DNA of 64,000 bases from Candidatus Magasanikiibacteriota bacterium (GCA_016193335.1 JACPSK010000001.1:175926-239925); one strand, 5' to 3'; positions 1-64,000 are shown, counted from the stretch's first letter. Program-made: numbers and translations. Notes: a model not told the origin generated them from the letters alone.

Positions 1-1132
1 CCTCTGAAAAAGAAGGGCCCAGGTATGCGCCCCGCATCATGTCTCTGCCCTCTGGCGTCCGATCATTCAAAAAATGTTTGTGCCACAAAGCCAAAGCGGC
101 GCCCAAAGCTCCACCAGCATCTCCGGCCGCAGGCTGAATCCATATATCTTTGAAAGGCGACTCGCGCAGCACGCGGCCATTGGCCACGCAATTGAGAGCC
201 ACGCCTCCGGCCAGACACAAATATTCAGCGCCCAGCTCTTTATAAAGCGTGTTTGCAAGACGCAAGATTATCATTTCGGTTAACTTCTGGATAGAAGCGG
301 CAATATCCATTTCTCGCTGTGTCAACGCCGCTTCAGGAACCCGTGGCAGAGCGCCAAATAATGCGTGAAATTTATCATTTGTCATGGTTAATCCGACGGG
401 ATAATTGAAATAATCCATGTTCAAACGAAAAGTGCCGTCTGTCTTCACATCAATGAGCTTATCCAATATAAGCTCAAGGTACCTCGGTTCGCCGTATGGC
501 GCCAAACCCATGAGTTTATATTCTCCGGAATTAACTTTGAAACCCGTATAATACGTAAAAGCTGAGTACAAAAGACCCAAAGAATGAGGGAAATCTATTC
601 CCCATTTCAACTCAAGATTCTTGCCGTCTCCAAACCAAACACTGGTTGAAGCCCATTCTCCAACGCCGTCCAAACACAAGACAGCCGCGCTCTGAAACGG
701 ACTCGGATAAAATGCCGAGGCCGCGTGGGATTCATGGTGTGTCGAAAAAAAAATTTCCGGCAACTGTTTCTCTTTAATAGAGCCGACCTTAGATAATTCT
801 TTTTTTAAGAAGCTCTTCAAAAATAATTTTTCTTTGAGCCAGACAGGCATTGATGCTACAAAAGATTTTAAGCCGCGCGGCGCATAGCTCAAATATGTTT
901 CAAGTAAGCGTTCAAATTTCAACAAAGGTTTATCATAAAAAACAATCCCGTTCAAATCTTTAATTCCAATTCCCGCTTCTTTCAAGCAGTAGCGAAGAGC
1001 CTTGGCTGGGAAACCAGGGTCATGTTTTTTGCGCGTAAATCTCTCTTCCTGAGCGGCGGCTATGATTTTCCCGTCCTGTATAAGAGCCGCCGCGCTGTCG
1101 TGATAAAAGGCGGATATGCCTAGAATATACAT
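1..1132 (-). CDS. Carbamoyltransferase (NodU/CmcH family), partial: the start codon is at 1132 and the gene runs off the window edge
   Basis: The minus-strand translation from the ATG at 1130-1132 gives MYILGISAFYHDSAAALIQDGKIIAAAQEERFTRKKHDPGFP..., the hallmark N-terminus of NodU/CmcH-type O-carbamoyltransferases. The frame stays open to position 1. The ORF is absent from the track because it has no in-window stop. Confidence 0.75.
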   Translation of the reverse strand, partial: MYILGISAFYHDSAAALIQDGKIIAAAQEERFTRKKHDPGFPAKALRYCLKEAGIGIKDLNGIVFYDKPLLKFERLLETYLSYAPRGLKSFVASMPVWLKEKLFLKSFLKKELSKVGSIKEKQLPEIFFSTHHESHAASAFYPSPFQSAAVLCLDGVGEWASTSVWFGDGKNLELKWGIDFPHSLGLLYSAFTYYTGFKVNSGEYKLMGLAPYGEPRYLELILDKLIDVKTDGTFRLNMDYFNYPVGLTMTNDKFHALFGALPRVPEAALTQREMDIAASIQKLTEMIILRLANTLYKELGAEYLCLAGGVALNCVANGRVLRESPFKDIWIQPAAGDAGGALGAALALWHKHFLNDRTPEGRDMMRGAYLGPSFSE

Positions 1133-1275
1133 AATCCTAAAAACTATTTATTCGAAATCGACATAAAATACAGATAAGCTATAACGCGAGCGAGCATTTG
1201 TCAAAGTATGTCATTTACTCCGCCCGTCCCTTAAGGTAGAATACTCGCTGTCACACGAAGGGGTACCAACCAAAC

Positions 1276-2634
1276 ATGAAATCAAAATCGGAAAAATTCT
1301 CGGATTCAATATACACCGCAATAGGACTTGGGTCTATAGCTCTTTCGGCTTACACCGTATACGCAAGCTTTGTTTTTCACATAGAGAAAACAAGCGCGGA
1401 TTACGCGCTACCCTTTATAGGAATTCTGGCCTATTTTTTTTCTTTACGCATGAATAAAGAAAAAAAACTGAATATGATCCTCTTCTTCATCGCCATAGCT
1501 TTGTCTCTCTACATAGTGGAATTTTTACTTTTATTCCTTTCCACTGAAAATAAAAAAATCGAGAACACTATTATCAAAAAAATGAGATACTCGGTGGTTG
1601 AAGAGTACCGAACAAAAGGAGTTGACGCATTCCCCATGGCTTCTGCATCTGACCTAAATGGAAAACCAGATCCGAACACTGGACCATTTACCTTAGGACA
1701 CATATCGGATGCTTTGCTGGTCTCATGCAATGAAACCGGAGAATGGTCCGTATACCATACAGACGAACATGGATATCATAATCCTCTCGGTTCTCATAAT
1801 CCTGATCTTCAACTTGTCCTTTTGGGCGACTCATTCGTGGAAGGAGAATGCGTGCAAGAAAAAGAAGATGTAACTTCATTGCTGAGAGAAAAAGGCTACA
1901 GCGCGCTTAACCTTGGTTTTGGAGGTAATGGTCCGCTTCTAGAACTTGCCAGCCTTATAGAATATGCAAAACCATTAAAACCAAAAAGGGTGCTGTGGTT
2001 TTTCTATGAAGGCAATGACCTCTCTGACCTCAAAAATGAAATGTTATACCCGATGATAAAAAACTATTTTGATACGAGAGAATATTCTCAAAACCTAAAC
2101 AAACGGCAAGAAGAGATAGACGAAAAAATCAAAGCCAAAATTCAAAAAATAGAAACGGCAGAACAAGAGAGAGAGAAAAAGAATGCCGGTAATTCCTTTC
2201 CAGACACTCTGAGTTTAATGCGGATCCGGGTGCTTGTTTATCAAAATCTGGCAAAAATAAAAAAACTCAGCCGACAAGATGAAGAAAAGAAAGAACTGCA
2301 AGAGACGATCAACACCTTTAATCAAATACTCGAGCGAGCCAATACGGAAGTACGTTCTTGGGGTGGAACCTTATATTTCATATATCTGCCTTCAACTATA
2401 AGGTACACAGACAGTACCAAGTACGATAATGATGGCTATCGTCCGGACATACTCTCAACCGCAGAAAAATTGGGTATAGCGAGCATTGACTTCCACCAGG
2501 TTTTTAGTAAACACAAAGATTCATTTTCCCTTTATTTTCCTTTTTATCGGAGAAAAATAGAATCCCATTACACGGCAGAAGGATACAAATTGATAGCTGA
2601 CACTATCACGGAATATCTAAAAAATGAAGACTAA
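1276..2634 (+). CDS. Membrane-anchored SGNH/GDSL-like hydrolase or acyl-transfer accessory protein (AlgX/AlgJ/DltD-like architecture)
   Basis: Three N-terminal TM helices, then a soluble domain carrying SGNH blocks: LLGDSFVEG (GDS block), GFGGNG (G/N block), YEGNDL (GxND) and ESHYTAEG (His block). A coiled-coil insert is present. The gene is divergent from the carbamoyltransferase. Confidence 0.5.
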   Translation: MKSKSEKFSDSIYTAIGLGSIALSAYTVYASFVFHIEKTSADYALPFIGILAYFFSLRMNKEKKLNMILFFIAIALSLYIVEFLLLFLSTENKKIENTIIKKMRYSVVEEYRTKGVDAFPMASASDLNGKPDPNTGPFTLGHISDALLVSCNETGEWSVYHTDEHGYHNPLGSHNPDLQLVLLGDSFVEGECVQEKEDVTSLLREKGYSALNLGFGGNGPLLELASLIEYAKPLKPKRVLWFFYEGNDLSDLKNEMLYPMIKNYFDTREYSQNLNKRQEEIDEKIKAKIQKIETAEQEREKKNAGNSFPDTLSLMRIRVLVYQNLAKIKKLSRQDEEKKELQETINTFNQILERANTEVRSWGGTLYFIYLPSTIRYTDSTKYDNDGYRPDILSTAEKLGIASIDFHQVFSKHKDSFSLYFPFYRRKIESHYTAEGYKLIADTITEYLKNED

Positions 2635-2677
2635 AGACTCTGTGTATATCTGAGCTGGATTTTGTAAGCGATCTCTC

Positions 2678-3679
2678 TCATTTTTTGGGATTCTTCTTAT
2701 ACCATTCATAGGTTCTCAACAATCCGTCTTCCAAAGAAACTTTTGGCTTCCAATCCACCAAAAACTGGAGTTTGCTCACATCGCCAAGACGCCGAGCCAC
2801 ACTCCCTTCTACCGAGTTTTTTACCTCCACGCTCTTGGGCCGCCAGCCGGTGACATTAAACATTTTTTCCAAAAGATCGCCCATAGAGATTTCTTGAAAA
2901 TCTCCGATATGCACCGTCTCTATGGGCAGAGTATCGGTTTTCTCCGAATCCATAAGCAAACCCATGGCTCGGACCGCGTCATCTATAAAACAAAAGGTCC
3001 TGGTGTCAGTACTCCCAAAAATGGCGAAAGGATCACTGCGCTCTGCGATGCGAAGAGAAAATTGGGGAATCACATGACTATATCCCGCCCGAGGTCCGTA
3101 AAAATTATGCGGGCGAACGATAAGAGCGCGCAGTTTATATTGTTCGGCATAGTGAATCATAAATTGCTCCCCGATCAGCTTGGTACCCGCGTAAGTCCAG
3201 CGCGGATTATAGGTGTCCTCAATTACAAGAGGAACTGCTTCCGGAGTCGGGATCGGTAGTTGATTAAAAGCCGCCAAAGCACCTGCGTAAGCTTCATTGG
3301 ATGAGGTAAACAAAAATTTTCCTTCTTTGTTTTCCCTGCGAAACCATTCGAGCATGTAAATCAATGATAAAGTATTGATGCGCAATACTTCGTGAGGAAT
3401 TTCATAAAAAAGATTGGTGCCGTTTACGGCCGCCAGATGATACACGTGGTCATATCCGTTTCCGAGCTCTTTATAAACGGCTTGATCGGTGAGATCCAGC
3501 TGTAAAAATCGCATTCTTGGATCAGCGAGCAATTCGTGCATGTCCGCGTCAAGACGACCGCGCTGGAGATTGTCTACTAAAGTAAGACGAAGATCCGGCC
3601 CACCGGCCTCAAGCAAATATCTGCTTAAATGATAACCTATAAAACCCGCCCCTCCGGTAATAAGTATGTTTCGCGCCAT
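2678..3679 (-). CDS. NAD-dependent epimerase/dehydratase (extended SDR)
   Basis: N-terminal [11 protein letters not shown] Rossmann motif and a length of 333 aa typical of nucleotide-sugar epimerases/reductases. Confidence 0.8.
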   Translation of the reverse strand: MARNILITGGAGFIGYHLSRYLLEAGGPDLRLTLVDNLQRGRLDADMHELLADPRMRFLQLDLTDQAVYKELGNGYDHVYHLAAVNGTNLFYEIPHEVLRINTLSLIYMLEWFRRENKEGKFLFTSSNEAYAGALAAFNQLPIPTPEAVPLVIEDTYNPRWTYAGTKLIGEQFMIHYAEQYKLRALIVRPHNFYGPRAGYSHVIPQFSLRIAERSDPFAIFGSTDTRTFCFIDDAVRAMGLLMDSEKTDTLPIETVHIGDFQEISMGDLLEKMFNVTGWRPKSVEVKNSVEGSVARRLGDVSKLQFLVDWKPKVSLEDGLLRTYEWYKKNPKK

Positions 3680-3700
3680 AAGATATTATTCTGATTAGAG

Positions 3701-3726
3701 CCCCAGCTCAAAAATAATTTTGAGCC
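3701..3726. promoter_or_regulatory. 26-bp palindromic intergenic motif CCCCAGCTCAAAAATAATTTTGAGCC, copy 1 of 2
   Basis: A near-identical copy lies at 14248..14273. The core CTCAAAA-ATAA-TTTTGAG is an inverted repeat. The motif lies 22 bp upstream of the start of the 2678..3679 gene. Confidence 0.3.
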
Positions 3727-3858
3727 AGTTTCAAAGCAGTTTTGAGCGAAAAAAGTGAAGATTGAGAGAGTCATACTGGTAGTATGAAGATGAAAGCTGA
3801 ACTTTTTGGAGCCAAAACTGGTTGAAAATGGGCCATGAATTATTTGTGAGATGGGACT

Positions 3859-5709
3859 CTAGTTAATGCGATACAAAGACAGGTTAACAGATTCAGCAAT
3901 CAATTTCAAATCGGGAATGAATGAAAGATCCCAATCCGGACTCTGGGTCTTATCCCACAAGATGTAACGAACTTTGTGTTTTTTCAAAAGGTCATTAAAG
4001 CCCTTATTCTCATAAACAGTACTATAATCTTCTACAAATTCCTGAACGATTTTGTTTCTCCTCAGCAAGGCTTCAGAATCTCTCTTAGCCAAGAGATGAA
4101 TATAAGTACCCGAATCTTCATAACCCGAAAAATAAGCCTCTATAGAGGAAAAAAGCCTTGACGCGATATCAGCTTGGAGAGGGAGATAAAATCCGGCTTC
4201 GGAAATCCGTTCATCTTTGGACGAAAAGCCTTGCTCAAAAAATCCGAGAGGATTGTCTCTGATTTTTTTATTCAGATACATATAAACATGCAAAGCATCA
4301 CGCATATAGGTGATGGGCGTGTGGAACACCAAAGCATTACCCCAGAATAAATCATGTTTAGTATATATGCTAAGACCGTGGCCCAAGAATTGGTCTGAAA
4401 CCAAAACCACGCCGGGCTCGGGGTCTTGATCCAATATTTCAAAAATCGGCCCGTACTGTTGGGCGTAGGATTTTATGGACAGAGTGCTTTTGGCCGCCGC
4501 TATTTGGTCTCTTGTCAAAACAGAAAAAACCAAAACGAAAACCAAGCAGGCCCCGATCCCTAGCCAGGATTTACGAGAATAAAAATTGAGGAATTCCGAG
4601 ACACAATAAAAAACCGTTATAATGCCAAGCGGCACGATAAAATACCAAAAATAATGCAACGGCTGAACAGAGCGACCGCTGAAGAGCTGTTGATTCATGG
4701 CTACCCAACCTGCCGCTGAAGCGGCCAACAACAAAATGGCATCTTGGTTTATGACCTGTTTCTTTCTTTTTTGTAAAAAAACCACTATGATAAGCAATAA
4801 GATACTCCCCAGCGTTATTTTACTCAGATTCCAAAAAGACCTTCCTTTTTGGACCCCCATAAAAAAAGCTATCTGAGAACCGATAACGCTTGAAAGCAAA
4901 TAAAAACTCTGCCAGATTCGAGGCAGAGCAAGCAAAAGCGCCAATAAGCCGGAAAAAAACAAACCTGCCAAACGATTCCAATCTTTCGACGCGATATACC
5001 AAAGAGCGAGCAAAGCGCCGATCGCGAAAGCATAGGTCCAGGCGTAAAAATACACATAAAATAAAAGCCCTAAAATAAGTCCTAAGAGAACCCAATCCTT
5101 TAAGCGCCTATCCCAGATGGCTTTTTTTAATCTCAGAAAAAACCAAAAAAACATGATTGACCCTGCGAGAGGCATGATCGGACGTCCGTACACATTAAAT
5201 AATGAACTGAACGGGGAAGCCTGTATGGGAGCTTGGAGAAGCATGTTGTAGCCCCCAATTGCCATAAAGGCCGCGGCCAAGCTCCATATTCGGTGTCCTG
5301 TCATCGCGCTTACCAGATTCGACAGAATCCAAAAGAAAACAATAACGCCTATAAAACTAAGCCCTGTGTAATAAACGCTTATATCAACACGATCTGATAA
5401 ACCAAAAAAACGCAGGGGCCGAACAAGAACATACTCCACAAAGACACCGTGAGGATCGGGATTATCTTTGCCTACAGCCAGAGCGTAATTGCCGTTTCGA
5501 TGCCCCTCGAGTATCTCTTTTCCTTTTGAATAATAGCCCACGTCGTCTTCTCCATAATTGCCGAAATTCACCCCACGGTAAGATTCAGTAGCGACAAAAG
5601 GGAAACTGAGTTGTGGAAGTATAATCAAAAAGCCGAGTACGGCTCCCAAAAAAAGCGGGGCCGCGCTTTGTGTCGCATGTTTTTTTATACGCTCAATACA
5701 GGCAGGCAT
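3859..5709 (-). CDS. Polytopic membrane protein, putative GT-C-type (ArnT/PMT_2-like) glycosyltransferase; paralog of 10770..12560
   Basis: About 12 predicted TM helices, an ED..Y......EIL motif in the first loop (compare ArnT DEARYAEISREML) and a C-terminal soluble domain. The track ORF starts at 5892 and overlaps the upstream gene. An internal ATG at 5709 (MPACIERIKK...) removes the overlap. Confidence 0.5.
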   Translation of the reverse strand: MPACIERIKKHATQSAAPLFLGAVLGFLIILPQLSFPFVATESYRGVNFGNYGEDDVGYYSKGKEILEGHRNGNYALAVGKDNPDPHGVFVEYVLVRPLRFFGLSDRVDISVYYTGLSFIGVIVFFWILSNLVSAMTGHRIWSLAAAFMAIGGYNMLLQAPIQASPFSSLFNVYGRPIMPLAGSIMFFWFFLRLKKAIWDRRLKDWVLLGLILGLLFYVYFYAWTYAFAIGALLALWYIASKDWNRLAGLFFSGLLALLLALPRIWQSFYLLSSVIGSQIAFFMGVQKGRSFWNLSKITLGSILLLIIVVFLQKRKKQVINQDAILLLAASAAGWVAMNQQLFSGRSVQPLHYFWYFIVPLGIITVFYCVSEFLNFYSRKSWLGIGACLVFVLVFSVLTRDQIAAAKSTLSIKSYAQQYGPIFEILDQDPEPGVVLVSDQFLGHGLSIYTKHDLFWGNALVFHTPITYMRDALHVYMYLNKKIRDNPLGFFEQGFSSKDERISEAGFYLPLQADIASRLFSSIEAYFSGYEDSGTYIHLLAKRDSEALLRRNKIVQEFVEDYSTVYENKGFNDLLKKHKVRYILWDKTQSPDWDLSFIPDLKLIAESVNLSLYRIN

Positions 5710-5728
5710 AGACGCGTACCGACGGTAT

Positions 5729-6979
5729 TTAGGATTCAAGGTTTGATGGAAACAAAAATCCTCTGCCCCAGGCATTCCAGAGGTCAACATATATTTTCCC
5801 CGGATAAGCCTCGAAAGAAATATCCATGTACATGCGGTGAGGAGTTGACAACAAGATAATGTCAGAACGGGATAACACTTCTTCAAGTTCAAAAAATTCA
5901 GAACTCTTTATATAAGGATCATGGCATAAGACTTCTTGGGCCTCTGTATTCGCCACTTTTCTCAGTTTAAAAGATAGGCTGTCTCGCTGATCATCGCTTT
6001 CCGGTTTGAAAGCCATTCCAAGAATGCCTATGGTTTTATGCTTCAGATCAGGATACTGCTCTTTTATTTTTTGCATGACAAAACCGGGCAGACCTTCGTT
6101 CACCAGCATGGCCGCGTGCCCGAGCAAAAAATGGTTATTGTTGAAAGCCGCGAGTTGCATCGTGTCTTTTAGAAGACAAGGGCCCGCGGCAAAGCCCGGC
6201 TTGGGCAAATCCTTCATGCGTGAATAATCTTCAGTCATGGCTTTGAAAATAGAATGGTAATCCAGATTGTATTCAGACGCGATCATGAAGAATTGATTCG
6301 CAACCGCGAATGAAATATAACGCCAGGCATTGCAAAATAATTTGGAAAGCTCGGCCTCAATCGGTTTCACCGGCACAATGGCTCTTTCGGTGAGCTTCTG
6401 AAAAAGTTCTTTGACTCTTTCCAAGGTTTTTTCATCAAAGGCTGAAATAATCTGCGGAAGTCTCTTCATTTCTTCGAAAGCCTTGCCTTCCACAATACGC
6501 TCGGGACAAAAGGCGACTTTTACGTCCTTGCCATTTTTTTCAAAAAAACGCTGAACCCGCTCAGAGGTCCCCGGATACACGGTACTTCTCAAAATAAATA
6601 TCTGACCATCCCGAAAATGTTCCAGGTAATCGTTGACCGTGCGGATAATCCCGAGAAAATTGGGATTCAGATATTCGTCTATCGGCGTGCCGATCACGGT
6701 TATGATAATGGAGCTTTGGCTGATTACCGAAGGATCACTAGCCCCAAACAAAGTCCCGCGAGAAAGAGCTTCTTTCAATGTTTCTGTCCCCTTGTCTTCC
6801 TTAAACGGGAAAACACCGGACATGATCGTATCCAAATTTTTTTTATTAATATCCAACAAAACAGTCTTCAGGCCCGAACGCGCGAGAGCCACGCCAAGAG
6901 GCAAACCAATATGTCCCCCGCCTCCTATAATACAGACATCATACTTAGATGATTGATCCTTAGAATTCAAAACATTCAT
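5729..6979 (-). CDS. Nucleotide-sugar dehydrogenase (UDP-glucose/GDP-mannose dehydrogenase family)
   Basis: N-terminal CIIGGGGHIGLPLGVALA Rossmann motif and a C-terminal FKPESDDQRDS motif typical of UDP-glucose 6-dehydrogenases. Confidence 0.8.
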   Translation of the reverse strand: MNVLNSKDQSSKYDVCIIGGGGHIGLPLGVALARSGLKTVLLDINKKNLDTIMSGVFPFKEDKGTETLKEALSRGTLFGASDPSVISQSSIIITVIGTPIDEYLNPNFLGIIRTVNDYLEHFRDGQIFILRSTVYPGTSERVQRFFEKNGKDVKVAFCPERIVEGKAFEEMKRLPQIISAFDEKTLERVKELFQKLTERAIVPVKPIEAELSKLFCNAWRYISFAVANQFFMIASEYNLDYHSIFKAMTEDYSRMKDLPKPGFAAGPCLLKDTMQLAAFNNNHFLLGHAAMLVNEGLPGFVMQKIKEQYPDLKHKTIGILGMAFKPESDDQRDSLSFKLRKVANTEAQEVLCHDPYIKSSEFFELEEVLSRSDIILLSTPHRMYMDISFEAYPGKIYVDLWNAWGRGFLFPSNLES

Positions 6980-7043
6980 ATAATGTTAATTATCATAAGA
7001 TACGGCAAGTCTATCACAAAGCAAACAAATTACAAGGACCGTG

Positions 7044-8147
7044 CTAACCTGAAATGATCTCTTTAACAAGCGCGCGAGCCGTACTTACGGCAGTAATGAT
7101 TTTACCTTCAAATACAGACCAGCAGCCACGCCCGTGGTTTGTTATGGCGGTCAGACGCTGATCTGTTTTTTCAGTTTGCGGCTCTATGGCGAGAACAGCT
7201 CGCATGGATTTTATCAATTCGGCCCGGGCTGTAATAGGAATAAAGTAGGGATCATGAATTTTCATTTCTGTAAAACAAGATTTCGGAGTTCGTATTTCTT
7301 CCGAGGTCCACGGTATTCCCTCTTTTGAAATTTTAGTCTCATGAATAGAGCGAGGCACATCGCCCCAGGTAAATATTCCGGGTTCAGCTGTCGCCACCAA
7401 AGTGACAAAAGGCCCGTCCATTACGGTCACGGCGGTCCGCTCTTTAATTGGCAATTTCACCAGTAGAAACTCTTTGAGCCTGTATTCTATCTCCCTTTCC
7501 CCAAAACCAAACCAGCGGTAAAACAAGTTATTGTTTCCATACATCGCGTTCACCACATAATCAAACTCCAAACTTTCTATTGAAGAACCGCGCTCGATAT
7601 CCAATATCTTGGCCTGACTCTGTTCAGGAATTCTTCCGCCAACGACACGTGATCCAAGATTAACCTGTATCTCGGAAGTCTCGTTGAGAGTTTCTTTCGC
7701 GATTCGCTTCAGTCTGGCATAATCGTAAATCGGTTCAGGTGTCCGAACACATATCGAAACAGCATCAGGATTTAACAAAGAAAGATCCGGATATTCTTCT
7801 CTGTAAGGAAGACTATGCCGTTCGCAAAAATTCAAAAAATCCTCAGGAGACACTTTTGACCCTTCTTTCGCTATTGCGTAGTAAGCCGGGAACCCCTCAA
7901 TGATCGCGTCTCCCCACAAAGATCGAAAGTCCGCATCAGCGGCGATACATTGTTGAACGGTCTCATCGCTTCTCGGATAATGATACCCAAAATGATGCCT
8001 GTACTGATTCAAAAAAGTGCCCTCCCGCATGATATCATCATGTTGTTCAAACAAAAAAATGCGCAGGTCGGTTTTTGAAGCCAACTCGAGAGCGCAACTT
8101 ACTCCAAATATTCCTGCGCCGATAATCGCTACTGAAGGCCGTTTCAT
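7044..8147 (-). CDS. FAD-dependent oxidoreductase (DAO-type Rossmann)
   Basis: N-terminal VAIIGAGIFGVSCALELA dinucleotide-binding motif. Substrate unknown. Confidence 0.6.
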   Translation of the reverse strand: MKRPSVAIIGAGIFGVSCALELASKTDLRIFLFEQHDDIMREGTFLNQYRHHFGYHYPRSDETVQQCIAADADFRSLWGDAIIEGFPAYYAIAKEGSKVSPEDFLNFCERHSLPYREEYPDLSLLNPDAVSICVRTPEPIYDYARLKRIAKETLNETSEIQVNLGSRVVGGRIPEQSQAKILDIERGSSIESLEFDYVVNAMYGNNNLFYRWFGFGEREIEYRLKEFLLVKLPIKERTAVTVMDGPFVTLVATAEPGIFTWGDVPRSIHETKISKEGIPWTSEEIRTPKSCFTEMKIHDPYFIPITARAELIKSMRAVLAIEPQTEKTDQRLTAITNHGRGCWSVFEGKIITAVSTARALVKEIISG

Positions 8148-9112
8148 ATCTCCTGATACCGAACAGGCTTGCCGCTCAACAATGATCGTTCAGCCTGCGC
8201 GGCGATATGCACAATTCTGGCGCCAAGCAAGGCATCCGGGTAGCCTGAATGCGGGTCTTTGAGCGCTGAGAGAAAAAAGTTCAATTCATTCAAGAGCGGC
8301 GTCTTTGGCTTGGTCATCTTTATTATTCTCTTCTTTTTTTGCTCAAAAATGCTGATCTTTTGAGCAAGCAAATCAATTGACAGCTTTTTATCCGGAAAAT
8401 AGAGTTCGAGGCGTCTTGTTTTAGGCAGAGCATTCCACTGCAAATGTATCTCTCCCATTAAATCAGGCCCATAATTCATCAAGATGCTGACCGTGTCATG
8501 AGATGTGCTGTCTTCCCTCAATTTCATACCCATGCTGTACAGATTCCGAGGCTGACGTTCAAAGAGATAATCAAATATATCGAAACCATGCAGGTCAGAA
8601 TACAATATGCCGCAATCATCAGGCAATACATCGGGCTTATCGCTCATGATGCAAACCGCAAGAAAAGGCCTTGTCGCGCTTTTATCGAGATACTGTTTCA
8701 AAGTTTTCAGACAAGTGTTGAACCGATAAATATGCCCGGCGAAGAGGACGCGTTTATAACGCTTTGCCAGCTGATCCAATTGTAAAGCCTCTTTGACCGA
8801 CAAAGCGATGGGTTTTTCCAAAAAAACATTGGTATAAGGCAAACAGCGTTTTGCGAGCTGGAAATGAGTACTCGGCGGCGTGGAGATGTCCACCGCGTCA
8901 AGAGAAGACAGAAGTCCTTTGGAACATTCAGAAAAATAGTCTAAACCTTCTCGACGGGCCATGGTCCTGCTTCTTTTAGAAACTCCTAAAATTCCAACGA
9001 GATCAATCAGACCTTCTTTAGCCAAAATCTTCCAATCAGATAAATGATGTCGGCCAAAATGCCCGACGCCGGCAAGCAAAATTTTGGGTTTATTTGTTTT
9101 TGATAACTTCAT
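8144..9112 (-). CDS. Gfo/Idh/MocA-family NAD(P)-dependent oxidoreductase
   Basis: KILLAGVGHFGRHH Rossmann motif plus the EKP motif (FLEKPIA). There is a 4-bp overlap with the upstream gene. Confidence 0.7.
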   Translation of the reverse strand: MKLSKTNKPKILLAGVGHFGRHHLSDWKILAKEGLIDLVGILGVSKRSRTMARREGLDYFSECSKGLLSSLDAVDISTPPSTHFQLAKRCLPYTNVFLEKPIALSVKEALQLDQLAKRYKRVLFAGHIYRFNTCLKTLKQYLDKSATRPFLAVCIMSDKPDVLPDDCGILYSDLHGFDIFDYLFERQPRNLYSMGMKLREDSTSHDTVSILMNYGPDLMGEIHLQWNALPKTRRLELYFPDKKLSIDLLAQKISIFEQKKKRIIKMTKPKTPLLNELNFFLSALKDPHSGYPDALLGARIVHIAAQAERSLLSGKPVRYQEI

Positions 9113-10016
9113 AAATCATGTACTGACTGTGATCTTTTTGCTCATAATAAATCCTGAGAAGAATTTCTGTAACCAGGCCGAGCATAAAAAGAAGCACGGA
9201 CAAAATCACAAACATGGTGCCTATAAGAGGGAGCGGCGTTACGGTAAGATCTTTTATACCCATTATCTTAAGAGCCAGAGCCGCGGCAAAAGAAAACAAT
9301 CCCAAAACAAAAGAACCTAAGGCAGAGACACCAAAAAAACGAAGTGGTTTAGCAAAATAACCCAGCAAAAATTTCACGCTCAAAAGATCAAAAAAAACAA
9401 AAATCATCTCAGAAATTTTATGTTTGGATTCGCCGGTTTTTCGAGGAAAGTGTGAAACCGGCACTTCAACAACGTTTGCTCCTCTATGATGAGCGAAAAT
9501 CGGCATAAAAATAAAAGTCTCGCCAAGCAATTGCACCCCATCCACAAATTCACGACGATAACCTTTCAATGAACAGCTGAAATCATGAAGAGGAATATCC
9601 GTCATCCTGCGCACCAGCCAATTCGCGAGCCGCGAAAAAACTCTTCGGGAAAAGGAATCTTTCCGATCACGGCGCCTCCCCACCACGGCTCCATAGCCTT
9701 CACGCAATTTCTCGTAGAGCAAAAGAATATCCTCAGGCGCCTGCTGTAAGTCGCTGTCCATGGTTATGATATAGTCTCCTATGGCCACTTGAAATCCGGC
9801 GTCCACGGCCGCGTTTTGTCCGAAATTTTTTGAAAAAAGGACCAAAGTGGCTGGAGACAAAACGGACAAAATCTCTCGAGAACCGTCTGTAGAACCATCA
9901 TCCACAAAGACAATTTCAAAAGCTTCGCCTGTTTTTTCCAAAGTATTAACTAAACGCTCGTGTAATTCTTTTAAAGAATTTTTTTCATTGTACACAGGAA
10001 TGAGTACGGAAATCAT
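9090..10016 (-). CDS. GT2 polyprenyl-phosphate glycosyltransferase (DPM1/GtrB/ArnC-like), copy 1
   Basis: VLIPVYNE...VDDGSTDGS...MDSDLQ motifs and two C-terminal TM helices typical of lipid-carrier monosaccharide synthases. It is a paralog of 20711..21643. Confidence 0.75.
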   Translation of the reverse strand: MISVLIPVYNEKNSLKELHERLVNTLEKTGEAFEIVFVDDGSTDGSREILSVLSPATLVLFSKNFGQNAAVDAGFQVAIGDYIITMDSDLQQAPEDILLLYEKLREGYGAVVGRRRDRKDSFSRRVFSRLANWLVRRMTDIPLHDFSCSLKGYRREFVDGVQLLGETFIFMPIFAHHRGANVVEVPVSHFPRKTGESKHKISEMIFVFFDLLSVKFLLGYFAKPLRFFGVSALGSFVLGLFSFAAALALKIMGIKDLTVTPLPLIGTMFVILSVLLFMLGLVTEILLRIYYEQKDHSQYMIYEVIKNK

Positions 10017-10023
10017 ATCATTT

Positions 10024-10710
10024 TCAATTAAGTACGAGTCTAATCGGATCTATGCGATCGAGTTCGTCCGGAGAGAGAAAGTTAGGACGCTCTCTGCCGT
10101 ATACAGCGTGTACCATATGTGTTTTCATAAATTGATTCATGAGATCCGTGAAATAGTATTGTCCGTTTTCGTGACGCACAAGATCATAACGGAAAATATC
10201 CTCATTCAGAACCACGATGCCGGCAGCCGACATATTGGATGAAGGATTCGCCGGTTTTTCAATGACTTCTAGAATTATGTCGTCTTCTCCAATGGAAGCG
10301 ATTCCAGACTGTCTGGGGCTTGCCGAAGGCGCGCAGAGCCAACTGCTGGGGTATGACATACAGCCCTTGATTTCTTCCCGAGTGGGCAGTTCATCGCCGT
10401 AAATAAGCAAAAAACGTTCTTGAGGAGAAAAAAAATCTTTCGTGAGAAATAAAGCCGTTGCCGTTCCATCCAAGACAGCTTGGTCAACGTATCGAATGTT
10501 TTTTCCTTGATACTTGTGTCCTAGATGCTGCCGAATTTTTTTTTGAAGATAGCCAACCACCATAATTACTGAATCCACTTCGGGAGGAAGCGACTCAAAT
10601 ATATAATCAAGAATGGTTTTGTTCCCTACTCTCAACAATGGTTTGGGCATACTGCGCGTCAGCGGGTACATTCTGCGCCCTTCCCCTGCCGCAAGAATAA
10701 CTGTTTTCAT
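10024..10710 (-). CDS. Sugar-1-phosphate nucleotidyltransferase (HddC/mannose-1-P guanylyltransferase-like), copy 1
   Basis: MKTVILAAGEGRRMYPLTRSMPKPLL matches the NTP-transferase signature G-x-G-x-R. An internal ATG at 10710 is preferred over the track start at 10761. It is a paralog of 19995..20714. Confidence 0.7.
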   Translation of the reverse strand: MKTVILAAGEGRRMYPLTRSMPKPLLRVGNKTILDYIFESLPPEVDSVIMVVGYLQKKIRQHLGHKYQGKNIRYVDQAVLDGTATALFLTKDFFSPQERFLLIYGDELPTREEIKGCMSYPSSWLCAPSASPRQSGIASIGEDDIILEVIEKPANPSSNMSAAGIVVLNEDIFRYDLVRHENGQYYFTDLMNQFMKTHMVHAVYGRERPNFLSPDELDRIDPIRLVLN

Positions 10711-10769
10711 AGGAGGCCAGTAAAGTAGTCTTATTCTATAGGGCGGCGGCTCTCCTGTCAACGTGAGAG

Positions 10770-12560
10770 CTATTCTTTCTGCAAATGAAAAACAGCCATT
10801 TCATGCTCCTCAAAAACCAAATTCAAAGAAGACAAAGATGCAAAAACTGTTTTGTCCAAAGGCCCCTCTGACAATATATAATCAATGCGAAAACGCGAAA
10901 GCGCTTCCAAGAAATCCGTATCCATAAAACGGATATAATCATCAGCGAAACGTTCAAAACGAGTCTGGAGTTTAGGGTCCGGAAGGCCGAGCGTATGTTG
11001 CAATTGAAACTGCAGAGCATGCTCCACTTCTTGCTTGTGTGTCGCCAGATATCCATGGATGCTATCTTTTGTAATGCCTCGCAGACGCAACACACTCATG
11101 TAACGATAGACAAAATCCTCGGGATCAGCGAGCACAGATTGATTTTCTCCTGAATGATACGTATTGCAATGAGTGAACGCAGGAATGAGATTACTCCACC
11201 ACGAAATATCCTCTTCATTGATTAAAACTACGCAATCTTTTTGAGCTTGAGTATTGAAAAAAGCAAATACATCAGCGTACCATTGCCGTTCTCGAAATAT
11301 AGGCTCGTTCTTTTGATAGGCGCTCACCTGTTGGAATACACCCAATGCCAGAGAAGCGATGGCCATAAACCCGACCGCGGCCAAAGCACTGCGGGGGAAG
11401 CGCAGTCTGACTGCATGCCAAAAAAGGACAATAACTACCACGTACATGAGAGGAATAGTATAAAATACATAATGATAGTACCAAATCTCACGCCCTGTTA
11501 TGACCTGCTGATTATAGACAATCCAGGAAGCTAATATTAGGAAAAACGAAAAACTCCACCACCTAGTCCAAGAACCTAAGATACCTTTTTTGAAATATAA
11601 GATAAAACTGATTCCTGCAAAAAGAAGGGTGACGGCCAAGACAAAAAGGTTGAGATGCGGTTCACGGGTTAAATAAAGACCGATGCGCGCGGCGGCTTCT
11701 GGATACCATTGATCTTGGGCAGCTTCTAAGGCCCTCAGCCAGTATGGCAGGGAAAATAAAAGACCTAAAACAAAAATAGAAATATAGGCACGACATTCTT
11801 TATACTGATGCTTAAAAAAGGCACCAATAAAACACAAACCCAAAATCGTGAGAGCCAAAGTCCAACTAAAAACATAACTCGCCATCATAAGCGACAAAGA
11901 AAGGCCTCCTACTATTATCCACCGTTTCTCCCTCAATCCTCTATATATGTTCCAAACACACAAGAGAAAGAAAAACAACAATATCCCTCCAAACACCGGA
12001 TTGACAGGCCTGGTCCAGATAAAAAAACCTTCCGGAGAAGCAGACCCTAGTAGGTAAGCCCACACAGAGCGATAATCCACGAGATCAAAGCCCAAAGTCA
12101 CCATCAAAGCAGCCGCCGAAGCGTAGAAACCGGCTTTGCTTTTTTGAGAATCATCAGCTTCCAATATATGAAAAGTCAATAGGTAGACGGCAAAACACAG
12201 GAGGCCGGGAAGTAAAAATTTACTGAAAAGCAAAACAGAGATGAGAGAAATTCCAAACCATTTCACGGGGAAGGTATAAAGATGGGCCAGCGTGGCTGGC
12301 AAAAGAGGAAATTTATCTTTATATTCAAAAAAGGGCATAGAAGCTGTGCTTGGATGGCCATCTAAAATTTCTTGCATGATTGCTATGTAGGCTTCTTCAT
12401 TTGGCGTGGCAAACATATGCACGCCCCTATATTCAGGCCCAAGAGAAAAAGAAAACAGAATATGGGGAGCGACGGCAAGCAAGGCCACAAACAAAGACAC
12501 TACGATACCAGCCGCGTGCTGTCTGATTTTAGTATTCAGAAGCTTTAAATGCATTCGCAT
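10770..12560 (-). CDS. Polytopic membrane protein, putative GT-C-type glycosyltransferase; paralog of 3859..5709
   Basis: Many TM helices. The motif NEEAYIAIMQEIL aligns with ArnT DEARYAEISREML. An N-terminal block PEYRGVHMFATPNEE matches ESYRGVNFGNYGED of the 3859 gene. Confidence 0.5.
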   Translation of the reverse strand: MRMHLKLLNTKIRQHAAGIVVSLFVALLAVAPHILFSFSLGPEYRGVHMFATPNEEAYIAIMQEILDGHPSTASMPFFEYKDKFPLLPATLAHLYTFPVKWFGISLISVLLFSKFLLPGLLCFAVYLLTFHILEADDSQKSKAGFYASAAALMVTLGFDLVDYRSVWAYLLGSASPEGFFIWTRPVNPVFGGILLFFFLLCVWNIYRGLREKRWIIVGGLSLSLMMASYVFSWTLALTILGLCFIGAFFKHQYKECRAYISIFVLGLLFSLPYWLRALEAAQDQWYPEAAARIGLYLTREPHLNLFVLAVTLLFAGISFILYFKKGILGSWTRWWSFSFFLILASWIVYNQQVITGREIWYYHYVFYTIPLMYVVVIVLFWHAVRLRFPRSALAAVGFMAIASLALGVFQQVSAYQKNEPIFRERQWYADVFAFFNTQAQKDCVVLINEEDISWWSNLIPAFTHCNTYHSGENQSVLADPEDFVYRYMSVLRLRGITKDSIHGYLATHKQEVEHALQFQLQHTLGLPDPKLQTRFERFADDYIRFMDTDFLEALSRFRIDYILSEGPLDKTVFASLSSLNLVFEEHEMAVFHLQKE

Positions 12561-12586
12561 ATATCTAGGCCCAAAAAATCAAAAAA

Positions 12587-13258
12587 CTATTTCTTCAAAA
12601 GAATATGAAAACTATTAAAATACCAGGGGCGAAAGCATCTATATAAAAGAAAAAAAGGGAAAAACCAAAAGCCGAACTTTTTTTTGATTTTCATTTCCCT
12701 GATATCTTGAAAAACATAGAATCCCGCTTGCTGCAGGATCCGCTCTGCTTCTGAATATGTCACATAATGCATCGTGATCAGCTTTTGTCTGCCCGCGATT
12801 CCGTCTTCTTTTTGTCTATGCAAAAAATCCAGAACTGGCTCTGTCCAAGAGCGAGGCATCCAGTTGATGCCATACATGTGATAATGATAATCATAAGCGC
12901 CCCAACGATTGTGAAAACTTATGTAGGCTGAACCCCCTGTCTTCAATACTCTGTATAATTCTTTGGACATCAAAAGAGGATCTTCCACGTGTTCAGTAAC
13001 TTCTGAAGCATTTACAAAATCAAACTGCCCGTCGGGATAGGGCAGTTCTTCGGCTTTGGCCGCTCTTAAGTCAAAAGAAATTCCGTTTTGTTCCGCCAGA
13101 TTCTTGATTTCCTCGATATAGACGGGGTTGACTTCAATGCCGGAAACACGAAACCCTCTTTTTGCCATTTCCTTTAAAAAAGTTCCTCTCCCGGCGCCTA
13201 TATCCAAAACCTCGGCGCCCGGATTCAAGTAAGAGGCGCAATAATCTGCGTGTTTCAT
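12587..13258 (-). CDS. Class I SAM-dependent methyltransferase
   Basis: Motif I VLDIGAGRG, with a downstream acidic residue and a post-II motif. Confidence 0.75.
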   Translation of the reverse strand: MKHADYCASYLNPGAEVLDIGAGRGTFLKEMAKRGFRVSGIEVNPVYIEEIKNLAEQNGISFDLRAAKAEELPYPDGQFDFVNASEVTEHVEDPLLMSKELYRVLKTGGSAYISFHNRWGAYDYHYHMYGINWMPRSWTEPVLDFLHRQKEDGIAGRQKLITMHYVTYSEAERILQQAGFYVFQDIREMKIKKKFGFWFFPFFLLYRCFRPWYFNSFHILLKK

Positions 13259-13264
13259 AAAATG

Positions 13265-13999
13265 TTAAGCCAACCAAGCGCTAAAGTCGGATAAAAATTG
13301 TTCCACGACCTCGTCGGTCTTGAAGTGCCGTATCATGTCCGGAAAAAATTTGGGAGGCACGGTTACGATATGAGCTCCTGCCAAAGCCGCGTCGCGAACG
13401 TCCAGGACTCCTCTGATACTCCCGACTATAATTTTTGTGTTCAATCCTGATTGGTCAAGAAGTTTTCGCACCGATTGAGTAACGAAAGACGGATCAAAAT
13501 CCTGAGAATCAAGCACTGATCTTTTTTTCAAATCCTCACGTTTCTCCGCTGACTGATCGTTAAGCCCGCCGTCACGAATCCTGCCCCAAAATAAGCTGAC
13601 ATAACGCGCGCCGGCCCGAGCCGCCATCATAGCTTGGTTACTGTGCATACAGGCAGTGCAATTCACTGATATCCCCTGTTCAGACAGAATTTTTATAGTG
13701 GCAAGCTCATCCCAGCCAACTTGAACTTTTATACTGAGCTCGGGGTATTGAAATTGCTCCACAAACTGCTTGGCCTGACGAAGAATCTCTTGAGGATCCT
13801 TGGAAAAAACTTCCACGCTCAGATGAATGCCGGGCGCGTATCTTTTTATGAGTTCAACTATCTTTCCTATGTGCCCTTCAAATGAAGACTTGGGTTCTTT
13901 GGACAAAAGAGAAGGGTTCGTGGTGACTCCGGTCGCAAACCCACGTTTCAGCGCTTCTTCAATATCGTGAAGATTCGCTGAATCAACGAATATGTTCAT
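13265..13999 (-). CDS. Transaldolase / fructose-6-phosphate aldolase family (TalC/Fsa-like)
   Basis: N-terminal IFVDSANLHDIEEA...GVTTNPSLL and a length of 244 aa match the short transaldolase/Fsa class. Confidence 0.75.
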   Translation of the reverse strand: MNIFVDSANLHDIEEALKRGFATGVTTNPSLLSKEPKSSFEGHIGKIVELIKRYAPGIHLSVEVFSKDPQEILRQAKQFVEQFQYPELSIKVQVGWDELATIKILSEQGISVNCTACMHSNQAMMAARAGARYVSLFWGRIRDGGLNDQSAEKREDLKKRSVLDSQDFDPSFVTQSVRKLLDQSGLNTKIIVGSIRGVLDVRDAALAGAHIVTVPPKFFPDMIRHFKTDEVVEQFLSDFSAWLA

Positions 14000-14195
14000 A
14001 AAATATAATGAAAATTATCTGGCTCTAGTGTATCAAAGATGCCATGTAGGATCAATAGATAACAATAAGTCCTTTACCGGAAGCTCAAAAAATATTAAAC
14101 AGCCGATTTTGCTCGCAAAGAATCAAGACAAATTTTTACTTTAGACATGTACGCCATTTTGGCCAAAAATAGATTTAAAAAAAATAAACAAAAAA

Positions 14196-14232
14196 GCGAG
14201 GCACCGCGCAGCTCGCTTTTGGATTTTGGCGT
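14196..14232. terminator. Candidate bidirectional intrinsic terminator (AGCGAG-loop-CTCGCT flanked by A and T runs)
   Basis: On the minus strand the hairpin is followed by a TTTTTTGTTTATTTTTTTT run, downstream of gmhB. Confidence 0.45.
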
Positions 14233-14247
14233 CTCTTTTATTCAGAA

Positions 14248-14273
14248 CCCCATCTCAAAAATAATTTTGAGCC
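14248..14273. promoter_or_regulatory. 26-bp palindromic intergenic motif CCCCATCTCAAAAATAATTTTGAGCC, copy 2 of 2
   Basis: 25 of 26 positions are identical to 3701..3726. Confidence 0.3.
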
Positions 14274-14279
14274 GTGGTT

Positions 14280-14828
14280 CTACAAAGATAAATAAGGAAT
14301 AGCATCCAATAACCCATTCACCCGAATGTCTGACACCAAGTCTTTATTATATGAGTAATCAATAAGAACTGTCTTAGATCCAACAGCCTCGCCCGCCTCC
14401 GTATCCGCTTTCGTGTCTCCAATAATATAGGAACGGCTGAAATCTATTCCCCATTTTTTACCGGCCTCAAGGAGCATGCCGGGCTTTGGTTTTTTGCAGG
14501 CGCAATTATCATACCGTGTATGCGGACAAACAAATATATCATCAAACGGCAAAGCGGCCACAACGGCCATAATCTTCTGGTACTCTTCTTCAGTGATCAT
14601 GCCATAAGCCCGATCAGGTTGATTGGTGACAAGAATACGCAGATAACCCAGTTCACCCATCCGTTCAAGTGCTTCTTTGACGCCATCACGAAGATGGAAT
14701 TCATGATAAAAAAAAGGAGGGCTAAAACGCACTTTTTTTCCAAGCACTTCAAAATGCTCGCCGCGATCTATGGTCTCGTTAATTACTCCATCGCGATCAA
14801 GAAATACTGCTCGTCTTTTTGTATTCAT
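14280..14828 (-). CDS. gmhB: D-glycero-D-manno-heptose 1,7-bisphosphate phosphatase (HAD family)
   Basis: FLDRDGVIN, VTNQ and CxCxKPKPGM motifs together with GDTKADTEAG are diagnostic of GmhB. The internal start MNTKRRAVFLDRDGVIN is chosen at 14828. Confidence 0.75.
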   Translation of the reverse strand: MNTKRRAVFLDRDGVINETIDRGEHFEVLGKKVRFSPPFFYHEFHLRDGVKEALERMGELGYLRILVTNQPDRAYGMITEEEYQKIMAVVAALPFDDIFVCPHTRYDNCACKKPKPGMLLEAGKKWGIDFSRSYIIGDTKADTEAGEAVGSKTVLIDYSYNKDLVSDIRVNGLLDAIPYLSL

Positions 14829-15519
14829 GGATGCGCTCTTTAAGGCCGAACACGACCAGATGATCCAACACGACATGGAAGCCTTCCACCAGCGGCGTGG
14901 AATCGGCCGGAACCACAATAGGAACATCCACCAAATCTTTCATGGGCCCGCCGTCAAAGCCCGAAAATCCTATGGTTTTGCCTCCCCTTTCTTTTATATA
15001 TTGAAGACCCTTCATGACATTCTGAGACCATTTGCCGGCCAGGTCTGTCCCACTGCCGCCATGGACGCTCAGGGCAATGCCCACGCCTTCTGGCTCATAA
15101 TAGGTTGCTAATTGATTCACATAAATGTTGTCCCAACCCCAGTCATTGATAAAAGCGCTACATTGAGGGATATTGTCCACCAGAGCCATAGCCTTGATCC
15201 CGCGGTCTCCGGGTTTTTCGGTGATAGTCTTCGTAAGATCCGCGGCCAAATGAGTGGCACTCGAAGCTGAGCCTCCATTGCCCATAATATAGACCCAGCG
15301 GCCCGCTTTCCAGGTCTCAAACAAAAGTTCGATGGCCTGATCGAGTTGCCGCGTATACTCTTGTTTTATCCTCTCTATGGTCCGATCCGCATCTTCGAGA
15401 AAAGTAGCGGCAAAAGAAGCATTTTTTTCTTCCATCATAAATGACATGTGATAATCTGAAGCGTCTGATCTCCCGCCATAATCATCGTTATAGACGGACA
15501 GAAAATCGAAATCATGCAA
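14797..15519 (-). CDS. gmhA: Sedoheptulose-7-phosphate isomerase (SIS domain)
   Basis: IMGNGGSASSATHLAADL, SVHGGSG and GFSGFDGG blocks match GmhA/LpcA. The true start may be an internal Met near 15450. Confidence 0.7.
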   Translation of the reverse strand: MHDFDFLSVYNDDYGGRSDASDYHMSFMMEEKNASFAATFLEDADRTIERIKQEYTRQLDQAIELLFETWKAGRWVYIMGNGGSASSATHLAADLTKTITEKPGDRGIKAMALVDNIPQCSAFINDWGWDNIYVNQLATYYEPEGVGIALSVHGGSGTDLAGKWSQNVMKGLQYIKERGGKTIGFSGFDGGPMKDLVDVPIVVPADSTPLVEGFHVVLDHLVVFGLKERIHEYKKTSSIS

Positions 15520-15522
15520 GCT

Positions 15523-16044
15523 CTAATCACAGTGAACGATAGCATGAACCGGCGTATTTTGCAAGCGGGTTCTCCCCGCCATGTTATCCATTTCAATGAC
15601 AAAAACCGCGCCAATAATTTCAGCGCCCGTCTTTTTGACCAATTTAATGGCCGCTGACATGGTTCCGCCCGTGGCCAAAATATCGTCTACCAATAATACC
15701 CTGTCTCCGGACTTCACATCTCTTTCAGAAATCTCTATGACTTGTGAAGCGTATTCATAGCTGTATTCCTGGGATAAAACAGGCGGAGCAATCTTGCCTT
15801 TTTTCCGAATAAGACCAAGACCAGACCCGATCCGATCGGCCAAAGCCGCGGCTATTATAAAGCCTCTCGACTCAATTCCAAGGACCATAGAGATGTCTTT
15901 TTCTCTATATGGAGAAGCGATCTCATCAATAAGTTTTTTATACAAAATCGGGTCAGCCAAAATCGGAGCTATGTCATAGGTCATTATTCCCGTTCTTGGC
16001 CAATCATTAATTTTTCTTATGTGTTCTTCGAAACTCAAATCCAT
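15523..16044 (-). CDS. apt: Adenine phosphoribosyltransferase
   Basis: PRTase motif VLLVDDILATGGT and a length of 173 aa. Confidence 0.8.
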   Translation of the reverse strand: MDLSFEEHIRKINDWPRTGIMTYDIAPILADPILYKKLIDEIASPYREKDISMVLGIESRGFIIAAALADRIGSGLGLIRKKGKIAPPVLSQEYSYEYASQVIEISERDVKSGDRVLLVDDILATGGTMSAAIKLVKKTGAEIIGAVFVIEMDNMAGRTRLQNTPVHAIVHCD

Positions 16045-16049
16045 ATGAA

Positions 16050-17174
16050 TTATTGTATTTCTTTTAGCAAGCCTTGCTCACGCATAGTCTTTTCCGTTAC
16101 CCTAAGAATTGAAGAAACATTTTCAAACTCTGTAATCCATTGCATATAATCATGCACCATATCTTCCAAACCAAAACGAGGCTCCCAACCCAAAGACCGG
16201 AGTTTATCGATATTCATGAGCGCGTGGCGGGATCCTCCCACGCGGTATCTATTGTTGATTTTGGGTTCAAAAGGGACAGCGGCCTCTTTGGCCACGCGCT
16301 CGGCCAACTCAAGGACACGAGTTCTCTCACCGCTTCCCACATTAAAAACTTCAAAATTCGCTTTTTCATCTTCGAGAACACACAGATGCGCCCGGGCCAC
16401 ATCCTGCACATGCACAAAATCTCGGATCTGTCCGGCGTCTTCATTCATTTGAATAGCTTCTTTATCCAAGACATTGGCCGCGAAGGCTCTGAGAGCCCCT
16501 GAATAATAATGCCGAAATGATTGCCTGGGACCAAGCACAATACTGTAGCGCAAAGCCACTCCGGGAATGCGGTACTGTCTTCCCAAAGTCATAAGTAATT
16601 TTTCGCTTGCCCATTTCGATATGGCGTAGGGGATGTTCGGATGAAGTTCGTCGTCTTCACGTTCTGGCAAAGGCTTTACTTCCTGTCCGCAAACGGGACA
16701 GTGCTGTTCCCAATCGCCCTTCTTCATGCGCGCTTCACTGCGCGGCGGGAGATACAGCAGACCGTGCTCCTCGCATTCAAATTTTCCTTCTCCGTAAACA
16801 GACTGGGAAGACGCCATGATAATTTTTGTGATAGACAATTTTTTATCTTCTATGCATTCAAAGAGCAAGGCAAGACTTTTTAGATTCACGTCTATATAGG
16901 TGCTGAAGTCAAGATGATAATCCATGTACGCGGCCAAATGAATCACCGAATCTATGCCTTCAAGAGCTTTGAGCCAGTCTGCCTTTTCGCGCACATCGCC
17001 CCGCATGAATTCAGCTTTTTTATGTATCCAATCCGGTAAAATCCCATTATGAGTCGGGGGGAGAAGAGAATCAAAAATACGAACCCTATACCCGGCCTCA
17101 AGCAAAAGATCGGCCACATGGGAACCTATGAACCCCGCACCACCGGTAAGAAGGACATGATGTTTATCCTTCAT
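16050..17174 (-). CDS. NAD-dependent epimerase/dehydratase with internal zinc-ribbon insertion
   Basis: [13 protein letters not shown] Rossmann motif, a YxxxK motif (YAISK) and a CPVCG-containing insert. Confidence 0.75.
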   Translation of the reverse strand: MKDKHHVLLTGGAGFIGSHVADLLLEAGYRVRIFDSLLPPTHNGILPDWIHKKAEFMRGDVREKADWLKALEGIDSVIHLAAYMDYHLDFSTYIDVNLKSLALLFECIEDKKLSITKIIMASSQSVYGEGKFECEEHGLLYLPPRSEARMKKGDWEQHCPVCGQEVKPLPEREDDELHPNIPYAISKWASEKLLMTLGRQYRIPGVALRYSIVLGPRQSFRHYYSGALRAFAANVLDKEAIQMNEDAGQIRDFVHVQDVARAHLCVLEDEKANFEVFNVGSGERTRVLELAERVAKEAAVPFEPKINNRYRVGGSRHALMNIDKLRSLGWEPRFGLEDMVHDYMQWITEFENVSSILRVTEKTMREQGLLKEIQ

Positions 17175-18165
17175 ATATTTGTTCTACGATTTTAAGAACA
17201 CTGAGCGCGTCTTTGCCGCTTGGAACCGGGTCTCTTCCCTCTTCAATGGCCAAGAGCAACTCTCTCATCTCCCGAACAAAAGAAAGCTCCGCGTCAGGGT
17301 TACACTCAAATATTTCTTCTCGCGGCAGAGCGCTATATGTTTCATCTCGAATTCCGAAGATTACTTTTTCAGTGCCGCCGTACTTTCTGCCCAGACCTTC
17401 AACATGAATATACCCGAAACTTCCATAAATTTCAAAACGATGCAAAGGTTTCCAATTCGACCAGCTGACATGAATGGAGGCGAGCTGTTTTTTTTTGCTT
17501 TTGAGGAGCAGAAAGGCATTATCTTCCACTTGCGCGGTCCAATGCAAATTTTCCACAAAACCCTTTACTTCGGCGATTTCTCCGAAAAAAGAGATAACCA
17601 TATCAACCATATGCACGCCCTGGTCAATGAGTTCTCCGCCTCCGGCCCATTCTTTGTTCATGCGCCATTCAGTGTTCATACCTTTGCGCGCTCCAAAACC
17701 ATACACTGCTCGAATAAATTGGATGTCTCCGATTTTCCCTTCGGTGAATAATTTTCGCGCGAGCAAAAAACCTTCGTGGAAACGATGATTGAAGCCGGCC
17801 ATATAGCGCAGATTCCGTGCTTGAGCAAAATTCAAAAGATCAAAAAGTTCCGTACTCGAAACGGCGCAAGGCTTTTCTGACATAACGTGTTTCCCGGCCG
17901 ATAGAGCGGCTCTGGAAATGGAGGCCAGATACTTGTGGGGCGTAGCCGCTATGACTATATCTATGTCTGTGCGTTTCAAAAGCTCTTCATAATCCGTATA
18001 TGCTTGGCAAGCAGGACCATAGACTCCGGCGAGTTCACGCGCCTTATCGCCATCTGTGTCCAGAACTGCCAAAAGATTCACCTCTCCCATCGAGGAGAGG
18101 GCCTTTACCCAGCGTTTTCCTATGCCTCCGGCTCCAACGAGCGCCACTGCGTATTTACCAATCAT
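17164..18165 (-). CDS. Gfo/Idh/MocA-family oxidoreductase
   Basis: VALVGAGGIGKRW Rossmann motif and the EKP motif (SEKPCA). Confidence 0.7.
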   Translation of the reverse strand: MIGKYAVALVGAGGIGKRWVKALSSMGEVNLLAVLDTDGDKARELAGVYGPACQAYTDYEELLKRTDIDIVIAATPHKYLASISRAALSAGKHVMSEKPCAVSSTELFDLLNFAQARNLRYMAGFNHRFHEGFLLARKLFTEGKIGDIQFIRAVYGFGARKGMNTEWRMNKEWAGGGELIDQGVHMVDMVISFFGEIAEVKGFVENLHWTAQVEDNAFLLLKSKKKQLASIHVSWSNWKPLHRFEIYGSFGYIHVEGLGRKYGGTEKVIFGIRDETYSALPREEIFECNPDAELSFVREMRELLLAIEEGRDPVPSGKDALSVLKIVEQIYEG

Positions 18166-18991
18166 ATCCTCTGTCTTTAGGTTTAATTCTTCGAGCGGTA
18201 TATATATCAGAAGTCATTATGTCTTCACGATGTTTTAGTATGGTATCAGGATCGTCCCAACGGGCGGCAAACAATTTACCTGTCACTCCGGCCATTTCTT
18301 CTGACGCTAAAAATAAACAAAATTGAGCGGCCAGCTCCGGACCTATGGTTTCCATTTTACCGGAAACCTGAGCACAGGCGTCTTGGTACACTGTTTCCCC
18401 CGCGCGTTCCGGACCCGCGGCTATTATACTATGCACAAAACCGGAATTGATAAGTCCCGGATATATGGCATTAACTGATATACATTCACCCGAAAGTTCC
18501 ACGGCAACAGACTCGGCAAAGCGGATCACCGCGGCTTTTGAAGCGGCATAGGAACTTAAATGCGGCAAAGGGCCTTCGCCCCCACCGGCGAATACGATCA
18601 CTTTCCCGTTCTCGCTACGCCTGAGCAAAGGCAAAGCATATTTCACTGCGTGCATGGTCCCAAATACATTTACTCTGAAAGCATCCTGCCAGTGATCGGA
18701 ATCCGCGTTTGTCAAAGCATTGATCTCGCCATAGATGCCGGCTGTTGTAACGAGAACGTTCAGATACTTGATCCGTGATTCAAGACCTGTAAAAAGGGCG
18801 CGCATGCCGCTAGCATCCGACACGTCTCCCACACAAACCTGGCAGGCTTCTCCCAATCTTTCTTTTATCTCATGCAACTTTTTTTCGTCGCGTCCCAGAA
18901 TAAAAACATGATAGCCCGCGTCCACAAAATGTTTCGCGACAGAGGAGCCTATCACTCCGCTTCCTCCGGTTATAAGCGCTGTTTGAATCAT
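18155..18991 (-). CDS. Classical short-chain dehydrogenase/reductase
   Basis: TGGSGVIGSSVA glycine motif and a YAASKAA catalytic YxxxK motif. Confidence 0.75.
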   Translation of the reverse strand: MIQTALITGGSGVIGSSVAKHFVDAGYHVFILGRDEKKLHEIKERLGEACQVCVGDVSDASGMRALFTGLESRIKYLNVLVTTAGIYGEINALTNADSDHWQDAFRVNVFGTMHAVKYALPLLRRSENGKVIVFAGGGEGPLPHLSSYAASKAAVIRFAESVAVELSGECISVNAIYPGLINSGFVHSIIAAGPERAGETVYQDACAQVSGKMETIGPELAAQFCLFLASEEMAGVTGKLFAARWDDPDTILKHREDIMTSDIYTARRIKPKDRGYDW

Positions 18992-19998
18992 ATGCTGTTC
19001 ATTTCTCTCGGCCTATGAATCATTACCTGCGTGCCGCTCGCTTCAACCCTATAGGGGACCTCATGGAATTTGTATTCTGTAAATAATCGGCGAACCGCAT
19101 CTTGAGATCCTTCCTGACAATAGACAAGAAAAAACCCGCCCCCGCCGGCACCGATGATTTTCCCCCCAAGAGCTCCACAGCGTTTCCCTTTTTCATATAC
19201 TTCGTCAAAGACATCATTACTCATCCGATCGGACATTTTTCTCTTGGTCTGCCAATGTTCGTCCATCAGACGTCCAAAGGTATCCAGGTCTCCCTGTTCA
19301 AAAGCCGATAAAATTCCCTTTCCAATCCGCTTTGTTTCGTGTTTGAGAGCAATCTTATCCGGTTTCTCGGCCCGTATATCATCTTGCTGTTCTGCCAAGA
19401 CCGCGGTGCTCGAGCGACGCATTGCCGTGTTGAAGAGCAAAGTCCGGCGTTCAAAGGCCTCTTGAGTCGAACGGGAAATTTTAGCGGGTAGCAGGCTTAC
19501 CGTACCATTTGCGGCTATGTCCAGCACGCAAAAATTTCCGAAAGACGCAAGATAAAAATCTTGTTTTCCGTCCGGCAGACCCAAATCTTCCGTGGCAATT
19601 TCAAAAGCTTCTTCAGCAAGCTGCAAACGGGAAAGATTTTCCCCTTTCAGAGCATGAAGGCCGTTCAAAAGACCCACCAAATAACTCGCGGAACTGCCCA
19701 AACCGGTGCCACCGGTAACATCAGCCATGGAAGAAATTTCAATCTGTTTGACAATTCCGGTCCGTTGAAGAGCGGCACGGGCAAGGTTATGCTTTAAATC
19801 CATCAGACGCTCGACCTCCTCGCTATCGCTATATTTCAAGCGAATCATCTGGTCGACAGGAGGACGGTTCAGACCGATATACATGTACAGGTTAAGCGTA
19901 ACCGCAAAAATAAAGCCGCCATGCTGTTCATAATAAGCGGGAAGATCAGTAGAACCTCCGCCAAGGGATAATCGGAAAGGCGTTCTGGTCAATATCAT
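18988..19998 (-). CDS. hddA: GHMP sugar kinase, D-glycero-D-manno-heptose 7-phosphate kinase-like
   Basis: N-terminal TRTPFRLSLGGGSTDL, GHMP motif TGGTGLGSSASYLVG and a C-terminal GAGGGGF motif. Confidence 0.65.
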   Translation of the reverse strand: MILTRTPFRLSLGGGSTDLPAYYEQHGGFIFAVTLNLYMYIGLNRPPVDQMIRLKYSDSEEVERLMDLKHNLARAALQRTGIVKQIEISSMADVTGGTGLGSSASYLVGLLNGLHALKGENLSRLQLAEEAFEIATEDLGLPDGKQDFYLASFGNFCVLDIAANGTVSLLPAKISRSTQEAFERRTLLFNTAMRRSSTAVLAEQQDDIRAEKPDKIALKHETKRIGKGILSAFEQGDLDTFGRLMDEHWQTKRKMSDRMSNDVFDEVYEKGKRCGALGGKIIGAGGGGFFLVYCQEGSQDAVRRLFTEYKFHEVPYRVEASGTQVMIHRPREMNSI

Positions 19999-20714
19999 AG
20001 AGCGCTCGAGTGAATTACATGGTTATCTTTTCCAAAGCGTTCTTTTAATAAGTGCTCGGCTCTGATCAAATCTTCTTTGCTTGAAATCCCTCCTATCACA
20101 TCCTTGGCCACAACCGCCACCATACGCCTTTTTTTCGCGAGCTGATCAACCATACTGCTCAGATAATATTCATCGTTCGCCCCAGACTGCGGTTCATAGT
20201 CAAAAATGTCTTTATCCAAAACCATCAAGCCACCCACGATAAGACCATGGAAAAGATGCTGCGGTTTTTCGATCACGCTCAGAATCGTGCCGTCCTCCCC
20301 GGTAATAACAACTCCATGGTTCCAAGGATCGTTCACTTCACAACACAAAATGCTCAAAGGATATTTCAAACAAGCATCAAAATCAGCCCGCCTTGGCAAT
20401 TCATCTCCATACAGCAACACAAAGCGATCATCTCCAATAAAGGGTTTGGCGGCCAAAAAACTATAAGCGGTTCCGAGCGCCGATCCTTCGACATAACTAA
20501 TGGAACAGCCGTGAAACACGGAACCGCAATATTCACGGATTTGTTCACCCAGATAATGCACCACTATGACGGCTTCAGTGATTTCTTCGGGAAAAGATAA
20601 AAAAATATGATCCAAAAAAGTTTTGCCTGCCACAGACAGCAAAGGTTTAGGCGTCTTGAGCGTAAGCGGCCTCATGCGTTTTCCCTCTCCGGCCGCGAGT
20701 ATAACGGCTTTCAT
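19995..20714 (-). CDS. Sugar-1-phosphate nucleotidyltransferase (HddC-like guanylyltransferase), copy 2
   Basis: MKAVILAAGEGKRMRPLTLKTPKPLL. There is a 4-bp overlap with hddA downstream and with the GT2 gene upstream. Pathway context (gmhA, gmhB, hddA) suggests heptose-1-P is the substrate. Confidence 0.65.
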   Translation of the reverse strand: MKAVILAAGEGKRMRPLTLKTPKPLLSVAGKTFLDHIFLSFPEEITEAVIVVHYLGEQIREYCGSVFHGCSISYVEGSALGTAYSFLAAKPFIGDDRFVLLYGDELPRRADFDACLKYPLSILCCEVNDPWNHGVVITGEDGTILSVIEKPQHLFHGLIVGGLMVLDKDIFDYEPQSGANDEYYLSSMVDQLAKKRRMVAVVAKDVIGGISSKEDLIRAEHLLKERFGKDNHVIHSSAL

Positions 20715-21643
20715 ATTCCTTTTGTGATAATTTTTTCGCGGATCACATACGGTGTTTGTTTGCTTGTTTCAAAATACATGCGCAACATCATCTCGGCGAG
20801 CAGACCGAGCATAACAAACAAAATGGCAGACAAGACAAAAAAAATGCTTAGAATGGGAAGAGGCGTCTGACCAAAATTACGCAAGTCCGCAAGTTTTAAG
20901 TACAAAGCCAATACGGCGACTATAAATCCGATCACGAATGAAACAAAACCGATACTGCCGAAAAACACGAGAGGTCTGCCGGTCATCGCGAGCAAAAACT
21001 TCACCGTGGCCAAATCAAAAAGATTTTTAACCGCTTTCATGAAATAATGCTTGGACAAACCAAACTTGCGTTCGTGATGACGCACGGGCACTTCCGCAAC
21101 CCGGGCTCCGCGACCATGAAGGTAAGCGGGCAAAAACACATGCATCTCACCATAAAGACGCACCCCTTGAATAACTTCTTTTCGGTATGCTTTCATGGCG
21201 CAGGCAGAATCATGCAAAGCCAAGCCGCTCACTTTGGCCGTAAGCCAATTAGCGAACCTGGACAAAATTTTTCTGTTCATCGAATCTTGTCTGTCCTTAC
21301 GCCAACCGGAAACCACGTCATAGCCTTCTCTCATTTTCGCGACTAAGACCGGAATATCGGCAGGGTCATTTTGCAAATCTCCGTCCATGGTTATGATAAT
21401 ATCGCCCTTGGCCTCGTGAATTCCGGCGTCTAACGCCGAAGTCTGTCCAAAATCCATGCTCAAGGCGAGAATACATACCTCCGGGAGCATTTTTAGTTGC
21501 TGAACCGTGTCATCGGTAGAACCGTCATCTATAAATATAATCTCAAAAATGTCGGCCACTCGTTTCATGGAATCGAGAATTTTTTCGTGCAGCAACTTGA
21601 CATTATCACGTTCATTGTATACTGGTATCACGATTGAAATCAT
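20711..21643 (-). CDS. GT2 polyprenyl-phosphate glycosyltransferase (DPM1/GtrB/ArnC-like), copy 2
   Basis: IVIPVYNE...IDDGSTDDT...MDGDLQ motifs and two C-terminal TM helices. It is a paralog of 9090..10016. Confidence 0.75.
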   Translation of the reverse strand: MISIVIPVYNERDNVKLLHEKILDSMKRVADIFEIIFIDDGSTDDTVQQLKMLPEVCILALSMDFGQTSALDAGIHEAKGDIIITMDGDLQNDPADIPVLVAKMREGYDVVSGWRKDRQDSMNRKILSRFANWLTAKVSGLALHDSACAMKAYRKEVIQGVRLYGEMHVFLPAYLHGRGARVAEVPVRHHERKFGLSKHYFMKAVKNLFDLATVKFLLAMTGRPLVFFGSIGFVSFVIGFIVAVLALYLKLADLRNFGQTPLPILSIFFVLSAILFVMLGLLAEMMLRMYFETSKQTPYVIREKIITKGI

Positions 21644-21818
21644 AAAAATCTAGAGATGGACTTTTGAATCAAAGTGTTATGTCCTCACCATAGCGCCTCG
21701 GCTTAGTATAGTGTAAAGGCTCCACTATTATCACTATTTTATAGAAAGACACAGCCAAAATTTCTCTCTACAAAGCCAAAATAAGTTAGCTCAAGTATAT
21801 ATGAATTGAGAGTCCATG

Positions 21819-22556
21819 TCAATCTTGCTTTTTACGGGCAACACACAAAAGACTGGTCCCAAACGGCATGGGGATACAACTATCCAAAAACAACAAAAAA
21901 TTAAGCACGTATTTCTTCATTGCAGAACCAAAACCTTTGGTACGAGGGCCTATCGGATAAGACCGTTTTAATATCCTGCTAAAAAGCAAACAAATAGGAA
22001 TTAAGGTAAAACCGAAATAACGCAAGATACGTATCTCTAGGAGAGATTGTGAATTGATGAGACGGCGGAGTGTCAATTTTGAATAACGCCGGAAATGGCC
22101 CAATTCTCTGTCATGATACCCAAAAAGAAACTCCAGGGCGGGAACGGTAACAATAAGCATGCCCCCCGGCTTGACTAGTCTCGATAATTTCGCAAGGGCA
22201 GAATAATCGGCCTCAATATGTTCCAGAACATCGGTGGCTATAACACAGTCGTATTGATCCTTATCAGTGAAATTTTCGATAGAAGAGACTTCAAACACGC
22301 AGTCTTTTAAGCCCTTGCGCTCGGCAGCGGTCCTCGCGAGCCCTATATACTCTTCCGCCGGATCGATTCCGAACACACGGTGTCCCTTGTCTGAGAGTAA
22401 AAAAGACAGCTCTCCTGAACCGCATCCGGCATTCAAAATATGCAAAGATCTTTTGTCCTTCAGACAATCAGCTATCAAGCGATATTTCTTTTCGGCATAA
22501 GGATCCTGTTCTCTGATCAATAAATCCCGGTATTGATATTCATTATAATGATTCAT
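21819..22556 (-). CDS. Class I SAM-dependent methyltransferase
   Basis: Motif I ILNAGCGSGELS. The internal start MNHYNEYQ at 22556 avoids an overlap with the upstream gene. Confidence 0.7.
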   Translation of the reverse strand: MNHYNEYQYRDLLIREQDPYAEKKYRLIADCLKDKRSLHILNAGCGSGELSFLLSDKGHRVFGIDPAEEYIGLARTAAERKGLKDCVFEVSSIENFTDKDQYDCVIATDVLEHIEADYSALAKLSRLVKPGGMLIVTVPALEFLFGYHDRELGHFRRYSKLTLRRLINSQSLLEIRILRYFGFTLIPICLLFSRILKRSYPIGPRTKGFGSAMKKYVLNFLLFLDSCIPMPFGTSLLCVARKKQD

Positions 22557-22564
22557 AGTTGTAT

Positions 22565-24088
22565 TTACCAATAAGTATAAAACAATATTTGAAAGGCAAA
22601 ACTTTGAAATATGAGTAAGCACAAAAGCGAGGCGGATTTCGTTTCAGACTCTTGTTTGATCATAGAGGACAGTACCGGCAAAAACAATGGAAACACAAAA
22701 AGCCAGAGCCGCCCAACCTCACCCTGAAATATGCCTATGGCCAAAAGAAAAAGAACAAAAACATACCCTATATAATGATAATGTCGAGCCGTCTTATTTT
22801 TATCACGAAAACGCTGAAAAAAACCGGAAATATGCGCAATGCCCATGGCGATAGCAAAAGCAAGTATATTCATGAGGAAAAAAACCACATAGATTCCCAA
22901 GGAAGAAAAATTACTCTGCACTGTTTCGGAATTAGCGCCTCTCGCCGCGAGAAAATTTTCCAGTATCGAATAACCGGTCGAAACGTACAGAAAAGCAAAA
23001 AAACTCAGAAAAAAAACAAGACCAAGACTCAAATTCAGCGAAAAATCGTAAGCCGATCGTGTCGGATTATTTTTGTAATGCTTTTGCCATATGTGCCACA
23101 ACATATACAAAAAAACAGGAGCGACAAGCAAAAAAAGGAAATTCGAAAATAAAGCAAAAGCCGCGGCCAAACCGCCAAAGGCAGATCCAATCCGGGATGA
23201 TTTCCAGCCTTTGAGGCAGAGCCCCAAACTCAGCCATGTAATGAACAGAAAAAAAGCCTCAAGAGAACTCACGCTCATCAATACCAGGCCCGGAAAAAAA
23301 ATAAACAACTGAAGCGAAGATCTCAGGTCATTTTCATCCATGAATTCCCTCCAAAAAAGATAGATCGGAAAGACAGAAAGACCTGAAACCAAAGCCAAGA
23401 CAATGGCCACGCCCGGATATTCAAATTTGAAGAACTGCCGGAGCCCGTACAAAAACAAAATATAACCCGGCGGATGGGTGCTGCTGTGCCGCGCGTAAGA
23501 AAGATCGGGATCTGAAACGGTCGCGACATAATCATGGAGAAAACTCTTTGTATTTTCAATATGGGGAAGATAGCCAGTGTACTCCCAATAACTACGCGAT
23601 AAGGAATCCGTGACGCTCGCCCAACCCGAACGCATGCCGTTTATCCCCAAGCTAAACAGTGTAAATACAAAGGCCAAAACGGCCAAGTAAGGCCAAATTT
23701 TCCATTTTTTGAAATATTTCCGGAAGGCAAAAAATAAAAAAACGATAAAAACCGTGTACAAAACCCACCAGGGAGCCAAAATCTGCGGAGAAGGAAGGGC
23801 ATACATAATCAGTCTGTCTGCTATATACCCTTTATATGAGAGGCTGAGAACATATTTCCCCAAAACAACCAAGAACATTAAAAACATGCTGTAATAAAAT
23901 ATTTGCCGCGTTTCTTTTTCTTTCCAAAAAAAATGATGGTAAACAAGGCAAAAAAGTATGGTTGCCAATGTCAAAATAAGGCCGGCCCAGAGCACAGACT
24001 CAGCCTTTTCATAGAGCGCCAGACGGTACTCCTCCCCGAACAGCGATGAAATGAGATTCAGAAATATACTCTTAAAATAGTCCGCCAT
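22565..24088 (-). CDS. Polytopic membrane protein, possibly GT-C-type glycosyltransferase
   Basis: About 11 TM helices and an HPPGY loop motif. No soluble catalytic domain is present. Confidence 0.4.
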   Translation of the reverse strand: MADYFKSIFLNLISSLFGEEYRLALYEKAESVLWAGLILTLATILFCLVYHHFFWKEKETRQIFYYSMFLMFLVVLGKYVLSLSYKGYIADRLIMYALPSPQILAPWWVLYTVFIVFLFFAFRKYFKKWKIWPYLAVLAFVFTLFSLGINGMRSGWASVTDSLSRSYWEYTGYLPHIENTKSFLHDYVATVSDPDLSYARHSSTHPPGYILFLYGLRQFFKFEYPGVAIVLALVSGLSVFPIYLFWREFMDENDLRSSLQLFIFFPGLVLMSVSSLEAFFLFITWLSLGLCLKGWKSSRIGSAFGGLAAAFALFSNFLFLLVAPVFLYMLWHIWQKHYKNNPTRSAYDFSLNLSLGLVFFLSFFAFLYVSTGYSILENFLAARGANSETVQSNFSSLGIYVVFFLMNILAFAIAMGIAHISGFFQRFRDKNKTARHYHYIGYVFVLFLLAIGIFQGEVGRLWLFVFPLFLPVLSSMIKQESETKSASLLCLLIFQSFAFQILFYTYW

Positions 24089-24094
24089 AAAATG

Positions 24095-25231
24095 CTAGAG
24101 TCTGATAAAATCTGCGATGTTTCTCGCCCGCGCAGGCCATCCGTACAAGCTCCGGGCTTTCAATTGTAATGTGTTCGCCGCCTTCTCGCGCTCAGCAAAA
24201 TGCTTAAAGACCTGCTCAATCGCTTCTGCCAAAGAGGCCGGGTCATCCGGCTTAAAAAAAACCGCTTCTTCGTCGCTAAGCACTTCTCGAAGCGAAGGTA
24301 TATCTGAACAAATCATTGGTCTTCCGGAAACCATATACTCGAACAATTTGAGAGGAGAAGTATAATGCGTGCTAATGCGCTGTTTGGCGCTGTTTGGGAG
24401 TACCAAAATATCCGCCGCTTTCTGCCAAAAAGGCATCTCCCTTTGAGGCCTCCAACCCACAATATGCAGCCGATCAGACTGGTAAGCTTTCCTAAAACGT
24501 ACAATATCCTCTTGCGTTCCGCCTACAAAATAAATATGAATGTCAGAAGGAAGCAAAGACGCGGATTCTGCCAGAGTATCCGCCCCTTTCCAGCCGTACA
24601 AATGACCTGTATACACCAACATTCTTTCTTGTTTACCTATGCCTAATTTTTCTCTGCATGAATCTCTGGGTTCTGGTATGTCAAACATAGTCATGTCAAC
24701 CGCGTCACGGGCGATCAAAATAGAATTCGGATTAACGCCTTGTGCCACCAAATCGTTTTTAAGGCCCTGACTTATGACTACGAATGAGCTAAGATTCCGC
24801 CAAATTCTGTTATATAATTTCGGAGTCTTTTTTTCGGGCAAAGAATGAATCTCAAAAACTACCGGTTTCTCTCCGGAACGACTCAGCCAATCGGCGAGAA
24901 ATTGATCTCTCGTGTAATATAATTCAAGACCAGACTTTTTTAAATATCGTTTTAAAAAATAAAAAAAAGAGAGACTCTCCAAAAAAAAACCAAAAGGGCC
25001 CAAGGCGCACAGACTAACGAAGTCGAGACAGGGCAAACGCAGAATCGAAAAAGAATCTTTGACGCCATAAAATTCAAAAGGATCCGACTTTATGCTGTTC
25101 AAACGCTTCGGTACTATGAGCGTCACGTCAAGCCCGCACTCAGAAAGGCCTTCGCAGGTCTTCATAATCTGGACTCCATGAGCTTTTTCAGTTGGGAGCC
25201 GTATATTGGCTATATAAGCGACTTTGGTCAT
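24095..25231 (-). CDS. GT4 glycosyltransferase (group 1)
   Basis: A C-terminal block LVLPNSAKQRISTHYTSPLKLFEYMVSGRPMICSDIP resembles the E-x7-E region. The internal start MTKVAYIANIR is chosen. Confidence 0.65.
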   Translation of the reverse strand: MTKVAYIANIRLPTEKAHGVQIMKTCEGLSECGLDVTLIVPKRLNSIKSDPFEFYGVKDSFSILRLPCLDFVSLCALGPFGFFLESLSFFYFLKRYLKKSGLELYYTRDQFLADWLSRSGEKPVVFEIHSLPEKKTPKLYNRIWRNLSSFVVISQGLKNDLVAQGVNPNSILIARDAVDMTMFDIPEPRDSCREKLGIGKQERMLVYTGHLYGWKGADTLAESASLLPSDIHIYFVGGTQEDIVRFRKAYQSDRLHIVGWRPQREMPFWQKAADILVLPNSAKQRISTHYTSPLKLFEYMVSGRPMICSDIPSLREVLSDEEAVFFKPDDPASLAEAIEQVFKHFAEREKAANTLQLKARSLYGWPARARNIADFIRL

Positions 25232-25236
25232 ACATC

Positions 25237-27105
25237 TTATTTTTTGATATAGGTATCGTACCAGAGCTGCCACATAAAGGCGGCGTATAGTATGTTAACA
25301 TGATAGGCTTTTGAATGCACATGTTCCTCAAATAATATATTCAGGGCTTTGGGATCAAAAAAATCAGTGTTAAGATGACCGGGAGAAATGATGTCCCCCA
25401 CAAAATCCCGCAGTTCATGCCGCATCCATTTTGCCATGGGAGTAAACCAGCCTCTTTTTTTCTGGTTCAAAACTCGCTCGGGAATATAAGATTTCAAGGT
25501 CTCCCTCCAAATATCTTTTCCTTTAAACATAGACGGAGCCAAGGGAGACAGATGCATTTTCCAAACGCTCGGAATTTTTGCCGCAAATTCCACCAAGTGT
25601 TTATCAAGTATGGGGACTCGTTCTTCCAAACCCCAGGCCATAGTCATGGCGTCTGTGCGAAACAAAGATTCATCCACCAGCCAACTCTGCCGGTCCACGT
25701 TCATCAGATGTTTTTCCAAGTCTTCCTCTCCTTTCAATTCTTCTCCAAAACGTTCCGCAAGATGCCGGGCCACCCCGTTCGGCCGAAAAACATTCGCAGC
25801 CAAAGTACCCTTCGCCAGGCTTGTTTTTTGGCAAAAAAAAGCGAGCCAGCGTTCCATTCCGGTCCTAGCTCCTAGCTTTTTAAGCACATGCTGTTTTCCG
25901 GTAAGTCGTAAAAAATTCTCGAATGAACGCCTGAAAAAATGAGGGAGCCGATAATAATGGCTCAAAAGAAAACTGTAGTAATATCTCGGGTATCCTCCGA
26001 ACAATTCGTCTCCCCCGTCTCCGCCCAAAACAACCGCCACTTCTTGCTTGGCCGCGCGGGAAAGCAAAAATTGGGCGAAAGCGGTGGGGTTGGCGTTTGG
26101 TTCCCCCAGGTGAGAAACCACGTGCGCGCTATGTTCCAACACATCCCGGGCCGAAATTCTGGTTTCAAAATGTTCGGTGCCATAGTACGCGGCGCTGAGT
26201 TTCGCCAGCAAAAAATCCGCGTTGAATTTTTTTGATTCTGGATGATCAATTTCAAAACCCACTGAAAATGTCTTTATCTTGCCGCGTGCCGATTCTGATA
26301 CTGCCCCGAGCACTGCCGTTGAATCAATGCCTCCGCTCAAAAAAATGCCAAGAGGCCGATCCGAAACCAGCTGGCGTCTTATGCTCTCCTTAAACAAAAA
26401 TAAAATCTGTTCCCGAGCCTCTTTTCTCGTTAATGACGTATCGACAAAATCGTCTACTTGCCAATACCTAAGAATAGATAAACGCTTGTTCGCGTCCAAT
26501 CTGAGATAATGCGCGGCCGGCAATTTTTTTATTCCCTCAAACATGGTGAGCGGTTCGGGGATATAGAGAATCTGAGCATACATATTGAAAGCCACAGGGT
26601 CCACGCTACGAGGTACTCCATGCTCCAATATTCCCTTAATTTCAGAAGAAAAAATGAAGCGCGTATTATCAAAATAATAATACAAAGGTTTAATCCCCAT
26701 CTGGTCGCGCGCGAGCCAGAGATCTCCGGTTCGTTTGTCCCAGATGGCGAAAGCGAACATGCCGTTGAAACGTTTTAAACAATCAATCCCCCACTCCCGA
26801 TACGCGTATAAAACCACTTCAGTATCGCTTTCTGACCGAAAGGAATACCGTGTTTTCAGTTCTTCACGAATTTCTTTGAAGTTGTAAAGTTCTCCATTGT
26901 ACACAATGACGATCTCCTTCTTTTCATCCCACATAGGCTGGCTCGCCCGTTCGGATAAATCTATGATAGCCAGACGATTGAACCCAAAAGAGACAGCCTG
27001 CTCGGCGAAAAAATCATTTTGATCAGGGCCGCGATGCCTGGTTATGTGATTCATGCGCTGAATCAATTCCGGGCCGTAAAAATTAAAACCATTTATGCCA
27101 CACAT
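25237..27105 (-). CDS. Asparagine synthase (glutamine-hydrolysing)-like amidotransferase
   Basis: Starts Met-Cys-Gly-Ile, the N-terminal Cys nucleophile. PP-loop SGGIDS is present (FLSGGIDSTAV). The length is 622 aa. Confidence 0.8.
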   Translation of the reverse strand: MCGINGFNFYGPELIQRMNHITRHRGPDQNDFFAEQAVSFGFNRLAIIDLSERASQPMWDEKKEIVIVYNGELYNFKEIREELKTRYSFRSESDTEVVLYAYREWGIDCLKRFNGMFAFAIWDKRTGDLWLARDQMGIKPLYYYFDNTRFIFSSEIKGILEHGVPRSVDPVAFNMYAQILYIPEPLTMFEGIKKLPAAHYLRLDANKRLSILRYWQVDDFVDTSLTRKEAREQILFLFKESIRRQLVSDRPLGIFLSGGIDSTAVLGAVSESARGKIKTFSVGFEIDHPESKKFNADFLLAKLSAAYYGTEHFETRISARDVLEHSAHVVSHLGEPNANPTAFAQFLLSRAAKQEVAVVLGGDGGDELFGGYPRYYYSFLLSHYYRLPHFFRRSFENFLRLTGKQHVLKKLGARTGMERWLAFFCQKTSLAKGTLAANVFRPNGVARHLAERFGEELKGEEDLEKHLMNVDRQSWLVDESLFRTDAMTMAWGLEERVPILDKHLVEFAAKIPSVWKMHLSPLAPSMFKGKDIWRETLKSYIPERVLNQKKRGWFTPMAKWMRHELRDFVGDIISPGHLNTDFFDPKALNILFEEHVHSKAYHVNILYAAFMWQLWYDTYIKK

Positions 27106-27145
27106 ATGTTTCTGAAGACATCAAAACGAATAATGACCTGCCTTG

Positions 27146-28819
27146 TCAATTTAAACGACGGATAATAATCTCAGGCCCAAGCTGTCGAGTTCTCAACAGA
27201 TTCGGCAAGCCGCCGTTAAACCCGTCGGTAAAAGGCAGGCCTTCCGGCGTCTCATCTCCGTGAATGTATTCCAGTTCGGCCCCTGAGGCGAGAAAGGAGG
27301 AATCAGCTTTTTTGCTCAATAAAAATTCAGGGTTAAAAACAATATATTCATATCCCTGGGTTTCCAGATAGTCGGACAAATGAGCAAAAAAAGAAGAATC
27401 GGAAACCGCTTCCAGATTCAAAGCATGAAATGCTTTTCTATTTTGTTGAGTCATTGTCAATTGCTTTTCGGCCTTATCCGCGTTCCGCAAGGCTTGGGGC
27501 TGGATGGATTCGAGCTCCATAACCGCAGATGGGAGACCGGGCAAGCGAGTAAGCGGAGCAAGGACAGCAATCTTACTGCCGCCAGAAACCTCTCTGTATA
27601 TCCAATCCAAGGCCTGAATTCTGGAGTCATTTCGCAAAAACAGCAGATCGAGATAGAGAAGCGGCGCAATCATCAAAGCTATGAGAGAGAAAACAAGGAA
27701 AAACTGAAATCTTCTTCTAAGTCGCTGAGATATACACCATAACCCAAATCCGGCACATAAAGCAAATAGAGGATAAAAAGGAAGAATGTAGCGATCCATG
27801 TTGAGAAACGAATAATAAAATATGGCGACATACGAAGCCAAAAAAATAATCCCGACAAAAAAAAGACGTTTATACTTTTGAAAACCGGCCAAGGCTCCAA
27901 AAAATGCAAAAACAGAAAGCAAAGGATCCCCCTTTATCACACTCCGTATATACATCCAATAATCGTGGAACAAACCGCTCAATGTTTTGTGATAAAAAAT
28001 AGAGTCAGGCGCGTTTCTCGCCACAAAGAAAGGCTGGGGCCATAATACATATACCAGTAACACCAAACAAACAAAGACTGCTATCGACCCCCAAAACCAT
28101 AACGTCTTGACATCTTTGAACAAAGACCGCCGATCATAGATCAGATACCAAAGCACGATAAAAAGCGCTGTCAGACCCATTTGGGGAGCTATACCCACCC
28201 CCATGCCGCTCAGAATTGCCGACACGAAATAGCGTTTGGCAGAAGGCCATTCTTCATGGAGCAAGACGAGCATAAGCGCGGATAACAAAAAAGCCGCATA
28301 TATCCAATGCCGGGCCCAGTGGGAAAAATTACTGTGCAAAAATGATAGGGCCAAAAAACCGGCCGCGTAGAGAGCCATGGTCTTGTTCTTGAACAGACGA
28401 AGGCCCAGCGCGTAGCTGAGGTACACGGTTCCCGTGCCGACCAGAACCGCCAAAAAACGCGCCATCAAAAAAAATGCCGAAGGGTCACTGCGCATCAAAA
28501 GACTTAGAGTGTTTACATCCACACCTTTTATGAAAAAACTGATGCCGATATATGCCAAAAAGGGAAACAGGTACAAATAAGAGATAAAAGGAGTGTAATA
28601 AAATGTTAAAGCGAACACTTCTCTATGCGCAGCTGGAATTATGGTCTTGAGTTCCAACATTTTAAGAGCACCAAAGATCAATGTTGGTTCATCTCCGACG
28701 AGCCAGAGTGGCAAGCCGAAACCGATGCCCGTGAGTCGAATGATAAAGGCGACAATGAGGATAGCCACAATGAGCGCCTGGGGATACTTGTTTAAGATAC
28801 TTCTCATATGTATTCTCAT
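27146..28819 (-). CDS. GT-C-type glycosyltransferase (ArnT/PMT_2-like)
   Basis: LVGDEPTLIFGALKML matches the ArnT DE..Y/F..IA..ML loop motif after TM1. It has about 12 TM helices plus a C-terminal soluble domain. Confidence 0.65.
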   Translation of the reverse strand: MRIHMRSILNKYPQALIVAILIVAFIIRLTGIGFGLPLWLVGDEPTLIFGALKMLELKTIIPAAHREVFALTFYYTPFISYLYLFPFLAYIGISFFIKGVDVNTLSLLMRSDPSAFFLMARFLAVLVGTGTVYLSYALGLRLFKNKTMALYAAGFLALSFLHSNFSHWARHWIYAAFLLSALMLVLLHEEWPSAKRYFVSAILSGMGVGIAPQMGLTALFIVLWYLIYDRRSLFKDVKTLWFWGSIAVFVCLVLLVYVLWPQPFFVARNAPDSIFYHKTLSGLFHDYWMYIRSVIKGDPLLSVFAFFGALAGFQKYKRLFFVGIIFLASYVAIFYYSFLNMDRYILPFYPLFALCAGFGLWCISQRLRRRFQFFLVFSLIALMIAPLLYLDLLFLRNDSRIQALDWIYREVSGGSKIAVLAPLTRLPGLPSAVMELESIQPQALRNADKAEKQLTMTQQNRKAFHALNLEAVSDSSFFAHLSDYLETQGYEYIVFNPEFLLSKKADSSFLASGAELEYIHGDETPEGLPFTDGFNGGLPNLLRTRQLGPEIIIRRLN

Positions 28820-28946
28820 GCATTTTGATTTAATGAAACCTTTTCCGTAATCACGGTATTGTGGTACCACTCGCTCCGAGCAGGCATCCACTATGGAAAT
28901 ATGCCTAAGCTATTCGAACAAAAGTCACAAATGGCCAAACACGATG

Positions 28947-29504
28947 TCATAGCAAGTCAGCATCAGGCCGTTTTAACCATTCTTCAAAACTCAAAGCAAC
29001 GCTGTCCCTTTCAGACACGATATAATCTGTCGCGCCAGGCCAGTTTATTTTGAGCAAGGGATCATTCCAAACGATACTGGCTTCAGCCGCCGGATTATAC
29101 AAAGATGTATAATGATAAGACATGAAGGCCTCCGAACCGAGCACTTGGAAACCGCAGGCAAAACCCGGCGAGGCATACAACTGTTTCTTGTTTTCTTCAC
29201 TTATCTCGATGCCGAACCATGCGCCAAAACTGGGCGATGATTTTCTAATATCCACAGCCACCACAAAAGCGGCTCCACGGGTGATCCTCATCAATTTGCC
29301 AAGCGGCTCTTTCCACTGAAAATGCAGCCCGCGTATAACTCCCCTTTTAGAATATGAACAATTTTCTTGGACAAAATCCAAATCTAAACCGCATTCTTTG
29401 AATTTATCTTTGTGAAACAATTCCATGAAATATCCCCGCGTATCTCTGAAGCAATTCGGCTCGATGACATAAAGACCTTCAAGTGGTTTTTCCAGTATGC
29501 GCAT
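28947..29504 (-). CDS. rmlC: dTDP-4-dehydrorhamnose 3,5-epimerase family cupin (RmlC-like); it may act on another NDP-sugar such as GDP-heptose
   Basis: GVIRGLHFQ (RGLH motif) and a length of 185 aa. Confidence 0.7.
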   Translation of the reverse strand: MRILEKPLEGLYVIEPNCFRDTRGYFMELFHKDKFKECGLDLDFVQENCSYSKRGVIRGLHFQWKEPLGKLMRITRGAAFVVAVDIRKSSPSFGAWFGIEISEENKKQLYASPGFACGFQVLGSEAFMSYHYTSLYNPAAEASIVWNDPLLKINWPGATDYIVSERDSVALSFEEWLKRPDADLL

Positions 29505-29522
29505 ATATGTTAGGGGATAGTC

Positions 29523-29738
29523 CTAATACCATTGGCCTGAAGATTGTTTTTGATAATGGTCCTGAAATTCTCTGCGTCCCTTTATCTTAAGCCACCAATC
29601 TTTATGTTCAAGATACCATTCCACCACATCCCCCAAACTCTGGTCTATTGGCAAAGCTGGCGCCCATGTAAACTGAGATCTGAGCTTATCGCCATTCACG
29701 GCATAACGCGTGTCCGCTCCCGGACGGTCGCTGATATG
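29523..29738 (-). pseudogene. C-terminal fragment (about 70 aa) of dTDP-glucose 4,6-dehydratase (RmlB)
   Basis: ISDRPGADTRYAVNGDKLRSQF...VVEWYLEHKDWW matches the RmlB C-terminus DRPGHDRRYAID...TV.WY..N..WW. The upstream part of this ORF is antisense to the transposase remnant and unrelated to RmlB. Confidence 0.6.
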
Positions 29739-29744
29739 TGTGGT

Positions 29745-29909
29745 ATGTTCAGCTACCGTGATACTGATCTCGATACGATCACCGCCGCCCAGATCAGACG
29801 CGTTGAAGACAAAATCAATAACCGACCAATGAAGTGTCTCAACTATCAAACTCCGAACGAGGCCTATGCAATTGAAATGAACAAAATTATGCCTAACCGC
29901 AATCTATGA
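29745..29909 (+). mobile_element. IS30-family transposase, C-terminal remnant of about 55 aa
   Basis: DTDLDTITAAQIRRVEDKINNRPMKCLNYQTPNEAY matches the IS30 transposase tail ...EL..IA..LN.RPRK.L.+KTP.E.F. No DDE core is present. Confidence 0.55.
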
Positions 29910-29916
29910 AATTAAT

Positions 29917-30228
29917 TTATTTTTTTATCCACAGGTTGCACTTGTAAATTGAATGTGGGTAGTTTGATCGCCCACGAGCCTCAGCGGTTTTCAAGTATTC
30001 ACGGTCCTCGGTATTGTATAATTTTACCACTTCATCAAGGGTCAATGTTTCCCTGGTTTGAATAAGTCCGCAACGGATACATTTTACCATTGGCAAGCAA
30101 ACGCCATAATCTTTATCAGTGACTTTAAAAGTGGCGCACTCATATAAACTAACATACCGCTTAGCAAAGGATACAGGAGTTAGGTCACCTTGGCAAATTT
30201 CGCAATTGATACTCAGATTATTTGGCAT
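29917..30228 (-). pseudogene. N-terminal zinc-ribbon fragment of an NDP-sugar C-methyltransferase (TylCIII-like)
   Basis: CEICQGDL...KCIRCGLIQ resembles the CxxCG...CxxCGLVQL putative zinc-binding N-domain of sugar C-methyltransferases. The SAM-binding domain is missing, and the ORF stops 8 bp from the IS remnant. Confidence 0.45.
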
Positions 30229-30239
30229 AGCGCTAAAAA

Positions 30240-30815
30240 TTATTGAACAAGCAGAGAAAAATTACTGCCCTTTACTAAAAAAATACGGTCAGCTGCATCC
30301 ATAAGTGGACGATCTTCTTCTGAATCGGTAAAAACATCAAAATGTTCCAGATTCTCGGTTTTTAAACGATCAACTTTCGCCATATGCCAACAAGTAGAAA
30401 ATCTATTAAAATCAGGATCATACTCCGTACCATGAACAATCCAGCCTTTAATATTTTTGCGGGCTAAAATTGCTTCAACCAAATCTTTCCAGGCCGCGGT
30501 TGACACATACACACGGTTATATTGTTCGTTTATATACCGAACCAAATCTTCATTAACAAAGGGAAATAATTTTTCCGCATACTCATCGGTAACACGCGCC
30601 GCGCCGCGGCGGTAGACTTCCTTAAATAAAGCATGACGAAATTTTCTCCTAAAAAAAACTTGACGCTGATACGGCAAAATGAATCGCACGCCAAACAGGA
30701 CGATTCCCCACCATAAAATAATCGGGGAACTATAGGTATAGCCGTCACGAAGCATACGCATGGTGGAGTCAACCGTAAGCAAAGTTTTATCAAAATCAAC
30801 CACTGCCGTAGACAT
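30240..30815 (-). CDS. HAD-superfamily hydrolase (phosphatase)
   Basis: Motif I VVDFDKTLL (DxDxT) and motif IV FTDSEEDRPLM. Confidence 0.65.
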   Translation of the reverse strand: MSTAVVDFDKTLLTVDSTMRMLRDGYTYSSPIILWWGIVLFGVRFILPYQRQVFFRRKFRHALFKEVYRRGAARVTDEYAEKLFPFVNEDLVRYINEQYNRVYVSTAAWKDLVEAILARKNIKGWIVHGTEYDPDFNRFSTCWHMAKVDRLKTENLEHFDVFTDSEEDRPLMDAADRIFLVKGSNFSLLVQ

Positions 30816-30824
30816 ACAAAAAAT

Positions 30825-31766
30825 TTATTGACGGATAGAGTATCCTATAAAATGATTTTCCAGAAAAAAATGCAATCTGGGAAAATCAACCCACAACAAT
30901 AAACTGACACTCATGGTTAATAATAAAATGTACAGCATAAACCACCTCTCTCGATAAAGTTTTTCCGGCCGCTGTGCTGGTGAATCAGAATTCATCCCCA
31001 AAGACAGATACCAACCGAATAAAATTGAAAATAAAGGCAAACTCAAAAGAAGTTCAATCCGGTGTTTAATTATAAATACACCAAAGAAAAAGGCAAAACT
31101 CATGGCGTAAAAAAGAATGGATACAAGCAAATTATTTTCCGTGTAAAAACGAAATGACCGACGATAGAGTACGGCCGTACTCCGATCGCCGATAAACCGC
31201 AATTCGGCATACCGCTTCACGGCCATAAGGAATGCCCCGCCCATCCAATATGCAACCAATAAACTCACAGGTGGTAAATAGGCGCTGGTCACAACAAACC
31301 ATCCTAAGGCAAAACGGATAGGATTATTAATTGATTCGGATAATACATCCATGTACATTTTGTCCTTGGTTCGAAACGGTTTTACATTATATAAAAAACC
31401 CATGACCAAAAGAAACAACGCAGCAGCCAAAAAATAATAAGAAATAAAATAGGCAATACTTAAACCTGTTACCGCCAATACTGCATATTCAACAAAAACC
31501 AACTTTGCCTTGATTCTACCTGTTACCGACGGACGATTTTTTTTAAGGGGGTGATATTTATCAAATTCAGCGTCCAGCCACTCATTTATGACATAGTTAG
31601 CGGAAGCAATGATACATACACTTATCAAAGCCAAAAGACCTACCGCAAGCAGACGGTAAGAGAACGTATCGGTCAGCCACATAGCCACGACTACACCGGG
31701 CAACATGAATATATTTTTAAACCAATGTGAGGGTCTGGCAATAGAGATATAATCTTTTAAACTCAT
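30825..31766 (-). CDS. UbiA-family polyprenyltransferase-like membrane protein (candidate polyprenyl-phosphate phosphoribosyltransferase)
   Basis: About 8 TM helices. An N-x-x-x-D-x-x-x-D motif (NEWLDAEFD) follows an RP...W...F..PG segment, and a second acidic motif KDKMYMD is present. The gene abuts the HAD hydrolase gene. Confidence 0.55.
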   Translation of the reverse strand: MSLKDYISIARPSHWFKNIFMLPGVVVAMWLTDTFSYRLLAVGLLALISVCIIASANYVINEWLDAEFDKYHPLKKNRPSVTGRIKAKLVFVEYAVLAVTGLSIAYFISYYFLAAALFLLVMGFLYNVKPFRTKDKMYMDVLSESINNPIRFALGWFVVTSAYLPPVSLLVAYWMGGAFLMAVKRYAELRFIGDRSTAVLYRRSFRFYTENNLLVSILFYAMSFAFFFGVFIIKHRIELLLSLPLFSILFGWYLSLGMNSDSPAQRPEKLYRERWFMLYILLLTMSVSLLLWVDFPRLHFFLENHFIGYSIRQ

Positions 31767-31859
31767 AAAATCAAGCTCTAAAAAGACCCTGAAACTACAA
31801 ACATAATAACATAAACCCATCTTTATGACAATGGCTGCGGAATCAAAAAACAGCGGCTT

Positions 31860-32618
31860 TCATCTTTCATATTCTCCCCTCCCGAGTCTGAGCCGAATAT
31901 GAATTATATCCCAGATCATCATCAAGGTGTCTGCGACAAGGCGCACACTGCTTTCTTTATGATGAATCAATTCCACCGGAAAATCTAAAAATAAAAGGCT
32001 GTTTTTCCGAGCGATAACAAACATTTCTATATCAAAAGCAAAACGGTCCACGCGTGAACATTCAAGAAGCAAAACAGCAAATTCTTTCCTCATCATTTTT
32101 ATGCCGCATTGAGTATCCGGAATTCCTGAAAGCAGGACGGATTGCACGACATATTTAAAAAATGTTCTGCCCGCGTTTCTGATAAATCCATACTTTTTTC
32201 GTGATTGCGAAGCCGGATGACTCCGAGACCCATAGAGCAAGGACAAATCCGTTTGCGCCCGCATCTGACCAAGCATATGGCCAAACATCGCTATGCCATA
32301 AGGCAGATCCGCGTCAGTAAAAACAAGAAAAGCCCCGCGCGCCTTCCGGAATCCTTCTTTGAGCGCCCCGCCTTTCCCCTTGTTTTCGGGGAGATGCAAA
32401 ATCGTATAATCTCTTATGGATCCGGCATACGATCGGGCGATCTCGAGAGTCCTGTCTGAGCTTCCGTCATCAACCACTATAATTTCCACACCATATCCGC
32501 AGGAGACCGCATAATCCCGAAGCGTGCGCAAAGAAGATTCCAAAAAGGCCTCCGCGTTCAAGACCGGAATAATAATCGACACATCAATAGTCCTATTTAT
32601 TATCTGGGGTTCTTTCAT
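31860..32618 (-). CDS. GT2 glycosyltransferase
   Basis: VSIIIPVLNAE...VVDDGSSDRT...TDADL motifs. The internal start MKEPQ at 32618 removes the overlap with the upstream gene. Confidence 0.7.
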   Translation of the reverse strand: MKEPQIINRTIDVSIIIPVLNAEAFLESSLRTLRDYAVSCGYGVEIIVVDDGSSDRTLEIARSYAGSIRDYTILHLPENKGKGGALKEGFRKARGAFLVFTDADLPYGIAMFGHMLGQMRAQTDLSLLYGSRSHPASQSRKKYGFIRNAGRTFFKYVVQSVLLSGIPDTQCGIKMMRKEFAVLLLECSRVDRFAFDIEMFVIARKNSLLFLDFPVELIHHKESSVRLVADTLMMIWDIIHIRLRLGRGEYER

Positions 32619-34056
32619 ACAAAGTATAATGCCCTCGCTGAGCCGTGGGCCTATAGGATTCCAAAATAGTTGTTTCCAAGTTAGCCAATCTAAGTTCTGA
32701 AAGCGAAGCGCCGGAGACGATATAAGAAAATAAATTCCCGTTTTTATTTTCCAATCCGTCAACCCCGAAATGCAAAACCGGATTGATTTGGAGATATTGA
32801 TATATCTCGAACTCATCCGACAAAAAAGCAAGAGAGGGACTATTTATCATCAAAATATCAGAACCAAAATCCACATGATCTTTTACGGTCATCTCCATAT
32901 CTTGAACTTCTTGTGAAAAATATAAAGGTTCATCCACTTTTTTGATAAACAAAAAAGTTTGGAGCGAAACGAGACAAGCCAAGATAGCAAGTGCGTATGT
33001 TCTGCCGATGAGTTTAAAAAGCGCGAAAGGAAAAAACAAAAATAAAAGCAGGTGAGCAGGGAAAAAGTACCGGTACCATCCCGGCGTCTTCAGATACCAA
33101 AGAACATTCAATAGTATGAATACAAAAAGAATCAGCTCTGATCCCGAGAGAAAATCACCTTTCCGAAAACGCTTTATAAATGAAAGGCCGCTTATTAAAA
33201 ACAAAAACAGGAAATGAAGCGGCGTGCTTTCCCGCAAAAAACGAAGGGCATTCCCCGCGACAAGCCCCCCTATATTCGCTTCCGCGTAAGAATTGGCGTA
33301 AAAATCAAGCGTTTCCTTGAGTCCCGCCATACTGAATTCCGGCATGATAATGAAAAAATATATGAGAAGCGGGGGAAGCAATCCGGCGCCAAAAACCAAG
33401 GACTGCGCCAAAACTCCTTTTTTATGTTTCAAAAAACGATATGCCTCATATACGAATACGGCGGGAAGAATCAATACAAAAAAAGGCTTGGTGGCCACAC
33501 TCAAACCTATCAGTATGCCTGAAACAAAAAACCTTCGGAGACCCTGAGCGCCATAAAAAGCACAAACGCCTAAAAGCAAAAAACTTAAGCCCGGAACCTC
33601 GCCAAGCGCTGCTTTGCCGTTTCCATAAAAAGGAATAAAACTTATAATCAAAACAAGAGTCCATAAGGCGGCTTCTTTGTTATGGTAAACCATTCGAACA
33701 AAAAAATACGCGGTTCCGGAGAATAGCAACATATACAGGATCATGGGTATTCGAGCGGCCCCAATGCCCGAACCGAAAAATTTCAAAGACAGAGCCACCG
33801 GAATTATCAAAGGGTAATTGCTCGTTATCAAAAAAGACCGCTCTTCCACAAATTGTCCGGGGCCGATTTTTAAGCTAAATATCCAGTCTTCGGCCAGACT
33901 TTGGGCTATGCCCATGTTTATCCCTTCGTCAAACCAGGTGGCAGGCGAATACGAGATTCGCCAGAAGCCAAAAAATAGCAAGACAGCAAAAAGTAAACCC
34001 AGAAGTACCGTATGCCTGGGTACATAAGAAAAAACCTTTTGAAACAGAGTCTGCAT
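32593..34056 (-). CDS. GT-C-type glycosyltransferase (ArnT/PMT_2-like)
   Basis: WFDEGINMGIAQSL motif after TM1, a KP-type motif SVATKPFFVL and about 12 TM helices. Confidence 0.6.
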   Translation of the reverse strand: MQTLFQKVFSYVPRHTVLLGLLFAVLLFFGFWRISYSPATWFDEGINMGIAQSLAEDWIFSLKIGPGQFVEERSFLITSNYPLIIPVALSLKFFGSGIGAARIPMILYMLLFSGTAYFFVRMVYHNKEAALWTLVLIISFIPFYGNGKAALGEVPGLSFLLLGVCAFYGAQGLRRFFVSGILIGLSVATKPFFVLILPAVFVYEAYRFLKHKKGVLAQSLVFGAGLLPPLLIYFFIIMPEFSMAGLKETLDFYANSYAEANIGGLVAGNALRFLRESTPLHFLFLFLISGLSFIKRFRKGDFLSGSELILFVFILLNVLWYLKTPGWYRYFFPAHLLLFLFFPFALFKLIGRTYALAILACLVSLQTFLFIKKVDEPLYFSQEVQDMEMTVKDHVDFGSDILMINSPSLAFLSDEFEIYQYLQINPVLHFGVDGLENKNGNLFSYIVSGASLSELRLANLETTILESYRPTAQRGHYTLYERTPDNK

Positions 34057-34074
34057 ATTAGTGAATCTATCTTT

Positions 34075-35415
34075 TCAGCTGAATAACCGATACAGATGTT
34101 CGTGTACCGCGGGCCAGAAAAAAATAAAATCCAACACACTTATAATAAGCAGCAAAGAAAAAACTCTATACAAAGCCTTTAAAGCCTCTTTCTTTCTTTC
34201 ATAGAGCAGAACCAGAAAATAGGATCCAAAAAGCGCCAAGAAAGGATAAATTTGAAGACGATACCTGGATTCTACCACGCTTGGTAAAAGAAGGATCGGA
34301 GCGCTCAAACCGAGCGCGATACAATAATACAGTATGGTGCTTTTCTCTTTTTTAGAAAGCAACATTCCCGAAAAACCGCTCACAAACAAAATTCCTATGC
34401 CGATAAGCGAGCTCAAAACAAAGGCTATTTGCCCGATCCCGTTTTGATAAAACCAAAAACCCATCGGGCGTATTAAACTGAAATAACGGAGAAATCTGAG
34501 AAAAGACAGCTTGATAAAATGTGAGGGATCTTCTTTCAGAACCCGCAAAAATTCCTGGCGTGCTTTTTCTTTTAAATCAAAGGAACCTTCCTCGTTGAGA
34601 TATTCTGTCAAAGGATTGTACCCACCCGCGATCTGCCCGCCATTGGCGCTTTCAATATTACCGATCCACAAATTATATTCTCCGATTAGAGTGGTGGGAA
34701 TAAAATCCCCATAAATCGCATGATTTCGGAGAGCCCAGGGAATCAAAACGATAACAAAAAAACAAAAAAACAAAAACAACTGCGCATAATATTTACGTAT
34801 TGCATAAAAAAACAAAAAAACAGGCACAAAAAGCAATATGGGCGGCCGTGTGAGTATCGCGAGGCCTGTCAGGAATCCGAGTAAGGCCGCGGCGATTTTT
34901 CTCTCAGGTCGGCTAAAAATCTTCACAAAGACGTAGAGTGTCGCTATCGTAAAAAAAAGATACAAGGTCTCAGTCATAAGCATCGCGGATATTTCTATCA
35001 AATCAGGATGCAAACCAAAGAGACCCAAGGCCACAAAAGCGATGGCATTTTTGCTCGTTTGTTTCTCGAACACCATTCTCGCGATCAGAAAAATAAGGTA
35101 CGCGGAAACTGCGTGCAGGAAAGCTTGAATAAGCCATACGGCCTCGTAATAATGGCCGAATACAAAATATATCCCGGCGAGAAAAAATTCATAAGCAGGC
35201 CCTGCGCGAAGTATGGCGCCATCAAATTCATAGGATTTCGCCGCATCTTCCCTGAAACCCTGGCCATCAAGAATATTCAAAGCTATTCGATCGTATGCTT
35301 TCGCGTCGACCACGGGGTTTATCTTATAATAAAAAGAGTATCCTGCGGATAGCAAAAAAATGACAAGTAAAAACGCGGCGAGCCATTTACGCTCTTTGTT
35401 CCATTTCATAAGCAA
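34075..35415 (-). CDS. GT-C-type glycosyltransferase (ArnT/PMT_2-like)
   Basis: VVDAKAYDRIALNIL aligns with ArnT DEARYAEISREML. An LTRPPILLF segment resembles the KPPL motif. Many TM helices. Confidence 0.6.
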   Translation of the reverse strand: MLMKWNKERKWLAAFLLVIFLLSAGYSFYYKINPVVDAKAYDRIALNILDGQGFREDAAKSYEFDGAILRAGPAYEFFLAGIYFVFGHYYEAVWLIQAFLHAVSAYLIFLIARMVFEKQTSKNAIAFVALGLFGLHPDLIEISAMLMTETLYLFFTIATLYVFVKIFSRPERKIAAALLGFLTGLAILTRPPILLFVPVFLFFYAIRKYYAQLFLFFCFFVIVLIPWALRNHAIYGDFIPTTLIGEYNLWIGNIESANGGQIAGGYNPLTEYLNEEGSFDLKEKARQEFLRVLKEDPSHFIKLSFLRFLRYFSLIRPMGFWFYQNGIGQIAFVLSSLIGIGILFVSGFSGMLLSKKEKSTILYYCIALGLSAPILLLPSVVESRYRLQIYPFLALFGSYFLVLLYERKKEALKALYRVFSLLLIISVLDFIFFWPAVHEHLYRLFS

Positions 35416-36367
35416 TCATCCGTTCTATCAAGGACAAAAACGAATACTCAGGTTTCCAGCCAAGAGAGACAGCTATGCGCTCATTGGACGCGCCGAGTTC
35501 ACTCGTGTCTCGCTTGCGTATAAAATCAGAATTGACCCGAACATAAGCCTCCCAATCCTTAATCCCCAGTGCTTCAAAAGCCACCTTAAGAAGTTCTCTC
35601 AGAGTATGCTGTTCTCCGCTTGAAATAATAAAATCTTCAGGCTTCTTTGCTTGGAGCATCATCCACATGGCCCGCACGTAATCACCCGCGAATCCCCAGT
35701 CTCTGCTCACATTGAGGTTCCCCAGCTCCAGATATTTTTTATTTCCTTTCTTAAGATCAGCCACTCCTTTGATAATTTTTTTAAACACAAAGGTATCCGG
35801 CCGAAGCGGAGATTCGTGTTGAAACAAAATGCCGTTTACCGCGAATAGCCCATATTGTTCACGAAAATTGATTACGGAAAAATGCGCGGCAAGTTTTGTG
35901 ACGCTGTATAAATCGATAGGTTTAAACTCAGATTGGTCTTCGGTGACTCTCAGAGTTTCGAGTTTTTCTTGTTCATAGATTTTACCGCTTGAAGCCTGAA
36001 ATATCCGTGTCTCTCCGCTGTAACGCCGCGCTGATTCAAGCATATTCACCACTGCATCACAGTTTGTCTGAAAAGCTTCGAGCGGCCGCTCCCAGACTCC
36101 CGTCACGCTACTTAAAGCGGCGAGATTGTAGTATTCATGGGGCTGCGTTTTTTTGAGTATATCTTCTACGCGAGGATAATCCCTCACATCGCATTCCAAA
36201 ATTTCCACCTGATTTTGGATACCAAAATGATCCAAACGCCACAAAGCCTCCCGAGTGGCACGGCGGCACAGACCAATCACCCGGTAGTTTTTTCGCAACA
36301 AAAAGTCCGCTAAATAAGCGCCATCTTGGCCTGCGATTCCGCTAATCAGAGCTATTTTGTCCGCCAT
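35387..36367 (-). CDS. gmd: GDP-mannose 4,6-dehydratase family (may act on GDP-heptose)
   Basis: ALISGIAGQDGAYLADFLL and ILFQHESPLR blocks match Gmd, whose consensus is ILFNHESPRR. Confidence 0.8.
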   Translation of the reverse strand: MADKIALISGIAGQDGAYLADFLLRKNYRVIGLCRRATREALWRLDHFGIQNQVEILECDVRDYPRVEDILKKTQPHEYYNLAALSSVTGVWERPLEAFQTNCDAVVNMLESARRYSGETRIFQASSGKIYEQEKLETLRVTEDQSEFKPIDLYSVTKLAAHFSVINFREQYGLFAVNGILFQHESPLRPDTFVFKKIIKGVADLKKGNKKYLELGNLNVSRDWGFAGDYVRAMWMMLQAKKPEDFIISSGEQHTLRELLKVAFEALGIKDWEAYVRVNSDFIRKRDTSELGASNERIAVSLGWKPEYSFLSLIERMIAYEMEQRA

Positions 36368-36370
36368 ATT

Positions 36371-37597
36371 TCAAGTGCTAGGGAAGAGACTCTCAAGAGA
36401 ATTTTTAATAATTCCCGTCAAACGCTCAGAAGAAAACAAAGCCGAAGCCTGGTCTTTGGCTTTAATTGAGAGTCTCTGCCTCAAATCCAGGTCTCTCAAT
36501 ACGCCAAGAGCTTCTGCAAATTCCCGGGGAGAATCCGCAGTAAGCAGATGTTCTCCATTGTAAAATGGATAGCCCGCTATACCGCGAGACGAAACAAGAG
36601 CGGGGAATCCCCTGGCCAACGGCTCGAATATTTTCTGTTGCATTCCCGCTCCGTACAAAGAAGGAATAAGCGCTATATCCATTCCTTCGAATACCTTATT
36701 CAATTCTCCAAGTGGTACATAGCCATGTTGCGTCACGCCATTCACGCAGAGAGTTTCCAAATGAGAGGGCAATTTTGCCCCGAAAATATGGAATTCAAAT
36801 TCGCCGGGGAACATATGTTGAACCAAAGGGACAATCCGAGAAAGAAGCATTTCCGCGGCCGCCCGATTATGCGCCACATTGTATGTGGATCCGAAAAAGA
36901 ATACTTGAAGAGGGCTGGAATCTTTTATATTCGCCTTATAAGAAAGATAAGAAGAAATCCCCCGAAGCGGAAGCACTATCACATTTTTAGATCCTATCTT
37001 TTTATACCATTTCTCTTCGTCCGGCGTGATCGCGAAAAGGACATCGCTTAATTTTCCCGTAATGTATTCACTCAAAAATTTCGGCAAAAATTTTAGATAG
37101 TTCCAAGCGCTGCGGCCGTCCTCTTCCAAAAAATGCAAGGCCTCAAAATTGATAGAACGGCTGACAATGGGTATTTTCCTTTTTTTCACAAAACGGAAAA
37201 GCGGCCATAGATAGGTATAATCAAACCAGACCAGATCGGGCTGAAATTCGTCCAAGATACGCAAAAGTTCCTTTTGTATTTCTGGATCCCTGTATTCGTA
37301 GGCGGCTCCGTCCAAGTACCAAGGTCTCGCGAGACGTCCACAGATATTTTTTATCTTCTGAATCTTGGACATGTTTGCTCGAAGATTTTTGTATGGAACC
37401 GCGGATATGGGAATCTCAAGAGCCTCGCTCATTGTTTCCGCTTCTTTTCTGTATTTCTCTGAAGAAACCTTGGTAAGTACAGATACTTCATAACCCCAGC
37501 TTATAAATTGCTCTATTCCGGTCGCCCTATCTTGTTCGCAAGCCCCGTAAGCCGGAAACGGAAATTTCGGAGTTATGATCAAAATTTTCCTCTTCAT
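36371..37597 (-). CDS. GT4-like glycosyltransferase
   Basis: A C-terminal block [30 protein letters not shown] resembles the GT4 E-x7-E region. The N-terminus is divergent. Confidence 0.55.
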
Positions 37598-38301
37598 GAA
37601 AATAGATTAAATTTAATTATGGCCCACAAAGCGCTGAAACCATCTTTCCAACCTATTTTTTTGCCCTCGGCATAGGTACGGCCGCTGTATGAAATCCCCA
37701 CTTCATAAATTCTCAAACGCTCCCGCGCCACTCTGGCTGTTATCTCGGGTTCAATGGTAAAGCGATCTGAGCTCAGCTTAGGAAGAATTCTTTTCAAGGC
37801 TTCTCCGGTAAAAGCCTTGTAGCAGGTCTCCATGTCCGTAAGATTGATATTGGTAAACATGTTGGAAAGAAGGGTCAAAAACCGGTTTCCCACATAATGC
37901 CAGAAAAAAAGAACCCGGTGAGGCCTATTGCCCAAAAAACGAGAACCATAAACTACATCAGCGCGGCCATCAAGTAAAGGCTCAAGGAGAACCGGGTATT
38001 CTTCTGGATTATATTCCAAATCAGCATCTTGGATAATAACAAAGTCCCCTTTGGCCGCGGCAAAACCGCTCCGGAGGGCCGCTCCCTTACCTTTGTTTTC
38101 AGGATGAAACAGTACGCGCAAAGAGTCTTGATTTTTATCAAGACCTTGCAACAATTCCCTCGTACCGTCAGTGGAAAAATCATCAACCAAAATAATTTCC
38201 TTCTCCATGCCTTCGAGAGCAACCTTTTTCACGGCGTCAATGAGGCCGAGTATTGTATGTTTTTCATTATATACCGGTATGACTACTGACAATATCTTCA
38301 T
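37594..38301 (-). CDS. GT2 glycosyltransferase (soluble DPM1-like)
   Basis: [10 protein letters not shown]...[10 protein letters not shown]...QDADLE motifs. No C-terminal TM helices. Confidence 0.7.
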
Positions 38302-38442
38302 ACATCAAATATCTATGGGCTTATTCATGAGAATATGAATATAAGATCTTAATTACAAACCGTGGAAAAAATAAATCTCCGCGACATTTCCGTGGCAGAC
38401 TCAGGGAAAAATACATTCCCAGGCCTGCTTGTCTTGATTTTA

Positions 38443-39483
38443 TCAAGAGTCAAAATAAGCAACAATCCGGGTAAGAACCCGATCCAAAGAAAAATGACTC
38501 TCTATGAATTCAACGGCTTTTTGATTCCGTGTTAGTATATCAGCTGAGAGCATTTTTTCAAGCGTAATGAAGAGCGCGCCGGAATTATTGGCTGGAAATC
38601 TCTCCAACAGACCGTCAAAGCCCTCATACGCCTCGCTCGAGCTAATGACTCGAAGGCCTGAGGCAAGAGCTTCGAGAACCACCTTGTCCATGCTTCCGGT
38701 TTTACTCGTATGAACCAATATATCGCTTGCCGCGTATTCCTTGGCCATCTCATGGTATTTTTTCCCCCCGATAAAGCGCAGCTTGTCGGAGAGATTGAGT
38801 CTTTGTATAAGTTCTTCCAAAACTTTTTTATACTCTTGGTCTGCCACCGTGATAGGTTCGCCGATAATATCCAATACGAGAGCTCGTTCAGGATGTTTTT
38901 CTACTACTTTATGAAAGCCTAAAATCACCGTTTCCAAATCTTTTACCAGGCTGATTCGTCCGACGCACATCAAACGAACACTGTTGTTTTTTCGCGTATC
39001 CGAGATATTTGAAAAGAGATCAACATCAATACCGTGTCCCAGAACCTCCACTTTTTTGCTCGGGAGGCGGAAACTCTCTTTGGAAGCCGTAAAAATCTTT
39101 GTGGCAATTTTTTCCGCGAGACGCAATTTGAAATTCACGGCTTTGTGCGTGTACCAGAGCAAAACTTTTTTCCGGCTCAAACGCCAAAAAAAACCACCAA
39201 GAATCAAGTACTCAGGATTCATGTGCACGAATACGTGATCATAATGTTTGCGTTCAGAAAAAATATAACGATAAAAACGAAACAGATAAACAAAACGCGA
39301 AGTTCCCTCTTCTTTGCCCAAAGACAAAACATTCACGTTCAGAGGAAAATCGTAGTCCCCCTTTTTCAGACAAATCACGGTCAGTGTATCCACCTGGCCG
39401 GCAATCTTTTTTATCCAGGTATGAAAAAAACCAAGATCAGTATCGTCCCGGTCAACCGTCTGAGTAATTAATAAAAGTTTCAT
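38443..39483 (-). CDS. GT4 glycosyltransferase
   Basis: LVHTSKTGSMDKVVLEALASGLRVISS matches the E-x7-E region. Confidence 0.7.
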   Translation of the reverse strand: MKLLLITQTVDRDDTDLGFFHTWIKKIAGQVDTLTVICLKKGDYDFPLNVNVLSLGKEEGTSRFVYLFRFYRYIFSERKHYDHVFVHMNPEYLILGGFFWRLSRKKVLLWYTHKAVNFKLRLAEKIATKIFTASKESFRLPSKKVEVLGHGIDVDLFSNISDTRKNNSVRLMCVGRISLVKDLETVILGFHKVVEKHPERALVLDIIGEPITVADQEYKKVLEELIQRLNLSDKLRFIGGKKYHEMAKEYAASDILVHTSKTGSMDKVVLEALASGLRVISSSEAYEGFDGLLERFPANNSGALFITLEKMLSADILTRNQKAVEFIESHFSLDRVLTRIVAYFDS

Positions 39484-40499
39484 AGAGACAGTATGGCTTT
39501 AATGAAGGCATTCTTATCGTTCACCGGTACAATGCGAACTGTTTCGCTTGGTTTAAGTTCATAATGAGCGACACCCACATCGCTCATAATCACCGGCGTC
39601 CCGAGCGCGTGAGCTTCCATGGGCACCAGTCCATAACCTTCCGCGAGACTGGGAAAAAGCACCGCGTCAGCATTACGCAGATACACGGCCGGTGAATACT
39701 GCCAGCCCAAAAATCTTACATGCCGCTTGAGATCAAGAGCCTCAACGCGATTCTCCAAAGCCTGCTTTTGGCTCCCCTTCCCTACGAGGAACAGGCCATA
39801 CTTGGGGTTATGTTTTACGATTTCAAAAAATACATCAAGCAAAAAGAACAAATTTTTGATTGGCTCCATTCTGCCGGCCCACACAAAAATTTTTTCATAA
39901 TCTCCGAATGTTTTCTTTAAATCAGAATCTTCCGCCGCCCTCCCGTATATCTTTGCCAAATTTACGGTCTGCTCTATCGGCCTGATCTTCACCTTGTTCT
40001 CGTCCAAACCCAATTTGCTTAAGCTTTGTTTTATTCGTTCACCCACAACTCTAAGCCTATCCGCTCTCTTCACGATAAAGCGAGCCAGGATATAGCGCAA
40101 AAAATAATTTTTTTTATAATAATCAGAGTCAAAAAAATCTCCGTGAAGTTGTACTTCAAGTGGAACAGCATATTTCTTTTTGAGCAGATAACCCGCCAGC
40201 CCGGTAAAAAAAGGATCCTGAGCGCTCAGTTCTTTGATCTTATTTTTCCTCATAAGTTCAGCGCCGATCCGAAGGAGGCTAAAAAATTGCAGGGCCTTTC
40301 CCCCGCCGGTCGATTGAACATGGACCCTACCACTCAAATCAAACGCTGTTTTTTTTCTGTCAGGAATGAGAATGAATAATTCCTCCGCATTTCCATAAGA
40401 CATCATCCTATTTGCCACGGATGATTGCGGATCCAATATTTCTTTATCCAGACTGATCATTAAAATAGACATAGTGTTATTCATCCCGCCCTTTTCCAA
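39480..40499 (-). CDS. GT4 glycosyltransferase
   Basis: LFPSLAEGYGLVPMEAHALGTPVIMSDVG. Confidence 0.7.
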   Translation of the reverse strand: MEKGGMNNTMSILMISLDKEILDPQSSVANRMMSYGNAEELFILIPDRKKTAFDLSGRVHVQSTGGGKALQFFSLLRIGAELMRKNKIKELSAQDPFFTGLAGYLLKKKYAVPLEVQLHGDFFDSDYYKKNYFLRYILARFIVKRADRLRVVGERIKQSLSKLGLDENKVKIRPIEQTVNLAKIYGRAAEDSDLKKTFGDYEKIFVWAGRMEPIKNLFFLLDVFFEIVKHNPKYGLFLVGKGSQKQALENRVEALDLKRHVRFLGWQYSPAVYLRNADAVLFPSLAEGYGLVPMEAHALGTPVIMSDVGVAHYELKPSETVRIVPVNDKNAFIKAILSL

Positions 40500-41601
40500 A
40501 AAGACGAAGCGTATCCTTGGCCGCTTCTTTAAAACTATAAGTGTAACGCAAGGAGTTCAAAGCCTGTTTTGCTTTTTCATAACCTTCAGGGCTCATAATT
40601 GTTTTTAAAGATTGCTTAATATCTTCAGTCTTGCGCGGATTGAAATGAATGGCCGATTTTAGAACCCAGTCATAACCGATTTCTTCGGATGTTATAAACG
40701 GAGTTTTTGCGGCTATGCAATCAAGCATCGTATTCGGGCTGATATCCGTAAGGCTGGGAAAAACCATGGCATAAGAACGGGCAATACGTTTGGTCAATCC
40801 GTCTCGAGACAGAGCCGGTTCAAATCTGGTATGATTATAGTTTTGACTGCGCGCGTAAGCTTCAAGCTCTGATTTTTGCTCTCCTTCGCCGATAATGACT
40901 AACCCGATTTCTGTCTGGTCAATGGAAGAGAAAGCATCCAAGAGAGGCTTTATATTATTCTTGTTGATAATGCGCCCGGCGCAGAGAATTTCTTTGGATC
41001 TCTGCGCGGTCTGCGCTTCTATAACGGTTTCTGGCAAAGGATTTTCTATAAAAGCCAATTTTCTCTTATCACATCCATAATATCGCACAAATATGTCGGC
41101 CTGGAATCGAGTGGTAAAAACCAAAATATCGGCTCGGCCAAACACCCATTTAATTAAAACAAAACGAAGCCAATCCTTTTGGTATAAACCTTGTTCATAA
41201 TAATCTCTCAGAGCCAAAGCCGCGCCAGTCTTTCCCAAAAATCGTTCCCAGATGAAATCTCCTCCTATGCGGATTGCCATTTTTTTCCTGAGAAACAGAT
41301 TTGCCAAACTTGCCGGAATACCGGCGCTAAAATGATCAAAAGCGTATATATAGTCATACTGTTTACCGATTCGTAACAATGTTTTTGCGTAACGCCAATA
41401 ATTACTGAGAGTACTCGTCCTCTGTATTCTCAAAACACGGAAGGGATAACGCGCATCGTCATCATGCGCTGCCACATTAGAATATGTGAGGATACAGACA
41501 ACATGACCGAGGGCCGCGAATTCCTCGGCTATATTTTTGGCGTAGCAGGCAGGACCTCCGAGTTCTGGCACAAAAATTCCGCTGGCGATGAGTATCTTCA
41601 T
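40477..41601 (-). CDS. GT4 glycosyltransferase
   Basis: An N-terminal block KILIASGIFVPELGGPACYAKN resembles the GT4 N-domain. C-terminal PSLTDISPNTMLDCIAAKTPFITSE block. Confidence 0.65.
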   Translation of the reverse strand: MKILIASGIFVPELGGPACYAKNIAEEFAALGHVVCILTYSNVAAHDDDARYPFRVLRIQRTSTLSNYWRYAKTLLRIGKQYDYIYAFDHFSAGIPASLANLFLRKKMAIRIGGDFIWERFLGKTGAALALRDYYEQGLYQKDWLRFVLIKWVFGRADILVFTTRFQADIFVRYYGCDKRKLAFIENPLPETVIEAQTAQRSKEILCAGRIINKNNIKPLLDAFSSIDQTEIGLVIIGEGEQKSELEAYARSQNYNHTRFEPALSRDGLTKRIARSYAMVFPSLTDISPNTMLDCIAAKTPFITSEEIGYDWVLKSAIHFNPRKTEDIKQSLKTIMSPEGYEKAKQALNSLRYTYSFKEAAKDTLRLFGKGRDE

Positions 41602-42764
41602 AGGTCTCTGCTCGTTTTGTTGAACAATTCTTTCATTTTATACGCGATAATATTCCAATCATAATCCGATACGTGATTTCGGGCGTTTTTAACGCAGTTC
41701 TCACGAAGATCGACATTATCCATAATACGCGCGATAGCCTCTGCCGCTTCTTTGGGTTTCCCGGGACTACACAAAATTCCGGTTACTTCATGTCTCACAA
41801 TGTCCGGGATTCCGCCCACGGAAGTGGCCACTACCGGGATGCCGGCGGCCATGGCTTCAAGAAATACATTGCCAAGTCCTTCTGAACGCGACAAGCGACA
41901 AAAAACATCCGAAGAGGCGTAGAGACGGGGCAAGGATTCATGGGCGACATTGCCCAAAAAGAAAACTCGTTCACTGCATTTAAGATCCTTGCTCAATCTC
42001 TCCAAGGCAGCTCTTTCTTTTCCCGATCCTGCCACAATCAGCTTATATTGAAACGGCAAAAAGGCCAGGGCCCTGATCAGAGTATCCACTCCATTCTTCC
42101 GAGCCAAACGTGAAACCGTGAGGATCGTTCGATCATCCGGAGATACGGCACAGCCAAATTCATTCTTCAAAACAGCCACACGGGCAGAGGGATCCCGGGG
42201 TATCTGGAATCTCTTTGATTGCGCCAGGTCAACTCCATTGGGAATCAGCGCAGATATTTTTCCCCCAAAACCCATAATTCTACCCCACTCAAGCAAATAA
42301 CCGCTTATGGCCTGGAGGGCGCTCGCTCGTCTGAATATCTGCTTAAACCAAGGCCAGAGAAACCAAACTCGGGAATATATATGCGCCCTGCTGTCGCCTT
42401 CTTGCAAAGTCAACAAAAAAGGAATTTCGGGATTCTGTTTTTTGTATCTCAGAGCGGCAAAACCTCCGTAACTTGCCATGATAGCCCATATTACAGAAAA
42501 ATGACCAAGCCTTCTCACGTATTTTGCGCCTCCGAAAACCAAACGAAACTTATCAAAAAAATTCCCCTTCCCCATTCTATGAATTTCCACATTTCCTCTC
42601 TGTTCAATGATGGGAAATGTTTTATCCAAGCGAGCCGTAATAAGCACAAACTCAAAATCAAAAATCCGATCTGTTATCTCTTTTACCGCGATTTCTGCCC
42701 CGCCCAGCATCGGAAGATAGGCCGTGGAAAAAATAAGTATCTTCTGTTTCATAACATAATTCAC
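41598..42764 (-). CDS. GT4 glycosyltransferase
   Basis: VFCRLSRSEGLGNVFLEAMAAGIPVVATSVGGIPDIV (E-x7-E). Confidence 0.7.
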   Translation of the reverse strand: MNYVMKQKILIFSTAYLPMLGGAEIAVKEITDRIFDFEFVLITARLDKTFPIIEQRGNVEIHRMGKGNFFDKFRLVFGGAKYVRRLGHFSVIWAIMASYGGFAALRYKKQNPEIPFLLTLQEGDSRAHIYSRVWFLWPWFKQIFRRASALQAISGYLLEWGRIMGFGGKISALIPNGVDLAQSKRFQIPRDPSARVAVLKNEFGCAVSPDDRTILTVSRLARKNGVDTLIRALAFLPFQYKLIVAGSGKERAALERLSKDLKCSERVFFLGNVAHESLPRLYASSDVFCRLSRSEGLGNVFLEAMAAGIPVVATSVGGIPDIVRHEVTGILCSPGKPKEAAEAIARIMDNVDLRENCVKNARNHVSDYDWNIIAYKMKELFNKTSRDL

Positions 42765-42839
42765 AGCAGATTTAATCCTCTTATTCAGGCTATGGCCAAA
42801 AATACGAAGCTCGTCTGAAAAAGATACATCCGAGCCGGT

Positions 42840-43784
42840 TTATCCAAACAAGCGCTTCTTAAAATCCGCTATGGTTTTCTCCAAGCCCTGGTCCAGAGAG
42901 ATTGTCGGCTTCCAGGCCAAACGTTCTCCTGCCAGATCTATGTTCGGCTGTCTTTGTTTCGGGTCATCCTCCGGAAGATCCCGATACACGAGCCTGCTCG
43001 AAGAGCCAATGGCAAGAATAATTTTTTCCGCTAGTTCTTTAATCGTAAATTCAGAAGGATTGCCAAGATTGACCGGCCCGAGGAAAGAAGCCTCGGTTTC
43101 CATCATTTTGACAAGTCCCCCCACCAAATCGTCCACATAACAAAAACTTCTGGTCTGAGAGCCATCGCCGTAAATCGTAATATCTTCCCCTTTGAGGGCT
43201 TGCAAGATAAAATTCGACACCACGCGGCCGTCATTAAAGGTCATCCGGGGCCCATAGGTATTGAATATACGTACGACTTTTATTTCCATGCCGTGCATCC
43301 GATGATAATCAAAACACAGAGTCTCAGCGCAACGCTTGCCCTCGTCATAGCAAGCTCTCGGCCCGATGATACTTACATTCCCTCTGTAAGCTTCGGTCTG
43401 CGGATGAACTTCCGGGTCTCCATATACTTCGGAGGTGGACGCTTGCAAGAGCCTTGCTTTATGTTTTCTCGAAAAACCCAAAACATTAATCATGCCTATA
43501 GTGTTGGCTTTGATGGTACGCACCGGATTTTTCTGGTAATGAATGGGGCTCGCGGGGCAGGCTAAATTATATACCTGATCTATATGCTCTTGGATTTCAA
43601 AAGGTTCAATAATGTCTTTCGGCAAAAAATGAAATCGCGGATTATCAAGAAGCCGCGTTATATTTTCTTTCCCGCCGGTAAACAAATTATCAAGACAATA
43701 TACTTCATGTTCTTTATCCAAAAGCCGTTCACACAAATGAGAACCTATAAAGCCCGCGCCGCCGGTTACCATTATCTGAGACAT
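42840..43784 (-). CDS. uxs: UDP-glucuronate decarboxylase (UDP-xylose synthase)
   Basis: [40 protein letters not shown] and [15 protein letters not shown] blocks are characteristic of UXS/ArnA-C-type decarboxylases. Confidence 0.75.
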
Positions 43785-43874
43785 AAAGATATGAAAATTT
43801 ATCGCTCTGTTTAGAGAAAAAATGATAAAAAAAACACATATTCATAATACCCCAAATAAGCCGTCCCGTCAATC

Positions 43875-43910
43875 AAAAACCCGCCGATTTTATGTCACAA
43901 GCGGGTTTTA
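43875..43910 (-). terminator. Candidate intrinsic terminator downstream of the decayed fibre gene
   Basis: AAAAACCCGC-16 nt-GCGGGTTTT. On the minus strand the stem is followed by TTTTTGATT. Confidence 0.45.
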
Positions 43911-43930
43911 ATAAGTCCGATAATATTCCC

Positions 43931-45250
43931 TTACAGGATGGCGGGGCAGGTTACCACAGAACCGAGTACAACTCCGTTTTGAACCGTTATAGAGGTGCAA
44001 GCGGTCGCGTCATCAGAGTCGTGCATTATTATTTCAGGTCCGCCGGTGCCACCATCATAAATCATGAGCGTTGTGCTACCGGTGGTATTTTTTATGGTAC
44101 TCGTGGCAGAATGCACAGTGCCGGACGCGTGCACGTCATTCCAAGAAAAAGTTGGACCTGTAAAAGAACCCCATTCACCGATATCAAAACTATTGTTAAG
44201 GGCAGGTCTCAGAAAACCGCTGAAAGAAGCGGAGTTTATATCTATGTCCACCGAGCCTCCACCGGTTTGCCCGAATGTAACGTTTCCAAAAAAAGTGGTC
44301 GCTCCGGTAACTCCCAAGGTGGAACTTACATTCACAAAACCGTCAACAGATAAATTATTCCCTACATTCAGGTTCCCAGAGTTAGTTTTTGCTCCCGTGT
44401 TATTCACAGTCCCGAGCCAAACGGTGCCGCTGGAATACATATCACCCCAGGCAAACCCATAGGCTCCAAAGTCACCGGCGTCATTGCCGGATGGCATAAG
44501 AAAATCTACAGAGGTCATCGTAGAACTTACATAATCCAAGAACGCGGTGCTGGACGCGTAGATATTTTTTGCCGCTTTGCCAAAACTACCGAAACTGGCG
44601 CGATTATTTACGGTCAGCAAAACACCATCTCTAAGGAGTATGCATGGTGCTCGTTACATAATCCAAAAAGGCCGTACTCGATGCATAAATATTGCCAAGC
44701 GCGTTGCCATAAGCGCCAATGCCAACCGAATTGTTCGAACCGAGAAGCACCGTGCCATTTATGGTCAAGGCCGTACTGCTTACATAATCCAGAAAGGCCG
44801 TACTCGATGCGTAGATGTTGTCGAGGGCATTGCTATAAGCGCCAATGTCCACTGTTTTGTTTGATCCCAAAAGCACGGAACCGTTTATGCTTAGTGCAGT
44901 CGAACTTACATAATCCAGAAAGGCGGTGCTGGACGCGTAGATGTTGTTATACGAGAGAGAATATGAACCCAAATCAACCGTGTTGTTGGCATTCGGATCC
45001 AAATCTCCTGCCAAACGCGCGGTAACCGTGAGGCTGTCGCTCGTGGCATTGCCAATGGTAGTACTGCCTTCTATACTCAAGGCCGAGCTTAAAGTGGTGT
45101 TTCCTATTACGTCAAGCGTGCCACCTATACAGATACATCATTGCCCACAGTCGTCACAGCAAGGGACGATTCAGAAATCAAGAACGACAAAACCACAATA
45201 AATAAAAATCCCAAACAGGCGAATTCTATTCTAAAAAGTGGTCTTGCCAT
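43931..45250 (-). pseudogene. Frameshifted paralog of the secreted phage-tail-fibre-repeat protein (47446..49158)
   Basis: From the ATG at 45250 the reading is MARPLFRIEFACLGFLFIVVLSFLISESSLAVTTVGNDVSV, then a stop. This is a signal peptide plus the same TTVGN(N/D)VSV start as the 570-aa protein. The repeat protein continues in two other frames (ORFs 44631..45080 and 43931..44620). Confidence 0.6.
44640..44990. repeat. Three tandem 114-bp (38-aa) coding repeats
   Basis: CTTACATAATCCAGAAAGGCCGTACTCGATGC... recurs at about 44660, 44775 and 44895. The protein repeat is D.GAYSNAL.NIYASSTAFLDYVSSTAL.ING.VLLGSN. Confidence 0.55.
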
Positions 45251-45314
45251 ATTTTTTCTAAATATAAAAAATATAATTAATTGATGAACAAAAAAATAAA
45301 ACTTTCTATCCCAC

Positions 45315-45764
45315 CTAATTCGCAGATTCCGAATATAACCTTACAATATCAACAATTTTATCCGCCACCGCATCGTATATTATAACTCCATGAGGATAAT
45401 AAAGCAATTTATCTCCGTTTTTCACATATTGAAAATATATGGGATTTTGCTCATGCAAGCTGGACGCGTCAAGCACCGTAGCCACCGTAATTTTCCCCTC
45501 AGGGAAAAGCATATGACGTGAGACAGCTTGTACCACAAGATCCGCCTCAGAACCTGATCCTGTTGTGTCTTCTGCAGGCTCTGTAGCCTCTGTTTGTCTG
45601 CTTTTCAAAAAATCTTGAGAGTTTTCTTGAAAAGGTACCTTTGCTTTGTCCTCAACACCGCGATCAAGCATATACCAGGCCAAAATTACGACTACCAAAA
45701 AACTGATGAGAGACACTGTAACAGAGCCGTACAAAATCCTTTTCTGATTCAAATTCTGATTCAT
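45315..45764 (-). CDS. Small type-II membrane-anchored protein, family copy 2 (paralog of 49262..49729)
   Basis: An N-terminal TM helix, then the conserved C-domain VQAVSRHMLFPEGKITVATVLDASSL...NPIYFQYVKNGDKLLYY...IVDIVRL, shared with 49262..49768. Confidence 0.55.
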   Translation of the reverse strand: MNQNLNQKRILYGSVTVSLISFLVVVILAWYMLDRGVEDKAKVPFQENSQDFLKSRQTEATEPAEDTTGSGSEADLVVQAVSRHMLFPEGKITVATVLDASSLHEQNPIYFQYVKNGDKLLYYPHGVIIYDAVADKIVDIVRLYSESAN

Positions 45765-46006
45765 ACATTCGCTTCCTAAAAATTTAAACTTTCAGAAGAA
45801 CAGGCATATTATAGATCTTTTTCTATGCCTAGTACATCCTTATTTGTGTACAAATATAAGTCTACCTCTTCACAACATATTTTGAAAATCCTACGAAGTC
45901 AGCCCGCTTCGCTGCTTTGCCGACTTGAGTCCTGACTGAAAAAATTGTCAATAAAACAAGCCCCTGAATCCAGAGGCCTGTAATATCCGATAGAGCTTTT
46001 TGATTT

Positions 46007-47404
46007 TTACAGTCCGCTCAAAACAGCTCCTTCGCTATATGTTTCAGAGTCTTTCAAAGTAACTATCCGGTCCCAGCGATATTTCAATTTTTTGAATGTT
46101 TGTTCGTCCTTTATATGACGCTTTATCTGTTTGCTGGAATCAGCCGGATCCGGTTCAAGACGATAAACCTTGGAAGAACCTTTATATTTAACCAAAGTAT
46201 AATTCGGATGATGATCCGTATAACTTATCTCTGACCCGACTTTATATTTGTCGAGCAAGGCGCCATCTATGTCTTCAATCCAATCCCATTTATAACTGAG
46301 ATCATTAAATACTTTTTCAGAATTTATCCAATATTTATCAGGACCCAGAAGCAAGTATACTTTAGGATCTGTGACGATTTTTGCCAAGGCTCCGTATTTT
46401 GGATCGTAGAGAGGCCCCCATGGCATGAAACCCAGCGAATCATTAGTGATACTGTCCAATTTCGCTTTCGTGGTCGTCATGACACTGCTCCATCCGGTGA
46501 GATAGCTGAAAAATTTATCCGGACTGCTGAAAGGTCTTTTGGTACAGTTTTCAGTTACATAGTAAACAGCGGGTGACGCGGAATGTTTGTAAGCTTTTTT
46601 CAGAGCCAAAGCACACTCTTTCTTGCCGCCAGCTGCCAATTCTGAGAATTGCAGTTTTGGATTGCCTTTTTCATCCAAACCGTAATAGGTTACTCTCAAA
46701 TCCGCTTTGCCATTGCCATCACTGTCTATATCTTTCGAAGCACCTTTATCAAGGGTAACACTCACCGGTTTTGACTCTATCACCATGCTGATAGTGCTTT
46801 CCGTGGCGCTTGAAACAGTAACCGTGTGAGAGCTGGATCCTACACTTATTGATGTGGGAGAGCTGACACTTACTGAAACAGTAACCGGAATTCCTACGGG
46901 AGCTGGAGCTTCAGCGGCCGGGGCAGGAGCTTCAGCCTCAGCCTCAGGAGCCGGAGCCGGAGCCGGGCTAGCGCCCGGGCCTGATCCACCTCCGCCACCT
47001 CCGCCGCCCCCACTACTACCCGCGCCTGAGCTCGCCGTACAGGTGGTCTGAGGAGTTACCGTAATGGTCTGAGAATCAATATCATTGGTACAAAGAATCG
47101 TGAGCTTAGATGTTGAGGCGCAGGTTATCGTTTTTTCACCGCAGGTATTGCTCGATAAGCCAAATCCGTCTCCATTGGCTGAAGTGATCTCCACCACAGA
47201 GCCGGTAGCCACGGTAAACACTACATTATCTGTATTAACCGTGTAAGACTCCACGCGGGTGGCATTGGTAAGCGTATAGGTGTGTCCTGTGCCCGCGCTC
47301 AAACTTACGGTTGTAGTCCCATCATGCGTGACCGTGTTAAAGGCTCCAAGCGCCGCGGCGGGTACGAGGAGAAAAACCGCGATAATTGTGAATACTTTAT
47401 GCAT
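46007..47404 (-). CDS. Secreted protein with poly-Gly and Pro/Ala/Glu-rich linker, C-terminal domain of unknown function
   Basis: Signal peptide MHKVFTIIAVFLLVPAAALGA. Low-complexity segments GGGGGGGGGS and PAPAPAPEAEAEAPAPAAEAPAP. The C-terminal domain of about 270 aa has no motif I can name. Confidence 0.55.
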   Translation of the reverse strand: MHKVFTIIAVFLLVPAAALGAFNTVTHDGTTTVSLSAGTGHTYTLTNATRVESYTVNTDNVVFTVATGSVVEITSANGDGFGLSSNTCGEKTITCASTSKLTILCTNDIDSQTITVTPQTTCTASSGAGSSGGGGGGGGGSGPGASPAPAPAPEAEAEAPAPAAEAPAPVGIPVTVSVSVSSPTSISVGSSSHTVTVSSATESTISMVIESKPVSVTLDKGASKDIDSDGNGKADLRVTYYGLDEKGNPKLQFSELAAGGKKECALALKKAYKHSASPAVYYVTENCTKRPFSSPDKFFSYLTGWSSVMTTTKAKLDSITNDSLGFMPWGPLYDPKYGALAKIVTDPKVYLLLGPDKYWINSEKVFNDLSYKWDWIEDIDGALLDKYKVGSEISYTDHHPNYTLVKYKGSSKVYRLEPDPADSSKQIKRHIKDEQTFKKLKYRWDRIVTLKDSETYSEGAVLSGL

Positions 47405-47445
47405 AATGCTTTTTGTTTTGCTTGGGTTATACTTCAACTACCGGA

Positions 47446-49158
47446 CTAGAAATCACATGGATAGGTCCCGCTTGATACCGTCGAAGTGACAAACTCTCCA
47501 TTCACACCGAAAGAAAAATTTATACAGCCGCTTCCATCGCTTTTTTCCATTATGATGGCCGCTCCGAGCGAAGCTTTGCCCGAACCCATCACCAAATTGG
47601 AAACAGCCACAGAATTAACAAGAGTGGAAGTTGTCATATAGACTGTTCCTGAAGCGACGAGATCATTAAACGCCGCTCCGGCGCCGGCGCCGGAAACCAA
47701 GACACCGACATCATAGGTGTTATGTGTCCCCGGAGCTACTGAAGAAGCAACTCCTCCGTTAAAGGTAATAGTATCAGCGCCTGAATCTCCAAGAGTCACA
47801 TTGCCGTCTGCGCTCAGCACACCTGCCCAGAGAGTACCGGAAGAGAAAACATCATTCCAAGCGTTGCTGAACGCGCCGAGATCAAGATCATTGTTTGCAG
47901 TCGGTTCGAGTCTGCTTGCAAAACGAGAGTTGAGATAAATGGTATCAGACGTAGTGGCATTGCCCAGAGTTGTATTGCCGCCAAACCAGCCGGTGCCGTC
48001 TACCGCGAGGTTGTTGCCAACGCTCAAATCACCGGCACTGGTGCCAAGAGTGGCTACGTCTACGGTGCCGAGAACGATGGTGTTGGAAGCGAAAATGTCC
48101 CTCCAAGCTCCACCGTATTCTCCGGAGTCATACAAATTATTACCCACCGGTACCACAGTACCCGTAATGTCAGCGGCTCCAAACAAAGTCAAAGTACCGC
48201 TTGCAGAGCTATTCCCGATGGTGGTATTTCCGTAAAGCTGTGAAGTCCCATCAACAGCGAAATTATTACCCACACTCAAATCTCCGGCAGCGGTGCCAAG
48301 AGTAGCTAAGTTAACAGTGCCAAGCACGATAGTATTCGAAGCGAAAAGGTCATTCCAGGCGTTTGAATAGGCGCCAAGATCATTTCCATTGTTATCAGTG
48401 GGCTGAACTGACCCGGCCACACGAGCGTTGAGATACAATACATCTGTGGTAGTGGCGTCCCCAACAGTCAAGTTGTTTGAAATGGTAACGCTTGAACTCC
48501 ATACTGCCAAAGTGCCTACATACAAAGTCCCGGAAACATACAGATCTTTCCAAGCATTTGAGTAGGCGCCAAGATCATTTCCATTGTTATCAGTGGGCTG
48601 AACTGACCCGGCCACACGAGCGTTGAGATAAATGGTATCAGAAGTAGTGGCATTACCAAGAGTAGTGTTGCCGCCAAACCAGCCGGTGCCGTCTACCGCG
48701 AGGTTGTTGCCAACGCTCAAATCACCGGCACTGGTGCCAAGAGTGGCTACGTCTACGGTGCCGAGAACGATGGTGTTGGAAGCAAAGAGATCGTTCCATC
48801 CTGAACCATAAGCTCCGAGGTCATAGGTGTTGTGAGTGCTCGGCAAAACATTACTTGCCACGTCAGCGGTTATTGTAACCGTGTCGCTGGCAGAATCTCC
48901 GATGGTCGAGTTCCCGTTCAGGGTTGTAGCCCCAGTCACGGTTGTGGCTCCGGTAACGTCGAGCGTACCTCCAAAGGTTGCAGCCCCAGTGATGGTTGTA
49001 ACTCCGGTTACGTCGAGTGTGCCTCCAACAGAGACATTATTACCGACTGTAGTCGCGGCTTTGGAACTGCTTGGAGCGAACAGCAGAGCAACCGCTATAC
49101 CCAGTCCTGCGTAGAGAAGCAACATTCGTGCCTCTCTCCAACTTAGTGATTCAGACAT
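47446..49158 (-). CDS. Secreted beta-rich repeat protein with phage-tail-fibre-like repeats
   Basis: Signal peptide. Recurring DLGAYSNAW(N/K)DL(F/Y)AS.T..LGTV units resemble the LG....W..+Y phage tail-fibre repeat. The C-terminus has two cysteines (GSGCINF...YPCDF). Confidence 0.65.
   Translation of the reverse strand: MSESLSWREARMLLLYAGLGIAVALLFAPSSSKAATTVGNNVSVGGTLDVTGVTTITGAATFGGTLDVTGATTVTGATTLNGNSTIGDSASDTVTITADVASNVLPSTHNTYDLGAYGSGWNDLFASNTIVLGTVDVATLGTSAGDLSVGNNLAVDGTGWFGGNTTLGNATTSDTIYLNARVAGSVQPTDNNGNDLGAYSNAWKDLYVSGTLYVGTLAVWSSSVTISNNLTVGDATTTDVLYLNARVAGSVQPTDNNGNDLGAYSNAWNDLFASNTIVLGTVNLATLGTAAGDLSVGNNFAVDGTSQLYGNTTIGNSSASGTLTLFGAADITGTVVPVGNNLYDSGEYGGAWRDIFASNTIVLGTVDVATLGTSAGDLSVGNNLAVDGTGWFGGNTTLGNATTSDTIYLNSRFASRLEPTANNDLDLGAFSNAWNDVFSSGTLWAGVLSADGNVTLGDSGADTITFNGGVASSVAPGTHNTYDVGVLVSGAGAGAAFNDLVASGTVYMTTSTLVNSVAVSNLVMGSGKASLGAAIIMEKSDGSGCINFSFGVNGEFVTSTVSSGTYPCDF
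47961..48110. repeat. Intragenic direct repeat, copy A (about 150 bp)
   Basis: Near-identical to 48641..48790. It encodes IFASNTIVLGTVDVATLGTSAGDLSVGNNLAVDGTGWFGGNTTLGNATTSDTIYLN. Confidence 0.7.
48641..48790. repeat. Intragenic direct repeat, copy B (about 150 bp)
   Basis: Near-identical to 47961..48110. A second shorter pair lies at about 48378..48445 and 48572..48640. Confidence 0.7.
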
Positions 49159-49261
49159 AATGTACTATATTTTACCTATGTATTTAAAAGTAACATAGGT
49201 TTTAATTTATAAATAAATGTAAATTTCTCAGAGAATAGGAACCCTTATTTCTTCGACCACA

Positions 49262-49729
49262 TTATTCGGTAGTCTTCTTGGATCCTGGTCCAGTAACCAC
49301 TTGCTCAGGAAATAACCTTATAACATCCACAATAATATCTTGCTCCAAATCGTACACAATCAGACCCAAAGCGTAGCGTATAATTTTATCCCCATTCTTA
49401 ACGAACTGAAAATATAATGGATTCCTGGAACGGAGCAAATCCGCGTCCGTAACGGTTACGACCGTAACATCGCTTTGAGGAAGCATAATATGTTTAGAGA
49501 CCTTCTGAACCACTTCCACTACCTCGGATTGTTGATTGTTTGCTGAAGCCTTATCTATATTTAGACCTTCTGCGTTTTTTGCAGGTCCTGCGCCATCCGG
49601 TTTCACGTCTCCCTTGTCAAAAACATACCAAGCAAGTATCAAAACAATCGATAAAGCTAAAAAAGACAACAAAATTGAGGCATACGAAAAAGATTTTTCA
49701 CCCGTAAGATGAAGTCCTTGTTTCTTCAT
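49262..49729 (-). CDS. Small type-II membrane-anchored protein, family copy 1
   Basis: An N-terminal TM helix, then the domain VQKVSKHIMLPQSDVTVVTVTDADLLRSRNPLYFQFVKNGDKIIRY...IVDVIRL. It lies immediately upstream (minus strand) of the fibre-repeat gene. Confidence 0.55.
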   Translation of the reverse strand: MKKQGLHLTGEKSFSYASILLSFLALSIVLILAWYVFDKGDVKPDGAGPAKNAEGLNIDKASANNQQSEVVEVVQKVSKHIMLPQSDVTVVTVTDADLLRSRNPLYFQFVKNGDKIIRYALGLIVYDLEQDIIVDVIRLFPEQVVTGPGSKKTTE

Positions 49730-49865
49730 TCCTAAACTCATAACCCCTTTAGAAATATATATCTGCAAGTATACTCTTTTTTTTATACAGGTGATACGTT
49801 TTCTGTGGATAAGTACTAAAAAACAAAATACAATTGTTTTTCAAAAATAAATACGATACACTACA

Positions 49866-51071
49866 ATGCATACAATCATTATGGAATTACGCCAAAAACA
49901 AACTATTTTGTACATCATCACTCAGGGGCATTGGGGAGGCGCTCAAACCTATCTCTATGAGCTCGCGACAGGCTTAAACCGGAGGTACAACATACATATA
50001 GCAGTGGGAGAATCTCTGGATACTCCTGATTTACAGAAAAAAATACAAACATTCAACCAAGGAGAATCCGCACAAAATCAAATCTCCTGTATAAGCCTCA
50101 AACATCTAGTCCGTCCCGTCTCCCCTGCCCAGGATATCTTGGCCATTTTTGAAATGGCAAAATGTATCAAAACCTGCGAACCGGATATAATACATCTCAA
50201 CAGCTCAAAAGCCGGCGTTCTTGGTTCAATATCCGCCCTATTTTACCGTAATCCTTCAAAACGCGTGATATACACGGTCCACGGCTGGGTATTCAACGAA
50301 GCTCTTGGAAAAACAAAAAAATACCTATATAAAATCTTGGAAAAACTAAGCGCGGCTTTCAAGACTCACATTATTCTACTGACAAAAAAAGACTTTTCCA
50401 TTGTCCTCAATCTCCTTGGTATCTCCAAAAATAAATTGCGTCTTATACCGCTTGGCGCCTCAGTCCAAAATCATATTTTAACTAAACAAGAGGCAAAAAC
50501 ACAGATAAACGCATACCTACCTTCAAACAAAAAAATTCTCCAAGATACATTCACCATAGGTATCATAGCCAATTTATACCACAACAAAGGTATCGACATA
50601 CATCTGCGAGCCCTCGGCCTTTTGTCCAAGACAGAGATTCAAAATACCAAAACCATAATCATAGGAGACGGGCCTGAGCGCGCAAGACTTCTAAAGCTTT
50701 CCGAAGATTTGCATATCAAAGACTTTGTCCATTTCCTCGGATTCATTGACAAAGCTTCCTGTCTTCTACCGGCCTTCGATCTCTGCATCATACCTTCAAG
50801 AAAAGAAGGCTCACCATATATCTTAAAGGAAGCCATAATCCAAAACATCCCTGTGTTAAGCTCAAAAGTCGGCGACGTAGAAGAATATATCATACATAAA
50901 AAAACCGGACTCCTCGCAGAACCCGGCAATACGGATGAATGGGCCGCTCATATTGTATGGTCTCTCCACAATAGACAACAACTGTCTTCTTTCTCCGCGT
51001 CAAACCAAAAAAACATCCCGAGCGTGGATGAAATGCTAAAAAAAACCATTGAGGTGTACGGCACTGTGTAA
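49866..51071 (+). CDS. GT4 glycosyltransferase
   Basis: CIIPSRKEGSPYILKEAIIQNIPVLSSKVGDVEEYI (E-x7-E). Confidence 0.7.
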   Translation: MHTIIMELRQKQTILYIITQGHWGGAQTYLYELATGLNRRYNIHIAVGESLDTPDLQKKIQTFNQGESAQNQISCISLKHLVRPVSPAQDILAIFEMAKCIKTCEPDIIHLNSSKAGVLGSISALFYRNPSKRVIYTVHGWVFNEALGKTKKYLYKILEKLSAAFKTHIILLTKKDFSIVLNLLGISKNKLRLIPLGASVQNHILTKQEAKTQINAYLPSNKKILQDTFTIGIIANLYHNKGIDIHLRALGLLSKTEIQNTKTIIIGDGPERARLLKLSEDLHIKDFVHFLGFIDKASCLLPAFDLCIIPSRKEGSPYILKEAIIQNIPVLSSKVGDVEEYIIHKKTGLLAEPGNTDEWAAHIVWSLHNRQQLSSFSASNQKNIPSVDEMLKKTIEVYGTV

Positions 51072-51082
51072 AGTCTTCTCTC

Positions 51083-51114
51083 AAAATTCCTCCGGCTTGG
51101 ACCGGAGGAATTTT
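51083..51114. terminator. Bidirectional intrinsic terminator between convergent genes
   Basis: 13-bp perfect stem AAAATTCCTCCGG-CTTGGA-CCGGAGGAATTTT. Confidence 0.65.
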
Positions 51115-51139
51115 GACGCAAAAATCAGTGTCGAAAAAC

Positions 51140-53161
51140 CTACTTATTTATCGTCGTAGAAACGACATCTCCGAGAAGCGCCAAACTCTGTTCATCAAAA
51201 TAAATCCCGGCCGCGTAGGCGCGGTTTACCAACTCAATCGCCTTCTCAGTCTGTCCCAAATGTTTATAGACCAAAGCCAACCTCCACCAACCCTCGCCTA
51301 TATCAGGCAAAAGATTTATACTCTCTTCCAAAAGTTTTACGACTTCTTCCCCTTTTCCCAACTGAAATTTAACACCGGCCAAACTGTAATACACTTGCTG
51401 ACGCTTGGGAGACTTGCGCAAGGCATCCTCCATAATCACTTCGGCTTTTACCACATATTCTGCGTTATGCGTGATTTCTGAGAGAACCTGGGCTATATGG
51501 GTCAGCTGAAGGTGTATCCTGATGTCATAGGGATGGATGTCCATGTTTTTCATCAAATCGTCGAAAGCTCGCTTTCCCATTTTAACCGCGAGTTCCGGAT
51601 TGCCGCCCTTGGCATACTGGCCCATGGTGTCCACCACGGTTCGCGCCAAGTCCAAACGAATATCATCCACATGAGGCGTGGGAATCCGGTACGCCTGTTC
51701 TATGGCTCCAAGCGGGTCGTTCCCTGCGTAGATACCGCGAATCGCGTCAAGAGAATGCATATTTGCCCGGGCAGGGCTGATATTAGTGGCATAGATGATA
51801 AGCGCCAGCACAATGGAAACAGGAGCCACCATGGAGAGAGACAGCTTGGCAGACTTAACATTCGCTATCCGCGCCAGAGCTTGAGGCCGTATATGCCAAT
51901 TTACAAAAGCCAAAAAGAAAAAGAAATAAATATATGAAGTGGGATTTTCAAACACAAACAACTGTTGAACAAAATGAGACACCAAAAAAGCCGACCCGAG
52001 AACACTCACATGCACGCCAACTTTCTTCTCACGATATCCTTTCCACAAATACCATATGGGAACCCCGAAAAGACCGAGATAACTCAAGAATCCAAACAAA
52101 CCCTGAACCGCAAGCGTGTTTAGAGCCGCGTTGTGCGCGTTGTCAAACCAGGTTTCTCCATAACCGGAACGCAAAAACTCGGGTCTGTAATATTTATTAA
52201 ACGCGTAATAATAATTGTTGGGTCCCCAACCGAATATGGGCTTTTCTTGCCAAGCCTCCACGGCTATATTCCAAGCCATCAAACGCGTGGCCCCCGTACC
52301 GCTGGTAAAAGATGAATTAACCAGTTTGCCCACAATGGGTGTTTTCATCACAAAAGGACTTTGTCTAAAAGTAAAAGCCAATACAAGGCACAAGAGACCG
52401 CCCACTATTACTATTCTCAAAATCTGGCGAACGCGCTTATGGCCCGAAAGAGTAATCGAATAACCAAGCAACAAAACCCCAAGCCCGGCCAAAAAACCCA
52501 AAAAAACGCCCCTGGTACCGCTAATAAATATACCCACCAAGCCAAGAAAGCTCACTATTCCAAAATAGCCTTTCCACAAAAATGTTTTCTCTTCAACAGC
52601 AAGAAAAAAACCCACAAAAGACAAAAACATCCCATAAGCTCCCAGATAGATGGCATTCCCCAAAGTGGCAGACACACGATCACTGCCTCTATTCAAAAGA
52701 AATTCAGGACTAAAAATTTGGATAATCCCCAAAACCATGATTAAAGCCCCTGTTGATAAAAGAATAAACAGCAAACGCCTCCATTGCTCCCGGGTTTTGA
52801 TGCAAGATGCCAAGACCACGTAATACATGCCATAATGGATAAGCGTAAAAAAACCAAGCATCCGTTCATGGTTGTCCCAAAAACTCTTGTACCAATCCAC
52901 GCCCAAAAAAGTGGACACCGCGAAACTCAAGAAATAAAGCAGAATCATGAGAGTAAGCGGCGTAGCTCGTACTTTATACGCCTCCCTGTCCATTTTAAAA
53001 AGCAAAATAAAAGTGCCGAGCATCAAAAGCGCAATGGTCCTGAAAAGAATAATTTTGGGTACGATAAAAGGAAAAATAAAAGCGCTGGGCACCACCACAA
53101 AAGGAACCAAAAACGTCAAGACAACAAGAGAAAAAAGTACTTGTTCAAGTCTCTTTTGCAT
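51140..53161 (-). CDS. O-antigen ligase/polymerase-like (Wzy_C) polytopic membrane protein with C-terminal TPR domain
   Basis: About 12 TM helices, including a loop segment IFISGTRGVFLGFLAGLG typical of the Wzy_C region. The C-terminal 250 aa are TPR-like (ALVYKHLGQTEKAIELVNRAYAAG). Confidence 0.55.
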   Translation of the reverse strand: MQKRLEQVLFSLVVLTFLVPFVVVPSAFIFPFIVPKIILFRTIALLMLGTFILLFKMDREAYKVRATPLTLMILLYFLSFAVSTFLGVDWYKSFWDNHERMLGFFTLIHYGMYYVVLASCIKTREQWRRLLFILLSTGALIMVLGIIQIFSPEFLLNRGSDRVSATLGNAIYLGAYGMFLSFVGFFLAVEEKTFLWKGYFGIVSFLGLVGIFISGTRGVFLGFLAGLGVLLLGYSITLSGHKRVRQILRIVIVGGLLCLVLAFTFRQSPFVMKTPIVGKLVNSSFTSGTGATRLMAWNIAVEAWQEKPIFGWGPNNYYYAFNKYYRPEFLRSGYGETWFDNAHNAALNTLAVQGLFGFLSYLGLFGVPIWYLWKGYREKKVGVHVSVLGSAFLVSHFVQQLFVFENPTSYIYFFFFLAFVNWHIRPQALARIANVKSAKLSLSMVAPVSIVLALIIYATNISPARANMHSLDAIRGIYAGNDPLGAIEQAYRIPTPHVDDIRLDLARTVVDTMGQYAKGGNPELAVKMGKRAFDDLMKNMDIHPYDIRIHLQLTHIAQVLSEITHNAEYVVKAEVIMEDALRKSPKRQQVYYSLAGVKFQLGKGEEVVKLLEESINLLPDIGEGWWRLALVYKHLGQTEKAIELVNRAYAAGIYFDEQSLALLGDVVSTTINK

Positions 53162-53176
53162 AAAATGCGTATGTGT

Positions 53177-53884
53177 TTATTTTAAAGCCGAACCCCAGGT
53201 CTCTTGATATAATTTCTCATCAGGATAAGCTTCAAGCAGTATCCGTACTGCCTCTTTGTATGATGTTTCATTGTTAGTATCCTGGTAGAAATTGATCAAA
53301 GCAATCAAAAGATCGGGATGTTTTGGGATTCGCTTCAATCCATTCGACAAAACCTCCTCCGCTTCGTTCGGATTATTGAGCTGTTTCTGGAGCATCCGCG
53401 CAAATGTTATATAGATGCCCACGTCCCCGGGCGATTCATCCAAAGCTCTCGGATAAAAGAGGGCCGCTTGTTCATAATCATTGAGCTCGATTCTATAGGT
53501 TTCGGCGATATTTCTTTGTCCCAATATATTGGGATGCACTTCATGCGACTTCTTGAAGCTCAAAATAGCCCGATGATAATCACCAAACATAGAGTACATA
53601 TTGCCAATTGCTATCCAGGTCTGCCAATCGCCCGGGCCGTCTTCTTCAAAAGCTTTTTTCGTCAAAGTTAGGGTTTCTTCCATGCGCGCTCGCGTCGCCT
53701 CATCCAAATTTTCTGGAATTACAACATGCCGAAATGGGTCTTCCACTGAAAAACTAATCTGAGTATCTTGATTCTGTCCGTCTTTTTTATCATCAGACCC
53801 TGTTCTGTACACAAACCAATACCAAGAGCTGAGAATTACCCCAATCAAAACGGCTCCTAACAATACATATGTTCTTTTTTTCAT
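53177..53884 (-). CDS. Membrane-anchored TPR-repeat protein
   Basis: An N-terminal TM helix, then TPR-like repeats (WIAIGNMYSMFGDYHRAILSFKKSHEVHP...). Confidence 0.6.
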   Translation of the reverse strand: MKKRTYVLLGAVLIGVILSSWYWFVYRTGSDDKKDGQNQDTQISFSVEDPFRHVVIPENLDEATRARMEETLTLTKKAFEEDGPGDWQTWIAIGNMYSMFGDYHRAILSFKKSHEVHPNILGQRNIAETYRIELNDYEQAALFYPRALDESPGDVGIYITFARMLQKQLNNPNEAEEVLSNGLKRIPKHPDLLIALINFYQDTNNETSYKEAVRILLEAYPDEKLYQETWGSALK

Positions 53885-54111
53885 ATTTTGATTTACATCC
53901 GCATCTCCGCAAAATCTCTATGACATGAGGCCTTCTTTCAAAAAAACCGCCGCAGGCTGAGAAAATTTCGGCTCATTCCGGATTAAATGGCAGCCAAACA
54001 TTTCACATCGTCCCGATCACGCGGGAACTAAAAATTATAAATTGTTGAGATTGTTAAGAAAGTATAACACAGATAACAAAAGCCCGGCAAGGCTTGAAAG
54101 TAGACTTAACG

Positions 54112-54135
54112 AAAAACCCCCGTAAGGGGGTTTTT
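54112..54135. terminator. Intrinsic terminator for the giant surface-protein gene
   Basis: AAAAA-CCCCC-GTAA-GGGGG-TTTTT, a perfect GC stem with a tetraloop and a flanking T-run, 29 bp downstream of the stop at 54164. Confidence 0.8.
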
Positions 54136-54163
54136 CTAGACTAGGCGTTCAGTAAGAGAAATC

Positions 54164-57100
54164 TTACTTCGCTACAACGGTAGGCGTGGTAGAGACGGAG
54201 TTCAATCCGCTTACCAAGAAACCGTTTACCCAGTCGTTCGTGGTGGTCGCGTGAGCGCCAGCACTGCGATCAGACCAGATGAAGTCATCATGGACATCGC
54301 TGTCGACTGTGTTGGCTGCTGACATGAGGTTAGCGTTCTCAACCCATGTGGCCGCGTCACCGCCGAGCCGTGTGCTAATGCTTGCTCCGGAAGCCACGCC
54401 AGTAACTGTGCCGCGGACCAAGTAGAGTCTTGGCTTGGAAACAGAAACTGTGCGTTCTTCTCCTCCATCGCCTGTGCCTGAACTGTCAGTATCAAACAAG
54501 GCCTGGAAGTAGCCGTTCACAAAAGCAGTAGTAGCTGAATTGTACAGTTGTACTTCCGTGCTTTCGGTAACATCGAGCACTTCAACGTTCGTGACTGTAG
54601 CCGTTGTCGTACTCATATCGAACACGAATTTGTACAATCCGATATCTCCCTTGTTGGCTGTGACCTTGAACTTGAACAGATCATTAGCGCCGTTTGCCAA
54701 GGTTCCGCCCACCGACAGAACTTCTACAGTCGGAGCAGCCTTGTACATGTAGTGCGTATTTCCTGTCGGAACATTGGAAGTGCTGAGGTACTCAATACTT
54801 CCAGTTCCGGTGAGGTTGCCTTTTGCCACCACATCTCCCGCGGCGTTGATCTTCAATCCAAGACGATGGCCACCTACTGTTACGGACTCTTGCGGACCAA
54901 TGCTGGCGAGGTTTGCCTTGAGATAAAGTTTCTTGCCATCAGAATCATCGGTCTTTACCACAAAGGATCCATCATTAAAGTCTATAACAGGGGTGGTGCT
55001 GGTCGGTACTACAGAACCTACCTTCACACCGTCTTCATCTTCAGCGTACAGAAGAGCATAATCCTTAAATGAAGAGCTGCTTGTGTCAGTCACGTTCATG
55101 GTGAACATGAGAGTGTCGAGCTCTACATTTTCTGTGGTGGTTGCGTAGAAGTTGAAGGTTCCCAAGGTCACACCGCTCGTTCCCGCGGTCATAAGAGCCG
55201 CTGTCGGGTTGGATGGGTCAAGTGAAACCTGTACGGTTCCGCCTGCCGCGCCTACGGTAATGGCTTGTCCATTTGCCGTGTCCTTAGTCTCGGTAACTGT
55301 GTTACCGGTCTTCACGCCCACAGATACCACGTCATCATTGCTGTTGTCATTGTCTACAGCAAATGTATGAGAGGAGGTGGATCCGGTCACTGCCCCACCG
55401 GCAATGTTTCCAACAACGCGTACTACCACCTTCTTGCCGGCCTTGACAACAAATTGGTCAGTGCCGCTCAAGTTGAAGGTAAAGGTTTGGTTGTTGCCTG
55501 CCGTGGAATCAGAACCGCTCTTTGTTTCGTTCAAAGCTTCTTCAGTACCGGCGCCATCATAGCTGTCGCCATCTTTATCCACCATCAATCTGATGTTCTG
55601 GACATCAATGGTTTTAGCAGCGGCATCGGTAGTATCCGTCATCTTGACCTGAGTAACTCTTATGTCCTCAGAAGAATTGCTGCCGTCAAACAAAAGTTGA
55701 GCGAACTCAACATTGTTGGTACCGGCTGCGAGTGTCTTGGCCGAAGGTACGGACAAGGTGGTCACGCGCAAAGAGCCTGCTTTGATAGTCTGAACGTTTG
55801 CGCTCACTGCGGCTTGCGGGTTTGCGTAAGTGCCAAGCGTAATCGTTTCAGAACTGTTTTCACCGGTAGCTTCGAAATTGGACGTATTGGCCATATCGAT
55901 AGCTACGGTTACTGTGTCATTTACTGCCGGCGTGCTGTCAAGAGTAGCCTTCAAAGTAAGGATATTGTCACCGACCGGTAAAGTAAATGAATCAGTTGAT
56001 GTCGCATAACCGGGGCTGGTGGATCCTACGCCGTCTTGTCCTCCGGTAAGAGAATCACCTTTTGCGCTGTACAAAACGAGCTGATCAAATCCGGTCGGAA
56101 GTACAGAGCCAGTGGTGGTCAATCTGAACACTACGGTTTTTACGGTTATAGGTTCTCCCTGAACTTTGAAGTTCCATGAACCCAATGCTACGCCGGTTGA
56201 ATCTTCCGGGATATTGCCGGCAATAACATCATTGGTCTTGGAAACGGTCAAGTTGCCCTGAGCGACAGTTACCGTGTTGCTCATCGCGCTCGCGTTATTG
56301 GTGGGAGTGGCATAGTAGCTATGCTTCAAATCCTTGGCCAATACATCGCTGGCTTGTTTTACATCCAAGTTCATGGTTCTCGCTGAGCCGCTCACAATGT
56401 CACCATATACTTCATAGGTCTTGTTCTTGCCTTTACCGATCTTACAGTCTTCGGTACAAGCATCAAGCTTGAAGGTAACATATTTGCCGCTCATTACACC
56501 GGTAGCAACTTTGTTGTCGTTGTAGCGGAGTTCAAGATCCGCGAAATCAGTGGTCGCGGCGCTTCCATCGTTGTAGAGAACGATTTTCTCAACCTGGAAA
56601 TCATTGGTCGCAACCGTGATCTTTACGTTGGCAAGGTTTATATCCTTGTCACCAACTTGCTCGGTGATGGTGCCTACCACAGCGCCTTCTGCCAAGGTTA
56701 CGGTGCCAAGAGTCACACCGGTGTTGGTTTGCACAGCATTTCCTTCCACAGGAAGAGTGCTGGCTACTTTGGCATCTGTCTCAACAGAATACAAAGCCAA
56801 GCGTGGTAAGTCTCCGCCGATAACGCCGGAACTCGCCATGTCAGCAACCAAAGTGTAGGTCTTGGTTTCGCCGCTCTTTACCATTACGTCTTCTGTAAAG
56901 GTGGCTAGGCTATCTGCATTCAATGTTTTACCAAGTGAATTCAACAGATTTCCATCCGGATCTACCACGTTTACTTTGCTCAAGTCTGCGTCTCGAGCCG
57001 GTGTACCGGTTCTCTTAACCACAAATGACTTGATAGTTACATCACCACCAGTCGCGCTAAGGTTGAGTTTGGTAAACTCAACGCGAGCCGCGCTTTGCAC

Positions 57101-57937
57101 TGCATAGGTGCCTGATGGCGTGCCAGCAGCCAAAGCCACACTCAAAGTCCCTTGGCTGGTCGTTGTGGTGTCAGTGGTTGTGGTGTCAGTGGTTGTGGTG
57201 TCAGTGCTGCTTGAACCAGTTCCCATCTGAGAAGGATCGGCACTAAGACTGCTTGGAGTTGCCGTGCCGCTTGCCACTTCCAAAGAATCAAATACTTCTT
57301 GGGAAACAGTGCGCACGTCACCCTTTGAGGTCATACCAAGAGTGCCGCTTACTTCTTTCAGTTCACCATTCCATACGTAGAAAACGCTGTCATCTCCGGA
57401 AGTCTTCACCAACATACCATTATGTGGTTTTGCTTCGGTTACAGCAGGGCCGTCTTTGTAGTTGGCGTCAAATACATCCGCAAGGTCTCTCACAAGAGAA
57501 GCCCACTTGTCGCCATACAGCGCTTTGGCCACAGCTTCGCTGGCCAATTTGTGCTTCATGTTGCTTGGACCCACGGCGTATACGTCTGGTGAAACTACGG
57601 TCTTGTACAATCGTGAACCAGGGCGGAAGTTTACACCACCACCACTTGGATAATTGCTTACGCATGTGTTTGGAATTTCTACCACACCGGAGAAATCTTC
57701 AAACCATGTTTTGTATACTTCTGAGTTCGGGAAATACATGCGCTCCATGTCAGCGTTGACATAGTATACCGCGCTGTTGTTCGGAACTTTGAACAAGTCC
57801 CCGGCTTCTAGCTCAGGACATGCTTCGGCCGCGTTGACCACGGCTGGAAGAAAAGCACCGAACGACATGCTGAAAACGGTCATACCAGAAACTACGCTGG
57901 TAAAGAGCTTTTTCCCGAATTTCTTCAAATCGCTCAT
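54164..57937 (-). CDS. Giant secreted cell-surface protein (S-layer or adhesin candidate) with Thr-rich linker
   Basis: Signal peptide MSDLKKFGKKLFTSVVSGMTVFSMSFGAFLPAVVNA. An N-terminal domain of about 200 aa, then a TDTTTTDTTTTDTTTTS linker, then about 1000 aa of beta-rich Thr/Ser/Gly/Val sequence. A strong terminator lies downstream. Confidence 0.7.
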   Translation of the reverse strand: MSDLKKFGKKLFTSVVSGMTVFSMSFGAFLPAVVNAAEACPELEAGDLFKVPNNSAVYYVNADMERMYFPNSEVYKTWFEDFSGVVEIPNTCVSNYPSGGGVNFRPGSRLYKTVVSPDVYAVGPSNMKHKLASEAVAKALYGDKWASLVRDLADVFDANYKDGPAVTEAKPHNGMLVKTSGDDSVFYVWNGELKEVSGTLGMTSKGDVRTVSQEVFDSLEVASGTATPSSLSADPSQMGTGSSSTDTTTTDTTTTDTTTTSQGTLSVALAAGTPSGTYAVQSAARVEFTKLNLSATGGDVTIKSFVVKRTGTPARDADLSKVNVVDPDGNLLNSLGKTLNADSLATFTEDVMVKSGETKTYTLVADMASSGVIGGDLPRLALYSVETDAKVASTLPVEGNAVQTNTGVTLGTVTLAEGAVVGTITEQVGDKDINLANVKITVATNDFQVEKIVLYNDGSAATTDFADLELRYNDNKVATGVMSGKYVTFKLDACTEDCKIGKGKNKTYEVYGDIVSGSARTMNLDVKQASDVLAKDLKHSYYATPTNNASAMSNTVTVAQGNLTVSKTNDVIAGNIPEDSTGVALGSWNFKVQGEPITVKTVVFRLTTTGSVLPTGFDQLVLYSAKGDSLTGGQDGVGSTSPGYATSTDSFTLPVGDNILTLKATLDSTPAVNDTVTVAIDMANTSNFEATGENSSETITLGTYANPQAAVSANVQTIKAGSLRVTTLSVPSAKTLAAGTNNVEFAQLLFDGSNSSEDIRVTQVKMTDTTDAAAKTIDVQNIRLMVDKDGDSYDGAGTEEALNETKSGSDSTAGNNQTFTFNLSGTDQFVVKAGKKVVVRVVGNIAGGAVTGSTSSHTFAVDNDNSNDDVVSVGVKTGNTVTETKDTANGQAITVGAAGGTVQVSLDPSNPTAALMTAGTSGVTLGTFNFYATTTENVELDTLMFTMNVTDTSSSSFKDYALLYAEDEDGVKVGSVVPTSTTPVIDFNDGSFVVKTDDSDGKKLYLKANLASIGPQESVTVGGHRLGLKINAAGDVVAKGNLTGTGSIEYLSTSNVPTGNTHYMYKAAPTVEVLSVGGTLANGANDLFKFKVTANKGDIGLYKFVFDMSTTTATVTNVEVLDVTESTEVQLYNSATTAFVNGYFQALFDTDSSGTGDGGEERTVSVSKPRLYLVRGTVTGVASGASISTRLGGDAATWVENANLMSAANTVDSDVHDDFIWSDRSAGAHATTTNDWVNGFLVSGLNSVSTTPTVVAK

Positions 57938-58067
57938 AATTAGTAATCCTCTACTCATCTTCAAGCGTCCCAATGTTTATTTTTTCACCGGGATCAAAAA
58001 GATAAGTACTTGACTTAAAGTCATCCAACGGTCCATAGACCCCGACCTTTCAGTCGAATGACACTTC

Positions 58068-58104
58068 CTTGCGCGAACGCAAGTCCTTCGGCTTTGGCCG
58101 AAGG
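58068..58104 (-). promoter_or_regulatory. Tandem GC-rich tetraloop hairpins in the leader region of the giant surface-protein gene
   Basis: CTTGCG-CGAA-CGCAAG and CCTTCGGC-TTTG-GCCGAAGG on the plus strand. On the minus-strand transcript these give UUCG and CAAA loops. No U-run follows. Confidence 0.35.
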
Positions 58105-58239
58105 GCCGCAATATACTGTATGGCATAGAGATCCCTCAATATTAAGGTGAAGGAGCCCAAGCCGCACAGTAGTATACCGCGACTGCATACTTTATAATAC
58201 TTGTAAAAGAACCCTTCTCTAGTTTTCTATCCTTAATTT

Positions 58240-59580
58240 TTAATTCGAGTTTGTTCCCGTGGCTGATTTTGGAGCTACCTGTAATGCCGGATCTGTCTTT
58301 TGCGTGCCTGCTCCCAAGCCTCCCGCAGGAGGGGACACTGCCACAGCCTGAGCTTCAATCAAAATATGTTCAGCTACGTTTGTAATTTCACCGAGACCCT
58401 TTATGGTGTCAAAAGCCTCTTGCAATTTACCTTCTTCTATCAAAATCCTTACTTTTTGGGCTGAATTATCTACTTCTTTTGTTTTTTCTTTAAGTTGTTC
58501 TTTTGCCTGGCTAACCGAAGGCGTCTCTAGCACCTGGGCAGCCTGGGCCATCACATTGGCACTGGAAGAAACGATTCTCGGCGTGTCAGCGCTCCAAGAA
58601 GCTGTGGAACTGCTAAGCTGTACGGAAACAGTGGAAGAAGACAAAGACAGAGTACTGCTGACTGCGCCATTCATCAAAATAGCTGAACCGGAAACCGTTT
58701 GATTCGAAGCGTTTGAGTCGGCTCCTTTCTTTACTTTTTCATTATCTTGTAAAATATTGTCTAATGCTCCGTTCACCAAACTTTTTACTTCGTCTTTCAA
58801 ACCACCATTTTCAGCGATCCCGCTTCTCACGATTGTTTCAATCGAATCCAAGGCCTTACCATCCACACTTTGGGCCACTTCAGAGACTTGCCTTACCACT
58901 TCCGTATTTTGGGTCGTCTGAGAGTTGGCGCTAATGTCTTTCAATTCTTTGGTGATCACTTCTGTTTCTTTTTGAGTGTCTTTCGCAAGAGCCAGAGCTT
59001 TGCCAGGGTCTTCATTTATTTTTTGTTTAACCTCTTCATTGCTTATGGTCACTGCGGTTGATATAGACTCCTGAAGATGCTTGTTCGCGGCATCCACCCG
59101 ACGCGAAGTATCTTTACGATCCTCTTCAACCAATTGTTTGATCTCTTCCACCCTTCTCTCTGCAAATTCAAAATTTCTTTTAATTTTAATCTCTTGTTTT
59201 GATTCTTTTGGCGCTCCAACAGCTGCAAAAGCTATCTGAGTTTTCTCATGAGCCACTTTAACACTCCAGCACATATCTCCGGGTATACAATTGAAAGTGG
59301 CGCTTACACTGGCAGACCAGCCGGCGAGGGCCATGAGCATGATAAGAAAAGTAGTGAGCACCGGACGACCAAACGACACCAAGCCCTGCGGTACAAACGT
59401 ATGAATAAATATATCGAAAGACCAACTTTTTTCTCCAAACGAGACAGGCCATTGCTTCACTGCCTGAGCACGTATCTGGTCCATCATTATCTCTTTATTT
59501 TTTGAAACCCAAGAAGGATCTGGGTTAAGCAGATCTTTCATCGTATCAAAATGCTTCAATTGTCTTCGAAAATTCTTCAT
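58240..59580 (-). CDS. Candidate anti-sigma factor: a single-pass membrane protein with a long coiled-coil and Ser/Thr-rich ectodomain
   Basis: It starts 17 nt after the sigma-factor stop. A cytoplasmic N-domain of about 85 aa, one TM helix (VLTTFLIMLMALAGWSASV) and a charged, repetitive extracytoplasmic domain. Confidence 0.5.
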   Translation of the reverse strand: MKNFRRQLKHFDTMKDLLNPDPSWVSKNKEIMMDQIRAQAVKQWPVSFGEKSWSFDIFIHTFVPQGLVSFGRPVLTTFLIMLMALAGWSASVSATFNCIPGDMCWSVKVAHEKTQIAFAAVGAPKESKQEIKIKRNFEFAERRVEEIKQLVEEDRKDTSRRVDAANKHLQESISTAVTISNEEVKQKINEDPGKALALAKDTQKETEVITKELKDISANSQTTQNTEVVRQVSEVAQSVDGKALDSIETIVRSGIAENGGLKDEVKSLVNGALDNILQDNEKVKKGADSNASNQTVSGSAILMNGAVSSTLSLSSSTVSVQLSSSTASWSADTPRIVSSSANVMAQAAQVLETPSVSQAKEQLKEKTKEVDNSAQKVRILIEEGKLQEAFDTIKGLGEITNVAEHILIEAQAVAVSPPAGGLGAGTQKTDPALQVAPKSATGTNSN

Positions 59581-59596
59581 ACACGCATTGTCCAAG

Positions 59597-60157
59597 TTAT
59601 TGCTCTTTCTGAAGAATATTTTTGAGCACTTGCAAAGCTCTATGCAGAGTAACCCTCACATTTGTCCTGCTTTTTCCAAGTATGACGGCTATTTCAGAAC
59701 CACTCAAAGAGTCCATATATCGGAGAATTATTATCTCCTGATATTCACGCTTCATCTTTTTCAAGGCTTTCAGTATTTTTTCAGCCTCATAACGATCGTG
59801 AATCATTTCGTATTCTTTCGCGTCTGTTCCCTGTTCTTTCAAATCTTCGAGAGAACAAAGTTGTTCTCTTCCCTTTTTTCTATAAAAATCCACCAAAGTA
59901 GTTTTGGCTACTTTATATATAAAGCCGCTGAAACTTCTTACATCACTGTACTTTCCTTCGGCAAGATAATTCCAAGCTTTCAAAAAAATGTCACTGGTCA
60001 AGTCCTCTGCCTCGGAACGACTTGAAACCTTAAAAGAAATAAATCTATATATCCTCTCTATATACAGACTATAAAGCTCCCCGTAAGCCTCAGGATCACG
60101 GTCTTTCTTTATTTTGTAAAGAAGCTTTTTTTCTCTCAAGCTGTCTTTTACGTTCAT
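59597..60157 (-). CDS. ECF-type sigma-70 family RNA polymerase sigma factor
   Basis: Region 2 DLTSDIFLKAWNYL and region 4 HTH LSGSEIAVILGKSRTNVRVTLHRALQVLK. Length 186 aa. Confidence 0.8.
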   Translation of the reverse strand: MNVKDSLREKKLLYKIKKDRDPEAYGELYSLYIERIYRFISFKVSSRSEAEDLTSDIFLKAWNYLAEGKYSDVRSFSGFIYKVAKTTLVDFYRKKGREQLCSLEDLKEQGTDAKEYEMIHDRYEAEKILKALKKMKREYQEIIILRYMDSLSGSEIAVILGKSRTNVRVTLHRALQVLKNILQKEQ

Positions 60158-60619
60158 ATATGAAGACGTTGGAACTAAAAAAGTGTTACATCAGAACACC
60201 GAAAGCAGGGGCCCTAAATCTCTAAAAACATCAAGAACAAAACAAAATTCCTTTTCGGAATCTGCCGGACGATGTTTCAAGAAATTAAGAGAATACAGGC
60301 CAAACCCACTTGAATAGAAGTATAGCATATTTTATAGCTTGATTCCAGATTTTAAAGAAAATATGATTAGAAAAACAGCTGTCTAAGACATGGCCTATGC
60401 CCGTGGAAACATATCTATAAGCTTTCCATATATTGAACGCGAATACGCGAAAATTTATCTCCATTCAGGTTCACCGACAAGAGGCCTCATATCTTAGCCG
60501 ATAAAATGAAAAAATGCAAGTATCTGTACAGTATCTCTATTCTCAATAATAAAGCATTCCGCTTATTCTACCATTCTTAGTCAAAATTATCTCAAAAAAT
60601 TAAAGAATACTAAACATAT

Positions 60620-60910
60620 TTTTGTATAAAATAATGTATACAAAATTATATTAATATAGATCTTTTTGTATACATTATTGTACTAAATTAAAAATGTCGA
60701 ATAAACCTCCCCACTCCGAGAGTATTCATCAGTCATTCTTGTATTTAAGATATTTTGTAGTTAAGATAAAATATAATTTTGTATAGATTATTGTATACAA
60801 ATATTATTATATTTTTTCTTTCTTCAAAGCTAGCTACTAAATAAAATAAAAAAACTTGTATATTGACAAAAATACCTTTTTTTGTTAATATTATTGTATA
60901 CAAAATTACT
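60620..60910. promoter_or_regulatory. Array of TTGTATACAA palindromes and ATTATTGTATACAAAAT direct repeats in a 760-bp non-coding region
   Basis: Full palindromes lie at about 60646, 60668, 60796 and 60895. Half-sites TTGTATA lie at about 60622, 60778 and 60858. The array sits immediately upstream of the HTH_17 gene and is part of the region divergent from the sigma-factor operon. Confidence 0.5.
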
Positions 60911-60918
60911 GTTTATTT

Positions 60919-61251
60919 ATGCCTGAACAGAGTTTTTCCCAGCAAAAAGAGGTAATACGAGTATCGGTTTCCGAAGCGGCAAGGCTTTTTGGCGTAAATG
61001 CTCAGACCATTCGAAGAGCGATCAAAAATCAGGAAATCAATTATGTGGTGGTTGCCGATCGCTATAAAATAGATTTTGAAAGCTTGGTAAAATGGTCTCA
61101 AAAGAGAACAACCGTACGAAAAAAAACAAATATTCATGGGATCGGCCAATTTGTAGACAAATGGAAAATATCAAACACTCTTTATTCACCAAGCTCTAAA
61201 AGAATAAAAAAAACAGAAACCCCTGAGGAACAGAAAAAGACAGAAGAATAA
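60919..61251 (+). CDS. HTH_17 (excisionase/MerR-like) DNA-binding protein
   Basis: VSVSEAARLFGVNAQTIRRAIKNQEINYVVVADRYKIDFESLVKW fits the HTH_17 pattern. A basic C-terminal tail follows. Confidence 0.6.
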   Translation: MPEQSFSQQKEVIRVSVSEAARLFGVNAQTIRRAIKNQEINYVVVADRYKIDFESLVKWSQKRTTVRKKTNIHGIGQFVDKWKISNTLYSPSSKRIKKTETPEEQKKTEE

Positions 61252-61434
61252 AGCCTAAGCAAATTCCGCGCTACAACAAACACTGACAATCTCCGACAGA
61301 GCAGGATCCAAATTCTTAACAAAGCGCCAACAAACTCTAGAGACCGGATGAGCGCTCATTAATTAACAAGACAAAACACTGAAGATAACTAGATCTTCCT
61401 GTCTGTTTTAAAAGAGACAAAAAATGCAAAAGAT

Positions 61435-61466
61435 AAGGCCCGAATCCAAGGGCCTTCTTTTTTTCT
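61435..61466 (+). terminator. Intrinsic terminator after the HTH gene
   Basis: AAGGCCC-GAATCCAA-GGGCCTT followed by CTTTTTTTTC. Confidence 0.65.
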
Positions 61467-61692
61467 TGTTTTTTACCCCCTAAGAGGGATATAATAATCA
61501 CAGTCTGAAATCCTCACCATAAACGGTAATCAAGTCTTACAGATACATTCATACTCGCGACGCCAACTGCCAAAGCCCAACGGTTGGAGATAGCCAATTC
61601 GGGTGCCAGAATAATCGGGACTCTGTACTCAAATCTTCCAAAGACGTATTTCTAAAATATCCATAGATCTGCAAAACCGTATATCCGTACTT

Positions 61693-63561
61693 ATGGATTT
61701 TGTCACAAAACACCTCACGCGCCATCACTTCTTCCGCGCGCCGCATCGCTGGTTTTTTAGTTTGCTTTTGTCCCCCATTCACTTTGCCGAAATACATTAC
61801 CAAAAACGTTATCACCTCAAATACGCTCACGCAAAAAAATTATTCTTCTTTGATAGTGCGCTCCTCGGTACTGTGATCGTCCTTATAACATCAACTCTAT
61901 TTTGGCTGAGCTATGACCCAAGTGTAACGGCCCTCGTATACCTCAATATTTCTCAACAATTGAATGAGGAAGCGCAAAAAAATCCGGAACGAATCTCGAG
62001 CGGTTCATACACCACATATATCGTCTCATACGCGAATAAAAGCGATACAGAGCTGAGAAGTCCCGCCGTCAGCTTACAATTACCCGCAGGATTCATTCTG
62101 GATTCAGCCAAACCTTCTGAAAACTTTTCATCGTCTACCTTTACGTTTAACTTGCCCAGCTTAAAGCCCGGAGCCGAAGGAATTCTCTTCTTCAGTGGAT
62201 GGTTCTATGGCGCAGTGGACAAAGAAACAACGCTCAGCGCTCGCATTTCCTACACGCAAGCCGACAAAGAAGAGCTGGAGACAAAAGCAGTCCACATTCT
62301 CACTACTCTTAGAGGTTCAAGCATGGAGGCAACTATCAACGCGCCAAACTATATAGTATCCCAAGGCTCGCATAAACTCACTTTGAGCCTGCAAAACCGC
62401 GGAACTCATAACATTGAACTCACACGGGTACCGCTTATACTTCCAAGTGGACTTGAAATACGAAACACGACCAACACCATAGGGAACGTGGAAGATACAA
62501 TCTGGACTGTTAAAAATATGGATGCAAATCAGCAAGCCGATCTGGACCTGGATATTTCTTCAAACATAGCTCAGAACCTAAACGAACAAGAGCTTTCATT
62601 CACCCCGGAAATAATTATAGATAGTCATATATTTCCACAGACAAAAATTTCACATGTTTATACTACGGTTCATCCAAATCTTGAAACATCCGCTATCTGG
62701 AGCAAGGCAAACCTAAAGCCCGGAGAAACAGACTCATTAAAAATAAAATTAAAAAACAGCGGCGACACGGCCCTCAAAAATCTCACTTTCTCGGTTCTTT
62801 TATCTCCTGAACTTGTTGACTTAAGCATGCTTGCCAAAATTAATCATGGATTCTTGGAAAAATCTACATTCAACATAGATTCCGGATACAACGCGGGATT
62901 CAGTTCTCTCGAAGTTCAAGAAGAAATAGCAATAAACCTGGATATTCCTATACGCAAAACCCCTAAAGGCGGGACTGACCTCACCATGCGGCTTAAGCCT
63001 GTTTTGAACGCGGATATCAGCGCGAATGGATCTTCATATCGCTTTGAACGTTCATTCGAAACCCCATCAGCGCATATTGGAACCCTGCTTTCATTGGACG
63101 CGGAATCACGTTATTTTACCAATGAAGGAGACCAGCTGGGGCGCGGCCCCTTGCCGCCTCGAGTAGGAGAGCAAACCAAATATTGGGTCTTGATAAACAT
63201 TTCCAATACAAGCAGTCGGGTGCGAGATCTTTCGTTTTCAGCAAAGATTCCGGAATACATACAATGGACCGGCAGATCCAGTGTGAGCAAAGGAAACAAT
63301 CTGACATTCAACGATCAAAACCGTCTGGTGTCTTGGTCCGCCGCGTCTCTTGAACCGTATGAGACAGTAGGACTCTACATAGAGCTTGGTCTCACGCCCA
63401 CCCCAAGCCAAAAAGGAAGCTTTCCTATTCTGCTCAGCGATATCGAACTGAACGGAACAGACAACTACATATCTTCACCATTACAAAACTTTATTTCTTC
63501 TGTGGATTCTTCACTCAAGAACGATAAAAAAGCTCAAGGAAAAGGAGTCGCTGTGCGCTAA
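61693..63561 (+). CDS. Membrane-anchored extracytoplasmic protein with repeated beta-sandwich-like segments (surface protein, function unknown)
   Basis: One TM helix (LLGTVIVLITSTLFWL), then about 540 aa with recurrent ...L.L.L.N.G...+.L... segments suggesting Ig-like or CARDB/DUF11-type repeats. The start codon is uncertain. Confidence 0.45.
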   Translation: MDFVTKHLTRHHFFRAPHRWFFSLLLSPIHFAEIHYQKRYHLKYAHAKKLFFFDSALLGTVIVLITSTLFWLSYDPSVTALVYLNISQQLNEEAQKNPERISSGSYTTYIVSYANKSDTELRSPAVSLQLPAGFILDSAKPSENFSSSTFTFNLPSLKPGAEGILFFSGWFYGAVDKETTLSARISYTQADKEELETKAVHILTTLRGSSMEATINAPNYIVSQGSHKLTLSLQNRGTHNIELTRVPLILPSGLEIRNTTNTIGNVEDTIWTVKNMDANQQADLDLDISSNIAQNLNEQELSFTPEIIIDSHIFPQTKISHVYTTVHPNLETSAIWSKANLKPGETDSLKIKLKNSGDTALKNLTFSVLLSPELVDLSMLAKINHGFLEKSTFNIDSGYNAGFSSLEVQEEIAINLDIPIRKTPKGGTDLTMRLKPVLNADISANGSSYRFERSFETPSAHIGTLLSLDAESRYFTNEGDQLGRGPLPPRVGEQTKYWVLINISNTSSRVRDLSFSAKIPEYIQWTGRSSVSKGNNLTFNDQNRLVSWSAASLEPYETVGLYIELGLTPTPSQKGSFPILLSDIELNGTDNYISSPLQNFISSVDSSLKNDKKAQGKGVAVR

Positions 63562-63697
63562 AATTCGCGGGAGTATCTGGATTTTAATAAGCTCTCATTT
63601 CTTACAGCTCGCTTCTTTATCGAGATTAAAATTTAATTATACACGCTTTCTCTTACAAAAATGGCTTAAATAAGGCATTTTTTTATACTTTTTATTA

Positions 63698-63726
63698 TTG
63701 ACAAAAGGAGAATTTTGTGCTAGAGT
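63698..63726 (+). promoter_or_regulatory. Candidate sigma-70-type promoter TTGACA-17-TAGAGT
   Basis: TTGACA at 63698..63703, a 17-nt spacer, TAGAGT at 63721..63726 and an AT-rich upstream region. A second TATTGACAAAA element lies at 63806..63816. Confidence 0.35.
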
Positions 63727-63793
63727 GTTCTGTTCTATAGCGTATCTCTGCTATAGTACAAAAGGCTCTTTACAAGCGGTGAATATAATCCTA

Positions 63794-63847
63794 TCCGCCC
63801 TTCTTTTTATTGACAAAACTTATTTTGCCAGATGAAAAGAAGGGCGG
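63794..63847. other. 13-bp inverted repeat CCGCCCTTCTTTT / AAAAGAAGGGCGG enclosing a TTGACA element
   Basis: Perfect complementary arms separated by 28 nt, about 110 nt upstream of the partial ORF at 63954. Confidence 0.3.
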
Positions 63848-63953
63848 AAAAAACGCCTACATTTTCTAAGAAGGGAGGCCTCGCTGTTCCGGCGAAGCGC
63901 ACTCAACCAATTGGCATAGCAAGAGCAAGGGAGAAACCTAATAATGAGCGGCA

Positions 63954-64000
63954 AGATCATGAATTTTTTTGTGGCGACGGTGCTGGTGCTTTCGTCTTCC
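63954..64000 (+). CDS. N-terminus of a probable secreted or membrane protein, partial at the window end
   Basis: A GGGAG RBS 9 nt upstream of the ATG. MSGKIMNFFVATVLVLSSS looks like a signal peptide. Confidence 0.4.

Follow-up and report, generated by a model that had tools for sequence, protein, structure and literature searches.

Hexagonal S-layer lattices have been predicted by Johnston et al. 2024 (Johnston, Isbilir, Alva, Bharat and Doye; 10.1101/2024.05.28.596244) for Patescibacteria proteins of 1131-1274 aa, examples being Kaiserbacteria A0A0G1WWP5 (1173 aa), Nealsonbacteria A0A1G2EN61 (1131 aa) and Parcubacteria GMX59286.1 (1185 aa); their list includes no Magasanikbacteria protein. 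These candidates appear to be the same proteins as the secreted 'PGBD + Ig-like' proteins that Kuroda et al. 2024 placed among the products of the most highly expressed Paceibacteria genes (PMC10936435). For the glycosylation of such layers, a comparison is offered by Geobacillus stearothermophilus NRS 2004/3a, in which sgsE adjoins wsaA, encoding a small TPR protein, and wsaB, encoding a Wzy_C O-OTase; in WsfB and PglL, likewise Wzy_C proteins, the C-terminus carries a TPR (PMC2943079). In Lactobacillus, S-layer genes show codon bias together with a structured 5' UTR that has a stabilising effect (PMC3666127).

Here we analysed a window of 64,000 nucleotides from a Candidatus Magasanikiibacteriota bacterium (GCA_016193335.1 JACPSK010000001.1:175926-239925; Table 1). 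We favour, with moderate confidence, the view that one of its genes encodes the principal S-layer protein of an uncultured ultra-small Magasanikbacteria cell and sits in a cassette of regulators, a leader RNA and glycosylation genes. An earlier, sequence-only reading had called the product a candidate glycosylated S-layer protein or adhesin. The S-layer half of that call gains indirect support from homology to Patescibacteria proteins of the kind predicted to form S-layers, constant length, apparent single copy and high-expression signatures; the adhesin half fares worse, as an LPXTG anchor and a variable repeat number are both absent.

Table 1. Features of the surface-protein locus, in window coordinates
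Feature	Coordinates	Strand	Remarks
Two PMT_2-like GT-C genes	32593-34056, 34075-35415	-	Glycosylation island, ~20 kb from surface-protein gene
GT4 glycosyltransferase	49866..51071	+	Opposite strand; conserved at cassette edge
Polytopic Wzy_C (O-antigen-ligase-like) protein with C-terminal TPR	51140..53161	-	Candidate O-oligosaccharyl:protein transferase
Membrane-anchored TPR protein, 235 aa	53177..53884	-	WsaA-like position
Two tandem intrinsic-terminator-like hairpins	54075..54134	-	At 54134-54111 and 54095-54075
CDS of surface protein	54164..57937	-	Stop codon included; 1257 aa from ATG
Distinct C-terminal module, residues 1061-1257	54167..54757	-	Motif and hhalign
Five homologous beta-sandwich modules	54758..57151	-	AF2 all-beta, pLDDT ~90; hhalign; generic Ig-like PDB matches
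Disordered low-complexity linker, residues ~236-262	57152..57232	-	AF2 and tandem repeat; varies among homologues
N-terminal alpha/beta domain, residues 38-235	57233..57826	-	AF2, Foldseek; candidate cell-wall anchor
Sec-type signal peptide, residues 1-37	57827..57937	-	Cleavage predicted between VNA and AEA; low pLDDT
Conserved structured 5' leader, ~235 nt	57938..58173	-	Single-sequence folds, covariation
Leader domain B	58008-57952	-	
Leader domain A	58062-58020	-	Stem P1, asymmetric loop AAAGGTCG, hairpin P2
Leader long-range stem	58170-58161 with 58124-58115	-	ACTGTGCGGC with GCCATACAGT
Putative anti-sigma factor	58240..59595	-	Single TM helix, weak DUF5667 match; position conserved
ECF-type sigma-70 factor	59597..60157	-	Position conserved
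ECF-type promoter GTAACAC-N15-CGTC	60165..60189	-	Ends 8 nt before sigma start codon

The gene lies at 54164-57937, as first read. The length of 1269 aa given with it is inconsistent with those coordinates, which end at an ATG, and belongs to a TTG-initiated ORF extending to 57973 (54164..57973, minus strand). From the in-frame ATG at 57937 (MSDLKKFG...), which is preceded by a Shine-Dalgarno AGAGGA (57952-57947) 9 nt upstream, the product has 1257 aa and exactly matches NCBI protein HYY51_01135 from a Candidatus Magasanikbacteria MAG. The ATG is the likely start and is preferred over the TTG. HYY51_01135 is annotated as 'hypothetical protein'.

That the product is a secreted, multi-domain, beta-rich surface protein is supported, and so is the domain layout of the sequence-only reading. 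The clear signal peptide that it described can be read from the sequence: an n-region, KKFGKK, leads into a hydrophobic core and then the cleavage site; AF2 models residues 1-37 as unstructured. For the globular N-domain it had suggested a structure prediction, and AF2 returned pLDDT 96-98 over residues ~40-235, with three small xVYxV...-type repeats making up the domain (~195 aa). Foldseek matches it to periplasmic repeat domains of EccB1/EccB5 (E 1.5e-4, probability 0.99, TM ~0.2), a weak indication of a distantly EccB-repeat-like fold; for EccB itself a wall-binding role is only hinted at. Pfam matched no SLH, CWB2 or PG_binding domain in the protein. Next comes the perfect Thr-Asp repeat linker, TDTTTTDTTTTDTTTTS (residues 245-261), disordered in the AF2 model; the coding DNA contains a perfect tandem repeat (15-nt x 3.0) at 57162-57206. 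Homologues carry GTGTGT, TPTPTP, EDEDED or poly-T at the same place, and in certain of them the linker is acidic and lacks Ser and Thr. In this protein the Thr-Asp linker is a tandem DNA repeat of recent origin and no conserved motif.

The remaining ~990 aa, foreseen as about 1000 aa of beta-strand-like, Thr/Ser/Gly/Val-rich sequence, are all-beta in the AF2 model (mean pLDDT 90.1) and dominated by T (12.7%), V (11.4%), A (9.3%), S (9.2%) and G (9.2%); the protein overall is acidic, Thr/Ser-rich and Cys-poor. Five modules (residues 263-407, 408-552, 553-712, 713-890 and 891-1060) align with one another, most pairs at an hhalign probability of 86-96%, and we read them as anciently diverged, with no recent amplification. 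The C-terminal module carries an invariant DDFIWSD...W.NGYLV motif that also occurs in a Kaiserbacteria relative.

Searches at E <= 1e-3 returned 217 homologues and matched 4022 representative clusters; among the 120 homologues listed, most have 1200-1290 aa, at 29-62% identity. GTDB species representatives that we examined, a complete 1.23-Mb chromosome included, hold one locus per genome. Comparison with P0254 by phmmer gave E 3e-58, and residues 172-1153 of the Kaiserbacteria protein P0373, a PG_binding_1-family member, are colinear with residues 269-1254 here (BLASTP E 2e-44), including the C-terminal IWS...W..Y.V.GL motif. The beta-array also aligns with Paceibacteria/Minisyncoccia 'peptidoglycan-binding proteins', whose N-terminus is PG_binding_1. 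On these alignments, the beta-array and C-terminal module are homologous to the Patescibacteria PG_binding_1 + Ig-array family. The N-terminal PG_binding_1 of that family has no Pfam match in the surface protein, for which another fold is predicted; the N-domain is kept in Magasanikbacteria homologues, and PG_binding_1 takes its position in Paceibacteria relatives. As judged from the aligned sequences, the N-terminal candidate anchor domain is exchanged relative to the other Patescibacteria members of the family.

The resemblance to the Johnston candidates is one of lineage, length, architecture and family homology: like the protein described here, they have ~1130-1270 aa, a signal peptide and an N-terminal anchor domain followed by a long beta-array. 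They differ in that candidate anchor, which is PG_binding_1 in theirs and a three-repeat alpha/beta, EccB-repeat-like domain in ours.

A different function for the same architecture would be that of a non-lattice adhesin or fibril with which an episymbiont attaches to its host, with no S-layer covering the cell. Episymbiosis is typical of CPR bacteria. For Kuroda et al., the related proteins with high expression may serve in attachment to a host (PMC10936435). The top structural matches of the beta-array point the same way: Foldseek placed PrgB, integrins, antigen I/II and other generic Ig-like arrays first, among them adhesin stalks of the SdrC/FnBPA/UafA class, and solved S-layer proteins are not among these best matches. 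What the protein shares with PrgB, antigen I/II and the MSCRAMMs is the tandem arrangement of beta-sandwich modules; TM-scores are 0.1-0.15, identity is 7-13% and the gene context is different. Repeat adhesins also behave otherwise than five anciently diverged modules in a protein whose length, among the homologues listed, is nearly invariant despite the low identity. The C-terminus (...LNSVSTTPTVVAK) has neither an LPXTG motif with hydrophobic segment and charged tail, nor another sortase signal, nor a TM segment. The gene's single copy and unchanging cassette in all genomes examined and the strong expression-type codon bias in 29/30 genomes further argue against an adhesin, and we regard this alternative as unlikely next to a principal S-layer protein.

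The glycosylation island next to the gene, also part of the sequence-only reading, flanks its downstream side. It exceeds 40 kb and holds many GT4/GT2 genes, and the cluster includes epimerase/dehydratase and UDP-sugar dehydrogenase genes. Across ~30 genomes, and in nearly every locus whose flanks reach far enough, the genes follow one another as ECF sigma, anti-sigma, surface-protein gene, small TPR gene, Wzy_C(+TPR) gene and GT4, and the small TPR and Wzy_C+TPR pair is conserved in ~25/30 related loci. The Wzy_C protein of this immediate downstream cassette (Wzy_C E 7e-21) has at least 9 TM segments. PMT-like GT-C enzymes had been put forward as the modifiers of the linker; the PMT_2 genes lie ~20 kb away and adjoin a surface-protein homologue in only one distant genome (L003); a second Wzy_C or PMT genes occupy the TPR/Wzy_C slot in some genomes. 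Because the conserved order mirrors Geobacillus sgsE-wsaA-wsaB, we consider the adjacent TPR and Wzy_C pair a better candidate for the glycosylating enzyme, and glycosylation of the surface protein is plausible.

The same genes could serve another product. The polymer that anchors an S-layer is often encoded by genes linked to the S-layer gene, and the TPR, Wzy_C and GT genes might make a wall or capsular polysaccharide, possibly the ligand of the N-domain, while the protein remains an S-layer or major surface protein. The precedents would be C. difficile PSII with CWB2 proteins and B. anthracis SCWP with SLH proteins. Since Wzy_C is also a polymerase/ligase domain of polysaccharide pathways and two Wzy_C paralogues stand side by side in several genomes, the enzyme could act on polysaccharide and not on the surface protein; the size and GT content of the island and the unconserved linker fit this too. 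Against it stand the SLP, small TPR and Wzy_C order, which is that of an experimentally studied system, the pairing of Wzy_C with a C-terminal TPR as in the protein O-OTases WsfB and PglL, and the presence, in the slot of that one distant genome, of PMT enzymes, which belong to a Pfam family that takes its name from protein O-mannosyltransferases. We hold a polysaccharide role to be possible but doubtful.

Several signals point to high expression of the surface-protein gene. Compared with neighbouring genes only, its codons favour NNC over NNT and AAG over AAA and avoid GGG; GC3 is 0.519 against 0.444 +/- 0.031, and ENC is the third lowest among 47 window genes. Matching shifts recur in related loci (29/30, 28/30 and 30/30). 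The very strong terminator expected at the gene end is present as an 11-bp stem, AAAAACCCCCU/GGGGGUUUUU, ~30 nt 3' of the stop codon, then a second hairpin with a U-run. At the other end of the gene lies the leader, which we describe as a newly noticed conserved structured RNA on the strength of its folds and covariation. Its long-range stem is of the type ACUGU...ACAGU, the asymmetric loop contains the invariant AAAGGUCG, and a CUUAUC...GAUAAG domain adjoins the start codon. This architecture was identical in 11/12 sequences folded independently, with a fold z-score below -2 in 10/12 (-5.4 for the window's leader). Pairing covers 94.9% of the cells in domain A (65.7% in shuffled and 34-44% in slid controls), and compensatory changes affect 15/15 of its pairs. 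No Rfam family matched the leader. Its most likely role is to stabilise or regulate the surface-protein mRNA.

A bolder idea, which we think improbable, is that the leader goes beyond a stabiliser and represents a new class of cis-regulatory RNA that couples CPR coat synthesis to the state of the envelope. It might do so by binding unassembled coat protein in an autoregulatory loop, or by binding a factor controlled by the adjacent ECF sigma/anti-sigma pair. If true, the leader and the TPR/Wzy_C enzymes would together make up a self-contained 'coat cassette', one peculiar to CPR bacteria of the Magasanikbacteria-like kind.

As first read, the ECF sigma and anti-sigma genes directly precede the surface-protein gene; they share its strand, and the anti-sigma assignment is putative. 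The window contains a single copy of their ECF promoter motif, as do most related loci (two matches in L001 and L031), and every copy is close to the sigma or anti-sigma gene; a search for an ECF-type promoter (GTAACA-N-CGTC) before the leader or the surface-protein gene found none in the window or related loci. The stretch that separates the leader from the anti-sigma gene showed no terminator. The pair probably tunes the cassette according to envelope state, via read-through or indirectly. It would be a larger step to make the surface protein an envelope-stress-induced, conditional member of an ECF sigma regulon and no constitutive coat. The presence of the pair in essentially all loci, its conserved autoregulatory promoter and the possibility of uninterrupted transcription into the leader would suit such a regulon. 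We judge it very unlikely, however: the surface-protein gene has no ECF-type promoter of its own, its codon bias implies sustained high expression and the Paceibacteria locus examined has neither the sigma pair nor the TPR/Wzy_C cassette.

For a principal S-layer protein, the locus would work as follows. Sec would export the protein and the signal peptide would then be removed; the three-repeat alpha/beta domain may hold the protein on the cell wall, and the disordered Thr/Asp linker would join this anchor to the five beta-sandwich modules and C-terminal module. Those modules may build the outer layer or lattice, as suggested by their homology to predicted p6-lattice proteins. The gene would be its own highly expressed transcription unit, bounded by the leader at its start and the tandem terminators at its end, with the sigma/anti-sigma pair, under its own ECF promoter, adjusting cassette expression to envelope state. 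The TPR and Wzy_C+TPR genes, with adjoining GT and sugar-nucleotide genes, would constitute an slg-like S-layer glycosylation cluster that assembles a lipid-linked glycan; outside the membrane, this may be moved onto Ser/Thr of the surface protein, possibly in the linker.

Set beside the Firmicutes systems, the locus resembles SgsE/slg and Paenibacillus alvei SpaA/WsfB in having a monocistronic candidate S-layer gene beside a glycan-assembly cluster, and slg further in the succession of a small TPR protein, a Wzy_C membrane enzyme and then GT and sugar-nucleotide genes. The likeness of the Wzy_C integral membrane protein near the candidate S-layer gene is at the domain level only. Both TPR forms occur here, the C-terminal one of WsfB and PglL on the Wzy_C protein and the separate one of WsaA as the 235-aa protein. 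By contrast, the surface protein shows no sequence relationship to SgsE or SpaA and the SLH anchor is missing; no exporter, Wzm/Wzt or other, was identified at the locus, and the Wzy_C acceptor is only predicted. The Firmicutes systems, as described, have neither an ECF sigma pair nor a conserved leader RNA. With the Lactobacillus slpA-type genes the locus shares a long 5' leader with a predicted stable fold, codon bias and a strong terminator. The leaders themselves are not homologous: unlike the Lactobacillus UTRs, the one described here keeps its sequence and structure throughout the whole candidate phylum, and this conservation, together with stems that covary and a GGTCG loop that is invariant, suggests a specific partner, ligand or protein, and not a generic stabilising role.

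The gene and coordinates of the surface protein given by the sequence-only reading (54164-57937) hold, but the length of 1269 aa does not. Those coordinates end on an ATG in the same frame, with AGAGGA spaced 9 nt ahead of it, so the gene is real, and translation from this codon yields 1257 aa; the longer product fits the same ORF begun at a TTG. The 1257-aa product is identical to the NCBI entry "hypothetical protein HYY51_01135" from a Candidatus Magasanikbacteria MAG, and the source organism is a CPR/Patescibacteria bacterium. The protein is acidic (D+E 141 versus K+R 90), rich in Thr, Val, Ala, Ser and Gly (Thr 12.7%) and contains four Cys residues. Pfam and NCBIfam scans of the protein returned no match, searches of PDB sequences gave chance-level matches only, whether the query was the protein alone or a family profile, and an LPXTG motif or C-terminal membrane anchor is absent. 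As a whole the earlier observation is confirmed, and its interpretation is partly supported.

Positions in the window and in the surface protein of the features discussed
Feature	Window position (strand)	Residues	Description
Surface-protein gene	54164-57937 (-)		ATG at 57937
TTG-initiated ORF	54164-57973 (-)		1269 aa
Signal peptide		1-37	Sec type, VNA/AEA site; disordered in model
N-domain		about 40-235	alpha/beta, pLDDT 96-98
Linker		about 236-262	disordered; includes TDTTTTDTTTTDTTTTS
Linker tandem repeat	57162-57206 (-)		perfect, 15 nt x 3.0
Beta-array		final ~990 aa	all-beta, mean pLDDT 90.1
Five homologous modules		263-407, 408-552, 553-712, 713-890, 891-1060	within beta-array
CxxxC pair	about 56444-56458 (-)	C494, C498	module 2
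C-terminal module		1061-1257	distinct; invariant motif DDFIWSD...W.NGYLV
Leader	57938-58173 (-)		about 235 nt
Window match to domain A model	58021-58061		weak
ECF-type promoter	60165-60189 (-)		GTAACAyTTTT-N-CGTCT
DUF11/CARDB-like protein	61693-63561 (+)		622 aa, membrane-anchored
Two glycosylation-island proteins	46007-49158 (-), 43931-45080 (-)		570 aa and 476 aa; secreted or anchored

The architecture proposed from the sequence, namely a clear signal peptide, a globular N-domain, a perfect Thr-Asp repeat linker and about 1000 aa of beta-strand-like sequence, reappears in the structure model and in the linker DNA. With its typical Sec signal peptide, the coat protein would be exported by Sec. 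The N-domain consists of three similar short units (AVYYVNADMERMYF..., DVYAVGPSNMKHKL... and SVFYVWNGELKEV...), and its sole Foldseek matches were EccB periplasmic repeat domains (E 1.5e-4, probability 0.99, low TM). The EccB repeats weakly resemble the wall-binding PlyCB, according to the authors of the EccB1 study, who speculated on peptidoglycan binding (PMC4769845). The N-domain may hold the coat protein on the wall. The perfect tandem repeat marks the linker DNA as a recent slippage product, and because linker length and composition vary in nearly every homologue, the linker looks like a slippage-prone, fast-evolving spacer. Among 102 homologue linkers, Ser/Thr makes up 50% or more in 16, while 3 are acidic and 5 Gly-rich, the remainder being mixed S/T/P/G.

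No internal repeats were found in the protein by self-BLASTP; the five modules were detectable only with profile-profile comparison, in which most module pairs scored a probability of 86-96% and E-values between 1e-6 and 3e-9. Foldseek against the PDB matched generic Ig-like arrays only (PrgB, integrin legs, cadherins, antigen I/II and MSCRAMMs), at TM-scores of 0.1-0.15 and 7-13% identity. The CxxxC pair of module 2 is invariant in an alignment of 18 close homologues and missing from some distant ones, and in the N-domain C92 is nearly invariant, the other Cys being C40. These residues may take part in disulfides outside the cytoplasm or in a metal site.

The first homologue search returned 217 proteins at E <= 1e-3; among the 120 matches listed, most were 1200-1290 aa long at 29-62% identity, and all named ones were Magasanikbacteria. 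Among GTDB species representatives, 36 loci were found, in effect a single one in each genome; one of these genomes is a complete chromosome of 1.23 Mb. A HMMER scan of 1.84 billion representative proteins, with a single 1200-aa sequence rather than a family profile as the query, retrieved 4022 clusters at E <= 1e-3, of which 522 reach E <= 1e-30. A large number of the clusters match query positions about 180-1200 only, having the beta-array and C-terminal module in common and a different N terminus. We sampled three homologous clusters for a closer look, one of which belongs to the Parcubacteria group. The sampled protein P0184 retains the sigma/anti-sigma/TPR/Wzy_C context; another, P0254 (1138 aa), carries a PG_binding_1 domain at its N terminus and falls in a very large family of "peptidoglycan-binding proteins" of 1110-1220 aa from Paceibacterota, Minisyncoccia and Kaiserbacteria. 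Residues 269-1254 of the surface protein are colinear with residues 172-1153 of a Kaiserbacteria member (identity 27%, E 2e-44), C-terminal motif included. The picture suggested by these alignments is of one ancient ~990-aa module common to CPR classes, with the N-terminal domain swapped.

Relatives of this protein have been met before. In their work on methanogen-parasitising Paceibacteria, Kuroda et al. (PMC10936435) found function-unassigned proteins with peptidoglycan-binding and Ig-like domains among the top-expressed secreted genes. A genome scan for S-layer candidates by Johnston, Isbilir, Alva, Bharat and Doye (bioRxiv 10.1101/2024.05.28.596244) yielded Patescibacteria proteins, 1131-1274 aa long, for which hexagonal lattices were predicted; they come from Nealsonbacteria, Doudnabacteria, Kaiserbacteria, Kazan and Parcubacteria. 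Two of the candidates are proteins of Kuroda et al., and none in the list is from Magasanikbacteria. Lineage, length, architecture and annotation strongly imply that their family is the PG_binding_1 family found here. A literature search for "Magasanikbacteria" and "S-layer" together found no paper. If the lattices predicted for relatives are a guide, assembly would run through the five beta-modules together with the C-terminal module. A non-lattice adhesin, a reading to which the generic Ig-like matches lend themselves, seems unlikely. The surface protein is best filed with the candidate S-layer proteins of Patescibacteria, as a new member of that family with a swapped anchor, not as a new kind of system.

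The ECF sigma and anti-sigma genes already noticed upstream open a cassette in the order ECF sigma, a membrane protein with a weak DUF5667 match (putative anti-sigma), the surface-protein gene, a membrane-anchored TPR protein of ~230 aa, a polytopic Wzy_C protein of ~680 aa with C-terminal TPR and, on the opposite strand, GT4. Nearly all related loci (loci from other genomes carrying homologues, numbered with the prefix L) keep this order where their flanks are long enough, and so does a distant relative whose N-domain is different. Many public MAG records with the cassette (L005, L007, L008, L010, L011, L013 and others) bear the title "uncultured Gammaproteobacteria bacterium" or else "Candidatus Saccharibacteria", probably placeholder or wrong labels on clearly Magasanikbacteria-type loci. 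The DUF11/CARDB-like protein, encoded divergently upstream of the sigma gene, is likewise kept in most related loci (L005-L031, upstream on the opposite strand; identity 30-41%) and may belong to the cassette as one more envelope component.

Only about 8 nt separate the end of the ECF-type promoter from the start codon of the sigma gene, whose mRNA would therefore have almost no leader. The promoter motif has a single match in the window, as in most related loci (L001 and L031 have two), and was never found upstream of the surface-protein gene in the window or the related loci; for this reason, we rejected direct ECF control of that gene. In L033, L035 and L042 the motif precedes the anti-sigma gene instead. 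Codon usage, with neighbouring genes rather than ribosomal-protein genes as the reference set, gives the surface-protein gene the highest GC3 in the window (0.519; window 0.444 +/- 0.031) and the third-lowest ENC among 47 window genes. Two-fold pyrimidine-ending codons shift to NNC (AAC 0.66 versus 0.36 in the window, TTC 0.58 versus 0.24, TAC 0.60 versus 0.31, ATC 0.50 versus 0.26); AAG is preferred (0.60 versus 0.26), and GGG, TCG, ATA and CCC are avoided. Related loci of varied base composition repeat the shifts (NNC in 29/30, AAG in 28/30, GGG avoidance in 30/30). Such a pattern is typical of highly expressed genes. Similar codon bias has been reported for Lactobacillus S-layer genes (PMC3666127). 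The terminator, called very strong in the sequence-only reading, is an 11-bp stem with five G-C pairs and a U-run, followed by a second hairpin and U-run. The conserved sigma/anti-sigma pair might invite the view that the surface protein is a stress-only member of the ECF regulon, which we consider improbable beside these codon shifts and the missing promoter motif.

The surface-protein gene is preceded by a structured leader within a 300-nt upstream gap, at a position kept in L001, L002 and L005-L031, and at least 20 Magasanikbacteria loci contain the same blocks: tAtACTGTrYGGC, a variable covarying hairpin and GCCATACAGTAt. The outer blocks form a 10-bp long-range stem (ACTGTrYGGC/GCCATACAGT), followed by one or more variable hairpins. 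A LexA-type operator was considered for the ACTGT...ACAGT blocks and rejected, the half-sites lying about 45 nt apart with a covarying hairpin between them. Domain A has an outer stem of 9 bp, P1, within which lie the asymmetric loop cAAAGGTCGa (GGTCG invariant; AAAGGTCG) and a hairpin, P2, that abuts the P1 3' strand; domain B (CTTATCt-nnnn-GAy-hairpin-rCGC-nnnn-aGATAAG) ends 15-25 nt 5' of the ATG. RNAalifold on MAFFT leader alignments recovered a single stem because the hairpins were misaligned, and MAFFT of domain A alone was out of register; a covariance model was therefore used, with one loop base deleted from two seed sequences to hold register and counts taken from real sequences only. 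The model matches at the same position in 19-20 loci, weakly in the window because its P2 differs. In the domain A alignment, which is itself fitted to the model, standard pairs fill 94.9% of cells (shuffles 65.7%, slid controls 34-44%), 15/15 pairs change on both sides, and the covariation score is 0.77 versus 0.25, a value reached by 0/500 shuffles. Rfam gave nothing at the gathering threshold and chance-level matches only at E <= 10. The invariant loop and phylum-wide conservation suggest that the leader has a specific partner. In Lactobacillus, S-layer genes are known to have long, structured 5' UTRs with a stabilising effect on the mRNA (PMC3666127). Taking leader, codon bias and terminator as proxies, the mRNA of the coat protein would be stabilised or regulated and its output high.

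The slot after the surface-protein gene always holds enzymes acting on lipid-linked sugars. In the distant genome of L003 it reads PMT/TPR/PMT. About nine loci (L010, L013, L021, L022, L023, L028, L029, L030 and L033), where the TPR and Wzy_C genes stand about 2.2 kb apart, have an additional Wzy_C paralogue immediately behind the TPR gene, as checked in L021 and L023. CPR cells are thought to be without an outer membrane, and on this view we rejected WaaL-type ligation to lipid A as unlikely, which leaves a polymerase or a protein O-oligosaccharyltransferase. From synteny and architecture, we favour a reading in which the adjacent TPR/Wzy_C pair would O-glycosylate the protein outside the membrane, with a lipid-linked glycan built by the island as donor. 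The Thr/Asp linker is a plausible acceptor, though not a conserved target, because homologue linkers are very different; the modules, at 12.7% Thr, offer many candidate sites. The most serious of the three alternatives keeps the coat protein and has the neighbouring genes make a wall polymer or capsule, with no glycosylation of the protein. We rate it as possible, if less likely. Sugar-nucleotide and GT genes follow the cassette. The two island proteins have no Pfam matches; the 570-aa one has GGTLDVTG-type repeats, and two small ORFs have a ...NIYASSTAFLDYVSST... segment in common. Further surface proteins, or fragments of paralogues, may be represented here.

Much of bacterial diversity belongs to the ultra-small CPR bacteria, on which an S-layer has been reported; to our knowledge, the molecular identity of their coats has been addressed by recent in-silico predictions only, in few lineages. 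Our analysis adds a Magasanikbacteria branch to the candidate family, whose ~990-aa lattice-type module is common to CPR classes while the wall-anchor domain swaps, together with a five-module anatomy, a conserved regulator/coat/oligosaccharyltransferase cassette and a structured leader RNA absent from Rfam. The cell surface is the interface with hosts and phages, and a cassette that brings a regulator pair, a leader, the coat gene and a candidate O-oligosaccharyltransferase compactly together offers a handle on surface building, regulation and glycosylation in uncultivated cells; the locus would be more important if the leader is regulatory or the Wzy_C enzyme glycosylates the protein. The gene order matches the sgsE/wsaA/wsaB locus of Geobacillus stearothermophilus (SLP gene, small TPR, Wzy_C), and the O-oligosaccharyl:protein transferases WsfB and PglL have the same Wzy_C plus C-terminal TPR architecture as the protein here (PMC2943079).
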